The translations under genes and the position numbers were made by a program. Positions 1 to 64,000 of a stretch of 64,000 nt of DNA are shown here, in pieces (within the stretch, counting starts at the first letter, position 1; the number at the start of each line of letters is the position of its first letter). The DNA comes from Phoronis australis (lineage: Eukaryota > Animalia > Phoronida), in the NCBI GenBank assembly GCA_002633005.1, contig NMRA01000071.1, positions 748,449 to 812,448 on the forward strand. Reading direction: 5' to 3'. Under the pieces are notes generated by a model that saw only the letters and a program-made list of their open reading frames with translations, had not been told where the DNA came from and made no database searches.

Positions 1-155
1 GGCTATGGTCAGTCTATTGTACCTTGCAGGCTGTGGTCAGTCTATTGTACCTTGCAGGCTATGGTCAGTCTATTGTACCTTGCAGGCTGTGGTCAGTCTA
101 TTGTACCTTGCAGGCTGTGGTCAGTCTATTGTACCTTGCAGGCTATGGTCAGTCT
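1..155. repeat. 28-bp minisatellite, about 5.5 copies
   Basis: Unit GGCTRTGGTCAGTCTATTGTACCTTGCA; on the minus strand each full unit contains CAAG|GTACAA, the putative donor of exon 188-135. Confidence 0.95.
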
Positions 156-3100
156 TATATTGTGCTAGGGCTGGTGTCAAACTCACGGCTGTGAAAAATA
201 CCACAAAGAAACAAAGACTGCTATTTACCGATTGGGTCGCAGTCGATTGCTGGAACTTGGCAATGGTCGCCATCTTGATTAGATTCACGTGTGCATTCGT
301 CCAATGAATGTGCAGTTGTTGGACACGACAACGACTTCCATTGCGCCGCTACAGATGAAGCGTCAACAAGTACTCTTGGGATGGAATTGATGTTGTATCC
401 TAAAAACTTGCAAACAGCCTGGAAAACATTAGATCACGTGATTTTGGTGGGAGTTAAATCTGGCGAAAGCCTACAACCACCAAATGCACCATGTAACTAG
501 AGATTATTTATTTTTTTATCATTTTCTCTCTGCCAAGTCATTTTTATAACACAACTAAATATTTTGGCGTCGAATGTCTGTTTTCAAAACTCAACTCCTT
601 TATGTGTAGTATTGAAGGCAGGAGACAGTAATCGTTTTTAAACGTAGTTAAAACTACTGACAACATTGCATTTAAGCCAATGTTTCTATGAACAATCAAA
701 CCCCTGCAATGTGACTTGATGGTATGTTTCTATGAACAACCAAACCCGTGCACTGTGACTTGATGGTATGTTTCTATGAACGACCAAACCCGTGCACTGT
801 GACTTGATGTAGAGTGTCGCAGTCACATGAAACTTTCCGTTAAGTCTCCGATCGTAGTTTTTGTGCTTTAGTGGAAAAAAGCTACGTGATGTTGACGTCT
901 TAGACTAAACTCATTAGGCTGCTTGCCGCGGGAAGTTAGATTTAGTCGCCAACTAAAGACTGCCGTCAAGAACATTCCGTGAGGTTTGATGCAGGCACAT
1001 GTACAAACTCGTAATATCTTAAGTACAGCTCACTGCGCCTAAAAGTCGTGTTGTCGTGACGGTGTTGACCCATATTTCACCTACCGGGACTAACTCGGTG
1101 AACTATCCGTCCAAAAAAACAAAGTAGCATGTACATACTGGCACCTGCTTGTCCAATTTATTGCAAAATGAAGATCTGAAATCTCCCCTCTATGGTATGA
1201 TATTAGTGGAGTGCACGGACTACCATTTCAAGCGATGTCGTTGATTCACACCGAAAACTGCTGAAGTTAGTCTCTTTGATCCAACGCGTATTTAAGGCCA
1301 CTTTAAATATGCAACCGAAGTTGTCCATCATTAATCTTTCACTTTGGGGGGGGGGGGGGNGGGGGCGTGGTCACTCTGATGACGGTGTGTTGGCGTAGTC
1401 TGGGGATGTCTCTGTAGTCCTAATGTTTATTGGTCCGAAGATTCGAAAGTCCGAACTATTTCAAAAACTATTGAAAAATGATAAAAGGATCTATAATTCG
1501 AAGGTTCAGAGGTTTTTCGTCATTTTTTAATGTTTATTACGAATACTTCAATGTATAACAATAAGAGTTATGCCCTTAAGGCGCTATAAAACATTATATC
1601 TAGGTGTCAGCATTACTTCACATGTAATGTGAGGACAAACTGATGAATGCTCATACTTACATATACGTTAGTATATACATGTACAAACGCAACAAGAATT
1701 TCAACGGTATGTACTAAAAACGATTATGAATGTAAAAATGGATAGATATGTCAATTTTAATATAAATTTATGATACTTCTGTAGCTTTGATAGCAAGAAA
1801 AACGTCAATGTATCTGTAGTAGGAAGGTTGTGTAGAACAGGCTATTCCTTCGGCCTGTAGAGACATCGGATTTTGTTATCAGACTATCGAGCCTTTGGAC
1901 TATAAAATCTTCGTACCAACTAGCTTTCTGACTTTAACTATGACCTGTTGCCCTATCATACAGACTACCCTGCCATACAGTAGTTTTGCTAGTGTTCGGA
2001 GTGTATTTCGGACTAAAGACAAAGTCGTAGTCCATTACATACAAACTATCTTGTCTGACATTGATTGTACTTGTGTTCTAATTGTGCTTCTGTCTATAGA
2101 CAATGGCAGCATAGTCCAATGCATATATATTATCTAGTTATACAACAGTTGTACTAGTGTTCTGACTGTGTTTTGGACGATAGACATAACCGTAGACCAA
2201 TACATACAGACTATCGTGTCATACACCGGTTTTAATGGTGTCCAGACTTAATTTTGGGACATGACTGGAGCTCAGAGCTTACAGACTACCTTGTCATACA
2301 GTGGATGTACTGGTGTTCTGTACTTCAATCTTCTCCCGAGAAACAAATCATTTATTGTAATAGCATAGGACACGGTGACTATTCACAGTGTTGTTGTAAT
2401 TATTCGATAGAATGTGGCAACAACTCACCTTTGCAGTTTCCTGTGTGATTTCGCAAACCGTACCCCACAGTGACCCGTCGAAAAGTTCTAACCGTCCGTA
2501 AGAGCCATACCTCCCTGCGTATTCTAGCCTGACTTTACCTGAGGAGTGCAGGGAGTAGTATATGAAGAAGGCAAGGAGGTCGCAGACCATCGTTTTGCAT
2601 AAATTACCATGCAACGTTGAGTTTTCAACGAGTGCATGATGTGCTGACAACAGGAAGACAAATGTACATCTTGAGAAAACATGTCATGTGTACGTTGACT
2701 AAATCATCTGCTGCATTACGTTAATGCAGTGTCTGGTAGTGAATAAACTGCAGAATTATTGACATCAGAGCTGTCTCCCTTAATGTTGCTAACGCGAGTT
2801 TCTCTTGCGGAAATACGAAAATTAATGTGACTGTGCGCTTCTTTGAATAAACAAGGACATGACGAAAAAGTAAGATCGTGCAAGTCCTAGAAGTGTTTGC
2901 GTCTACGGAACGCAGCCCATATCAATAGGGGCATCCAACCAATCCGCTACCTGGTTATACGATATCATTATGCTTCGATAACCCAATATTCCCAAAATCC
3001 ATTAGCCATACGACATTTTCCTGTGTCTATAAAAAGCATACACACCCAACCCACGCATATATATGTTTACCTCAAAAACTAGCCACCATGACTTCACTTG

Positions 3101-6100
3101 CTTCATTATGATATGAATCAGAAAGAAAAATATAGTGAAACTTTATTCCTTACCGAATTCAAACACTTGGACTTCACATAGTGTCAGTTGGTTGGTTTGA
3201 CTGTCATCACTTAGTATCTGTATACTGACGTATTGACCTAGTAATGGCTGGCCACACCACAGGATGATGTGTTCTGATGAACGGAATCCGCCAAAACGTT
3301 GCGTGCACAAACTATTGTTTTGGAAACCATTCTCACCTTGAAAGCCGATTCGAATCTCGAGATTTCGTAATTCGTTCCCTGTAACAAGACTGGGTTGTCT
3401 CCAAATAACGTCCTGAGACGATTAAAGGCGAAGGCAACCTTTTTTCATGTCACTTTTAGCAAAAATAAGGTTCATTGATTATCCCAGACACATTTTTCAC
3501 TTAATGACAGCTTTTCGTAATTTGATTAATTTCTCGTCCTCTACTCCGGAAGTGACGTTTTGGGAGGCAAGAGTTTCGCGCCAATTTCTTTTCATTATAG
3601 TTTGACTGTGAGAGCTGTCGAGTCAGTCATTGTTCTACCTTGGTTGTGATAAGTTCGGTCGTCGTTTGCTTTTGTTTACAAGGCAGTCAACATGCCACGC
3701 TGTTGCTGCGTGCCGGGATGTACTCATTATCGTCTCACACGCGCTTTGGGTACCTTGCGTCGCTTTCCGAAGGATGACACACTTCGCCGTACTTGGCTAG
3801 CTCGTTCATGTGAAGAACGCAGCGCTACCCGTCCACGCAACGTACAAAGCAGTGGAGGGTTACCGAGTGTGTGGCAAGCATTTTCTGCCGTCAGATTATG
3901 ACAGATATGTACGCTGAATTGATGAAGGTCCCTGCGAAACAACGCCTGAAGAAGGGTACCATACCGTCGCTGTTGATTCCCGGCAGTGCCCCGTCGCCAA
4001 CCCCGAGAAGTGCGTTTTTGAAGCGAGAAGCCTCGCGAGCTGTGGCCACTATATACAGTGACTGGAGGCACTTCATCTACTGTCACCCGTGCCTCCGAAC
4101 GTACCCCATTGCGTGCAATTCCGGGAACTAGCAGTGATTCGCCCTGTGCTGTTGTCTCTAGCCCAGAGCCTGTAAGCAGCCCTGCAGCGATGTTGAGTAG
4201 TGGGAGTGAATACAGGCCCAGTTCGACACCCAGTGAAGAGGACAGTTCGTCATCCAATGAACAGATCGGTGAGCCTAAGTTTGATAAGTTTATTGTGGAC
4301 TTGTATTGGAGCTATTTGGAAGGTGCCAGGTGTGTGGCGAGGGAGTCACACGGCGGGATGTAAGCAGTTTGGGTGCTCAGATCACCCTTCAGTGGGAGTG
4401 TGTCGCGGGACACTCGGGCAAGTGGGACAGTTCTTCCTCTGTACGCGAGACGATAATGAGTACACCCCAGTACGCAGCAACAGCGTGGCATGTTGACTGA
4501 CTCGTAAGCAAAAGCAAACGACGACCGAACTTATCACAACCGAGGTAGAACAATGACTGACTCGACTGCTCTCACAGTCAGACTATATGAAAAGAAATTG
4601 GCGCGAAATTCTTGCCTCCCAAAACGTCACTTCCGGAGTAGACGACGAGTAACTAATTAAATTACGAAAAGCAGTAAACAAGTGAAAAATATGGGAGTAT
4701 GGGATAATCAACGAACCTTATTTTTGCTAAAAATGACATGGAAAAAGGTTGCCTTCGCCTTTAAGGCAAACAGGCAGGCGTGCAATAATTGAAACCCCAA
4801 GATGACCACGTGATGTCACTAGCCTGAGCATACATGTACAGCCGCAAGTCTTGTTGATTGCCAATCAGCTCTTGAGGCCTATTCGAGGAATTGAAACTGG
4901 GACTCAAAATTATTTTCTGCATGTTTGTTTTCTGTTAAGCAAATTGTCCCCTTCTGAGCAAAAGTTCGTCGGTTGACCCCATATTTAATGCTAGAATCTT
5001 CGTATATCTAAATACACTCGATCACGCAATCAAAACACTTGTTGATACTGAACTAGCTTACTACGGGAAACGTATGTTAAATAAAATGAAAACAGTGAGT
5101 ATACTGGGTGTTCACGTACTATTTTCTAATTAGTCATCAAAGTGGCGGATGTTCTTATTCAATTCATAATTAATTGATAAACGTAACTGAAAATTTCTCA
5201 CAGCAGCAATCGGCCCGATTCCTGATTGTCAGAAAGCCTATTTCATGGCGCGACCCCAAGTCCAGCAACCACCACGGGTCTTTTTGTACATTCGTCTGCG
5301 AACACGTAGTCAACTCTCCACTAACTCTGCCGTCTATCGCCAGGTTCGCATACTGTTGTGTTCCGTTGTGACTCGACGTGGTAGACTGGTAAGAATTTTT
5401 TCCAGTTGCTAGGTTACCCGCTGAAAAACATTTAGGAAACTTGTCATGATAGGTAACTGACTGGTGATATATACATATAGCCTGTCCATTCTTGTTTGCA
5501 ACTTTTATTTGACAACTCTGAAGATTGTGACCGTTTTAGTAAATAACTATGAAAACGTGACAAATGTCTTAAGCAACCGATACAAACTCTGCTGCAAAAC
5601 CTTACCCAAAGAACTACGTGCTTCTATTTACAAAACAAAAACGCATTTCGAGGTTGTCCATAGCAATAAAATCTATTGGATTTTTGTGATTTTATAATAT
5701 ATGGCAAAATCTCTCGGTTGTCTGCTTTACGTTTGCAGAAAGCAAGGACGGCAACTTAACTATTTAAACACGCTTAAAACACCTTGCAGTTTAACTCTGC
5801 GTGAGAGTGTTCTGCTGCTACTACGGATCAGTATTGTGTTGGGTACAGCTCAACTGCTTATATTGAGCAAAGCACGTTCACGCATGTAAAAAATACCGAT
5901 CGATTACTGAGTAGTTGAAAAACACGTTCATGTACAATTGTACATTAAAAATTTAAAGGTCTATGATTATTTTCCTCGAATCACTGAACTCGCATACGTA
6001 AAAGTTTCGTGACGGTCTCCTAAATTGCATGCCAAGTAGATTTGATTATTTTCGATGACGACGAAAACGATGTCGCATTATATCTGAGCCTCTTAGCTTA

Positions 6101-9100
6101 GGAAATGTTTAGTGGTGGTCACATGGGTCGTCAATGGATTTGGGATTTGATCAAATAATGCACAGTCACTGCGGCGTCGGAAGCGTTTTCCTTATTGAAT
6201 CGGCAAATGACGTAAGAAGTCGGCAATGGAAAGGGTAGGAGAGAGATACCGTGGTTCTCTGATGCCCCACCCTCTGAAATGTTAGAGTGTTCAAGTCTCA
6301 CTTTGTGCATTCTAGAAGCCTCCGTCGAAACGCCTTTTTTGGTTCACATTATGGAAAATATAGTTCCGGCGCCCATGAATCATGTTTACTCTCGCCAAAA
6401 TGGAGAATATATATCGTTGAACCAGTTTTTACGTGCCCTTATATATTTGAGTAATTCAGTTAGCGGGGCCTCGAACGCGATGACCAGAATACATTGCAAT
6501 ATTGAAAGTGTTTCTCTGCCACTGAAAGAGCATTCAACCTGCTCACCATGTAATTTTAGGTTTGTTCATAAATATTTTTATTTCCGTTGGTATCAAAGCA
6601 TTTTCTTACACTTTCAAATTTCAAAAAAATTCAAAAAAATAACGATATGTCAACTGCTCGCCACTTCGTCGATTTTTCAGTCACAAGGCAAAGCACGTCT
6701 CCTTATTTGCTATGGCAAGACATAGACGTAGCACATTTCTTTAATATTATTATGGAAATGTGACCTTTGACCTCAGTCGATTTCAAGCCACTGACTGTGA
6801 GAGCACGCGCACAATTATCATAAATTAGAAGCTCTGTGGTAACCACAGAGTCTTTCCTACGTGTGCATTTCAAAAATCGTGAATTTTGGGATTTTTCATG
6901 GAAATTTCTCACAGGGGAAAGTGAATTACTAGACCCGGCATTAGTATACCGGCCCGTGAGCTGACCTCTTATCGATGAGGTATTTTGTTCATAGGCCTAT
7001 ATGCGTGAGCCGTGTTCTCAATACGTCTGAATATGAGTTCAATTTTTAGTGGTAAAGTCGTCTAAACAAAAAATAGTGTTATGGACAAAATACAGCTTTA
7101 ATGCATGATACGCTACGATACGATATACTGTGGCATACCAGTACACGACCAGTGTCACATATATAATCTGATTGGCTAAAGCGCAGTAGGTTAACATCCG
7201 TTATGAAACGACGTTGGCCGGTAACCTATATTATCGCTTTCCAGTAAGAACGGACGACAGGTGTCCCTCTTACTTGTGCAGGCGTCATTAACGAAGCCAA
7301 TAAGAACATGTCAATCTGATAAGAGATGAAAAAATGAGAGGGAATAATTTTAAGTAATCGTGACCGACCCTCGGGTTTATAGTGCAGACTTCGGAGGAGC
7401 AATGCTGGTCTAGTCCGGCTATCAGAACTCAAATGATTGCCCTTGACCTTCTTGCGCCAGTGGCGGATCTAAGATATCACAAGGGGGGGCCCAACATTTT
7501 CTCCGGCTGTAAGCATTTGCGCAAACCACGATTTTAGATGCGCACAGCACCGAATGGGGGGAGGTCGGGAGGAGGGCAAACCCCCCTCCCGCCCAGGAAA
7601 TTTTTCTGTTTTTCCTCTAAAAATCAAGCATTTTCCTTGATTTCTGATGTATTATCCAAGAAAAAAAGGAAAAAAAACAAAAAACACGAAGACCGTGACA
7701 CACAGGAAAAATTGCGAGTTTCACAGACTCGACCTCACGACCTGGCTGATAGTACGCGCGTGCTTTACCACTACACCACCACGATTTCACTACAAATCGT
7801 GTGCTATGAGACCTACTTGTTTATGGTCTACAGCGTTTGCGCGCGAAACCTACTTCTTTTTGTAATGCTTATTACACGTTTTATATTTTGTGTAATCGGT
7901 TCTTAACAAATTTGTTGTATTTAAAATAGTCTTCAAATGCCCAAAAGACCAAATCCGTTTTTCGTGTTGGCAATAATGACGGGATTGCTTTGGAAATCGT
8001 CTTAAGTTAAGGTTTGGCAAAGAGAGAATTAATGAGTTTCTGAGTGATTCACTTAGGCTTCGATTAAAATTCACATCTTACCAGCAGCTTCTGTTTTTTC
8101 ATCGTCACTCAGGTTCCATTTTCCTTAAAAAATGAAGTAAATTTTCTCCATTGCACAGTGGAGCAGACGACGGAAACGGAGTCGTAGTGCGCAGCGCCAC
8201 TGCCGGTCGCCTGGGATATCGCGGGAGAGCCTACACTTAGCCATAGTTCCGTTACGAATGCGCCGTGTTCCGAATTTGACACTTGAAATTGGATCTGAGC
8301 CCCCCTCCCCAAACACTAAAACTGCACACATTTAAATCTTTTTTCAGCCGTATAATTTTAATTACAGTGGAAAATTAATAAACTCAACATTTCCCTACGC
8401 TCTTGCTGTTTTATTTTTTTGCGGCAGCCAAGGGGGGGGGGGGCCCCCCCCCTCCTAAATCCGCCTATGTGCGCAGAGCGGTTTTGAAATCCAACCCGGT
8501 TACTCGAGTTATTTTTGATGGGACATACAGGTAAATGGATTGGAGCCGACGCAATAGCGAATGTAGTTATGTTTTTCAATTTGCTGAAAGGACAGAAAGT
8601 TAAAAACCCTGTGGGCGCTGACCAGAACCTTTCACGACCATGTTGCCTTGCTTGAGTGTACATCAAAACTTGAACACAGAACGTGCACTCAGGCTTATCA
8701 CTTATGTTTTTCATTACAATAGATTCAAAGACACGGTCAACAGTATTCAAATACGGACTGGTTCCTACGGTGATATCAGGGTAGAGTTCAGTAACGCTAC
8801 GACCACGCTAAAGAGCAAGAGTTCACGAGATTACGTGAGATATTGCCGTGCGTTTAAAATGAGACGCGTGATTTTGGCTAGACTTTAGCGAGGTCCCTGC
8901 GAAAGTCCACGTGTTACTGAACTCTTTCCAGGCCATAATCTGAGAGAACAGTATTGCCCGAGGTCCATAAGACCTGATGCGCATGGTGCTCCTGTTTCAA
9001 TTTGTTTTATCAAACTGCAACTAATGCTCCTTTCCCGTGTCCATTTTCCGTCTGTTTAAGTTATTAGGTTACCTTGCTCTTACCCGCCTCCCTGTGCTGA

Positions 9101-11075
9101 CATCTACTCGCCTCGTGGACACGGTTTATGAGTTTTTACAGTGTTTGATTGGTCAGTGACATCTTGTTGTATGTGCTTCATGAATCAAATTTGTATTCCA
9201 CGCTGAGTTTGGAATCTCTCTTATCACTTTTCAGCCAATCAGAGAACGAAAGTAAAAGTGTTGGTGTACTTATCACTGTAATTGCACGACCATCGCCACT
9301 TGTGCCCTCTATACACGTATCATACATGTATAGAGGGCTAAAACGCGTTGCAATAACTTCCGTTATGAGGTGATGATGACCAAATTAGTGGTGAAATATC
9401 ACTTTTTGTTCCAACCGTTCTGCCATCAGATGTCACTTTTTGGGATCTGACGGCGACTGAAACCATATAACCCACACTTCCACCCCCGCCCTGAAGAGGG
9501 CAGACGATGCCAGTACATACAAGCCAACTAACGAAACAAACAGAAGAAAGAACCATAAAATGTCGTATCATGAAACAAATATGCACCGATCCCTCGGGTA
9601 CACATCGTCAGCTGCACCACGGAAGACTAACGCTGCTCCACGTCAGTAGCTAATATGACTCTCGGTACCGGTCTACGTCCAATCCGTATGTTTGATACAA
9701 AATCTATTTATGTCATGCTGATTGACCGTGTTCGAAGTTTATTCGGTAGTGGACAAGGATTTTGAAATAAATCGAGCGTATTGTTAGCTTTCGTTGATTA
9801 TTTCTCTAAAATGCAATACTACATATTGGTTGCATCTGTTCCTGTGCACAACATAGTTTGTTACCAAAAGATTTTCTTCAATAACTTGTTAAGTATTAGT
9901 AGTTAACTCATACATGTGAAACTAAAAACTTTTAAAGAATCTTTGGAAATCACACATTTGGAAAAACAGTTATAGTTAGTCGTGTTAGTGTCTTCTTTTG
10001 AAAAGATTTATTCGGCATGGAGATAGTCGTACCTTCTACAAACGTTACTTTTTTCGTATGACAATTGCAATTTCATGTTTCCACAGTTACACAAACATGT
10101 CTAGGATTTTCGTTTAACACCTTTTATCACGAGAACTCCACTGTCAAAAATGGAGGCGTCAACGTCTCGAGTTTGACTGCCGAGCTTTCGGGCTAAAATG
10201 ATTTAAACAAAAATCCAAGAGAGCCTTTTGTACGCATTATAATAATTGAAAAGTAATTGCAAGGCCCGCTCTAAAAATTCGGTATCTCCGTGAAAAATTA
10301 TGTTTTAGAAAGAAATAGCAATCGTCCAATAACGGACATCTGTGTTGATATACATGTACCTTCATACTCATTTTAAAATTCTACTGCCATCAACGGTTTT
10401 AAAATACGCAGTTTAAGCTGTCTGCTATGTAACTATTTTAATAATGATTGAATGTTTTTAAAGAAATTCAGTGCTTTGTAACTAAGGTCTCCTTTTGTCT
10501 TTAACATATCATTTATGCGCGTGACAACAACGACTGGAGGGATTTCAATTTAATTAACAAACCGGCCGTTTTCAGACTGTTTGAAGTAATTTTTATTTTT
10601 TCCTGGTTTGAACATAAAGTTTCATTTAGTGCATTTGTTTATTATTTTGACGTCACGCGCACTTACTTGTCACGCACACTTACTTGTCACGCACACTTAC
10701 TTGTCACGCACACTTACTGCACCATCTATACTCGTGTACGAGTAGTGTCTCACTGGAGTTATAGAAGCAGGATTCAACTAAAAACACATACTCACTGTTT
10801 CACAGAATGAAATGACATACAATGCGTAGGTCATTCTTGGCGGATTAGCATACTTTGTAAATAAAATCTTTCAAACTTTTGAGGGTTCACGAGAGTTAGA
10901 GCATTTATTTTGTTTGATAGAGCGCGCGATGTATGGAATGGCATTGTTATTATATGTTAATTTTATTGTAGTACACCAACAGCGGGTTTAGTATACTTAT
11001 ATTTTAGTACTTACCTGTTGTTGCTTTTAAAAGTACAGCACTGACGATCACAAGAGTTAGAGCGGGTTTCTTCAT
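135..11075 (-). CDS. Secreted F-type lectin (fucolectin) domain + SRCR domain protein, spliced; 3' end uncertain
   Basis: Exons (minus): 11075-11015 signal peptide MKKPALTLVIVSAVLLKATT; 5420-5202 GNLATGKNSYQSTT..ANLAIDG..CSQT..DPWWLLDLG..IRNRADCC; 3378-3154 NELRNLEIRIG..C..CGQPLLGQYVSIQ..LTLCEVQVF (F-type lectin); 2538-2429 KVRLEYAG..GRLELFDGSLWGTVC; 418-229 AVCKFLGY..LSC..LDEC..HC..IDC (6-Cys SRCR). Then either exon 188-135 after a 40-nt intron or a stop at 223-221. All junctions are GT-AG with consistent phases. The link to the signal-peptide exon is inferred. Confidence 0.85.
681..810. repeat. 44-bp tandem repeat, about 3 copies
   Basis: TGTTTCTATGAACAACCAAACCCGTGCACTGTGACTTGATGGTA repeated with a few substitutions. 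Confidence 0.9.
1875..2330. repeat. Degenerate tandem repeat, roughly 75-85-bp units
   Basis: Recurring TACAGACTA(C/T)C.TGTCATACA...TACTAGTGTTC motifs at about 1958, 2040, 2204 and 2280. Confidence 0.6.
3426..4760 (+). mobile_element. Kolobok-type DNA transposon, non-autonomous deletion derivative (copy 1), inside the F-type lectin intron
   Basis: TTAA at 3422-3425 and 4761-4764; termini AGGCGAAGGCAACC...GGTTGCCTTCGCCT; inverted repeats about 310 bp; carries a frameshifted THAP transposase 5' part. TTAA TSD, RR..YY termini and an N-terminal THAP domain are characteristic of Kolobok. Confidence 0.9.
3692..4440 (+). pseudogene. Frameshifted THAP-domain transposase N-terminus
   Basis: MPRCCCVPGC..RFPKDDTLRRTWL / VKN..YRVCGKHFLPSDY / RLKKGTIPS (THAP C2CH), then KFIV..ELFGRCQVCG..G..ITLQWECVAGHSGKWDSS zinc-finger region; several frameshifts; no catalytic DDE part. 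Confidence 0.85.
6600..6915 (+). repeat. Dispersed repeat fragment, related copy at about 37590-37860
   Basis: Shared GTCAACTGCTC.CCAC.TCGTCGATTT...CTCCTTATTTG.TATGGCAA.ACAT.GACGTA.CACATT block. Confidence 0.75.
7458..8469. mobile_element. Putative non-autonomous DNA element with short CA..GGCGGAT termini
   Basis: 5' CAGTGGCGGATCTAAG..GGGGGG and 3' GGGGGGCCCCCCCCTCCTAAATCCGCCTATG form imperfect short terminal inverted repeats (TIRs). Confidence 0.5.
10654..10717. repeat. 17-bp tandem repeat, about 4 copies
   Basis: CACGCACACTTACTTGT units. Confidence 0.9.
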
Positions 11076-11630
11076 TATTTCAAACTTGGCGACTGTTAAC
11101 ACAAGCAGCCGCCTCTCATCTTGAAAGATCTTCTAGAACTGAAAATCACAACTTCTAAGTTACGTGAAAATATCATGAATAAAAAATGAACGCTTTTTAT
11201 CAACTTGGTGTATTGAATGTTCATTCGCTCATGTTTTAATCAAGATCCACGGGGAAATGACAAAAACTGGGTTTGTCAGCGTGTTTCCGTGATCGTTACG
11301 ATTTATAAGATTGAAATGAATAAATAATGAGTGTTTGCGTGAGCTCGAGCGAGTGATCTTAGGTGATATAAAAACGTCTTCAAGTTCGACAGGCTCAATG
11401 CATTTTCAAAATTATATGACCCGCATTTATAGAACCATGTCTGATTAATCAATGTGCGCGCCCTCTGTTTTAAATCCTACTTCTAGACACATGAACATGG
11501 ATGTACATATCTGCACGTGTTCGCTGTGAAATTATCCGTTGAACTTTTGTCCTACCATTAAATTTATTCTACCAAAAATGTATTTTTGAAAGTAAGCATT
11601 CGGTGTTAATGCACTTTAGTGGTTACTTAA

Positions 11631-13083
11631 AGGCGAAGGCAACCTTTTTTCATGTCATTTTTAGCAAAAATAATGTCCGTTGGTTATCCCAGACATATTT
11701 TACACTTAATTGTAATTTTTCGTAAATTAATTACTCGTCCTCTACTCCGGAAGTGACGTAGTGGGAGGCAAGAATTTCGCGCCAATTCGGCTCTGCATTG
11801 AGTTAAGTTTGAGGATCTGTACTACTTTTGTTTTTGGGCTGTTTTTCTAAGATTGTCGTCACCACATCCCATCGAAGAGTTTTCTATGACAAACTAGGTT
11901 GTAAGAGAACCCAATTACGTTGGATTTCGGGATTCTTTAGTTTGTATTAACTGGAGTCGGCGATCCATATCACAGTGACAGTAGTAATGTGAGTAACGGA
12001 GACATTGTTCATGTAGCAGTGGTGACGAGGATTTTTTTTTCACGGACAGTTAATGGGTGTGTATACTTTGTATGCTTGAGCCCGAGTATAATGAGGCAGG
12101 GTACGCACAGACACAACTGTCCTACTTGCCCCAGTGTCCCGCGACACACTCCCACTGGATGGCGACCTGAGCACCCAAACTGCTTACATCCCGCAGTGTG
12201 ACTCCCTCGCCACACACCTGGCAACTTTCTAAATAGCTCCAACACTTAAGACAAGTACACAATAAACTCATCTGTTGGTTGGACGACGAACTGCCCTCTT
12301 CACTGGGTGTCGTACTGGCCATTCACTCCCACAACTCAACGTCGCGGCAGGGCTGCTTACAGGCTCTGTGTTAGAGACAACAGCAAAAGGCCAATCACTG
12401 CTAGTTCCCAGAATTGCACGCTCTGTGCCTTCGGAGGCACGGGTGACAGTAGATGAAGTGCCTCCAGTCACTGTAGTGGCCATAGCTCGCGAAGCTTCTC
12501 GCTTCAAAAACGCACTTCTCGAGGGTGGCGACGGAGCACTGCCGGGAATCGACACCTACGGTATCGCACCCTTCTTCATGCGTTGTTTCGCAAGGACCTT
12601 CATCAATTCAGCGTACATATCTCTGTCGTAATCTGACGGCAGAAAATGCTTGCCACACACTCGGTAACCCTCCACTGCTTTGAGCGCTGCGTTGACGGGT
12701 AACGCTACGTTCTTCACACGAACGAGCCAAGTACGGCAAAGTGTGTCATCCTTTGGAAAGCGATGCAAAGCCTGGTATTCCCAAAGCGCGCCTGAGACGA
12801 TAATGAGTACATCCCGGTACGCAGCAACAGTGTGGCATGTTGTCTGACTCGTAAACAAAAGCAAACGACGACCGAACTTGTCACAACCGAGGTAGAACAA
12901 TGACTGACTCGACAGCTCTCACAGTCAGAGTATCTGAAAAGAAATTGGCGCGAAATTCTTGCCTCCCAAAACGTCACTTCCGGAGTAGAGCACGAGAAAT
13001 CAATTAAGTGAAAAATATGTCTGGGATAACCAACGAACCTTATTTTTTGCTAAAAATGACATAAAAAAAGATTGCCTTCGCCT
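11631..13083 (-). mobile_element. Kolobok-type DNA transposon, same family as 3426-4760 (copy 2, opposite orientation)
   Basis: TTAA at 11627-11630 and 13084-13087; same AGGCGAAGGCAA termini; TIR about 150 bp; THAP remnant on minus (LHRFPKDDTLCRTWLVRVKN..YRVCGKHFLPSDYDRD..RMKKGAIP, about 12839-12100) with stops and frameshifts. Confidence 0.9.
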
Positions 13084-14139
13084 TTAACTTACACAAGATT
13101 GACATCTTGAAGTTATTTGCTTTGACCAAAGGCAGAAAACAACATGATTCATTCTGTTGTGGTTTTGTGAGTCTTGATTCAAATCGCCAATTCTCGCCGT
13201 TGTCTGCTAGTCACTCGCTGAAATTGAGGCCCGTAACTTTCTGTTAAATGCGCTTAAACTACTTTAGCTACTTCATTAGCTGCACTAGTAAAGTGTAAGA
13301 AGTTACACTAGCAAAGTGTAAGAAGTTACACTAGCAAATTAACTAGTGTAAGACTGCCACCGCTGAGGTCAGGAGTTAAAATCAGTTTTGGGCTAATCTG
13401 AAAACACACTTTTCTGGTCGGTTGTGTCACTTTGAAGAAGAATTATATTTTTAAGTATTGTGCGCGTATTGTTCCAGAAACAGGATTTACTTTCGAAATA
13501 GTTTGGTATCAGTATGTCACATAGTTGAACTTTACGCAAGTAAAAAAACAAGCATCGATCAATTATTAACGGCTTTAGGTACGCAAATTAATTAGTAATT
13601 GTTCAGACAATGCACGTTGCTTTTATAATGGCAATTGCGCTCTTGGCACTATTTATTCACCTCAGTAAAACATGGCCGAAGACATCTGTAACGGAATGGT
13701 ACAAACTGTGGGCTACAGCGGGCACTGCGCTAAGTCTTTGTTTCATATTGTTTCTCTTTATTATTTTGAAGCTGATTGGTCAGGAATTACTTGAGTGAAA
13801 AGGACATTATTGTGAAACGAAAATTAATTCAATTTATTTATTTGAGTTCTAAAACCCTTTTCAAAGTTAATAAATGTTATTAAAATAAAATGGCTAAAAA
13901 TTAAAATAAGTTTACACCGTGAATAATTACCTCGCACAATTAACGTATGCAGCGGGGGGTGACGCCGACTCTGGCTGGCACGTGTAGGGGTAGCAGTAGC
14001 TGAGAGTGAAAGGCATATCTAATAAAACATGCAGGACTTAGAGAGAACTTTTAATACATCACCTGTCAACTACCTCTTTGTGGTTCTGACCAGAAAATGT
14101 TTAATAACGAGCCGCAGTCAGTGAGCGCTCTGACACCTT

Positions 14140-14508
14140 CTCCAACGACCCACGTCGTCAACCCCGGGCCCACTCCGGCGTCGCAAATAATCATGCTTGA
14201 ATGACGAAGTAAAATATTCCTTTTCGGTAACTTTTACCACCTTTGCTTATGGCGAACCCTTAGTACTGGTCATGAAGAATGAAAACGCAAGACGGCGCGA
14301 CGACTAGTTAGTTTCGGCCGGCGGCGTGCTCACCCGTAGCCGGCGGTCCGCCCGGGCCGCCGGAAAGTGACGGTGGCAGGTGCAGGCAACGCAACGACGA
14401 GGAAGTTTCGGCGGTTTTCCCTCGCGAAACAAAGTGTGTCGTTAAAATGCGCGTTTGCAGTTTACTCCATACATCGTGCCACTGTTGGAGCGCACAGGAC
14501 ATCACTCG
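14140..14508 (+). promoter_or_regulatory. CpG/GC-rich promoter region and probable non-coding first exon of the LOTUS-RRM-Tudor gene
   Basis: Local CpG-rich island (GGCCGGCGGCG, GCCCGGGCCGCCGGAAAG), ETS-like GGAAGT motif, donor CG|GTAGGC at 14509; the first coding exon is preceded by an acceptor at 15637-15638. Confidence 0.55.
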
Positions 14509-14825
14509 GTAGGCCTACCGGGTATTTCTAGAACTTCAGAAAGAGTACAAGTGTCAGCGACCAATAGATGTCTCTGTTGCAAACCAACACTAGGTGTCAC
14601 TGCTATCACAATGCCAGTTCCGGGCGAAACAAACGCATGCTTGTGAAGCTTCTTGTCTTGTCTCTTTCTTTTCACACAAGTATTCTTTAATTCTTTTCAA
14701 AGGCGAGGTATGCATAATCAACCTGAAAATTGGATAACCACGATCATCCCTATATGCCGAGTTAGAACGCTTGCAACAGTTGCAAAAATATCTTCTTTTC
14801 TGACAGTTCTGGTCCAAATTTAGCC

Positions 14826-15127
14826 TAGACCAACGGCGACAGTACCACCGACCGTTTCTTAGCAGTAGCCAAGTAGGGACGGTGGTGCCCCCGTAGGGCC
14901 GTTATACGTTGGAAGCTTTTCGAGGAATTATGCTTCACACTGATTAAACCATGATAGTCGCGCCGCTATAAGTACCGAAGGTGTCCCTCTGTGGGCGAAA
15001 GGTACTTATCGCAACGCGATTTGATGGTTTAATCTAACTTTAATCAGTCTTGAATCGAGGCATAATTTGCCGAAATGCTTGGAGCACCACCGTCTTTACT
15101 GTTAAGTAGAGATGGTGGCACTGTCTA
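14826..15127. mobile_element. Palindromic MITE with TAG...CTA termini and 9-bp TSD (AcademH-like)
   Basis: TAGAC...GTCTA ends; flanks AATTTAGCC / AATTCAGCC; arms are imperfect reverse complements; core GGAAGCTTTTCG..GAATTATGC..TAAACCAT shared with 55301-56229. Confidence 0.7.
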
Positions 15128-15644
15128 AATTCAGCCAACTTTGGATTATTGCTGATTATGAAATGTTCATGGGTTATCCGTCATTCCCCAAAACTCTTTT
15201 TAGGATTTGTGTTTAAATTATTGCAGTTTTGCTCAAGGGGCAATCAAAAGTGATTTTTCCTGGACAACTCATGATGTGAGAACTTGTAGACAAAAGCGTC
15301 GGAAATGATCAAAATGGGGACTGATTTAGAAGACTACATAGATTTCATCTTCATCTTTTATTACATTATCAATGAATCTGTCCTTATGTAGCTCATACTG
15401 CCCTAACACATGCCTTATATCACCTTCTGCGCTTTACTCTGGACCAATATTGTGCTTCATATTTCTATTATAAAAAATGTTAACATTCAAGTATTAGTTA
15501 ACGCCTTGTTATCTTTTTGTGTGAAAAATAACTTAAAATCAACACGATATCGTGGCAAAGAATACTACATGAACCCCTAGTTACATTTGGTGATTGACTG
15601 ATTGAAAATGTTACTTAATGGTTAAAAATTCATTTTAGGTATTG

Positions 15645-18600
15645 ATGGCATCTCCGACAGAAGTGTGTGTGCCAGAGGGTGTTCAGAAGGAGGTGCGTGC
15701 TGTCCTGTTATCCAAGATTGGTGGTGTCCCTCTCAAACAGTTCAACAATGACTTCAAGAGTTTGATAGGCCATCCCTTCAATTGGAGGGGCCTTGGCTTC
15801 TCTTCGCTTATTGACTGTGTTAAGGCCATGCCGAATGTTATAAGGTTGGTTCTTCATGTTCAGTGTTAGTCATCAAAAGTATTATTGTAGAGTGTTTTAT
15901 ATTTGCTAATGCATGGCAGCGGTTTGTTGGTCTTTTTTTTAAAACTACACATTTGGAGGTCACTGTGATAGACTGTAGGTTTGTGTTCTAGGATACAGCC
16001 CATTTTAAGATATAAGTCTTGCGATTTTATCTTTCCCGTGAACGAAGTAACTAGGAATTCATGGCCACGAGGTATATTTTGTGAATTGAAGTTTATAAAC
16101 AGTAATTGTGCTGCATCTTGCCTCATCTCTTTGTGTTTGATGCAACAAGTGTTCAACACATGGAGGAGTCTGATCAGTTGGTCATTTTTGTGCTGTTTTG
16201 TTTCTGTATTTTTATTTGTTTATTTTTGATTTTGTTTCTCTATATGTTAGTGTGCTGCATTTGTCTAATTGTATTTGGATATGTGTTTTAGGATCGACAG
16301 CAGCTCTGGTGAGACAAAACTTTACGGAATTGGTGATGGAACATCGTTCATGACTAAATCTCAAATCAAGGCAGCACGTGGAATGGTCTCCCCTGATCAT
16401 GTTGTCAAAAAGACTGATATCTCTGGTGCATTTGATGGTTAGTGGTGGGGAGGATCTTGGGTAAACAGGTTTCTGGAAGTAAATCTTGATTGAATAGGTT
16501 TCTTCTGATGAGGTGTTCTTGCTTTCTGTGGTCTCTGAAATTTGTGAAAAGCAGATTTGAAGTCTTTGCAACTAATGAGATGTGAGCACTAAATGTGTCA
16601 TTTTTAGTTGTAATAAATTCATATTTTGTGGAGGATGAATGATGGTCAGTTTGGTCAGTTTGGTCAGTCTGATTATCACTCGTAGCATTCTTCATGCACT
16701 ACATTATGATCATTTATTATTGTTTGATAACATCTAAATTATGACAATTGGCGATAAACCTTGTACGATAATTTTGTGTAACTCATGACAATTATTTAAT
16801 TATATGTTGCCATTGATATAGATAAATTCATGTAAAGAATTTGCCCAGATTGTGATCAACCAAAATTGCCTGTACAGGGGCCAAACATTCTGTTTGTTTC
16901 ATTGTATTTGAAAGCTCTTGGTCTATTTACCCCAACCTCATACCTATGTACATCTTTCGGTCATTTTTCTGCCATCTTCAAGCATTATAAGATTACAAGA
17001 TTTTAGATTTAGAGATACTATTTCATAAGTTAATTGCAGGAAATACTACAAATCTTTATTTTGTATCCATGGTGACTGGCAGTTCACACATTTGTGTCTC
17101 TTAGCAATATTCAGTGTCCTTTTCACTTTGTTTATATTTCAAAACTCACCTCAGAAAGGGATAACAATAGTAACATACATGTATATCTCAATGTTATTCC
17201 CTCAAATTTCTCCCCAAGTCTTGACATTGTTCTGTGTTAGAGCACTGTGTTTCCCTTCCTTTGCAGGCTCTGAGCCCGACCTGAGTAAGTTTGAGAAGTT
17301 CCTGCCGAACCTCAGTGGTCTGTACGCTGTCTGTATGAAGAGGGAGCCACAACACACTCAAGAGGTTATACTTACGTGACTCCATCCCTCACTGCAGTAT
17401 TTGTTGAGTTGCCTAGTAGACTTACTCACTATGAGTAATGACCAAAGCTAATCTTGCTCTGACTTTTCTGATTTTACAGTTTGTTCTTTTTGATTATTGA
17501 GCACAATTTAGACTGGTTCAACCATAATCAGTCCTTGTCTGCTTAGCTTAACATGATAATGTCATGAAATGAAAAGGCCTGGTTATTACTTTACTGTCGT
17601 TTGTGTAGACTTTTTTGTACATTCTGTTTTGAAAAATCTTTTTGCTTGTTTTGTTAACAGCCAACCTGTTCTCTTTCAGTCTGTTCGTGCGCTGTTCTCC
17701 ACTGTGGGACCAGTAGAGACTGTCAACTTCTCCAATCTGTGAGTTCATTAGAATGTGTGAAACCTGAATATACTTAGAAGCGTCAGCGTGGGTGAATTGT
17801 GTAATATGATTGTGTCCCAATTTTTCCAAGCTCTCCTTGTCACTAAACCTGGTTTCTGCCTATAAGGGCATACTTCTGCCTGTAAGGACATACTTCTGCC
17901 TGTAAGGGCATACTTCTGCCTGTAAGGGCATACCTCTGAAAAAATGACAATTCTTTCCATTTTTTCTTCTGGTTAGATGTATTCTGCACCATGTGCTGGC
18001 CGTTGTTAGTGATCAACACAGCTACGAGCATTTTGTTTACGGTGCAACCATGGACACTTTTCAATGCTGTATTTCTTCAAATTCATTGAATTTAAATGCA
18101 AATTAAGTTAAATTAAATTAAATACACCTGCTTTTCATTTTTCATATGTTTTGGTTTGTGTCTGATTGTGTCATATTTCGAGTTATATAATCTGTGAAAC
18201 TTGCCGTGATCATCGTGTCATTTTATTCCAGTTATGTGTTCATACGCTACGCTGAGAAGCTTCATGCTTGCCGTGCCATCATGAAGTTCAAGGACATAGG
18301 AGTCACCATACCCGTGGAGAGGTCGGCACGTACAAATTCACCTTCTCGAAATAAAAATACTAGTCAACTGGAAAGTTCTGGTCGCACAAAATTGCTTTCT
18401 CGGGGCAAACATGGTGGAGGGAAAAAGGGAAGTAGAGGTAAGTGTAATGAACGTGTCCTGGTCCAGCACAGCATGTGTATACAACACAGTGGTAGGATCA
18501 TAACAAAACAATTTCAATTGCAAATACAGACAATGCATGGTGTGCATTTGTTGGGATTAGTATTTCTTAGAAAGGAGCTGATCTCACTGGAATGTAATGA

Positions 18601-21600
18601 ACTCTGGAACCCTCCTTTTGGTCTCCATTGCACCACATTCACACAGCATTTTGTCCCTTGCAGTTCTCTTGTCTCCATTGCACCACATTCACACAGCATT
18701 TTGTCCCTTGCAGTTCTCTTGTCTCCATTGCACCACATTCACACAGCATTTTGTCCCTTGCAGTTCTTGTCCATGTGCTAGAATTTCAACACAGACTTAA
18801 GGCACAGTGAACTGGTAGTACTTGTCAGTTTTCATATTTTTGTTGTATTTTTCAAATCTCAGAGAAGTTTTAGGAATCATTTCATGAAACGTGCTAATGT
18901 ACTGAGTTTAGCTCAGAATTGACCAAAAAATGTTTTTTGAGACTTGAGAGCTTTCATTTTTACTTGAAAAAGCATAAAGTGTAAACCGAATCAGACATTG
19001 TACATACCTCACGACTTGCAATGAAGTGTTATGTTGCTTGTTTATCTCTTGATAAGTGTGGTTCTTTATTTAGCACTTACCTGTTCATCATCAGTTAAGT
19101 GCACATGGGATTACTAAAAAATAATCGACTGTCACAGGGCTGTTACAACTTGTTGTGAAGAATAACAGGTAATCGTGATAAGAATGTCTCAGTCATTATT
19201 CTGTGTCATCCTTTCAGATCGGCCTCCGCCAGCTGCTGCTGAGCCCTCTGTTGGAGTGCCATGTGTGTCTGATGATGAGATGCCCGAATTAGAAGCAGAT
19301 GAAGATTATTCACCTCCCCCTAGTGGTAGTGAGCAGAGTCTACCAGATGACAGCTGCAAACTGTTCTTAGGAAATATACCGCCTGATTTCACTGAGGTAC
19401 ATGAGATGAAAACTTAATTTTTTTATTTTATTTAGTTGTTCATGTATACCAAACTTAACGTCTGCTGCCATTTCATTCTACGCTATGTTTTTTTTGCCGG
19501 GACTCATTTGTTCCCATTCATTGTCCACCATTCATCTCTCACCGATCAGTAGTTGCTGTTTTTGTATACTTTGTGGTCGAATCTAATCAAAAAGTGTTAA
19601 CTTTCTGAATTGCTCATTTTGAATGCTTTCAGGCAAGCCTTTTGCGTCTGTTATCCAGTAAGAGAGTTGAGCGAGTGCAGGTGGTCAGGGAGGCCTTTAG
19701 ACCGTAAGTTAATCTACACCTCTCTGCCTCATGATGGAAGTTCATTCTATGTGTCAATGCTAGACAGACATGTTTGTTAACTTTTATCAGAAATTTCTCA
19801 ATGCAAAAACATTGATATTCACAAAGTGATTTTGCATCCAGATCCGCAGTTTATTTAAAAAAAAGTGTTTATGCACCCATATATTTATATGTGGATGCAT
19901 TGTGCCGTCATCTCTGTCCGTCTGTCTGGGCGGTGTCTTTTCGGCGTCTGCTGCTCTATCTCCAAAACGGGTTGACGTTTGTTCATGAAATTTTGCACAT
20001 GTGTTTCTTTCATGGATGGGACAGCATGAGCAAAGTTTCGGACGGATCCGACTACTGGTGTGCCCCCTAGTGGCAATTTTAATTTTTTACGTTTACTTCT
20101 GTATCTTCAAAGATCCTCAACATATTTTCATAAAATTTGGTATATAGGCATTTATTAGTGAGTCGACGGTATCCTCCTGTTTTTGGATGGATTTGATGTA
20201 GTTTGCGCCACCTAGTCGCCATTTTTACTGTTTTCGAGTCTGTTTTTAGCGTCCACCCCTCTATCAGCCAAACTGCTCTAAGCATGATTGTGAAAATTGG
20301 CATGTATGTTCTTACTATGAAGAGGGTGGTTGACGTTGATTTTGCGACTTTGACTACTGTGGCACCTCCTAGTGGTAGTTTTGTTATTTTGCGCATATGG
20401 CTATATCTCCTGAACCATTTGCAGGATCTTTACTAAGTTTAGTAAGTGCATTTTATGATGATGATAATGGACGACGACAACTTTGGAACAGATCTGACTA
20501 CTGGTGTGCCACCTTGTGGCAATTTTATTTGTTTACATTTATCTCTGTATCTTCAAAGGTCCTCAACGTATTTTTATAAAATTTGGTGTACAAGCTTCTG
20601 TTAGTGAGGTGACACTATCTTTCTGTTTTCAGATGGATTCGACCTAGTTTGCTAGGTTTGCCTAGTGGCCATATTTACTGATTTTGAGTCTGTTTTTTAA
20701 AGCCCACCCCTCAGTCAACCAAACTGCTTTCAGGATAATTGTAAAAATTGGCTTGTTTGTTTTTGCTATGAAGTGAACAGGTGACGACGATTTTCTGATG
20801 ACTTCGACTTATGTGGTGCCTCCTAGTGGCAGTTTCGTTTTTTTCGCCCATGGCTTTATCTCCTAAACCGTTTGCCGGATCTTCGTTAAATTTAATTACT
20901 AAGTTTATTTATATGAAGCTAACAATAGACATTGACTACTTTCAGGCGGATCCATTGAATAGTGTGCCCTTTTGTGGCAATTTCATTTTTTTCCTTTGTT
21001 TCTTTAAAGTTTCATGACGGATTTCTATGAAATTTAGTTAAGCTTACTATTAAAGAAGCAAGGACATGTTCCTGTTTTGGGATGGAATGTACGTTTTGCG
21101 CCATCTAGTGGCCATTTTTATGACACAAATAAACAACCCTAAAAGCACACCATTTGCGATGCATTTGTGTGCGCATTTCAACGCTCTGCGTTGCTCTTGT
21201 TTATAGTCTTTACTTGCCAGTCATCCTTGAACTTGAAATACCGACACGAGTTCACTTTGTTGATGGTTTTGCTTGGTAGAGAGAAGTTCAGTAACACCTT
21301 TATTGAAGTTCAGTAACACCTTTATTGTCAACTGGTCTGCACTATGCAGTACTGTGCTATGCAGTAGTGTGCTATGCAGTACTGTGCTATGCAGTACTGC
21401 GCTATGCAGTACTGTGCTATATGGTACTTCGCTAAGCGATACTGTACGATGCGGTAGACGTGTATTCTACTTTTCTCTGCAAAACTGCACTCTGCCATAC
21501 CATATTGTATTGCTCTTTCTTTCAGGTACGCCTATGCATACTGTCACAATGCCGACAATTTGAACTCCATTATTCAAGAGTTCAATGGCCTGAAGTTTGA

Positions 21601-24600
21601 AGGTCGCAGGCTTAAGGTTGCCAAATTCGTCCCCAAAGCTGTGCGTCGTGAGGCAATGTTTGAACAACTTGGGAGTACGAATGACACCAAATCAAAAGGT
21701 GGTGTTCAGAATATGAACTCTGACCACCAGAAGGCTGGAGCAGGTCTTACTGATGGTTGGTATACAGCACCACCTAGTGTGCGACATGGTGTGACATCGC
21801 GACTCCATTTGAGATTTTCAATCTAGACACTCTGGGGGTCGTGTCTTCATCAATTCTCTTCTTAGTTTTAATTGTAAAGTTGGCTATGTTGTGGTTTCCA
21901 TCGTCATGTGACTTTTCCTCAGTAGGTGTCTCTCTGTCAGTTGGCTCCCTATGACATGGCTTCACGATTGGGAAGTTCATGATCTGTTTTTTGTCTGTCA
22001 GAGGTCTCCTTGTATCAGCTTGCTGTGTATTAAATTCTGTATAATTTTGTGTCGCAGTAATTTTGGTGTTCTGTTTGAATCTTGTGTTTGGGCAAACAAG
22101 GTCTCTTCAGGCATTGTTACTGAGGCGACTGCGTGGGTGATTAGGAGGGTGAGAACGGTGTGTCAGGAGAACTGTGTCGGGTGATTATGTTGCTGCAAAT
22201 TTGGTCATTATTTTTATTCACTGGGATCAGTTCTTTTCTGCACTAATCTACTAACTTGTTGTTTATGTCTTGGTTTAGTCTTTGCATTTTTTGTTCATTG
22301 TGTTCTGTTCCTCATTGTTTCTATTCGCCATGTTAAGACAAAACAACAGAACTACTCTCCAAGAAGAACACCTATCAAAATCATGGCACCACCCGCAACA
22401 TAGACACAGGCACAGCCCTTAACAGAGACACAGACCTGACTGAGAAGGAGGATCAGGTGCGCAACAAAATGAAATCAGGCAAAAACAGCAAGATGAGAGA
22501 CGAACATGGTAGTGGTAGAGGTACAGATTTTGTTATGTTGATTTCTGACTTAAAAGTAGTGTTGCCACAGTTACATGCGTTGTTGTCTGTCTTGCTGCAT
22601 GTTTGCAGCAAATGTGTTGGAACATTTGCTGAATCTGCCTTGTTGAATGTTTACAACATAAAACCGAAAAGTATTTATCATTCTGGGATTTTTTCTTGGA
22701 GCAGCAAGTTTTTTTGAAAAGTCTCACTTGAAATGTGAAACTTGTATTTCATAGCTTGAATCTTAACGGTCTCAAGGATTGCGCCCCAGGATTGGACACT
22801 CAGCTCCGTAACATCACGCAACGCCATCTATTGAGTCACAATATGGAGGGTCTTGTCTGAAGTTTTTTAGAAATTGACTTTGCATTATATCTGCATTGTA
22901 TTTGCATTATATCGAGGTTCTCCTTTGCATTATATCGAGGTTCTCATCCACCCCCTTACATCCAGTCACTAGTAAGACGAAGCTCAGTGGAGTAGAAATG
23001 CAATGTTCAATTGTCTGTTCAATAAAGGCAGGATTCAAACCCGTGTCTCCCATAATAGAGTCAGATACTCAAACCACTGCACCACAGTCTCTCCTCTTGA
23101 ATTAACATAACATCCAAGTAACCCTGCTCATAGAGCTCCAGACATGCTTGTGTGGTTCTATAGTGTGCTGCTCACTCTTTGTATGTTACTCATTAACATT
23201 CATGGAGTAAATATGTACCACCTGCCATATTGTAAGTACACCAGTCTACATCACCTGCTTGTTGTTTTGTTTCCCAAATGTTCTTTTGTGTTGTGTGACA
23301 GATGCCCAATCAACAAGTCACTCAGGTAAGTTGCTAGGTATGTCGGTAAATCCCGCTACTGGACTTGTCGCACACTGGCTTAAGTCTAACATACATGTAG
23401 GCCTTGTGTAATGCTACTGCTTGACTGTCACTACAGTTCTTGTTAATATCACCGGCTTCACTAAGCTTGGATAACAGAGTGGGTTATATGTTATGAATTA
23501 ACCAGTTATCTAATTGGCACCAAATCATACGGTAGTTTTTTATTTTAATGTAGTTTTTTGATTTTTTAATTTGAAGCATATGTTGATTGTATTCCTTAGT
23601 TGGATTGCTTGTTAAACAATTACTTTTAAATTTTGTTACGCAGGCAATAAAAAACAAGCTGTTGTCACTAAAGTGACACCAGAGACCCCTGATGGAGACT
23701 TGAGGCCATTGTCAGAATTGCGCAATATCCCCCCACTTCTGTCCCAGGATGAATTAGCCATGGTGAATGGTTGTCATTCTAAAGGTATTCGCTCACCAGA
23801 CTTGCTGTTGTTGTGGTTATTGTCTGAAATGTTCTCGCTGATCCCTTTTATGTACTGAACAAATCTTAAGACCTTTGGTGCCTTGAAAACACTCTGATGT
23901 TCCTTCCTAACTGGAGGCTTCTTGCTATGAAACAATATTTTACTGTCTGTCACATTCTGGTGTGTCTCTCCTACTGCACACTGCTGCCCGCTGTTGTATT
24001 CTTGGTTAATTGCATGCTGATCCTGACTACTAAACCGTCTCCATTGTGATTGTTGCTATAGAATGTTGCTTTGCTCTGCATTCTCTTGTCAGTGCTCTAC
24101 CAGACTGTTTCTATGGTGACTGTCTACTGGAATGTGCTGGTGGTAATGTTAGATGCTGCTGCCCTCTGTTGGGTGTTATCTTAGTTTAACTTCTTGATAC
24201 AGCATGGTGTTACTTTCTATGTTCGTTTGTCTATATTTCCTTGGTGCTGTATGGGTTATCACTATGCTGTATGAGTTGCTGGTCTGTACTTGTATTTAAG
24301 TGTCTTGCTGTCTTTGTTCTGTTGGATATACGAGCACTCGCTGGGTCAAGGATGTACATTGTCATGGTGTTGTTTTAGTTGTACTTGAAACTTTGTTTTT
24401 AAATGTTCTATTGAAAAATAACGTGTATAGTTTAGCTGACTTATGGGAAATGAAAACATTCACTGCTTTGACGTGAGGAGATGCGCATTGTTTGGTTGTT
24501 CTCTGTGTGAACTTGATGTTGGTGTTATTGCCCACTCGACTATACTTGACGTATACATGCTGTTTGGACTACATTGTAGAGGACACAAAGCCTCGCCTCG

Positions 24601-27600
24601 CTGGTAATGAGCAAAAAATGGAATTACGTCTTACTAACTTCCCCTTTGGAACAACGGAGGTTAGTTTACTGGTTTTCTTACTGTTCTATTTTGATGATTG
24701 TTTGTCAAGTTCAAATTGATGGCAAAATCTGAGAAGGAACATAATTACTAAGTCTTTTGAAAATTAGAGATTTTCACTTCAAATTGTTTCCAATGGTATA
24801 TCGTCCATTTTATTACATATATATTATTAGTTTTAGAAGACCATTATTGGTGAAGACCAAACTTGATGCATGAGGTAACACACTGGATTAAGTGACATGG
24901 TGGAGCCTAGTGTAGAAGGTTGGGTTAACTTGCTTGATGTTAGGGCTGTGTTGTTATGGAGATTGCCAAGTTAGAGGGATCATTTTAGAAACATGTGGGT
25001 ATGGGTGCATGTCCCACACGGCCTCAAGTCTATGGGCCAATTTGGAGGATCTTTGGGCCTTTGGATCAATTTAGTTTTTTATTCTTTGTCACTTCCAATT
25101 TCAATGGACCCTTTGGTCTTTGCTAAGCAACTAGAGTGTATCAGTGAAATTGCACATTCCCAAATGAATCCCCGAGTTAAATCAAAACATTTAAAATAGT
25201 TTGGAAGTGGATGTCCAGAGGTAATAGTTGTATTACCTTTAACAAGTCTTGATATAACTTAAGGCTTACTATTGATGTTCTTGTTTGTAGAGATCTCTGA
25301 TGGAACTTCTCCAGCGGTATAATGTGCTTAAAGTGAGAATAAAGAACAACGACAGTAAGCCGTGAGTATTAGTTTCATAATTATACAATATAGTGTGCAG
25401 TGAGTATTAGTTTCGTAATTATACAATAGAGTGTGCAGTGAGTATTAGTTTCATAATTATACAATAGAGTGTGCAGTGAGTATTAGTTTCATAATTATAC
25501 AATAGAGTGTGCAGTGAGTATTAGTTTCATAATTATACAGTAGAGTGTGCAGTGAGTATTAGTTTCATAATTATACAATAGAGTGGGCAGTGAGTATTAG
25601 TTTCATAATTATACAATAGAATGCGCAGTGAGGATTAGTTTCATAATTATACAGTAGAGTGCGCAGTGAGTAATAGTTTCATAATTATACAATAGAGTGT
25701 GCAGTGAGTATTAGTTTCATAATTACAATATAGTGTGCAGTGAGTATTAGTTTCATAATTATACAATGGAGTGCGCAGTGAGTATTAGTTTCATAATTAT
25801 ACATTATAGTGTGCAGTGAGTATTAATTTCATAATTATACAATAGAGTGCGCAGTGAGTATTAGTTTCATAATTATACAATACAGTGGGCAGTGAGTATT
25901 AGTTTCATAATTATACAATATAGTGTGCAGTGAGTATTAGTTTCACAATAGAGTGCGCAGTGAGGCTCACACAAGGGCATCCAAGTGTACATCCACCTCA
26001 AGCAAAACAACACTTATCTCTTTTGTTGGTGATAACGATTTTGCGAAAATGTCTGTTAAGATTTGTCAATTTTTTTCAAAACTGCTCTGCAGTTCAGCAG
26101 TAGGTTTATTACTGTGACTCGGTTCATCGCTCTTGTCGCTGTATGCATCCTACCATTTCAGAACAATCGCCTTCGCTGACTGCCTTGATCAAGCTTCTGC
26201 CAGTCAAGCCATCAGTGACCTCAATGGTTCTTACCACTGGGACAGACGGCTGTCAGTCAGCTATGGCAGTATACACTACAACCCTGAACGCGTCTCTCAA
26301 ACAGCTGGTCAGTTGATACACGAGTCTCGCTCTATAAACTTGACCTCTTTATGATGACATGGTTTATTTTCATTATGCCCATCTCTCTTTCTTGTAATTA
26401 TTGATTTGGACACATATCGTTCAATCTGTAATTAAAGTGTAATTATCTTTGTGATGTGTTTATATTGTTTGTTTATGTGTTATCGTCCACACGTGGCTGA
26501 GTAAATGTTGTATAAAGTAAACTTGAAAATATCAGTGTTTATCTTCACCTTTATCATCAAGGTGGCTTGTACGCCACTCTTGCTCTTGTCAGCCACCTCA
26601 TCATATGATGCCAAAAAATTGTAAACAAGTTCCAGATAACTCCTTCCCTACCTTCTATGTCCCTGACTCCTCCCCCTATTATGTGTCACTCCCATTGACA
26701 AGTGGTTATGAGCAGTGCTTCAACAATTCCCTTAAATCAAACACTATCTAGCATGTTATGATGGTCATCACTGAAAAGCAATATGTTGGAAAACCATGGT
26801 CACTGTGTGTGATATGTTATCTTATTGTTGGTCTGTATTCTTTCTTTCAGTTGAGAGCTTACAACCAGTAAGTCCCCATGTCGCTGGTCAACCCCTGCCC
26901 AACAGCCAAGTCAGCGCTTCGGTTGCCGATAAACCGACTCCTCCCCCCACATCCATTGACCCGCCCATTACCCCGCCCAGTGGGGTGGAGTGTCCAGCAG
27001 GCATGAAAAGCATGATACTACGTATGAAGACTCAAGGAATGCCTGCCCTCCCTGATAGCCTCACAGTATTGGTCACATCAGTTGTAGACAAGCATCACTT
27101 CTGGGGACACCTGCTGGACTTGGTGAGTATTCCAGTCATAATTGTAATAAAGATAATTCCAAAATAATGATTTTATAACTACCACTTTCAGCTTTTGTAT
27201 AACACAATCCATTTTTATTTAATTTTAACTATTAAGTTGTATCAGCAACATAGCGCAGTGCCCTTGTCACACAAGGTGGTGATGTTGTTACAGCAACACA
27301 GCACTGTGCCCTTGTCATACCTGGTGGTGATGTTGTTACAGCAACACAGTACTGTGCCCTTGTCATACCTGGTGGTGATGTTGCTACAGCAACACAGCAC
27401 TGTGCCCTTGTCATACCTGGTGGTGATGTTGTTACAGCAACATAGCACAGTGCCCTTGTCATACCTGGTGGTGATGTTGCTACAGCAACACAGCACTGTG
27501 CCCTTGTCATACCTGGTGGTGATGTTGCTACAGCAACACATCACTGTGCCCGTGTCATACCTGGTGGTGATGCCACTATGCACTTCTGTAAACTCTTTAC

Positions 27601-30042
27601 TTTTTGTGTATTTTATCCTATTTCATGTGCATAAAATGCAACTCATTTGTTTTCGTCCATTTCAGAGAGAAGGTTTGGAGAAGTTGTCCGATTTGATGAT
27701 GAAGATAGGTGCGCAAAGCCATCGTATTCCTCTGTCCGAGGGACAGAACAGATGTGCTGCACTGTATGAGGAGGAGTGGTGTAGGTGAGTAGGAGGGGCT
27801 TATAGAAGGAGGGATGCTTTTGTGGAGTGGGAGGGGCTTATTGAAGAAGGGATGCTTTTGTGGAGTGCAAGGGGCTTATAGAAGGAGGGATGCTGTTGGT
27901 GAGTAGAAAGGCTTGTAGAATCAGTAATGGTGTTTGTAAGTGGGAGGTTTTTATATATGAATGAATGGTGTTGAGTGAGAAGAGGAGCTTATAGAATGAG
28001 GACTAGCAAAGGTGAGTGGGAGGGCTTCCAGATGGAGGAATGGCATTCAGTAGTTGTCAAAATTAACTAGACAGACTTGGGAAGAGATCTGCCAGACTAT
28101 GATTCTTGAACAAACTTTACTTTTTTTTGAAAGAAGGCGAGTTAAAACAATCTTCTGACTGCATGTTCAATGGTTATGACGTATGGTGTTCTTCCACACA
28201 TTAAGTCTTATGATTACAGGGCTTGGATCAAGGAGTTCTTACCCAACAGTATGTACCGTGTGTTCTATCCAGATTATGGCAACACTGCTATAGTGAGCCT
28301 GGAGGAGATGTGTGAGATACCCAACAAATACTGGACACTGCCTCCCCAGGCTGTGCCCTTCAGGTCTGTAGGTGAGTCCACGTACTGGAAAATGTCTCCT
28401 CAGGTTTTGGCCTTTAGTACTGTAGGTGGATCCAGGTAGTGGAAACTGTCTCCTCAGGCTGTGCCCTTCAGTTCTGTAGGTGAGACCTTCCCTTCATATT
28501 GTAACAAGTCTTTAGGCATTGAAATCCACAATCTCTTACACCCATCTTTAAAATTCATTGTGTTGACTCGTGGCATCAGGTGTAAACATAATTTTGGTTT
28601 CTAATACAGCGAGTTAATGTTCATTACTGCAAATGATAAACGATGGATCAACACGAGTTCAGGGATTGATTCAACGACAGGATTTGCTGCCACTTGCCTG
28701 ATTTTACCGTTTCAATTTTGCCATTTTGCCATGACCTAAGAAGCGTGTACAGAAGCGTTGTTAAAAACCACCTCGCGTTGAGAACTTGTTTTCTTCACTA
28801 CTTGTTGGTCATGTTCACAGTTGTGATAGTACCTCATGGATTTGTACAAGAACTACTGCCACTAAGAAGTCTGTTTATCAACAATGCTCGTCTTTTATGT
28901 TGTGTGGAGTAGAGTGATTGCAGCATTAGCAATGGCTTCATGGCACTAAAACACTGACTGAGTTAGTTTGATATATCATGGATTAATGTATGAATAGTTA
29001 CTTATAGAAATGTTTGGCTTCTCAAATTATATTCCTCCTAAATAGTTAGCTTAGTTTTGTGTTAACCTGGAGACACACGATAATCTTTAGCCAAAATATA
29101 TGCGTTATGTTTTTGTTCTCTGGTACTTGATGGTGAAACAAATTCTTTTTGGTTTTAGTAACTGTTTGAACGGTGGTAGATAATTGGCCTGCGAGTCATG
29201 ATATTGTAAATGCTTAACAATGGACTAGATTGATATTTAGATAGCCTCAGTTTGGAAACCATTGCCATCTGGAGTTGAAAGGAGATTATGTGTTTATATT
29301 ATGCAGCAAGTCTCGCAACTATGCATGACAAGGAGGTCAACTCCATGACAAGGAGGTCAACTCGATGACAAGGAGGTCAACTCCATGACAAGGAGGTCAA
29401 CTCGATGACAAGGTCAACTCCATGACAAGGAGGTCAACTCCATGACAAGGAGGTCAACTCCATGACAAGGAGGTCAACTCCATGACAAGGAGGTCAACTC
29501 CATGACTGCAGCATCCTAATTGATATGATTACGCATCCTTCTCGTGACGTTGAAAAGTAATGTACCGGTATTTTGTTTCAGTTGCCAAGGACGACATGCC
29601 TAATGTTGAAAACACCATCATAGTGGTGAAGAAGGTCAAGAACAACTTAGCAGATAAAGAGGTAGGCACAGTAGGAAAGCACGTCTTAATAACAATATAA
29701 ATACTTCGCAGACAGTAAGCTAGGTGGCGCCACATTCAGTTTGGCATCTGCATGTAATGAGAGTGCTCACAATGCCGTCAGACAAACGAGTTCCCACAAG
29801 ACCAGTGTTCCGGCCACTAATAATAGTCAACATGATCCTATCAAAGTAGACTGAGCTCAATGATCTAAGAATTAAGTCACAGGCAAGCAGACCAGTACCA
29901 TGACAATCTTTATTTTCTAAGTAATGTTTAAGAAGAATTCAACTAAGCTGTGCAGTGCTTGATTTACTTTCTGACAGACAGCTAATGGATTGATAACATT
30001 ATCTTATTTTTCTCTTTTTAGCCAATTGAGGTGCATTTTTAG
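15645..30042 (+). CDS. LOTUS (OST-HTH) + 3 RRM + extended Tudor protein, TDRD10-like Tudor; about 825 aa, 19 coding exons
   Basis: Exons: 15645-15844, 16292-16437, 17267-17364, 17680-17738, 18232-18437, 19218-19396, 19633-19703, 21526-21755, 22338-22520, 23302-23325, 23644-23784, 24580-24659, 25291-25361, 26162-26307, 26851-27122, 27666-27784, 28220-28371, 29582-29661, 30022-30042 (TAG); total 2478 nt, open frame, all GT-AG. LOTUS: VQKEVRAVLLSKIGGVPLKQFNNDFKSLIGHPFNWRGLGFSSLIDCVKAMPNVIR. RRMs: YAVCMK..YVFIRY; KLFLGNIP..YAYAY..FNGLKFEGRRLKV; LRLTNFP..IAFADC..LNGSYHWDRRLSV. Tudor: VLVTSVVDKHHFWG..RCAALYEEEWCRAWI..YRVFYPDYGN..YWTLPPQAVPF. The linker exons are the least certain. Confidence 0.88.
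17853..17936. repeat. 20-bp minisatellite x4
   Basis: TACTTCTGCCTGTAAGGGCA units. Confidence 0.95.
18620..18770. repeat. 50-bp tandem repeat x3
   Basis: GTCTCCATTGCACCACATTCACACAGCATTTTGTCCCTTGCAGTTCTCTT units. Confidence 0.95.
19868..21202 (+). mobile_element. Helentron-associated non-autonomous element (HINE/DINE-1-like), intronic
   Basis: T-rich insertion site; 5' inverted repeat ATGCACCCATATA..TATATGTGGATGCAT; GTCY microsatellite; internal degenerate ~145-bp repeats (TGAAATTTGG..CCTAGTGGC) in ~440-bp higher order; 3' hairpin CAACGCTCTGCGTTG followed by CTCTTGTTT. Confidence 0.75.
21338..21452. repeat. 15-bp minisatellite, about 7 copies
   Basis: TGCAGTACTGTGCTA units decaying toward the 3' end. 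Confidence 0.9.
22765..23095 (-). mobile_element. tRNA-derived SINE (degenerate)
   Basis: Minus-strand head GGAGAGACTGTGGTGCAGTGG (A box) ... GGTTTGAATCCTGCC (B box) followed by a non-tRNA body; 3' boundary approximate. Confidence 0.6.
25362..25965. repeat. 38-bp minisatellite, about 16 copies, starting exactly at a splice donor
   Basis: GTGAGTATTAGTTTCATAATTATACAATAGAGTGTGCA; the first GT is the donor of exon 25291-25361. Confidence 0.97.
27243..27572. repeat. 45-bp minisatellite, about 7 copies (intronic; explains spurious ORFs)
   Basis: CAGCAACACAGCACTGTGCCCTTGTCATACCTGGTGGTGATGTTGYTA-type units. Confidence 0.95.
27765..28050. repeat. Degenerate ~40-bp purine-rich repeat derived from the exon end and donor
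   Basis: GAGTRGGAGGGGCTTATAGAAGGAGGGATGCTTTTGTG units decaying away from the donor at 27785. Confidence 0.7.
28342..28487. repeat. Triplicated exon 3' end (~55-bp unit) including the donor
   Basis: CC.CAGGCTGTGCCCTTCAG.TCTGTAGGTGAG at about 28344, 28397 (diverged) and 28452. Confidence 0.85.
29324..29506. repeat. 20-bp minisatellite x9
   Basis: CATGACAAGGAGGTCAACTC units. Confidence 0.95.
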
Positions 30043-32723
30043 CCGGAATATTCCGTAGCACAGAAGTCACCTGCTGCTCTGTAGGATCTTCATTGACGCA
30101 ATACTTGGAAGCCACAACTTGTTGATCATAATGAGAGGTCATGTGATCTGTTGTTCTTTATGATATAGCGAGATATATATTGCCGATGGCTAAGTGTGCC
30201 TAAGTGTAGTCGCTCTATCTGTCTCATACCCACCTTGTATTTTGCCCATACCAACCACGGTCTTATGTCTGACTGTTCAGCATTCTTAAAGGAAGACCTT
30301 TGCTCGGATATTTGTAAAGTGGTTGATAACCACAAAAAATGTGGTGTTAAGAAGAAAATAAACATGCACTTGTAGTCCTGTGATTGTTGTGCATCAAAAT
30401 TTTGCCTTTTCCTGTTAAACTCGGTGTTCATGAACACCATCTTGATATCTTTTGACATGTTTGTGTTCACTGCTGCCTTGAACACATTGAGTAGTCTGCA
30501 TTGTGACAACTTTTGTGAACTCATTAGAAGTGTGCCTGTGATGAACCATGTGTGTGTGTGGAAACATGATAAGCTAGCCAGATATACTGGACAGCCCTCA
30601 ACATGTTGAAGTGTTGGGCTAGGTTGGTGCTGGCTAATGTGTCTTCAGTCATGTTTCATCAACTTGATGTGTTGTCCAAGTTAAACATTTAGCATCATGG
30701 CCATGTTCCACACAATATAATTCACCTCCCACTGTGTCTTCAAAGGTTGAAGATGAAAGGTCAATACAGGAAGACTCAACAGAGTTAGTGGTGACCAGTG
30801 ATTGATGTATCCCTTTATAGTAGGCTATATATGATAACTATTGTTCAATGGCTGTTATGTGTTATATAATAAGACATCCAGTGATCTGTTCTGGTCATTA
30901 TATTCACTAATATCCTCTGTAGCCTCTTTTTAATAAGCATCAGTACATTTTTCACATGCCCTCGGATCTAATTCAGGTAGAGATTTCACAAATGAACAGT
31001 TTTCCATGCTGGATGAAAGCTTTATCTTGTGATCTTGTGAAAAAGGGATTTTTAACTACTAGATAGTCTGTGGTAGGTGATTCTCACCTACACTGATGTT
31101 TGCACAGTACTTGGACATGGGAGATAACTCCTGAAGATTGATGTTTTATGACAGTGCAATGTCTTGAGAGATAAAGTTTCCTGTTGTCATTACAATATTA
31201 CCAGTAGCATTCATTGAAGGTATGCATAATGCAGTCTTTGCACATTTAGTGCTTCTTGTAAGTGTTCATGTATACCACTGGATGAGAAATGCTGTAATCT
31301 CTATAGTACAGTTCTTATGATAATTATGCAGCATTTCAAGCAGATGTTTGTATGTGGGAACTAATGGTGATACCAAGTCATGTTTTGGAGCATACTCTGA
31401 ATGAGGTGTGAAGTTGCACCTAGTATATGACTTGGTTTGAGAAAGAAAATCTTTAGCTCTTTGAACATTGCCTCTGAGGCACTGCAGTCCCTGCACCATT
31501 GCCAATAGATGGCGCTGTTATTGGTGCACGAAACTATTATTGATATGTCACTGCTGTTTCAGCCATTATGATGTTTGTCTGTGTTTGTTTGTAGCTAAGT
31601 TTGTTTTTAACATATGCTTAGTATGCCAGGTGTTTACTAAAGCTCTGAATCACTTGGTTGGGCCTCCCTACTATAATGTGCTTTCTGCATTGGTGTTAGA
31701 TTCTTTGTAATATCTAGTTGCCAAAAGATGGTATATAATATGGTTCTGGAAAAAGTCTTGTAGAAGAGTATGTGTGCCCAGTTCTTCTTGAGATTTGTGC
31801 ATGTGTCCCACTTGACTTCTGTCTTTCTCATTCCCAGTACTGTTGGCACCAGGAAGGGAGAGTTATGATTCAGAGTCACCTCTCTTTACAACTTCTATGA
31901 TTTTATTACATTAAAGGCTTGCATGTTGCACACTTGACCCCGCACCCCACCCTGTGCAAATGCCTGCATTCTTGCTTAATTGTCTCACTCTTTAGGCCTT
32001 GTTTTCCTTGTCTTCTGGCCTGAAATTAGTGACAATTTGTTTTTACGTTTTGAAGGAGACACATAGTAACTGCTGTCTCTGACTGTTCTGTGCATTAGCT
32101 TTTAGCTGTTGACCAAGTTTGATCTATAATCTTGACAGCTATAGGTTGCATGGATTTTCCTTGACTGCCTTTTTTCCACCTCTTTCTGATGTTCTGGGAC
32201 TGTGAGAGTCACAGTCAGTTAAAGAATATGCAATTATTATTGTCTTACAAGAGAGTCTACCTTCTGTTATTCTCGGGTCACTGCTACACATTGTGCAGAT
32301 TCTCCAGGCTGTGCGTGTGCGACCCCTGTTGACAAATTTGGATTATGCTTCAGCTATGATTCTGCAGCTGCTCTATGTATCTGTATTTGTTTTTGTTTTG
32401 CTCTTGCAGACCGAGCAGGTTGAGCAAAATCTCAACCCTTCTTAAATCTTGCCTTGATAGTTCTAGTGCCCGGTTACCATTAGAATAAGTTCATATAAGT
32501 CTTGATTGACATACATCTATGGAAGTCTTTAATTAATAAGTTAACTAAAATTGTCCATACCTTGTTACGGCATGTTTTGTTTGTTTTTTAAATACTCTTT
32601 CTAGAAACTCTTGTTGAAGTAGTCTCAAGCCAAAGGAGCTATTGATATCAGGTTTGGAAATTCGAACTACCTTTCTTATTGAAGTCATGGATTAAATTGA
32701 TGTTTGTATTTCTTTTCTTGGTG

Positions 32724-32729
32724 AATAAA
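32724..32729 (+). terminator. Candidate poly(A) signal ending a ~2.7-kb 3' UTR
   Basis: AATAAA followed by a T/GT-rich downstream tract (TTTTTCTTGACTTTGTATTGTTTT). Confidence 0.55.
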
Positions 32730-33861
32730 GTCTGTTTGAAATCTCCCATTTTTCTTGACTTTGTATTGTTTTCAAACATTAGGGTTGACGATGAGTGATT
32801 AAATTATGACCGCAATTAACCTCACACCATGAAGACTTTCCAGTTTCCTTGATGTGTGTGCCTCCATTTTGTACTGACCAAAATATATTTTTTGACAACA
32901 GACGTCACGGTGTGATGTGGCTTGATGATGTAAGCATTAAATGATTTGTGCACTTATCAAGCCTTGTGGTCTCGCCCCCTCTTACGGCAAACTATAGCAA
33001 TGGCGTCAGATTCGTAAACCATTGTTTTTGTCAGCACTATATCTCTTCACGAAAACCACGTACCCAGTGGACTTCATAAATGCTTTTACGGGAAGATTCA
33101 AAGTCGCCGGTTACTTGATTTATTCGTGACTTCGGATTGACCCATAACGCTTTAACACCGCGTGGGGCGCTGACGCTGAAACCTACCCAGTAACCCAAAC
33201 ATCCCTCAGAGTGACCTGTAAATAACATGCCTCTCCTATTAACATATATATGAGTAAAGTAATAAATAAGCTTTGATTAAAAAAAATCCCAGCATGCTCT
33301 GCTGGTTAAACAATGGTACCGGTATGTAATTTAAAGCGCACATAAAACCCAGTTGGTCGAAGAAACTTAACTTATTAATTACCACCATTAAGCTGGTAAA
33401 GATGTGTTTCTGGCTCAACCAGAGGAGAAATGGGTTTGGCCTTGCATAGAACTGGCTGCTTGTCCAATAAAGGCCTTGGTCTCGCTGATCAATAGTGACT
33501 GGCTCACGGTCAGGTCGTTCCACCTCGTCCAGAAATCACCCACTTACATGTACCAGCAAACTAACATTTTGAGACGAATGCCAAGTTATCTGAGTTTTGT
33601 GATGGAAAGTGGGTTTATATAATATGTAGCTGGTTCACTTAAAACAAAGTTTCTACATCTGGGAAACGTTTGAAACGACGTCACATGTTTCACAGACTAT
33701 CTTGGACATCTAGAGCACTTGGAGTATTTAAATTGTGCTCAAGATCGCGATCATCGGTATGGAACTGTGTCCTCCCATAGTACTCAAAGGGCCTCTTGAC
33801 TGGCAGGTGGCCCGTGTTTCTCGGTCATATTCCAAAGTGTCGCTCTCCACCAGGCTACTTT

Positions 33862-36800
33862 TCACACGAGGGTAGACAGTTCACTATCGTTGAGTTTCTT
33901 TCCTTCATAACCTACCGAAAGTGATATGTTTGCGCGTGTTTTTTCACGCCTCCAATAGTAGATACTCTGAATGACTGACGCTATACAGAAGATTACGCCA
34001 CATCCGGTGATTGTCATGGATATAATAGCGGGCGTGCTGGAGAACTCCATCATCATGTAGAATAACAAACCTGGAATATAAATATCTTTAAGTTACACAG
34101 GGCCCTACCGTATTGTTACTTGCATACGTGAAAGGTTACGAAACTGCGCGAACCTGGACCTGCCCTGTACAGGGGCGGGTCCAGGATTTTGTGTTAGGGA
34201 CAACCAGGGCAGAGTATTAGCCAGGATCGTTGCCCGTCACACATTTGTACTCAGAAACTTCCAAGTGGAATATGGAAAAATTTTAGGGGGGCATGGCCCC
34301 CTTGCCCCCGTCTTAAGCCGCCACTGCTGTATCCGACTAACATAGGTACATGTACGTAGCCGGGCTACGTGCGTCGTCACTTGAAACGAGGCGCCGAAAC
34401 TGTCGGAGAGAGAAGTGACAGGCATTGATTTCCATGTTGAACAAACAACGGCAAGAATCAGGAAATTTGTAATAAAATCACAAAATGGAAACCGATTTTG
34501 TTGCTTCATAGCCATGAACAGTCAGCTATATGAGTTCAAGTGTATCCGCCATCAAACAATAATCATAAATTTTCAGCCGCAAAACATCATTGTACCTTTA
34601 AAGCGCCGACTATCTGTATCTTCCGTCAAAGGAGCATTAATTTAAATAATAACTAATTCATATGAACAAGTATTGAGGTATCATGTGAACTTACTTATCA
34701 GGTAGGCAGGTATCGATACGAAGAAGCCCGAAACGGCTATGAAGCGAACGGAGGCAGACGACTTGAGGTAGTCGAGGGCTCTGAAAAGTAGTCACACGCA
34801 CTTTGATTGCCGTCTCTATGTGGATTGGTGCTTTGTCATCAAACTTCGTGATCGAACATGGCAGATTAAAACCAAGAGCATCCAAGAGTTTCCCAACATG
34901 CCGCATATGCTTAGCAAACAATAAAAATCATGGCCTATATTCTTATAAGGGGTGCGTTAGTCAGATCCATTTGAAAACCAACGTTAGTTGTGCTCCTCTC
35001 AACATGTATAGAAACGCTTGCGTCAAATTTTGTGAAGATCCACTGAGAACTTTTAGTAGTTATTAAGGCAGAAACATTGACAATTTGTCATGAGGGGACG
35101 CCGTAGTAGTCATGCACATATACCCTCCGGCGCAGCGCCACCTTCACTGAAATGTGAGCCTACAGTACATTTCATTATATGGCACTGTGAAAGAGTGTAA
35201 TTTGTCCAAAAATCAACACCAAGTGCTGAAAGAACTGGATATCGCGGAAGCAGCGAAGAAAATCAACTTAGCCACTCAGGATCGAGCACCACTTGTAAAT
35301 TCAGTTAAAACTTCAAAAGCGGTTGTGCTCTCTTCGTGAAGATAGAGACTGGCCAATAAGATTAAGTTTAAGCGGAGGCCGGCATTTGAAAACAGGGCAA
35401 TCCCCTATGACTGGGGAGGGGGAAGGGGAGGCGCCGTAGTTGGAACTGTCCGGAAATCAGCTACAGAGTGGGCTGTCCTCAATTTTATTACACATGCCGA
35501 ATTTCATTTCACGTAAATTCATTCCGACACTCATTACCATGCATCGTCAGTTTCACACCAGCCAAAGATCTCATTACGATCAGCCAAAGATCTCATTACG
35601 ATTCTTAGAAGAAGCGGAGATACAGAACCGTGATGTACCAAACGACCGGTCACCGATATGCACCCACGTGCGTATAGACGCGCAATAAACAATGGTGGTA
35701 GCATGCACTGAACATCGTGTTGAATATCAATGACGCTGACATTTACCATTTTAGCAACTTTCTTATTTCGGACCCCACTCGACACTGTTGATGTGTGCTA
35801 ACTCGGGTAAATGTCTTCACAACTCTTAATCTTCCAAAAGTACCACGCGGACCAATTTTCATCCGCATTATGCATTGTTAAAGTTGCATACGTCACTCGC
35901 AGTAAACTATATTGGGAAAACAGCTAATGTATATTGACATTCCTGAATCCTGCACTAACCGGTGACTTCAAACAACAGGAAGGGCTGTGTTCGTTGGCAG
36001 GTGACCATGGGTGTTATTAGAACAGATGAGAATCAAGAGCTCTACGGTGGACTTCTCTTCTAGGATGGAAATTACCGTCGGAGTTCTCGGTGTGTTACAA
36101 CATACTGGAAGCCTGTGCATCAATGGTTATTAACGTAAGTGGACGCATCAGTATATATGGTACACCGTGAAGCCGCCTCGTCTGCTTGCCTTGATTCGGT
36201 CGGACCACTTTGTGTTGTGAAAGATATACATGTACTTCGAGATGCAACCTGTCTCCAGAAATCGATATTTTGGTCTCTTAAGAGCGGCTCCGGTATGAAA
36301 ATATATAACAATTGGATTCATGAAGATGTTTCGTAACGTAGTTGTATTATGAAAGGATTTTATTACCATATCTTTTACTCACGTGACCTTAATGGATATT
36401 CCCAGGGAATTCATAGAAATTTGAAGTACGCATAAATGTAAAAAAATATGGTGTTGCCTTAATCATGTCCATCCGTGCGCCCCCCCCCCGCCCTTTACCC
36501 CAGGGTCGTATGCAAATTGTTTCTATTTTACAGGTTCGGTCAGCCTTAGCCACTCACCACGATCTAAGCAAAGGTCACGCGTCTAACGAAATACTGACGT
36601 AATTTGGCGGCACGTTATCAGGTCTGGAGTAATTGTCGAAAATACGCAGTTGCCGTTAAATATTGCGGACGGACTAGGCAAATCGATCCATTCCATTACG
36701 CATTGGAACTACCAAAAGTAAAGTTATGAATTGCAAAACCTCAGGCCAGTTCCACGATGTCTTTGACTGTTCCGACGTATCTGTAAATACTGGTTGCCGG

Positions 36801-37431
36801 AATACATCGTCCGCTTGACACGATACAATAACAAAGAAATGATGCGCTCGCCGTACTTACTGTAGTAACACAACTAAAAAAATAGTTGCATTTTGGACTT
36901 ACTAGCTTACCTCTCCTCCCCTTGTGGCACCTTCAATATTTTGGCACAGAAGAAGAACTGTATTGTACACACCAGCACGCAGCAGAAGTCCAACACAGCA
37001 ACCAGCGTTGTTGTTGTCACGGCAACTTCTAGCATGTCTGCGTACATGCGTTTGTTGCTGAGCAAGCCGCTTGGCGATGGCACGCTAAGCAGCTGATTCG
37101 AGTGAAGTTTGAACAGTAATAATGTTGCCAAGACTCCCATCACCAAGGCAACAACTGTGATAAATATGAGACTTGCCAAACTTTTGACGACGCCATAGTT
37201 GCTAGCATATATAGAGGCGCGTGAAGGAGCCATACTCGCGCCTGGTGTATTCGGTTTGGCCAGGTGACCACAAGAGTTTGAAAGTATGCCGTTGGATTTA
37301 GATAATGTTCCTCGTGTTAAAGTACTGTTGGGAGTTGTGGGGAGAGATAGGTCTCCCTCGGAGAAGGTTAAGTGGTTGTAGTCGAACATATCACGACCCC
37401 AACGAAGTCCTGGATCTTTGTTTCTTCGAAT
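33862..37431 (-). CDS. TMEM221: TMEM221 / Jiraiya family four-TM protein
   Basis: Exons 37431-36911, 34780-34695, 34070-33862 (TGA), phases consistent. YGVVKSLASLIFITVVALVMGVLATLLLFKL..LVAVLDFCCVLVC..RALDYLKSSASVRFIAVSGFFVSIPAYLISLLFY..ELSTLV* matches my recollection of TMEM221 including the C-terminal STLV. Start is either ATG 37389 or an upstream exon (candidate 38489-38421). Confidence 0.8.
34169..34326 (+). mobile_element. ~150-bp MITE; related copy at 40548-40686 in opposite orientation
   Basis: CAGGGGCGG..TCCAGGATTTT..GGCAGAG..TTAGCCAGGAT..TTGCCCGT..CCGCCACTG; short TIRs. Confidence 0.7.
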
Positions 37432-39645
37432 CTACAAACAAATGATGTCTAACGTTACATCAAAATGGCATAGAATGCGAAAAAAGACCAAATTACTTTA
37501 TACAAAGTGGTTCTCTGCCGCTAAAACAAAAATACGTTTTTTTTCGTAAAGGTTTTGAAAGTTCTATTGATGTTGAAACATTTTTCTTACAGTTTAAAAT
37601 TTCAAAAATAGATCTGTCAACTGCTCACCACGTCGTCGATTTCCTCCCATAATGCAAAACACCTCTCCTTATTTGGTATGGCAAAACATGGACGTAACAC
37701 ATTACTCTTTTATGGAAAATGTAGCCTTTGGACAAAACAATGGCGATTTCAAGCAGCAGGGGCGGTAAATTTGAAAACTGTAATGGAATGAAAGACTTTT
37801 ATTTCGTATGTGCTTCAAAAAAACTGAATTTGACGACTTTCTAGAAATTTTTGCAATATTCAAAGTAAATAGTTAGTATCCCCAAGAAGTAGATTCTCCA
37901 CGGTTTATTTGAATGTATTTTTATTGCGTTCTATGCCTCTTTTTAAAGACATTAAAGTCTTGGAAATCAGTCAGATTCCCGTCGGCAAACGCTTCTCTCA
38001 TAGTCTCTTACGTGACACACGACTGGCTTTCACGTCGGCGAAATCCATTATAAGGGCAAAGAAAGAAAGGTTAATGGTTCACACTTTTGACAATACGGAT
38101 TTTGAGACGTGCGCACCGACAAAAAAGAAAAAAAAAACGCCCTCCCGCATCAACTTCAAGATCGAGTGCAGCAATAAGGCACTTATGCAAAAATAAGCAA
38201 TTTGAAACGCTATGAGTTGACAAGCTACATATATGACTAAAAACTACTCCCGCATCATTTGTGCTCGTCTAAATGAATTGGTTTTTCATTTTTGCAAAAG
38301 TGGACAAATCAAAAATGCAGCACCACTGACTTGATTCGCAGAACTAATTGTGCTTTTTGGAAAGTCCACGATTTCCGCTAGATTCCAATGAGAAATCCTA
38401 CAGAATTCAGTCAGTTATACTCTGCCGCAGCTGGAGTTTTGTCGAGGCGCGGCCATGGATTGGGGTTCCCAGGACTTGAGTTTGGTCATAACGTTTGGAG
38501 CATTTTACAGCGGTGTGTGCGTGTGAAGTTTAAGGAGCGGTGCAAATCTAGAGATGACCGTACAACGCGAGCGTTTGCACGGTGTCTGCTGGTCTGAGAG
38601 GAATTTAGAGGATCGTAGCTGGGAGTTACAGGTCCAATCACGGAATTTTTTCCATTCGCCCGTTGCAATGTCGTTGGATTTATTACATATCGCAGATCTT
38701 TTATTTTGAAGGAGTAAAAGGTATCAGCAAATGAGCCACGCCTCAAAGTAGAGGATGAATGCTGTGAATTGAACATTAAATACGTTCGATTTGCGTTTCA
38801 AGCTCATGGACGTTTAGAAACATTTTTCATAGTCAGATACGACAAGCAGGCTTGACATGTTCGTCTGACAAAAAGTCCAAAACTACAAAAAATCGTCTCA
38901 AACTACAAAAGACTAAAAGCGAACCCTACGGAGAGGTGCAGGCGAAATCTAGCACAAAACTAAGTAGAGTTGGGTTAGGACAGCATTGTGCGGAGGAGTT
39001 CACATTACTAGCGTGCATTGCTTGAATATAATTGCAGTGCGGATTGTGCGGATCCTTAGGTCTCTCAATGTTGACAATATCTTCTTTAAAAGTTTGGAGA
39101 ATCACATTTAGCATATTATTTGCGTAAATATAGGCATAATTACTATGTGCTAAAGTGACACTCAAAAATCCCAAATAAAAACCCTCGGACCAGGTGATGG
39201 GTCGGGTTAGCGTTGTCCAAAATTTGTAAAAAAAATCATCCCCCGGGATACAATACAGTATGGATGATTGTCGCACATGCTGTTTTGTTGCCGCCGGGCG
39301 ACAATATGTGTCGATTTCGTCCCTGTCCCAACCCCATCTAACCAACTGTTTCAACAGACCGCCTGGGTGTAACTTTTGATTTTAGGGACAAATAGAACAG
39401 CTTACTAGTGACGACAAGTCGCAGCCACTCGATTATATTGAAGCTTACAGCAATACACAACTCGCTACGTGTAACTTATGAAATGACTGCTTCATCATCG
39501 ATAGGCTTTTTACTCTCTTCTCCAAAACGCCGTTAGAATATGCTTATATAACGATCCTATTTTGCATTGAGAAAAATAGGCCTCATTTTGTTTTGTACTT
39601 TGATTAGAAACGATTTCTACAAGGATTGAAATGAATTGACACTCA

Positions 39646-39714
39646 TTCCTGTTCAGACGAGGTTCACAAATTAATACTTTACGTAATACTTTATGAACAT
39701 CGTCTGAACAGGAA
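39646..39714. repeat. Short near-perfect inverted repeat (hairpin / mini-MITE)
   Basis: TTCCTGTTCAGACGA.GTTCA.AAA ... TTTATGAACATCGTCTGAACAGGAA. Confidence 0.85.
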
Positions 39715-40547
39715 CAATGGTCATCTTACTTCAGGACATTATTATGTGGGATATTTCTGTTGTTTTATTGCAACCATCTTTAGGTGAAGCAAGCACGATG
39801 ACGGACGTTGCTTTTGAAAAGTAAATGGGCCTGTGAAAACGGCCGTGTTTGACTACAGAACATGCTTAGCGACTTTAAAGTACGCATCCCCGAGAGAGCT
39901 GAGAATAAGCTGGTCGTGTTCCGGTCTGATTTAGGTAAAATAATAGAGGTTTTGCAAAACGACGTGAACGTGAATTATGACGCATATTTTATTGCGCGAG
40001 CCGATTCACGTTGCGGTAACAAAAATGAGTTTCACAACAGCTAAATTTTTACGTGGACATCCTGATATCCGCTACAGATATGCAAGATAGAAATGTGTGT
40101 TGAATGTGAAAAAAGTTGTTTCTACGAACTCCTGTCTCTTAGAATGCAAAATTTATTTGCAGTTTAAAATAAATAGGTGCAAGTAAATTAATCATGTAAA
40201 AAGTTTGAAAACAAAAAATCATATCTGTTAAAAATCCATTCTTGTTCGATGATATCCAACGAGCCCCCGGGCAGAATAAGGATTTTGGAAAGGCCTCCCT
40301 TCAGCTAGACTTTAAGAACATTTATAGACTAAAGAATCGTGTTCATTTTATACTGAAGCAAAGTTCGAAGATTGAGAATCCTAACAAAATAAAAATCGTT
40401 CGATGTCTTGCCAAATAAAAAATAAAAAGGGGCCATAGGTTTCGTGTTTAAAGGACTTAAATCCCCCTGTATTCGCGTAAAATACTAAAAAACTATCGAA
40501 ATTACGTCACAGCCAACAGTGACATGTATGACGCGTAATTATATATT

Positions 40548-40686
40548 CAGTGGTGGATGTAGAGGGAGGCCATGGCCCTCCTAAAACTGGCCCAGATTTC
40601 ATTTGACAATTCGGGGGTGTGAATGTCTAACGGGCAAAATCCTGGCTAAAGCTCTGCCATGCCTAAAATCCTGGATGCGCTCCTGT
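40548..40686 (-). mobile_element. ~140-bp MITE, same family as 34169-34326
   Basis: Reverse complement CAGGAGCGCATCCAGGATTTT..GGCAGAGCTTTAGCCAGGATTTTGCCCGT..CATCCACCACTG. Confidence 0.7.
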
Positions 40687-42805
40687 ATAAGCGTGATAAT
40701 TCACGTTCACGTTGATTTGCGAAACCTCTCTATTACAACAACGCATATCCGCAACATGTACATGTAGCATTAAAAATTGGGGGGGCTCGAATTTTTGGGA
40801 ATGTGTGACCCGGGTACGTTCAAAGCTACGAATTGTACACTCGCCGACTTTTGGTAGTTCCTGCTTTTTAGTGGACTTTTGTCTCGTTTTCTGCTTTTTG
40901 GAGTTTTAGTTTCTCTGAGGCGTACCTTTTTGCTCACTTCGCCAAATGTGGAGCTCGTTCGAGCCTCCCTGAGCCCCCCGGCCTGCGTGCGCACGTGCAA
41001 TGCATACATTGCAATGTTACATGTTCTTTAAAATAACTGCTTGTGAGGATACCTTTCACCACATAAATTATATAGTCACGTGCAAACTGCGGCTAGAAGA
41101 GAGTTCAACGACCTATGCCTCTGAGCCCTTAATACCGATGCAGTGCTACCATGATTGGTGACTAGTGGGCGGAGAAAACAACATGTTGTCTCTATTTTTT
41201 CAACCTAAGTCGAATATTAAAGTTAAGCATGAAGAGGCCTTATGTAGCATGGCGAATCTTTGTCAAATTGCAAACTGCCGGGTCACCAGTCCAAGCTAAA
41301 AGGTGGTGACAAAGTCAATGTAAACACAATATAGCCACAGATACTGTCGAACCTTGGCTACTATTGAGATATTCACATGTATACTAACAAGCACACAAAA
41401 CGCTTATCTCACACGTGTGTATTCAGTGTGTTGACTCTTACGGTGGCGTGTTTGACTGAGGTCTACCGCCGGGCCCTGAGAATTAGAGAAATCGTTTTTT
41501 CTTTGTCACACTACCCACGGTACTCCAGTTAAACCTCCAAAATGTTCGGACCTGATCACATCAGGTCACATAATGCCACTCGAACCATGACAGCTAACTG
41601 TTAATTCACAAATAAATATTTATAAACTATGGAGTGTCTTTCCCGTGTTAAGTCTAAATTTAAGAAGTACCCCGACCGACCCATGGTAAAAGTTTAGTAC
41701 ATACGCTTAGTTTCCAGCCACCGTAATTCTCGTTCACGCCGATCCTAACACTTTTATAAGAACCTTGTACAAAGCCCCGAAGTGAAGGCAAATACTTCAA
41801 TTCATAGGATGGTGCAGTCGGTCGACTACCTAGGACCCTCAACAGGTGATTCTCGGCGCCAATGACAAGCCCCTTCCGCAAAAACTCCCATATATTGATC
41901 ACACCTGAAAATAAGCCTAGTTGAAGCTCGTTCAGTAAAGCACAGTGACACAGGTCCACGCATAAGTGACAGTTGTTGCAGTGGTTATTATGTATAGTCA
42001 CCTCGCAGACGACAGGTACGGCTGTATCAGGCAACACTAACGTTCCCCGGTGCACGTTTGAAGAACACCACCTGTTAGCCTGGACTCACGCGAGACTGCT
42101 TACCTTGAAAAGACTGAACCGGCGCTCTATGTGACAAACATTTCCTTGGCTCAGTCGTTTCCAATAACCCTACCAGCAAGCAACTTTTTTCTGTACCACT
42201 TGAAGACTGCGTAGGCATTGAGCTATATCTAACAAATTAGGACGCTAATTCATTGAACGCTGAAAGACTGCATTGTCATTGCTCCTGAAGCACAATACGC
42301 TGAATGGTCCAGTTTTTATTAGAAACTGGCGTGGACGGACTCACTGGATGATAACTGGAGAATAGGCGTAAACGTTATGGCACTATGGTAACCTCAACTT
42401 GCGCCTTCGTCTACGCGTTATATTGCCAGTCTTAGAGGATGTCCGGCTACGTTGGCTGAGCATAGGTAGATCAAGGGGGGGGCGATCCCCTAAGTTCCCC
42501 TTGAATTTAGTGATATCAAATCTAGAACCGGTCCTTCTTCAAAAATCTCTCATTCGACCCCTCCCCCTTTTAAAATAGGCCCCTGCTGAGAAAGTGTCGC
42601 GACTACTGTGTAACTCGAACCTGAGCACATACTAGCTGTGCTCAGTAGAGCGTGTATTAAAGCAGGTGGGGGGGGGGGGGCAGTTTCATGATGACGGGTC
42701 TTGGAGAATTATTAACCCGTACTTGACTATCGCAGGCCCGTAGCCAGCGGAGCATTGCGCAGGGAGTGGTGCACATTTCTGGAGCGGTGGACTTTTGATA
42801 TTTTG

Positions 42806-43458
42806 CAAAGATCGACCGGTATAGTTTCAGTAAGGCCCTTGACGCAGAGGGAAGGGAAATCTGTATACACAATGATGACTCTCGGTTGTATGTTATGAGA
42901 TGGAAATGAGGATGCCGCGACCGCGGTTGCTCGTAACGAATTGAGACTCAAATTCGGATATGTAAAGTGGCCCAGGGGAGAACGTTCTCGCGTTACCTTC
43001 CGCTAAACTTTCAAATCAGGCGTGCTTAAATCCATACTTGGATGGAATTTTTCAGTCTGAGAATTACTTAAAATTTTTATCCTGTTGTATTTTTGCGTGT
43101 TACTTACATCGCTGGCAAAAGGGAACATTCCNCAAAGATCGACCGGTATAGTTTCAGTAAGGCCCTTGACGCAGAGGGAAGGGAAATCTGTATACACAAT
43201 GATGACTCTCGGTTGTATGTTATGAGATGGAAATGAGGATGCCACGACCGCGGTTGCTCGTAACGAATTGAGACTCAAATTCGGATATGTAAAGTGGCCC
43301 AGGGGAGAACGTTCTCGCGTTACCTTCCGCTAAACTTTCAAATCAGGCGTGCTTAAATCCATACTTGGATGGAATTTTTCAGTCTGAGAATTACTTAAAA
43401 TTTTTATCCTGTTGTATTTTTGCGTGTTACTTACATCGCTGGCAAAAGGGAACATTCC
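42806..43458. repeat. 326-bp direct duplication separated by an N; probable assembly overlap artefact
   Basis: 42806-43131 and 43133-43458 appear identical except for one substitution I could see (GCCGCGACC vs GCCACGACC); the junction base 43132 is N. Confidence 0.9.
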
Positions 43459-43687
43459 TCTATTCTGGAGGCTCAATCAGCACTCGGAGGAGCTGCATGC
43501 TCCCAAAATATCTAAAAGCTCGAACACAGGTTTAACTTCTATACATTTGCATGCAAAAGCAAACGATACTTCGGTTATTAGATGCGCTGAGTGGTGTAGT
43601 ATACTGAAAACAACGTCTGGTACTATTGATTTCACGCGCATACGACTTTGCCAGCATGTCTTACGAATACGAACCTCTTGCATTCTG

Positions 43688-44297
43688 AAAGGATGCCAAA
43701 CCCGGATGTGGCCTATCGAAAGATTCTAAAAATGGACTTTCCCCATCCAGTTCTCTAAAACAAAATAATACTTTGGTACCATTGACAATCCTCAAGAGTT
43801 TGCTGAAAATTTTGAAAACTCCTTTCAAAATTTGCTAAATGGAAGAGCGACCTACGCTTTTACGACTTACAAGCAACTGTGGGAAAATTCCACCGACCAA
43901 AGTGCGACATGGTGTGTACGAATTTTCAATTGATTCCTTCCTTAAAAAGGATTCTAAGCCCTCGTTAGATGATTTCAACCAATCCTTCTTCTCTCACTTG
44001 CTGATGCATCATTGGCAGGAATCAACTAAGAATTCACTCCCATCATCTCACCAACTGGACATTATGGTCCTTGGTGGATGGTCTTTTCACACAGTTCCGC
44101 GTAACTCGCTAAATGCGTAGGTCACGCTTGCTTCTTTAGCAGAATTTGCAACTAAAGTTTTCTAATTTTCCTCAAAACTTTAGAGGGTTGTCGAGCCGTT
44201 ACAGAGCCGCTTAATTTGTTTCAGAGAACTGCATGGGTGGGAAAGTCGTTTTTAGTATCTGTTAATAGTACAAAACCGGGTTTGGAATATACTTTTA
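43688..44297. mobile_element. Old MITE with ~150-bp degenerate TIRs (possibly Kolobok-derived)
   Basis: CCAAACCCGG..TAAAAA.GGACTTTCCC..CAGTTCTCT.AAACAAA on the left is the reverse complement of about 44135-44286; TTAA at the right end. Confidence 0.65.
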
Positions 44298-44344
44298 ACT
44301 TGGAAGATTGGCGCTACTGATGTATTAGCAGGTGACAGAACGAG

Positions 44345-44391
44345 GATCATCACAGGGTTATCCTTTTTTAAAAGGATATCCCTGTGATGAT
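44345..44391. repeat. Palindrome
   Basis: ATCATCACAGGGTTATCCTTTT-TT-AAAAGGATATCCCTGTGATGAT, near-perfect arms. Confidence 0.85.
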
Positions 44392-47300
44392 TTCCACCGA
44401 AAAAAAGTTAGAAGCCAGTCTCATTCAGTCTTCTTAAATAAAACCGCCGTCGGTCGCCGCAACCGGCTGACCCGTCGGTGCCCCAGATGTTGTCCCTCAC
44501 TGCTTGAGAACGAGTCGTTAGTTAGGTTCAAGAATCACATTTGACAGTGATTGGAACTGAGCTCATTTTTAAACACTGTAATCAATGTTTTAAGAACTAT
44601 TCAACTCTTGCATACCCTTTAAATGGTTACTAATGGACACAAATACAACATCTCCTTCATGTCAGTTCGGACTCAATAGCAAATTGTCCGACGGTAGTGG
44701 ACCTTCGGAGAAGTGAAGTTCGTAATAGTGACACGTAACCTTGAAAATCTTTTCCATCAAGTTTGTTGCTCGTATGAAGTCTGCGAGGCTGTGCATCATA
44801 TGAAGGCATCATTGACCAATTAAGTCTTGACCTGTTTTTCCCTACTTAATGTGAATTAAACATGCTCGTTTCCTCAGTGCAAGATCACACGGTAGTCAAA
44901 TGTCTGATTTTTGTTTGAGCAAAATCGAGGACTGCCTACAGTGAACTTACCGTCAGCGTGTACTGGATTTAAGAGAATGAAAACGCACACACGTGTACAC
45001 GCGCATGCACGTCAATCCACTCCAATCCACAATCAAAGTGGACACTGGATGAACAACAATCATTTGTGGATCACCTTCAGTTCGCTCGAAAATGCCTGCA
45101 CCTCACCATACTAAGCTAGCAAGTATACCAAAATAGCAGATAACAATAATATTTTCTGCTGATTGTGGGCGCATAAAAACTAAGGCAAACGACCAACGTA
45201 ACTGTAAATAGTAGCGGTTTTAGACTTTTCAGTTAAAATAGGTTTCCTTCAGCATAACCCCGGCGCAGCCTAAGTCAGGAGCATTGGTGCGTGAATCGAT
45301 TGGGGCAGGTTCGTCATAGCCTCGTTTAGACACACTTTTAGGGTAACAAAATCCCAAATGTTAACGTAAGATTTGTCTCATGTGCACGCGCATTTTATTT
45401 AAGCCGTGGTATATCCATGCTCATCTGATACTTGTTTGCAGAGGAATGTCATAGACAGCATTCCGTTCGTGTTTATGCCGGGCACTTGCTCCCCCAGTGA
45501 CGCCACAACTTCAACAGCGGGATGTTGTCCCTGGCCCCTGCCTACACTTCCTACAAACCGGTTGGATAAGATATTGAAACCTGAAATTTACCGTACCGCT
45601 CAGGCAATCGTCCTTACATGGCCGCTTCTTATTACCTTGTTCCTCGCAATGTTTTTTTATTTAATTTTTGTATAAGTATCCCACAATTGACCTACGCGTA
45701 GTGTATTTAACCAGTACTGGTTCCTAGATTTACGGAGTCGGGCCGCGTAAATTCTATGTAATTCTCATTGACACGGAACACTTGACATAACTTTATAGTG
45801 ACACGAAGTACATTGACTGCATTTCTTTCATGAAAACTACATACACTGTAGCCTATCAAGTCGGTTGCATTTTCAGCATACGGTTTCGCTGGGGCGCCAC
45901 CCCGGCGGCGCTCGCGCGACAGGATATCTGTTGTCAGCCGCTGAAGTACAGGAACCAAAAACTAACATTGAATTTAGGATACAACACAATTAACCTTTCC
46001 AAACTGGTTTCTCACTCAGAAGAGAAAGGAACTTTGGGTATGTTGAATGTGTAGATGCTGAGATCACGATGACTTAATTCAGTGCACACTCCCTCCGGAC
46101 TAGGCACGTGACCCCGCGCCGTGTTCAATAACGCATTACGTCAAGTCTCAAGCAGTGCTTCCAACTCTACGTAATAAAGCCTCCAAACCGCTTCTAATCA
46201 CAGCAGATGGGAAAGTCAGTGCCAGTCTAATTCATAATTTAAGTAGTTTCGTTAAACTTGAAAGTATTTTTGACCGATGGCGACGAGAGACGCGAACCTC
46301 TCGAGGTCCCTACGACAAAAAAAAAACACAAACAAAAAACAACACAGACGTGACATGATAGCACCATTTTCCCTGATACCAAGTCATACCCGAGTCACAT
46401 CGAAAGCGGACGTTACAATTATACAATACGCAACACCAACACCCAAAATAACAAATTCCGGAGGCTGTCTCACAGAATATTCAGAAAACTGCAGATATGC
46501 CAGCTCCGCCAGGGTGCGTTCAGGCTGAGCGTTAACTCAGTGGGAGTTCAGTGCCCGGGGTAACTAGTGACTCTTAGAATACCGACTGATTTAGAGAATG
46601 AGCACCAACAATGGCAGCCATTTGTTGGAGCTTCCGAGTGTAAAAGGAACCTTTTGCAGAGCTTCAGTTTTCCCACGTGAGCCGAAGAGAATTTGCTTAG
46701 AACATGAGCCTTTCCAAGGGAATTTTATGCAAAGGACACCCTTCAGTCAAGAAATGTCACTTCAGTTCTTCTGAAGCAGCCTCGCATGTGTTTGTACCTC
46801 AGTGAACGCACCCTGTGAAGCTCAGCATAATAAATGGAATGGCACAGCTGAATATCACAACAGGCAACATGGCAAACAAAGACTCAGCACAAGTAACATG
46901 CTCACAAACACGGACATATTAAGGGAGTAGTAACGATTCCATGGCTGCACATCTAAATTACAACAATCCACCTATAAAAAAATAAACAACCCACCTATGG
47001 CCCCCCAAGGTAGAACTTGGTCACGGGGCATGGAGTTTGCTCATTCCGTATGTACCCACGTGTGCCTGTGCCTGCGTGTGTGCAGGTGCCTCTGAGGAGT
47101 TTTGGGTGTGGCATATTTATATATATCGCCAGAACTTTGGTGTTGCTGGTCAGGGAATGGCACAAGGGGGTGAGGGGGGGGGGGTTAGGAGACCAAAGCT
47201 GGAATTGAAAGGTGTGGCCATGGAATTGTTTTCACCCACTGATATTGCATACTGGCCACCATAATCTTCATATATACATAAACGCATACACATACATATA

Positions 47301-49813
47301 TAGATATAAAATGTTTTTAAGGTGCACATCAATTAATAATCAGTTGATCATACCTAGAATAGCACTAAATACAATTGTATTAGTCGGGTGCCAAGGCCAA
47401 ACACTGAGACAATAAACCTCTCCACTAAGAATCAACAAACACTATCCTCACCTTGTTGATTAATTAACATAGCTCATAGATAAGTTTCAGGCTATACATC
47501 AAACATCTGAAGCTCAAATGAAGCCCTTCATCTCAAATAGACATAGACTAGAAATAATTATAACAAAGCCAATGAACAAACCATTTTGAAGGCAGCAGCC
47601 CTCACAGTCCAAATAAATCATTCTATAAATGATAACATGCCACACAAAATATTCAAAATAAAGATTATTTTGGAAGTTAACTTCTCAATACAACAATTTT
47701 GCACGACTAGATGCCTCAAAAATCCACCTAAAATAACTCTAGCATACAATTATGGTTAACACAAAATATATCAAACTTTTGATAATATCAACAGTTTTAT
47801 CTCAAATTACAGATTTATAGTTTCTGTTGACCACCATGAAATGTTTAACTTTGCAAAGCCGGAAATTTCACTTGAATCTTCAATTTTTGAGAAAAGCAAG
47901 TACTTGCTTAAAGTGGCACAGACAATATACATGTAGCACTAGAGGCATGCATCTATTTTATCTAATTTTTCAACCAAACCAAAAAAAAGAAGTTTTACTC
48001 CCCGAATAGCAGCACATTCATGACTGCTATGGTCATCATTCTGATTATCTTCAGCAAGTAGCTGGCCACGCAAAAGAAAAAAAATGTCCATTGGTCATAA
48101 CTGGTCACTTTGGTCAATCTTATCAGCTCTTGGTGAGCAAAATTGTACATGCCTGACAGTCAAGAGGAATCCTATTTATCAATATTTTCCTGACAACTCT
48201 AAATTAAGGTCCAATGGCACTAGTGGTAGTCTGAAAGTTACTGGCTGAAATAAAACAATATATTGTGGAGTAAAACAGACGATCTTTCAAACTGATTGGC
48301 TTCTGAAACTGAATTCTTTGTTATCTTAGGCTCATTTACTTGAAGAAATAAGAAAATTTAGCTAAAAGATAGGTCAAACTTCAGTTCCCTGGAACCTGTT
48401 GATGAATGTTTTTAGTAATTCTTTGAAGTATGGGAGATAATTGGCCCACCTGTCACAACTTTGTACAGAAGAACTCTTAACACTGATCTGAGTTGATACC
48501 TGGATTAGGCATCGAGTTCATAACTGCAAAAGTTTGTTGTTGAAACTAAGTGGGAATTTTTTGTAATGTTTGTTTCGAGAACTAACTTAAACAGAATGTA
48601 TAATGACTCAACTCCAGGACCACAGCTTCAAGCAAGACAGAACAGAGGTCAACATATGGTTTATAGCTTCAAGGAAGACAGGTCAGAGGTCAACTTAAGC
48701 TTTATAGCTTCAAACACCACAGGTCAATGGTCAGCTTATGGTTTGTCATATCAAATGCCAGCTGCTTACCATATAGGCATATAATCAATAGCAAATGCAT
48801 AGAAATAAGTGTTGAACTAGCCGGGAACCCCTGGGAACACATCACAGATTGCAAAGATAAATAAGTTATAATTCAACGGATATTTATGTGTTATAACTTG
48901 ATGAATATTTATGATTTCTGCACATACTGTGCACAATACGTAAAGTGTAAATTATCGCTAACTTGATTACCGTGGCAACACGGGCCTCATTTGAGCACAC
49001 AATATGACGAATCATGATATACAAAAAAATTTACACCAAATATTAGGAATGTGAATGAAAGCTTGCTCGTACATTTCATGCCAAGAAACTATGAATCTGC
49101 CAGATATAATAGTGAAGAACTGCACGCCTGTCAAATCCTTGTGTTTAGGCTTATCCAAGCTCAGCAGACCTCAACGTATTGTTAATTAAAGAGTTATAAT
49201 CAGCACATAAAATAATAAGCTAGGACAAGACAAAATTACAAGGTTTCATATAACAAAATCGCCAGACTGGTCAAGCGAACATTACAACATAACAGAATGA
49301 CCATACTGGTCAAGCGAACATTACCACATAACAGAATGACCAACCAGCACATACTTTATATCAGGTAGCCTAAATCCAAAAGCAAGACATGATTTTTGAA
49401 AAGGAAAAAGGTTGACTCCAATTTTAATTGAGAACAGCTCAATATGTCATAAAAACATATGGAAGACCAAGTAGGTACATGCGAATAGTCCCTCACCATG
49501 ATTACAGCTAATGTTCCCCATGCAATATAAGGGTGACCCCAGGTGACACACTGACCCTGACCACAGTATGGGACCACATGTCCATCATAACCAACATTTA
49601 ATGAACACAGCTCCCACTAATACTCCTTTATGCAAAATTTGCTTCACCCCGAATGACCTTAACCGTTACCATGGTTACAACAAAAGAAGACCATCACCAC
49701 CCAGAGTACTGTCACGTGTTGCAGGTCTACAACCATCTTTTGAAGTATCTTGAGCACAAAATCAGCTCTGGCGAACAGTAACTTGATCAATGGGTTAATC
49801 AGATGTGCGTTAT

Positions 49814-52800
49814 TCAGCGGACCTTTTTCTCCAAGATCATCTCAGCCCGCCTCCTGGTGGATGGATATATATACAACATGGCCACCTTCATGAAGCCGGT
49901 AATCATGCCAGGAATATTGGGAAGCTAAAATGGAAACAACAGTATGTCAAAGATATCATTCTTCTTACACAAAAGGATGAATAATCTAGAGAGTTCCAAA
50001 ATCAAATATTCACAAAAAGGTACAAGGCAAAATCAGCAAAGGAGAGCTTACAAGAGAAATAGACAGAAATTAAAGCCTAACTTCAATGGAACTTTGTTAC
50101 TTTAGATATATTAGGCTAACCAGATAGTCCTAGCAAAGCTTTAGTAAAATAAGGAAACGCAAGTTCAATCACCCAAGTGTAAGCCCGTCAAATGATGAAT
50201 GAAGCTGCATTTTCGTGACATGTAGTGTCACCCTGAGATCCCAGCACAAACAACAAAAGGTTGTATTGAATAGGGTACTGAATAGAACAGCATTGCTGTT
50301 TGAATTAAAAGTTGATTCTCGCGGTGACGTACACAAAAGCAAGCCAATACGCCAAACGGTTTGTTACATTTGGAAATTTGTGGCACTAGTGGGTTCAGAG
50401 CAATGCTCTTAACACACTGTAAGAACCAATTTTACATCATGTTACCATTGAAGATAGGCTTTAAAGCAATTAGAGCCTAGCATTCAAAAGTAGACTATTC
50501 ATTAGGTGAATTATATTCACATGACTACACATAATGTTATGGTCTACTGTGCCCTACATAGATAGTCACATTAACCATATGCCTAAAAACATATGATGTT
50601 GTGGTCTACTGTGCCCTGCAGCTATGTTCAAATAGTGGACAGGATGACAGCCTATATCATTAACTATACATGGAAGAATTCAAAGTTTGTTTCTGTAGGT
50701 GATACAGTACTAGGACCTCTAACCCATAAAGCACATAATTTGTAACTTTCACATTAAAATCTCCATTTTGCAAATGAAGACATAAACAATTTCTAATATA
50801 TTAAGGTTTCAATCAAAAGATAGTTTGATACACCTCAAAACAACAGTAAATTTTCAGTTTCAAATCACGTTTAACTAAGAAATTGACATTGAGTAAAAAC
50901 TTAACTCTCCCCACAATTAACATTTGTTGTTTTTTTTTCTGTCAACAGGGATGATTTCCACTCACTGTATCACACCCCAGCAAATCTCGATGTCTTTACT
51001 TGTAAACAGGAGGATATCCGAAGCAATCGCATACTGACCCAATATGTTTAACTTACAAACAGGAATGGGTCGCCCAGCATGTTGCCATAAGTGATCCACA
51101 TTGTGCCACACAGCAGGGTGCCAGCCAGTATCTCCACAGAGATGTTCTCTGAACTCCGCCTGCTGACACAGTCCATCTGGAAATAGACAGTTCTGTCAGT
51201 ACTACCATACAACAATTGCATATCATCAGTGTGTGTGTGTTAAGGTTTTCACAAGTGTGGTACAGCCCACAAGTACTATGAAGTGCCTCGCACAAAAATT
51301 GGCAATTGAAGGTAATGTCACACAAGCATGTTCACCTTACATTGTGTCCAGGTGATACAAGAACATTCACATTACAATACGTCCTGGTGACACAAGAACA
51401 TTCACATTACAATATGTCCAGGTGACACAAGCACGTTCACATTACATTGTGTCCAGGTGACACAAGCACTTCACATTATGTGTCCAGGTGACACAAGCAC
51501 GTTCACATTACATTGTGTCCAGGTGACACAAGCACTTCACATTATGTATCCAGGTGACACAAGCACATTCACATTACAATATGTGCAGGTGACACAAGTG
51601 CGTTCACATTACAGTGTTTTCAAGTGAGACTCACCACCTCTAGTATAGGGGTACACATAGTCAAAGTACAGGTGACACAAGCCATGAAGCCCAGCTGGGA
51701 GGCGTACTCCTTCATACTATCTGTTGAGCGCACCAGGTAACTATGTAGAAGTGCCAAATAGACAATTACAGCACAGAACAGAAGCAGCGGTCGGAGCTGA
51801 AAAACAAACAAAAAGCATAACAATAGAGGAGGGTAAATAGACAACATTCAGTCGCAAGACAAAGATACTTGGGAAGACAAATGCTGGAACTGTGCCATAT
51901 ACATATATATTACACCAACAAGTCCACCAGTGTATATTATACCCACAAAGCCTGTACAAGTCCACCAGTGTATATTATACCCACAAGGCATGCACATGTC
52001 CACCAGTGTATAAGCTCTGGTCAACTTTTTTCAGAGTTTCCATCTAAAGCACAGGCCACAAGGTTTGTCCGACTGGTCAGCAATGAGTCTAGTGGACTCT
52101 GTCTCTTCTAGACAGGTTCTGCTTAGTTGCCAATGTTGTGGTCACTTGGGTTGGAAATCCAGGACAGGCTGTACATCATCATAACATTCTCTGTGTATTC
52201 AGTGAGTCAACATTTAAAGAAAAAAATGCGCGAGGCATGACAGCAGGTATTTTTTAACGAGGAATATTCAAGAGTCTACAGTGCTTGGAAGTGCCAAACA
52301 TTATCCGACCAATCTCAGTCTGATAATTGTGTAAGTGGTTATCAGGCTCACTTTCAACCGTCGGACGACAATAAGTAGTGACCAGAACTGGACAATAAGT
52401 AGTGACCAGAACTGTACAAGATTGTGACCTTTCATACTCTAGGGGAGCTATATTAACAGCAGACCATTATTTACCTAATGAATGAATAAAGTAAACACCA
52501 TAAGTAATCAGGCAAAATACCAGTCGCCCTTCATGACGAGTCATTCAAGCTGATCACAGGGTGAACTCGGATTGCACTCAGCCGCCATGACAGAGAAGTC
52601 CGGGTCACTTAGTCTGTTTAGTTTTGACATGTATGGTACTAAATGGTATGATCTGTGTTTCAATAATAGTACATTCTGAAAGTAGGTTATTCGATTACGT
52701 TTCAAATGTTATAAATATTCTACATCTACCAACCTTTGAACCAGCTGTATAAATAAAGGCCAGCACATAGACAGAGTTGAGGAGTAGACCAACACTGTTC

Positions 52801-54731
52801 AGGAAGACTAGCGTGTTATTCTTCTCCAAGACACCATAGTAAGCGTAGCACGTACAGCTGTAAGATAAGATTTAGGGTGAATAGGGACACCATAGTAAGC
52901 GTAGCACGTACAGCTGTAAGATAAGATTTAGGGTGAATAGGGACACCATAGTAAGCGTAGCACGTACAGCTGTAAGATAAGATTTAGGGTGAATAGGGAC
53001 ACCATAGTAAGCACGTACAGCTGTAAGGGGGGGCTTAGACTGAAGAGTCTTCGATTTGGTTAAAAAGAACACAACTGATAAACTTGTCATATTTCTATGT
53101 TTAAAAGGCTTATCACATAGTTGAAAATGCTAAAAATTTTACGAAATGTTTGGTAACAATCTACGCCTTAGAGAAACAAGGATTTTTTTCGAAAAATGAC
53201 AAAACCAAATTTCACTTAATATTTTGTCTACCATACTGCGTTCTAAAGTGAAAAAATGGACTCAACATGATAATAGTTAATAATAGTTAATCTATACTTG
53301 AACTCACGATTTAATGGTGACCATTGGACAACAACTTCACCTAAAGAACAACTTGGCTGTACAATGGATACTCATCCCATTCTCAATTTAAACACCTTGC
53401 TCATTAACTCTAATGGAGCTATACGAAACTTGCCAAACTGATAACAACTAAAAGAATCCCAGTTTCCAAAGATTGAAAATGATCTCCATTTTTTGGAAAC
53501 AAGTTACAGTTGTGAAGAAAAGTAAAAGGTCTTTACTCACTTGACGACTGACAAGAGGAAGAACAAATATGGCACCTTGCCAGTGTTTTTGGACTTCAGC
53601 ATCTCCAAGACGGGAGGACTGGAAATACAGGAATACACCAACTATGGGAGGTCTAAATATCACTTTTGAAGATCAGACTTACCACATTATATGACTGTCA
53701 GTTATCAGGCTTACCTCAAAATCCAACTGCCGTCTGTGGTTTGGTAATTGGCCCAACTATGTTGCATACTCAACAGAACTAATGAGAAACTTATAATGTC
53801 AAACATTAAACAAACATTTTAGGTTGTAAATGATCTCATATTTCTTGGCCAATTTTCAAAATTCCAAAAGCTTATTAAGTGTAATTTTCACTTTAGTATT
53901 CACATATGCTGTTTAGAAACTTTCAAAACTAAAAATTAAAAATACTATTGTCACCCCCAATGTGTTTGTAGTGGTCTCATTACCTAGAGACTGATAACAT
54001 CAGGAACCTGGGGTAATTTAATTAACCTCAACATGTCGTGATCTCAGCCAGCAAATTCAGTTCCGGCCATCATGCGAAAACCGGTCAAGTTGCCCAATTT
54101 GAAGAATTATATTTCACATTTGAAGCCGCATTTTTTAAATGTGTATTAGCAGGCATAAAAATGTTTTAAATAATTCAAATTAGACTCTCAAAGTGCAACT
54201 TACCAAATAATATCTCGCAATCCATTTGTTAAAAATCTGCGCAGGCGCAAGACAAAAATAGCAATGTAATTCACTCAGTTTATAACTTGATCAGCGACTA
54301 ATCTTGTGCAGGTACAATTTAAATAAAGACCAGCAAAAATATGTCCTATATCAGGAACCTCTCAACAACTGCACGTGAGGTGCACTCAGCCTGAGGCTCT
54401 CTCAGCTAAATAATGCATTTAGAATTATTATTAATGGGTATCCTTTTTGCATAATTCAATCGAAATCATCTCGTGGAGTCCCCGACCCCCAACAGGTATG
54501 CGACGGATAATCTGTGGAACATCACAGATATGATTTAGATCATAAAGCTTAAGTACTTGTAAGACATTTACAAGTTCAAAGTGCAACAATTATGGATGGC
54601 GAACAATTGACAACCCAAACACAGCAGCCTAAATCAGAAGGGACCAGAAACAAGGTAACCTACATGCCGCACGACATCATGAGTAAAGTCGATATCTGAG
54701 TGAGAACTTCGACAATAGAAAGGATATCCAT
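49814..54731 (-). CDS. SLC50A1: SWEET family sugar transporter (SLC50A1-like), 220 aa, 6 exons
   Basis: Exons 54731-54664, 53618-53541, 52857-52734, 51796-51635, 51176-51057, 49924-49814 (68/78/124/162/120/111 nt, 663 nt). Two MtN3 repeats: KSKNTGKVPYLFFL..YYGVLEKNNTLVFLNSVG and P..RRSSENIS..MWITYGNMLGDPFLFLPNIPG..YIYP; the substrate-site Asn/Trp/Asn residues are present. Confidence 0.93.
51315..51615. repeat. ~30-33-bp minisatellite, about 9 copies
   Basis: GTCCAGGTGACACAAGCACGTTCACATTACATTGT-type units in SWEET intron 4. Confidence 0.93.
52830..53027. repeat. 56-bp tandem repeat x3.5 duplicating the acceptor and 5' end of SWEET exon 3
   Basis: GACACCATAGTAAGCGTAGCACGTACAGCTGTAAGATAAGATTTAGGGTGAATAGG at 52830, 52886, 52942 and 52998 (partial). 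Confidence 0.95.
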
Positions 54732-55300
54732 TCTGACACGTCTAGTCCCCGAGTTAGTTGTAGAACACCGATTTAAATGACCGAACGATGTCAGAGTAAA
54801 ACTTCGCCTCCTCAGCTTCTCATTGACCTGTTGACCCCGGAGTTGTTGAGTGGAGTGCTCTAAAAACAAATTGTTGGAGAAGGAGTCGTAAAATCATGCG
54901 ACAGGTGGTTGGACGGAAAACAAACGTCATTGTACACACAATGATATAGTACATAATGCATTTTGACGTTGCAAGTTGAATTGAATCACGCTACTTTGAG
55001 GGCAAAAGGAATAAACAAATCAATTTATTTGCATAATTTATTTCACCGGAAGTTTTTGACGACAAACACGACTTGGTTGCGGCAATTATAAGCAGTCTGC
55101 ATGAGCGGTTTGATTCGTTTTTGAAGTAAGTGAAATTTGGCAGAACTGTTGTAATTTGACCGAATTTGGACCCATTGTGTTGAGCGCGTGACTATTCGTT
55201 ATAAATTTCAATGAAAATCTACTGAAAGTGAAAGTGTAAATGCTGAGTAATTCGAAACAAGCGTACCGTCATGGAAAATGGATTGATTATCACAGTGCTC

Positions 55301-56229
55301 TACGCAATGACCATCGCCTCTGTTGGCCCGAACCAGAGGCGATGCAGAGGCTATAGGCGCTCTGTACGCCGGAAGCTTTTCGGCGAATTATGCCTCGCAC
55401 CGACTAAACCATCAAAGTCACGTTGTTATAAATACCTTTTGCGCATAGAGGAACACCTTAGGAGGTTGTCGATGTGTTTAATTCCTTCCAACTCGAACAA
55501 ATACTCCCGTTATGAAACTTTTTCTTCGAGCAGTCCCTATTTCAGTTCCCAAAATCGTGAAATCAACATTTTCATTTTTTTAACCAGGCCGAAGGTCAGA
55601 AGTTGCGGACCTACCGGCGAACTTTGAAAGCTGAAGTTCCCGCCCTTCGCTTACGTGTTGCCGGGAACCAGCCGTGCATTTGCTGTGTTGTTAAACATTA
55701 AAATGTCAAATTTGTGCACAAAGACTATTAAATGTCATATCAACAGCATTTATTTTTATCAAATACAAACAATAATTCATTGAAATACAATCAGTTTCAA
55801 GTAACGCCAATTAAAGACAAGTATAAGTGGTGGCATTTTGGAAACGAACATTTGACTGACGAGACCGCAATGGCTCACCCTTGGCCTATTTAAAGATTGA
55901 GGTCATGAAGTCACATCACGTAGCGAGCGCGGTAAAAATTGGAGCGTGCGCAGTATAAAAATGTTGAGTTCACGATTTTGGGAAGTGAAATAGGGACTGC
56001 TCGAAGAAAAAGTTTGATAATGGGAGTATTTGTTCGAGTTGGAAGGAATTAAACATCTCGACAACCTCCTCGGGTGTTCCTCTATGCGCAAAAGGTATTT
56101 ATAACAACGTGACTCTGATGGTTTAGTCGGTGCGAGACATAATTCGCCGAAAAGCTTCCGGCGTACAGAGCGCCTATAGCCTCTGCATCGCCTCTGGTTC
56201 GGGCCAACAGAGGCGATGGTCATTGCCTA
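55301..56229. mobile_element. Foldback-type non-autonomous DNA transposon, ~275-bp TIRs (AcademH-like)
   Basis: 55301-55575 is a close reverse complement of about 55955-56229; ends TACGCAATG / CATTGCCTA; flanking direct repeat AGTGCTC(TAC); each arm has the hairpin ATCGCCTCTG..CAGAGGCGAT. Confidence 0.85.
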
Positions 56230-56312
56230 AGTGCTCTACTGCCTGGCTGGTGGCTACGCTCTCCCTAGCATTCCCACTGTCACTGGCACTGGAACTGTCC
56301 TGTCACTGTTTG

Positions 56313-57122
56313 AAATTTTGGTAATTGTTTACAATATGACGACAATGACTTACGAAGTAGACATATGATTTTGGTATCGTTCGATTCCTCGCACCGTCAT
56401 CTTTCCAAGAATATATGAATTGATCCCCTACCGCGTTTCCTCCATATTTTATCTTCGAATTTCAGTTGGCACTATTTCCCAGTGGACACCGCCATGTTGG
56501 CTCAACTCAAGATTACAGCGACACCTACTGTTAATGAATGAAACAGCATCATTGATTCTGAATGGTGTTTGCCTGCACGAGATTCCCGCTAAAGTTTTCC
56601 TGACATAATATTGATAAACAAGTAGAAGCATTTTACCTTTTCCATTTTCTTAGAATTGTGACCATTTGACCATTTTTCCACGAAATTGTGTGAAGTGATA
56701 CTCTTTTCACAAATTTGGACCTCAAAAACAACCTCCGCTGTTTTGGCGGATTCTTGCTAGCAGATGCGTATATCAGCTAGGGTCACCATAGGATCGAATT
56801 CGAATCCTTGGTTCCATAACTCGGGCAGGGGATTGACGGCTCTCGGTCAATTTGAACTTATGAAAAGTGACGATTTGCAAGTCGGTAGATTAGTTCAGTT
56901 TTTGACCGACAGGTGACTCCTTCCATTCAACATGACGGTATTACTACCACTGTCGCGTACCAGGAAATAGTCCTAGAAGAAATTTCACAATAAAATACTA
57001 AGGGAACGGGGTAGGAGAAATTTCTGTGTATATTTGGAAAGATAACATTGCGAGGAATCGAACGATACCAAAATCATATGTCTAAGTCATTGTCGTCATA
57101 TTGTAAACAATTACCGAAATTT
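56313..57122. mobile_element. MITE-like element with ~75-bp inverted repeats
   Basis: GGTAATTGTTTACAATATGACGACAATGACTTA..GACATATGATTTTGGTATCGTTCGATTCCTCGCA and its reverse complement at 57049-57122; true ends not resolved. Confidence 0.75.
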
Positions 57123-57291
57123 TCCTGACACCGAAACTTGAACCTTGGACAATGTTCTGATTGGAAGGCATTACTTAGAAAAGTATCCGTATCGACAGAT
57201 GAAGAATTTGGACATTTTTGTTTGTGCTTGCTGTGTGAGAACAGCTGGGGAGCTTTGGCATTGCTTGGAATGTTCTAAAATTCTAAAAAAC

Positions 57292-57356
57292 CCTCGACCC
57301 CCTCTATCCTCGACCCCCTCTATCCACGACCCCCTCTATCCTCGACCCCCTTGACC
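57292..57356. repeat. ~16-bp C-rich tandem repeat x4
   Basis: CCTCGACCCCCTCTAT units. Confidence 0.85.
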
Positions 57357-58061
57357 CACGTCTCACAATCTCCCCAGCCCATGGCAGTTCACAAGCAAGC
57401 TTGACTCTATTGGAATATAGAACAAGTGCTGACTTGTAGGACCAATTTACAAGTCTGGCCATGATCTTGGCTGGCTTTTCCTTATTGTCTGCAATTCAGA
57501 GATTCTATGCAACAAGTTTAAAAGCCAAAAAATAGGGAAAAAATGCAACCAAAGCAACTTTATTAATCGCCTTCTTCCCGGCAGAGTGTAATCATCTCGT
57601 TTGCTCTTCAGTGAAATGTCATTCAAGCTATTTTTGGGAGAATACGAGAAAGCCATGAATTTGAATTTTTTTCGCTAAATACTGTTTGAAAAAACAACCT
57701 GTTAACTAAAGTAGCATCTCAAAGTTACGTGTAGTATATTGTAAATTATTATGCGACGGAAAGCATAGTAAAAATGCGAAATTATGTGTATACATGTTAA
57801 CGTACTCTTTCCGAAGTTTAGTAGAGGGTCATTGGTAGCCTGCCTGATACTGAACTGTTTGGAGCCGATGGTCAAAATACAGCTAGGTTGTGAGTTGAAA
57901 AGCTTGGTTAGACCCCGAAAATTCACACATGCAACCCAGGTAGTTGTGCTTGTCACCTCGCCGTGAAACTTAAATTGACATACATTAAATCTAATAAATG
58001 GTGGGGGTGCATGCAAAATCTGGGAGTCAGCCATCACCTTGTTCCTTGTAGCTGAGTTTAA

Positions 58062-59614
58062 AGGAGCATGCCACCCAAAAACAACCTAATTTGTAGGAAT
58101 TTAGATCGACTAGTTCTACTCGATACTGCACGTACAGTTGCGTTACCTGACACCTGACGGCAGCCAGAGGTGTTGAAATTATCCAATGACATAATTGTTT
58201 TCACTCGCAGTCTGTTCAGCAGTTCACAACACGGGTTACTGGTGTCACCTTATCGCTTGAATTCATCGTTTAACAGCAATAAATCATCAAACTTCGATTT
58301 TAAACCCTTAAAAATACACCAAGTTCTTATAAAAACGTGTTGCTTACGGATTTATTGGTATTTACGGTAGCCTACAAAGTTCGGCAGGCCAATAAGGTCC
58401 GTAGCAGGAGTTTGGGGTCTGTTCGGAGATAAATTTGGAGTATTTTCCTGTGAGGTACAGACAGGAGAAGCTAGATCTGTATTGTTTAGACTGGTGATTT
58501 TTTGAGTTCTAAACACACAAAACGCTTGTTATCCTGGCCAGTGGCTCAGAGCCCGATCAGGCCCGTCGCGGCCGGACTGACTCATTATCCCAGCCAGCGA
58601 CTCCGGCGGAAACCGATCAGGCCCGTCGCGGCCAGACTGAAAACATCACAAACGTAAACCAGCCAAAGTTGGCAACTAAACTTCCAGTCAAGTAAATACT
58701 ATACTAGTGAGCCGAAGAAGTAATGTGCACGTGATTATGTTGGTGAATTATCCACCAAACTGAAAATCTACTTACTTGTTGAGGGCCGCGAATTCAGATT
58801 CTGCTTTGGCCACAGAACCGCAGGGCAGAAGTTGTACATTGACAATCATTATTTGAATAATGTAAATGTGAATAAAGATTCCCCAACACCTGGCCGTGGG
58901 ATAGAAAATCGAGTTGTTTCACAACAGTTTCTGTCAACAAACACTGAATTAGCATGCGCTCACACGGCCTCGGTGTCCCGTCAATTAGTTTTATTGCAGC
59001 TAAAGCCGGTAACTCAGTGATTTATTCATTGCTGGCTTCTCAAATCATTTGCACTCATGAGCACTCCAAAGGCATTACAAATTGCATTTAATGAGACAGA
59101 CTTTGTTTCAGTTTTGTATAAGTATTGGTTATGATGAAAATAATTTATTTTGAAACAGAACTCTCTGTAATAAACGTCAACATGGCAACTCGCAATCCCG
59201 ACTTTGACGAGAGCTCAACTTTGGTACGGCAGCATTCGTCAGCAGGCATTGTCGACGACTGCAGGCCACACGCGGAGATGTTTCACGGTCTCGTACTTGC
59301 TATTTACAGCGTACTTTTCATTCTTCACTACCGCGAGCCACTTCCTAAGCATTTCGAACTCTCGAAGAAGTCGAAAAAACGATATACCCACTTTCCTCGC
59401 AGCTGCATAGTTTGGAAAAGCGGGAATGATGCACCGGAACATAACAGCATTCACTCTGCAAATGAACCACTGATGTCGCTGCATCGTTTCTCACCTTCCT
59501 AACAGGTTAACGCGACACCTCGGCAAGGTAAGGTCGACCGTATGCGAGGCGATGTGCATATAGACTGATTGAGACGGCAAAAAAGAGTCTAATTGAATCG
59601 GGTGGCATTCTCCT
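58062..59614 (-). mobile_element. Second Kolobok family element with a degenerate THAP remnant
   Basis: TTAA at 58058-58061 and 59615-59618; 15-bp TIR AGGAGCATGCCACCC / GGGTGGCATTCTCCT (1 mismatch); minus strand 59442-59265 reads MFRCIIPAFPN..GISFFRL..RKWLAVVKN..VN..LRVW, alignable by eye to the THAP of the first family. Confidence 0.8.
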
Positions 59615-60283
59615 TTAAGTGAAACACAATCTTGTGAGTGTCCTTTTCTTGCATTATTCTCCGCCTTCTTGCAAGAAAGAAAAATCTTTCATCATTTTCA
59701 AAACAGTACGCTTGTGACACATGTACACCATCTCTCGCAACAGCTTTGCAGCAGCAAAATTTGTTCAGTTCCTGTGATTTGTTGTCACATTTATGCAACC
59801 TCGTGGAAGAGATAAACAGTAGATTGAAGAATTGGGGGGAAAAGAAACTGACCAATAAGTGACGCAATATTTCATGGCGGCAAAAGCCAACACAAAAGAT
59901 GACATCACAATTTTAGCAGCCCAATAATGATAGAACGTCCATTTTTCCAACACCCGCAAATAATTTTGTTCACTCAAGGAACAGTGTAGCTTGTGTCAGA
60001 TTTTCATTGGTCATTTTTTACCCCCGGTTTTTTGGACACATATTTTGTGTTAACTGGACCACAGTTGTCTTTGATACACGACCACTAGCAGTGTACTATT
60101 GTACTCATATTAGGGAGGATCTTTCTGGCTCCTTACCCTGCCGTCTTCCCAATCCTAATACATTCCATTGTTGTTAAATTACTGAACGAGCTCGCTAGTG
60201 GCTCAGAACTATCAAGAGTAAGCTGTTGTACTGTGGAGCAACTTGCGTTACAATTCATCTCCTTTTTTAGAAGCTTTATTGCG

Positions 60284-61573
60284 ATGTCTGTCAACTATGC
60301 TGATGGCTTGTCAGAGTATGAGCATAAGGGGAAGTGTGGAATGGTAGAAACCTTTGACAGCACTGCTGACATGTGTTGGAAAGTGGAACAACTAGCTGAC
60401 CTGGTCAGGTCTAGTAAACACATGGTGGTCTACACCGGGGCAGGCATCAGCACCTCAGCGGGCATACCTGATTTCAGGGGACCTAAAGGTAGGGAGAGTC
60501 GTGACTGTTTGACTCATGTTATACAACATATTAAATGTAAAGCATACCTTTTTAACAATATTATTAATCTGCTCTGTTTTGTGGGTTGAAAATGAAAATC
60601 GAATTGGCTTTTTACTTTTATAAAATCAGTCTCGTGGTATTTCTTACTATGATAGCATTCTATTCCTGTAAACCATCAGCAACTCAAGAATGTTTCAAGC
60701 TTTACTAGTTATTACTAGTTACTACTAGTTATTACTATTTATTTCTAGTTACTACTAGTTATTACTAGTATTTAGTTGACATTGACTATTTTAGCAAATG
60801 GTTTTCATGATAAACAGCTCATAATATGACTCTATTAATATGATTTTTACAGAGTAGTTTTCAAAAATTTGATGAATTTGTCGAGGTATGGTAGTATTCC
60901 AGGGAAAAACAGATAAAATGACCATAGCTTAAATAATTTGAATATTATCCAGAAAATTTTGCACCTGAAATTTATTGATTTTGAACAAGAAACCTGATAC
61001 TTGTTTTCCATATCTCCATGACTCAGTTGGCATGTCTTCGAGAACTGTCAGATATCTTATGATCGAAAGGTTTTCTTGTCGTAGACTTAAATTGAAAAGG
61101 TCTAAGAATTGGCAAAGTGAAAGTGACATGCAGTGACAGGAATTTTGTACTTGACAAGGAGACTGGTCAAGAAATAGAGGTGATCATGTACATTATAATG
61201 AGCAGTGGCTTGCATTGAATGTTCACTCATGTGTTCACATGATTCGGGGTTTGTTCTGTCTGCCAGCAGATGTGTTCGTACCACTCACTCATGGATGTTC
61301 AATGTGCCAACATGTTTGTGAACATTGTATATTCAATGTGCCAACAGATGTGTTCGTACCATTCAGTGATGTATGTTCAATGTGCCAACATGTGTGTGAA
61401 CATTGTATATTCAATGTGCCAGCAGATGTGTTCGTACCATTCAGTGATGTATGTTCAATGTGCAGGTGTTTGGACATTGGAAAAGAAGGGTGAGAAGCCC
61501 GAGACGACGGTGACCTTTGACACAGCCAAGGCCACCACTACTCACATGGCATTGGTCGCCTTGGAACAAGCGG
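60284..61573 (+). CDS. SIRT6: NAD-dependent deacylase sirtuin-6, first two coding exons (gene continues downstream)
   Basis: 60284-60488 [40 protein letters not shown]; 61466-61573 [30 protein letters not shown]. The MSVNYA N-terminus is diagnostic of SIRT6. Confidence 0.96.
61261..61465. repeat. 78-bp tandem repeat x2.6 ending at the SIRT6 acceptor
   Basis: TGCCARCAGATGTGTTCGTACCA.. at 61261, 61339 and 61417; the last unit ends in TGTGCAG|. Confidence 0.9.
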
Positions 61574-62082
61574 GTAAGTAACACAGCTTACACAAATTCA
61601 TCAGGTTGTTACATCAGAGTTAAACTTGTACTTTCTGTTAAGGAACAAGTTTCGATTACTGTTATGATATTGGCCTCAAATAGTTCCATTTAGTAAAACT
61701 AGGTGTGGTTTCTGGGCTTCTAAAGGACTGACAGTTTATTATTGGTTTGGATCAAACTCATCAAATTTCAAATCCTACCGCGACCTCAGATTTGATGAAC
61801 TTAGTGTGGAAATTAGTACCAAACTGTCATTTTGAGACCAGAGATGACTTTTAAACTGCAAAAAACATGACAAGACTTATAACATTGAGTGGCCAATATC
61901 AAGACTTGGCTTGTTGATAAAACAGCACTGGATTAATGGTGCTTTAAATGACCCACAAGTGTTCCCTATGATGTTTATAAAATTGCCACTAACTTAATTT
62001 GTACTTTTGACGTGTTGCCTTGTGGGCTGACTGTTAGTAGTTTAGTTTGTATTTAGAGGTGCTAAATCAAGGTACCTAAACT

Positions 62083-62385
62083 ACACGGTCAACGGACTCA
62101 TAAACACGGGGCACGAACGCATGAACACGACTCACAGACCTGCAAACACTGTCCCCTGACTCACAAACATGGAAACTAACTCACAAAACACGATCCACGC
62201 ACCCAAATACACGGGACACGGACTCATATTCAAGAGGAAACACGGTTAACGGACCGTCAAACATGGGTCATGGACTCATCGGCTTCCTGGGTCAGCTGAC
62301 ATCTTCATTTTGTCCGTGACCCGTGTTTGACGGTCCATTAACCGTGTTTCCCCGTGAATATGAGTCTGTGTCCCTTGTGTTTGCT
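62083..62385. repeat. CACGG/GACTCA-rich element with a ~60-bp inverted repeat
   Basis: 62214-62277 is an imperfect reverse complement of 62312-62373; upstream ACACGG..ACTCA submotifs. Confidence 0.7.
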
Positions 62386-62595
62386 ATGTAATTTATCGTG
62401 TGGGTTTTATTGTTTTGGTATTGCCTAATTATTTTACTGATTATCTGTTGAGTGTTGGAAACATGATTTCACCTGACTGTTGCCACACAAGTCCATCTTC
62501 TATGAAAAATGATGTTTTATTTAGACCACTTACCGTCAAATGAAACTGGTTTCCACTTATTGGTTACTCTCAGGATGAATAGTTCGTGGGTTTAA

Positions 62596-63206
62596 GGTTA
62601 TCTCCAACCTGATTTAGTGGCCTCCATTCTATCTTGTATATCAAAAAAACTAAGCTTTGTCGACTAGTAAAAGTATATATTTTCTGAAAGAACAAAGACC
62701 AGGAAATAAAAATATTCTTTTTATATTATGTTCCATTATTATTTTTACGTAAAAACCTTTTTTAAGTCAAAATTTCATTTTATGAAAGATACATACATAG
62801 CAAAATAACCTCTCGGTCGATTTTAACGAAACCTTTTTTAAATGAAAACTTCACCTAACACTGTTAAGAATTTTGTATTTGAGTCTGTTTGGTTTCTACG
62901 ACAAATCAACTCGCAAAACATAAGGTATTTTTGTAAAAAATTGAAGTTGTATTCGTCTTTTGTCACATTACGCAAAAACTAGGCCATTATGTCAAATATC
63001 CTAACAGCGTTTTTGAGATTGATGACTAAACATTAACTTAGGAAAGTTTCAGCGAAATCCATCGAGCCGTTTTTGAGAACTATTCCTAAGTTCAAATAAA
63101 GTCAATTTGCCGAAGCAGAGAAAAAGCTGATTAAACTGGGACAAGTGAAAATTTCAAAGATCTCGGTTAATTATTCGATGAAAACTTTTTTTCGGTAGAC
63201 GTAACC
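62596..63206. mobile_element. Possible old Kolobok-type non-autonomous element in a SIRT6 intron
   Basis: TTAA-GGTTA..TC.A.C at the left and G.TAGAC.TAACC-TTAA at the right; TIR degenerate. Confidence 0.5.
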
Positions 63207-64000
63207 TTAACTAACGTACACTCGCAGTGTCAACTGATTTTGCAGTGCGTAACTAACTTAATTATCATTAAAACCTCATAGACTTATCATTCCCAGCCAA
63301 TTTTTATGTTATTTACAACCTACTTGCTAAGTAGGTCACAGCTCATTGCCTTTATACGTAACGTGCTGGGAGACTGATATGCAACCAAGTAAGAAATGGA
63401 TAACAAAAATCGAATCAGTGGTTAAAGTGTATCATTAGCATAAGATCGAAACATCGAAATGTCAACTTATTAATGGAATGAAGGAATTAGGGTGAGGAAT
63501 TTATTTCTTTTCAAAACTTGCTGTGTTCATGACTACAGAGGCCTGAGGCCACTCATGCCATTCATTTTCAACGCCATCGGTCGCACAACTCCCTTAGGAT
63601 AAAAAGGTACAGTTTGTCTTTGTTTTTCGCGGCGTCATTCTATCATAAGTACACCTCGTTGGCTCAATGTTATGGCGACTTTGTGAATGAAAGGACTGAG
63701 GGTATACGAAGATGTTCTGCACCTGGCGAAAGATTCGATTTAATTGAAAGCCCTTTGACCTTGGATAAGTAGTAAACAAATATCCACGCGGTTGTGCGGT
63801 TCCAAGGTGGTTCTGCTAAATCTTTTTTTTCTCGCTACGCCGTATGTATTTTGCAAGTGAAATATTGTAAAAATGGCCAATTTTTGTGAATAAGGTTTGA
63901 GATATCCTTAAGTAGCCTGGACTGTTGTGTATTGCTTAAGACCAGCATCCATGTGTAAAAAAGTGCTTGTGGTTGTCATTACTACAACAGGAATTATGGT

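What the first reader, a model, noticed from the sequence alone, without database searches (positions are those of the whole stretch)
15645..30042. LOTUS + three RRMs + single TDRD10-like extended Tudor in one protein: candidate undescribed germ-granule scaffold
Seen in sequence: a 19-exon open frame joining an N-terminal LOTUS, three RRMs with low-complexity linkers and one C-terminal extended Tudor. Established: TDRD5/Tejas and TDRD7/Tapas are LOTUS+Tudor, MARF1 is NYN+RRM+LOTUS without Tudor, and vertebrate TDRD10 is RRM+Tudor without LOTUS. The Tudor motifs LVTSVV..FW, RCAALY, WCRAW and YWTLPPQAVPF resemble my recollection of TDRD10 (LVTSIV..FW, WNRCW, FWTIPP..PF). Inference: this may be an ancestral, longer TDRD10-type protein coupling a Vasa-type helicase, RNA and PIWI-pathway partners. 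I know of no characterised protein with this arrangement, but cannot exclude unannotated invertebrate homologs.
Basis: partly seen in the sequence, partly recalled or inferred. Interest (0 to 1): 0.85.

Follow-up and report, generated by a model that had tools for sequence, protein, structure and literature searches.

The report
Uncharacterised LOTUS-RRM-Tudor RNA adaptor gene
This is a real, transcribed 19-exon animal gene whose protein joins a LOTUS domain, three divergent RNA-binding (RRM) domains and one unusual Tudor domain; it likely works as an RNA-gathering adaptor of germ-granule type, and the same domain order was already listed, though not studied, in annelid gene models in 2010.

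Summary
The gene is real: 19 GT-AG exons give 825 aa, and RNA reads show 15 of 18 joints. LOTUS and Tudor pass Pfam cut-offs. All three RRMs are divergent but beat 1000 of 1000 shuffles. 'Undescribed' does not hold. A 2010 supplement lists OST-HTH+RRM+RRM+TUDOR in Capitella (831 aa) and OST-HTH+RRM+TUDOR twice in Helobdella, and amphioxus Tdrd7 has LOTUS+RRM+two Tudors. Ten paper searches found no functional study. One unnamed homologue, P0058, has LOTUS, RRMs and five Tudors of the same rare type: one cage tyrosine is lost, and two tryptophans are nearly absent from about 1400 other Tudors. Vasa binding (inconclusive) and methyl-arginine/PIWI binding (incomplete cage) are weaker than claimed, and germline expression is not shown. 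The scan's earlier notes hold no such protein. Verdict: a new member of a catalogued but unstudied LOTUS-RRM-Tudor family.

The parts
15645..30042 (+). 19-exon coding region, 825 aa. Exons: 15645-15844, 16292-16437, 17267-17364, 17680-17738, 18232-18437, 19218-19396, 19633-19703, 21526-21755, 22338-22520, 23302-23325, 23644-23784, 24580-24659, 25291-25361, 26162-26307, 26851-27122, 27666-27784, 28220-28371, 29582-29661, 30022-30042
   Evidence: open frame, all introns GT-AG; 15 of 18 joints in RNA reads; 15 synonymous to 7 non-synonymous among 22 coding read differences, 10 to 1 inside domains, pN/pS about 0.13
15669..16331 (+). LOTUS (OST-HTH) core, aa 9-80, exons 1-2, of the TDRD5/TDRD7 first-LOTUS type
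   Evidence: Pfam PF12872 E=3.2e-9; best PDB sequence hits TDRD5 3s93 and TDRD7 3rco/2lh9, then Oskar, no MARF1 at E up to 1
16332..16391 (+). divergent C-terminal extension of LOTUS, aa 81-100 (possible eLOTUS helix)
   Evidence: the homologue P0058 is predicted to have a helix here at low confidence (86-97, pLDDT about 57); register to Oskar puts T88 at L228 and R96 at K236 (inference)
17314..18328 (+). RRM1 (aa 132-200, exons 3-5), degenerate and short; RNP aromatics Y135, Y169, F171
   Evidence: 6.6 bits, 0 of 1000 shuffles; no significant likeness to RRM2/3 or to P0058's RRMs; same intron phases as RRM2/3
19355..21631 (+). RRM2 (aa 283-355, exons 6-8); RNP aromatics F286, Y321, Y323
   Evidence: 9.6 bits, 0 of 1000 shuffles; exon 8 hits RRM proteins in PDB, best E=0.001; like P0058's first RRM, 2 of 2000 shuffles
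24615..26270 (+). RRM3 (aa 525-599, exons 12-14); only F567 of the three stacking aromatics is left
   Evidence: 8.9 bits, 0 of 1000 shuffles; paralogous to RRM2, 0 of 2000 shuffles, with the same intron positions; NCBIfam RRM model E=0.0019
26991..30039 (+). single extended Tudor with an upstream P-A-G-M leader (aa 659-825, exons 15-19); cage Y736/C741/Y758/Y761 plus N763; rare W744 and W780
   Evidence: Pfam PF00567 E=3.1e-8; 65.3 bits over 4-116 of 120; residue counts; leader shared with all five P0058 repeats
30043..32500 (+). long 3' untranslated region (end not reached)
   Evidence: continuous stranded depth of 8-13 in three runs; AATAAA at 30357, 32724, 33261
15639..15644 (+). splice acceptor and 6 nt before the ATG, so an upstream 5' exon is implied (candidate donor after 14707, unverified)
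   Evidence: sequence; no joint to it was printed or 14

Best explanation
It is a transcribed, conserved gene for a non-enzymatic protein with a LOTUS domain, three RRMs and one atypical extended Tudor, which likely acts as an adaptor that gathers RNA and partner proteins in germ-granule/piRNA-type particles. Shown: the gene, most of its splicing, purifying selection, the domains, and a second protein (P0058) with the same order and the same Tudor type. Inferred steps: (1) LOTUS, by analogy to TDRD5/7 LOTUS domains that bind G-rich RNA, and RRM1/RRM2, which keep their stacking aromatics, hold single-stranded RNA; RRM3 is probably a weak binder or a protein surface. (2) The long basic, acidic and proline-rich linkers give multivalency for granule entry. 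(3) The Tudor binds a partner in a non-canonical way, since one cage tyrosine is replaced and two family-specific tryptophans make a new surface; it is probably not a standard reader of methylated PIWI. (4) The LOTUS extension may recruit Vasa (about 45%). The family is probably a LOTUS-Tudor lineage separate from TDRD5 and TDRD7, the one represented by the annelid OST-HTH+RRM+TUDOR models.
For: Frame and joints; selection; domains. P0058 has OST-HTH, RRM_1 and 5 TUDOR by Pfam. It shares the P-[AGP]-G-M leader, found 3 times in 365,668 aa of the other 149 proteins. It also shares W/F at column 744 (W in 0 of 1426 others), W at 780 (4 of 1414) and a non-aromatic residue at the second cage column, which is Y in 1228 of 1427. 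A profile of its five repeats ranks the query first of 1411 rows, 60.3 against 45.7 bits, and the query groups with 3 P0058 repeats at SH-aLRT 94. LOTUS binding to G-rich RNA: PMC7498356. Annelid models with the same order: PMC2848206 supplement. The P0058 LOTUS model is nearest to TDRD7 (Z 13.8, rmsd 1.4, 75 aligned) and TDRD5 (Z 12.4, rmsd 2.8, 80 aligned), above MARF1 (Z 8.7, rmsd 2.9, 71 aligned).
Against: No experiment exists, and every functional step is analogy. The tissue of the RNA runs is not given, and the CpG-poor gene body (o/e 0.17-0.65 against about 1 in flanks) fits a steadily expressed gene as well as a germline one. Only one homologue was in hand, of unknown taxon; the annelid sequences could not be fetched, so orthology to them rests on domain order and length alone. 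Introns 9-11 were not directly shown. Introns 9 and 11 have the weakest donors and some intronic reads, so shorter Tudor-less transcripts may exist. The comparison set of Tudors came from multi-Tudor proteins and held no identified TDRD5, 7 or 10. In mosquito Veneno the RRM is dispensable for granule entry, and a Tudor with a degenerate cage is thought not to bind Ago3 (PMC6411831).
Confidence: 0.6

Rival explanations
1. It is the full-length form of TDRD10: the bilaterian ancestor had LOTUS-RRM-Tudor, and chordates kept only RRM+Tudor.
For: TDRD10 is listed as a single piRNA-type Tudor plus RRM, function unknown (PMC12147562).
Against: No TDRD10 sequence was fetched or aligned. PMC5381599 calls tdrd10 a chordate innovation. 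The amphioxus list of 15 Tudor genes has no RRM+Tudor-only model and no LOTUS+RRM+single-Tudor model. RRM and Tudor occur together in several families (RRM-MYND-Tudor, RRM-Tudor-kinase), so the pair alone proves nothing.
Confidence: 0.5
2. It is a lineage-restricted (annelid or spiralian) offshoot of TDRD7/TDRD5: a duplicated first LOTUS was fused to an RRM-Tudor gene, with no special tie to TDRD10.
For: The LOTUS is of the TDRD5/7 first-domain type. The 2010 list shows this order only in annelids (3 of 3 RRM+TUDOR entries). PMC12147562 reports bricolage-like Tudor gains and mostly lineage-specific new groups. RRM2 and RRM3 share intron positions, which points to module duplication.
Against: P0058 is only about 27% identical yet keeps every family mark, which suggests an old family. 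It does not explain the match to the recalled TDRD10 motifs.
Confidence: 0.35
3. It is simply this species' TDRD5 or TDRD7 ortholog with added RRMs, a canonical Vasa-activating, PIWI-reading nuage scaffold.
For: N-terminal LOTUS with a single Tudor, as in TDRD5/Tejas; A19 and R96 fit eLOTUS positions; amphioxus Tdrd7 carries an RRM.
Against: T88 stands at the I/L position needed for Vasa binding. The cage is incomplete. There is only one LOTUS. An earlier unchecked note places a separate Tdrd7 on another piece of this genome (e1-10416579).
Confidence: 0.1
4. The frame joins two transcription units: LOTUS-RRM1-RRM2 ending in intron 9, and a separate RRM3-Tudor unit.
For: Joints 9-11 are not printed; exon 9 depth (up to 23) exceeds that of most exons; intron 9 has reads and an AATAAA at 23021.
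Against: Three reads fit joint 9; exons 10-11 keep the frame and are covered; P0058 and the annelid models hold all the domains in one chain.
Confidence: 0.05

Closest known systems
Annelid OST-HTH+RRM+RRM+TUDOR and OST-HTH+RRM+TUDOR gene models (Capitella 831 aa; Helobdella 608 and 712 aa; supplement of PMC2848206)
   Same: Same domain order, single Tudor, and nearly the same length as the Capitella model (825 against 831 aa)
   Different: Three RRMs here, against one or two called there (RRM1 here is degenerate and easily missed). The sequences were not seen, so orthology is untested. They are only listed there, with no function.
P0058 (unnamed, JGI/IMG, 2178 aa, 7165-nt contig)
   Same: N-terminal LOTUS, RRMs matching RRM2 and RRM3, and the same Tudor type with the leader motif, W744/W780 and an incomplete cage
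   Different: Five tandem Tudors; its third, canonical RRM follows the shared pair, whereas the window's extra RRM precedes it
TDRD7/Tapas and TDRD5/Tejas; amphioxus Bf-Tdrd7 (LOTUS+RRM+2 Tudor)
   Same: First-LOTUS type at the N-terminus, extended Tudor at the C-terminus, disordered linkers; an RRM in Bf-Tdrd7
   Different: One LOTUS with a divergent extension, three RRMs, one Tudor with an incomplete cage
Vertebrate TDRD10 (RRM + single Tudor, function unknown)
   Different: TDRD10 has no LOTUS and is reported as chordate-only; the likeness was not tested on sequence
MARF1/limkain-b1 (NYN + RRM + minimal LOTUS repeats)
   Same: LOTUS and RRM in one chain
   Different: No NYN nuclease, LOTUS before the RRMs, a Tudor present, and a LOTUS closer to TDRD5/7

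Membership tests
LOTUS (OST-HTH) domain protein | PF12872 above the curated cut-off | tested here: met
   36.9 bits against 23.8
Extended (piRNA-type) Tudor | Tudor core with N-terminal strands and helix | tested here: met
   PF00567 34.2 bits against 23; profile positions 4-116 of 120
Canonical methyl-arginine (PIWI) reader Tudor | four cage aromatics plus Asn (cage positions from my own knowledge, located as the conserved aromatic columns) | tested here: not met
   Y736, C741, Y758, Y761, N763; 1030 of 1397 other domains have all four aromatics
eLOTUS (Vasa-binding) | small residue (A/S) at Oskar 162 | tested here: met
   A19 aligns with A of TDRD7 and S of TDRD5 (rule from PMC5458760)
eLOTUS (Vasa-binding) | C-terminal helix with I/L at Oskar 228 | tested here: inconclusive
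   a helix is predicted only in the homologue and at low confidence; the ungapped register gives T88, with M87 next to it; the profile match to TDRD5 stops at position 81
eLOTUS (Vasa-activating) | conserved K/R (Oskar 236) followed by a basic tail | tested here: inconclusive
   R96 is in register, but aa 81-131 carry 7 K/R and 7 D/E (rule from bioRxiv 10.64898/2026.03.28.715021)
eLOTUS (Vasa-binding) | binding to the Vasa C-terminal RecA domain | not testable with these tools
TDRD10 | RRM plus a single extended Tudor | tested here: met
   definition from PMC12147562
TDRD10 | Tudor and RRM group with vertebrate TDRD10 | not testable with these tools
   no TDRD10 sequence was returned or 77
TDRD5/TDRD7 | N-terminal LOTUS of the first-domain type plus Tudor | tested here: met
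TDRD5/TDRD7 | orthology by LOTUS and Tudor trees | not testable with these tools
   no full TDRD5/7 sequences were among the 150 hits (only P0058 had a LOTUS)
MARF1 | NYN nuclease and tandem minimal LOTUS after the RRMs | tested here: not met
   a single N-terminal LOTUS; no NYN hit in 15 exon pieces; no room for one in the 825 aa
Annelid OST-HTH+RRM+TUDOR class | domain order LOTUS, RRM(s), one Tudor | tested here: met
Annelid OST-HTH+RRM+TUDOR class | sequence orthology to the Capitella and Helobdella models | not testable with these tools
   the supplement search returned only the list rows for these ids

The most novel reading that the evidence does not exclude
Animals have a fourth, unrecognised LOTUS family beside TDRD5, TDRD7 and MARF1: LOTUS-RRM(n)-Tudor with a non-canonical, tryptophan-marked Tudor. 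Vertebrate TDRD10 is its truncated descendant that lost the LOTUS, so TDRD10 is not a chordate invention, and its unknown function can be studied in invertebrates through the full-length adaptor.
Probability: 0.45. Interest if true: 0.68.

Novelty: new member of a known kind. Interest (0 to 1): 0.45.

Why it matters
LOTUS-Tudor proteins organise germ granules and transposon defence, and only TDRD5, TDRD7, MARF1 and Oskar-type members are studied. This gene gives an expressed, selected, read-supported model of a class that was only a line in a 2010 list. It also supplies diagnostic residues that define the class and make two questions directly testable: whether TDRD10 descends from it, and what a Tudor with an incomplete cage binds. 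It is not a new kind of system.

Tried and rejected
Word-indexed protein searches were empty and are weak evidence: LOTUS exon (17 candidates, none scored), Tudor exon (2 candidates), two-row LOTUS alignment (1044 candidates, none at E up to 10). The full HMMER search with the Tudor exon was swamped by multi-Tudor proteins: 411 hits, 150 shown, so single-Tudor orthologs scoring under 54.5 bits could lie in the 261 not shown. The metagenome scan gave one 11-residue chance match and the plasmid tblastn only noise. A single-sequence model of exon 1 was poor (pLDDT 61.5) and its fold search found nothing at E up to 0.001. Exon 2 alone matched no LOTUS structure. The protein atlas gave no result for any query, and no whole genome is held, so TDRD5, TDRD7, Vasa and Piwi of this species were not checked. 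The run finder listed no indexed RNA holder; the raw-read runs came by species label. No convincing extra cassette exon was found in introns 9-11. No complex was predicted. The careful tree did not finish; the quick tree used 74 of 1378 near-full domains, and 2 of the 5 P0058 repeats fell below the length filter. Paper search returned only irrelevant papers. PMC10740902 held nothing on LOTUS. PMC5485951 uses the name Tdrd10 for SMNDC1, a different gene. Rejected: artefact or pseudogene (joints, selection), MARF1 (no NYN, domain order), and 'architecture never seen before'.

Full report
Observation. The window is animal-type genomic DNA with about 40% GC. Nineteen exons from ATG 15645 to stop 30042 give 2478 nt and 825 aa without an internal stop, and all 18 introns are GT-AG. 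Three raw RNA runs of one study (tissue not given; about 18-19% of each run read) were laid on the region. All 15 printed joints match the model: introns 1-8 and 12-18, each in all three runs, with 1-12 reads. Five joints were not printed, and introns 9-11 are not among the printed rows; a side row of 3 reads fits intron 9. Reads lie on one strand and continue as a 3' UTR to at least 32500. Short reads cannot show one molecule from LOTUS to Tudor.

Selection. One search listed 40 differences between reads and window (14 more hidden). I dropped the 18 outside coding exons. Of the other 22, 15 are synonymous and 7 are not, 10 to 1 inside domains; pN/pS is about 0.13 and the binomial p is 6e-6. 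The gene is under purifying selection. Its body is CpG-poor (o/e 0.17-0.65 against 0.8-1.2 in the flanks), the pattern of invertebrate gene-body methylation (own knowledge). This does not point specifically to the germline.

Domains. Exon 1 passes Pfam OST-HTH and exon 17 passes TUDOR. The best solved relatives are the first LOTUS of TDRD5 and TDRD7 and TDRD1 Tudors. Each RRM is cut by two introns, so single exons score poorly. I built an RRM profile from 12 RRMs of the search hits, without the query. It finds exactly three weak hits at the proposed places, each above all 1000 shuffles. RRM2 and RRM3 are paralogues (0 of 2000 shuffles) with the same intron positions. RRM1 shows no significant likeness to them but has the same intron phases. 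By eye, RRM1 and RRM2 keep the three RNA-stacking aromatics and RRM3 keeps one.

A homologue. The full HMMER search with the Tudor exon returned 411 hits; the 150 shown are all multi-Tudor proteins. One of them, P0058 (2178 aa, unnamed, JGI/IMG), was the only one of 150 with a LOTUS. Pfam gives it OST-HTH, RRM_1 and five TUDOR. Its first two RRM-like regions match RRM2 (2 of 2000 shuffles) and RRM3 (7 of 2000) among 9 pairs tested; RRM1 matches none. The same RRM profile missed P0058's first RRM-like region and barely scored its second, so these are divergent too. Its Tudors share a P-[AGP]-G-M leader with the query. At the column of W744 they have W or F, where 0 of 1426 other domains have W. 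At W780 they have W (4 of 1414 others). At the second cage column they have N, S or T, where the query has C and 1228 of 1427 others have Y. A profile of its repeats ranks the query first, and a quick tree groups them at SH-aLRT 94, just under the tool's star. The comparison set was chosen by likeness to exon 17 and holds no identified TDRD5, 7 or 10. Identity is only 25-29%, so the family is old.

Mechanism. The protein has no catalytic domain, so it is best read as an adaptor. [quoted passage not shown] With RRM1/2 this gives up to three RNA-holding units (inferred). Vasa binding needs the C-terminal helix, a small residue at Oskar 162 and I/L at 228 (PMC5458760, passages). Activation needs a conserved K/R and a basic tail (bioRxiv 10.64898/2026.03.28.715021, passages; its supplements are closed). 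Here A19 fits. The P0058 LOTUS model is a winged helix with a low-confidence extra helix, nearest to TDRD7 and TDRD5. The ungapped register from that alignment puts T88 at position 228 and R96 at 236, and the tail is not basic. Vasa coupling is therefore open, about 45%. The Tudor lacks one of four cage aromatics in all six family domains seen, so standard reading of methylated PIWI is doubtful. In Veneno a degenerate-cage Tudor was judged unlikely to bind Ago3 and the RRM was dispensable for granules (PMC6411831, passages). I commit to a granule adaptor that holds RNA at its N-terminal half and a partner at a non-canonical Tudor surface (0.6). A germ-granule role rests on family analogy only.

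What is known. The supplement of the paper that defined OST-HTH (PMC2848206; part 1 of 4 of the text, passages, supplement searches and supplement part 6 of 12) lists OST-HTH+RRM+RRM+TUDOR for Capitella (831 aa) and OST-HTH+RRM+TUDOR for two Helobdella models (608 and 712 aa). These are all 3 of its RRM+TUDOR entries. Amphioxus Tdrd7 has LOTUS, an RRM and two Tudors, and its maternal mRNA sits in germ plasm (PMC3735472, passages and supplements). The architecture is therefore catalogued. TDRD10 is listed as RRM plus one Tudor with unknown function (PMC12147562; passages, abstract, half of Results). Its supplement could not be read and may list this family among its 12 unnamed orthogroups. PMC5381599 calls tdrd10 a chordate innovation (passages; the supplement search found nothing relevant). 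Sea-urchin TDRD5/7 are described without RRMs (PMC12925329, passages). Ten searches found no functional study of a LOTUS-RRM-single-Tudor protein and no paper holding LOTUS domain, RRM, Tudor and TDRD10 together; most subscription journals are not covered.

The TDRD10 question. It is a recollection, and no call returned a TDRD10 sequence, so I give it 0.5 for the lineage and 0.45 for the full novel reading. An unchecked note of this scan places a separate Tdrd7 elsewhere in this genome, which would argue against this gene being Tdrd7.

Caveats. The donors of introns 9 and 11 score lowest in the gene (4.0 and 3.6). Both introns carry some reads, and intron 9 has an AATAAA at 23021, so a shorter LOTUS-RRM1-RRM2 isoform is possible. 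The 5' end is not mapped. The taxon is not established; an annelid or other invertebrate is a guess from the 2010 list and the CpG pattern.

Verdict. This is a new member of a catalogued but unstudied LOTUS-RRM-Tudor class. Interest 0.45.

Noticed in passing
window 19880-21200 (intron 7): A high-copy, transcribed repeat element of about 1.3 kb with 145-150 bp internal periodicity and a 446-453 bp higher-order repeat; reads are mostly 90-95% alike. Probably a non-autonomous transposon.
   Followed up: partly
window 19678-22511 (contig 2 of run X1, 1411 nt): A contig carries the end of exon 7, exon 8 and exon 9 in spliced form, with 1-nt and 6-nt deletions, behind about 1 kb of other sequence, at high depth. 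A retrocopy or captured fragment elsewhere in the genome, or a chimeric contig.
   Followed up: no
window 22521-23301 and 23785-24579 (introns 9 and 11): Weakest donors of the gene, intronic reads and an AATAAA at 23021: possible retained-intron or Tudor-less short isoforms.
   Followed up: partly
window 28329-28484: A 54-bp minisatellite begins inside exon 17 and repeats its 3' end together with the donor site; reads use the first donor.
   Followed up: partly
window 2351-5535 (-), 12559-12918 (-), 33865-37431 (-), 59242-59490 (-), 60089-60586 (+): Neighbours by Pfam: an F5/8 type C lectin-like exon, THAP domains (transposon remnants), a Jiraiya (TMEM221-like) gene converging on the 3' UTR, and a sirtuin exon.
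   Followed up: partly
proteins P0028, P0032, P0061: RRM + MYND + multi-Tudor (TDRD1/Veneno type) in a sea anemone, a spider and a mussel: N-terminal RRMs are common in invertebrate Tudor proteins.
   Followed up: no
window 46001-54000: A second CpG-poor block (o/e 0.31-0.56) with the opposite AT skew suggests another expressed gene on the minus strand; not annotated.
   Followed up: no
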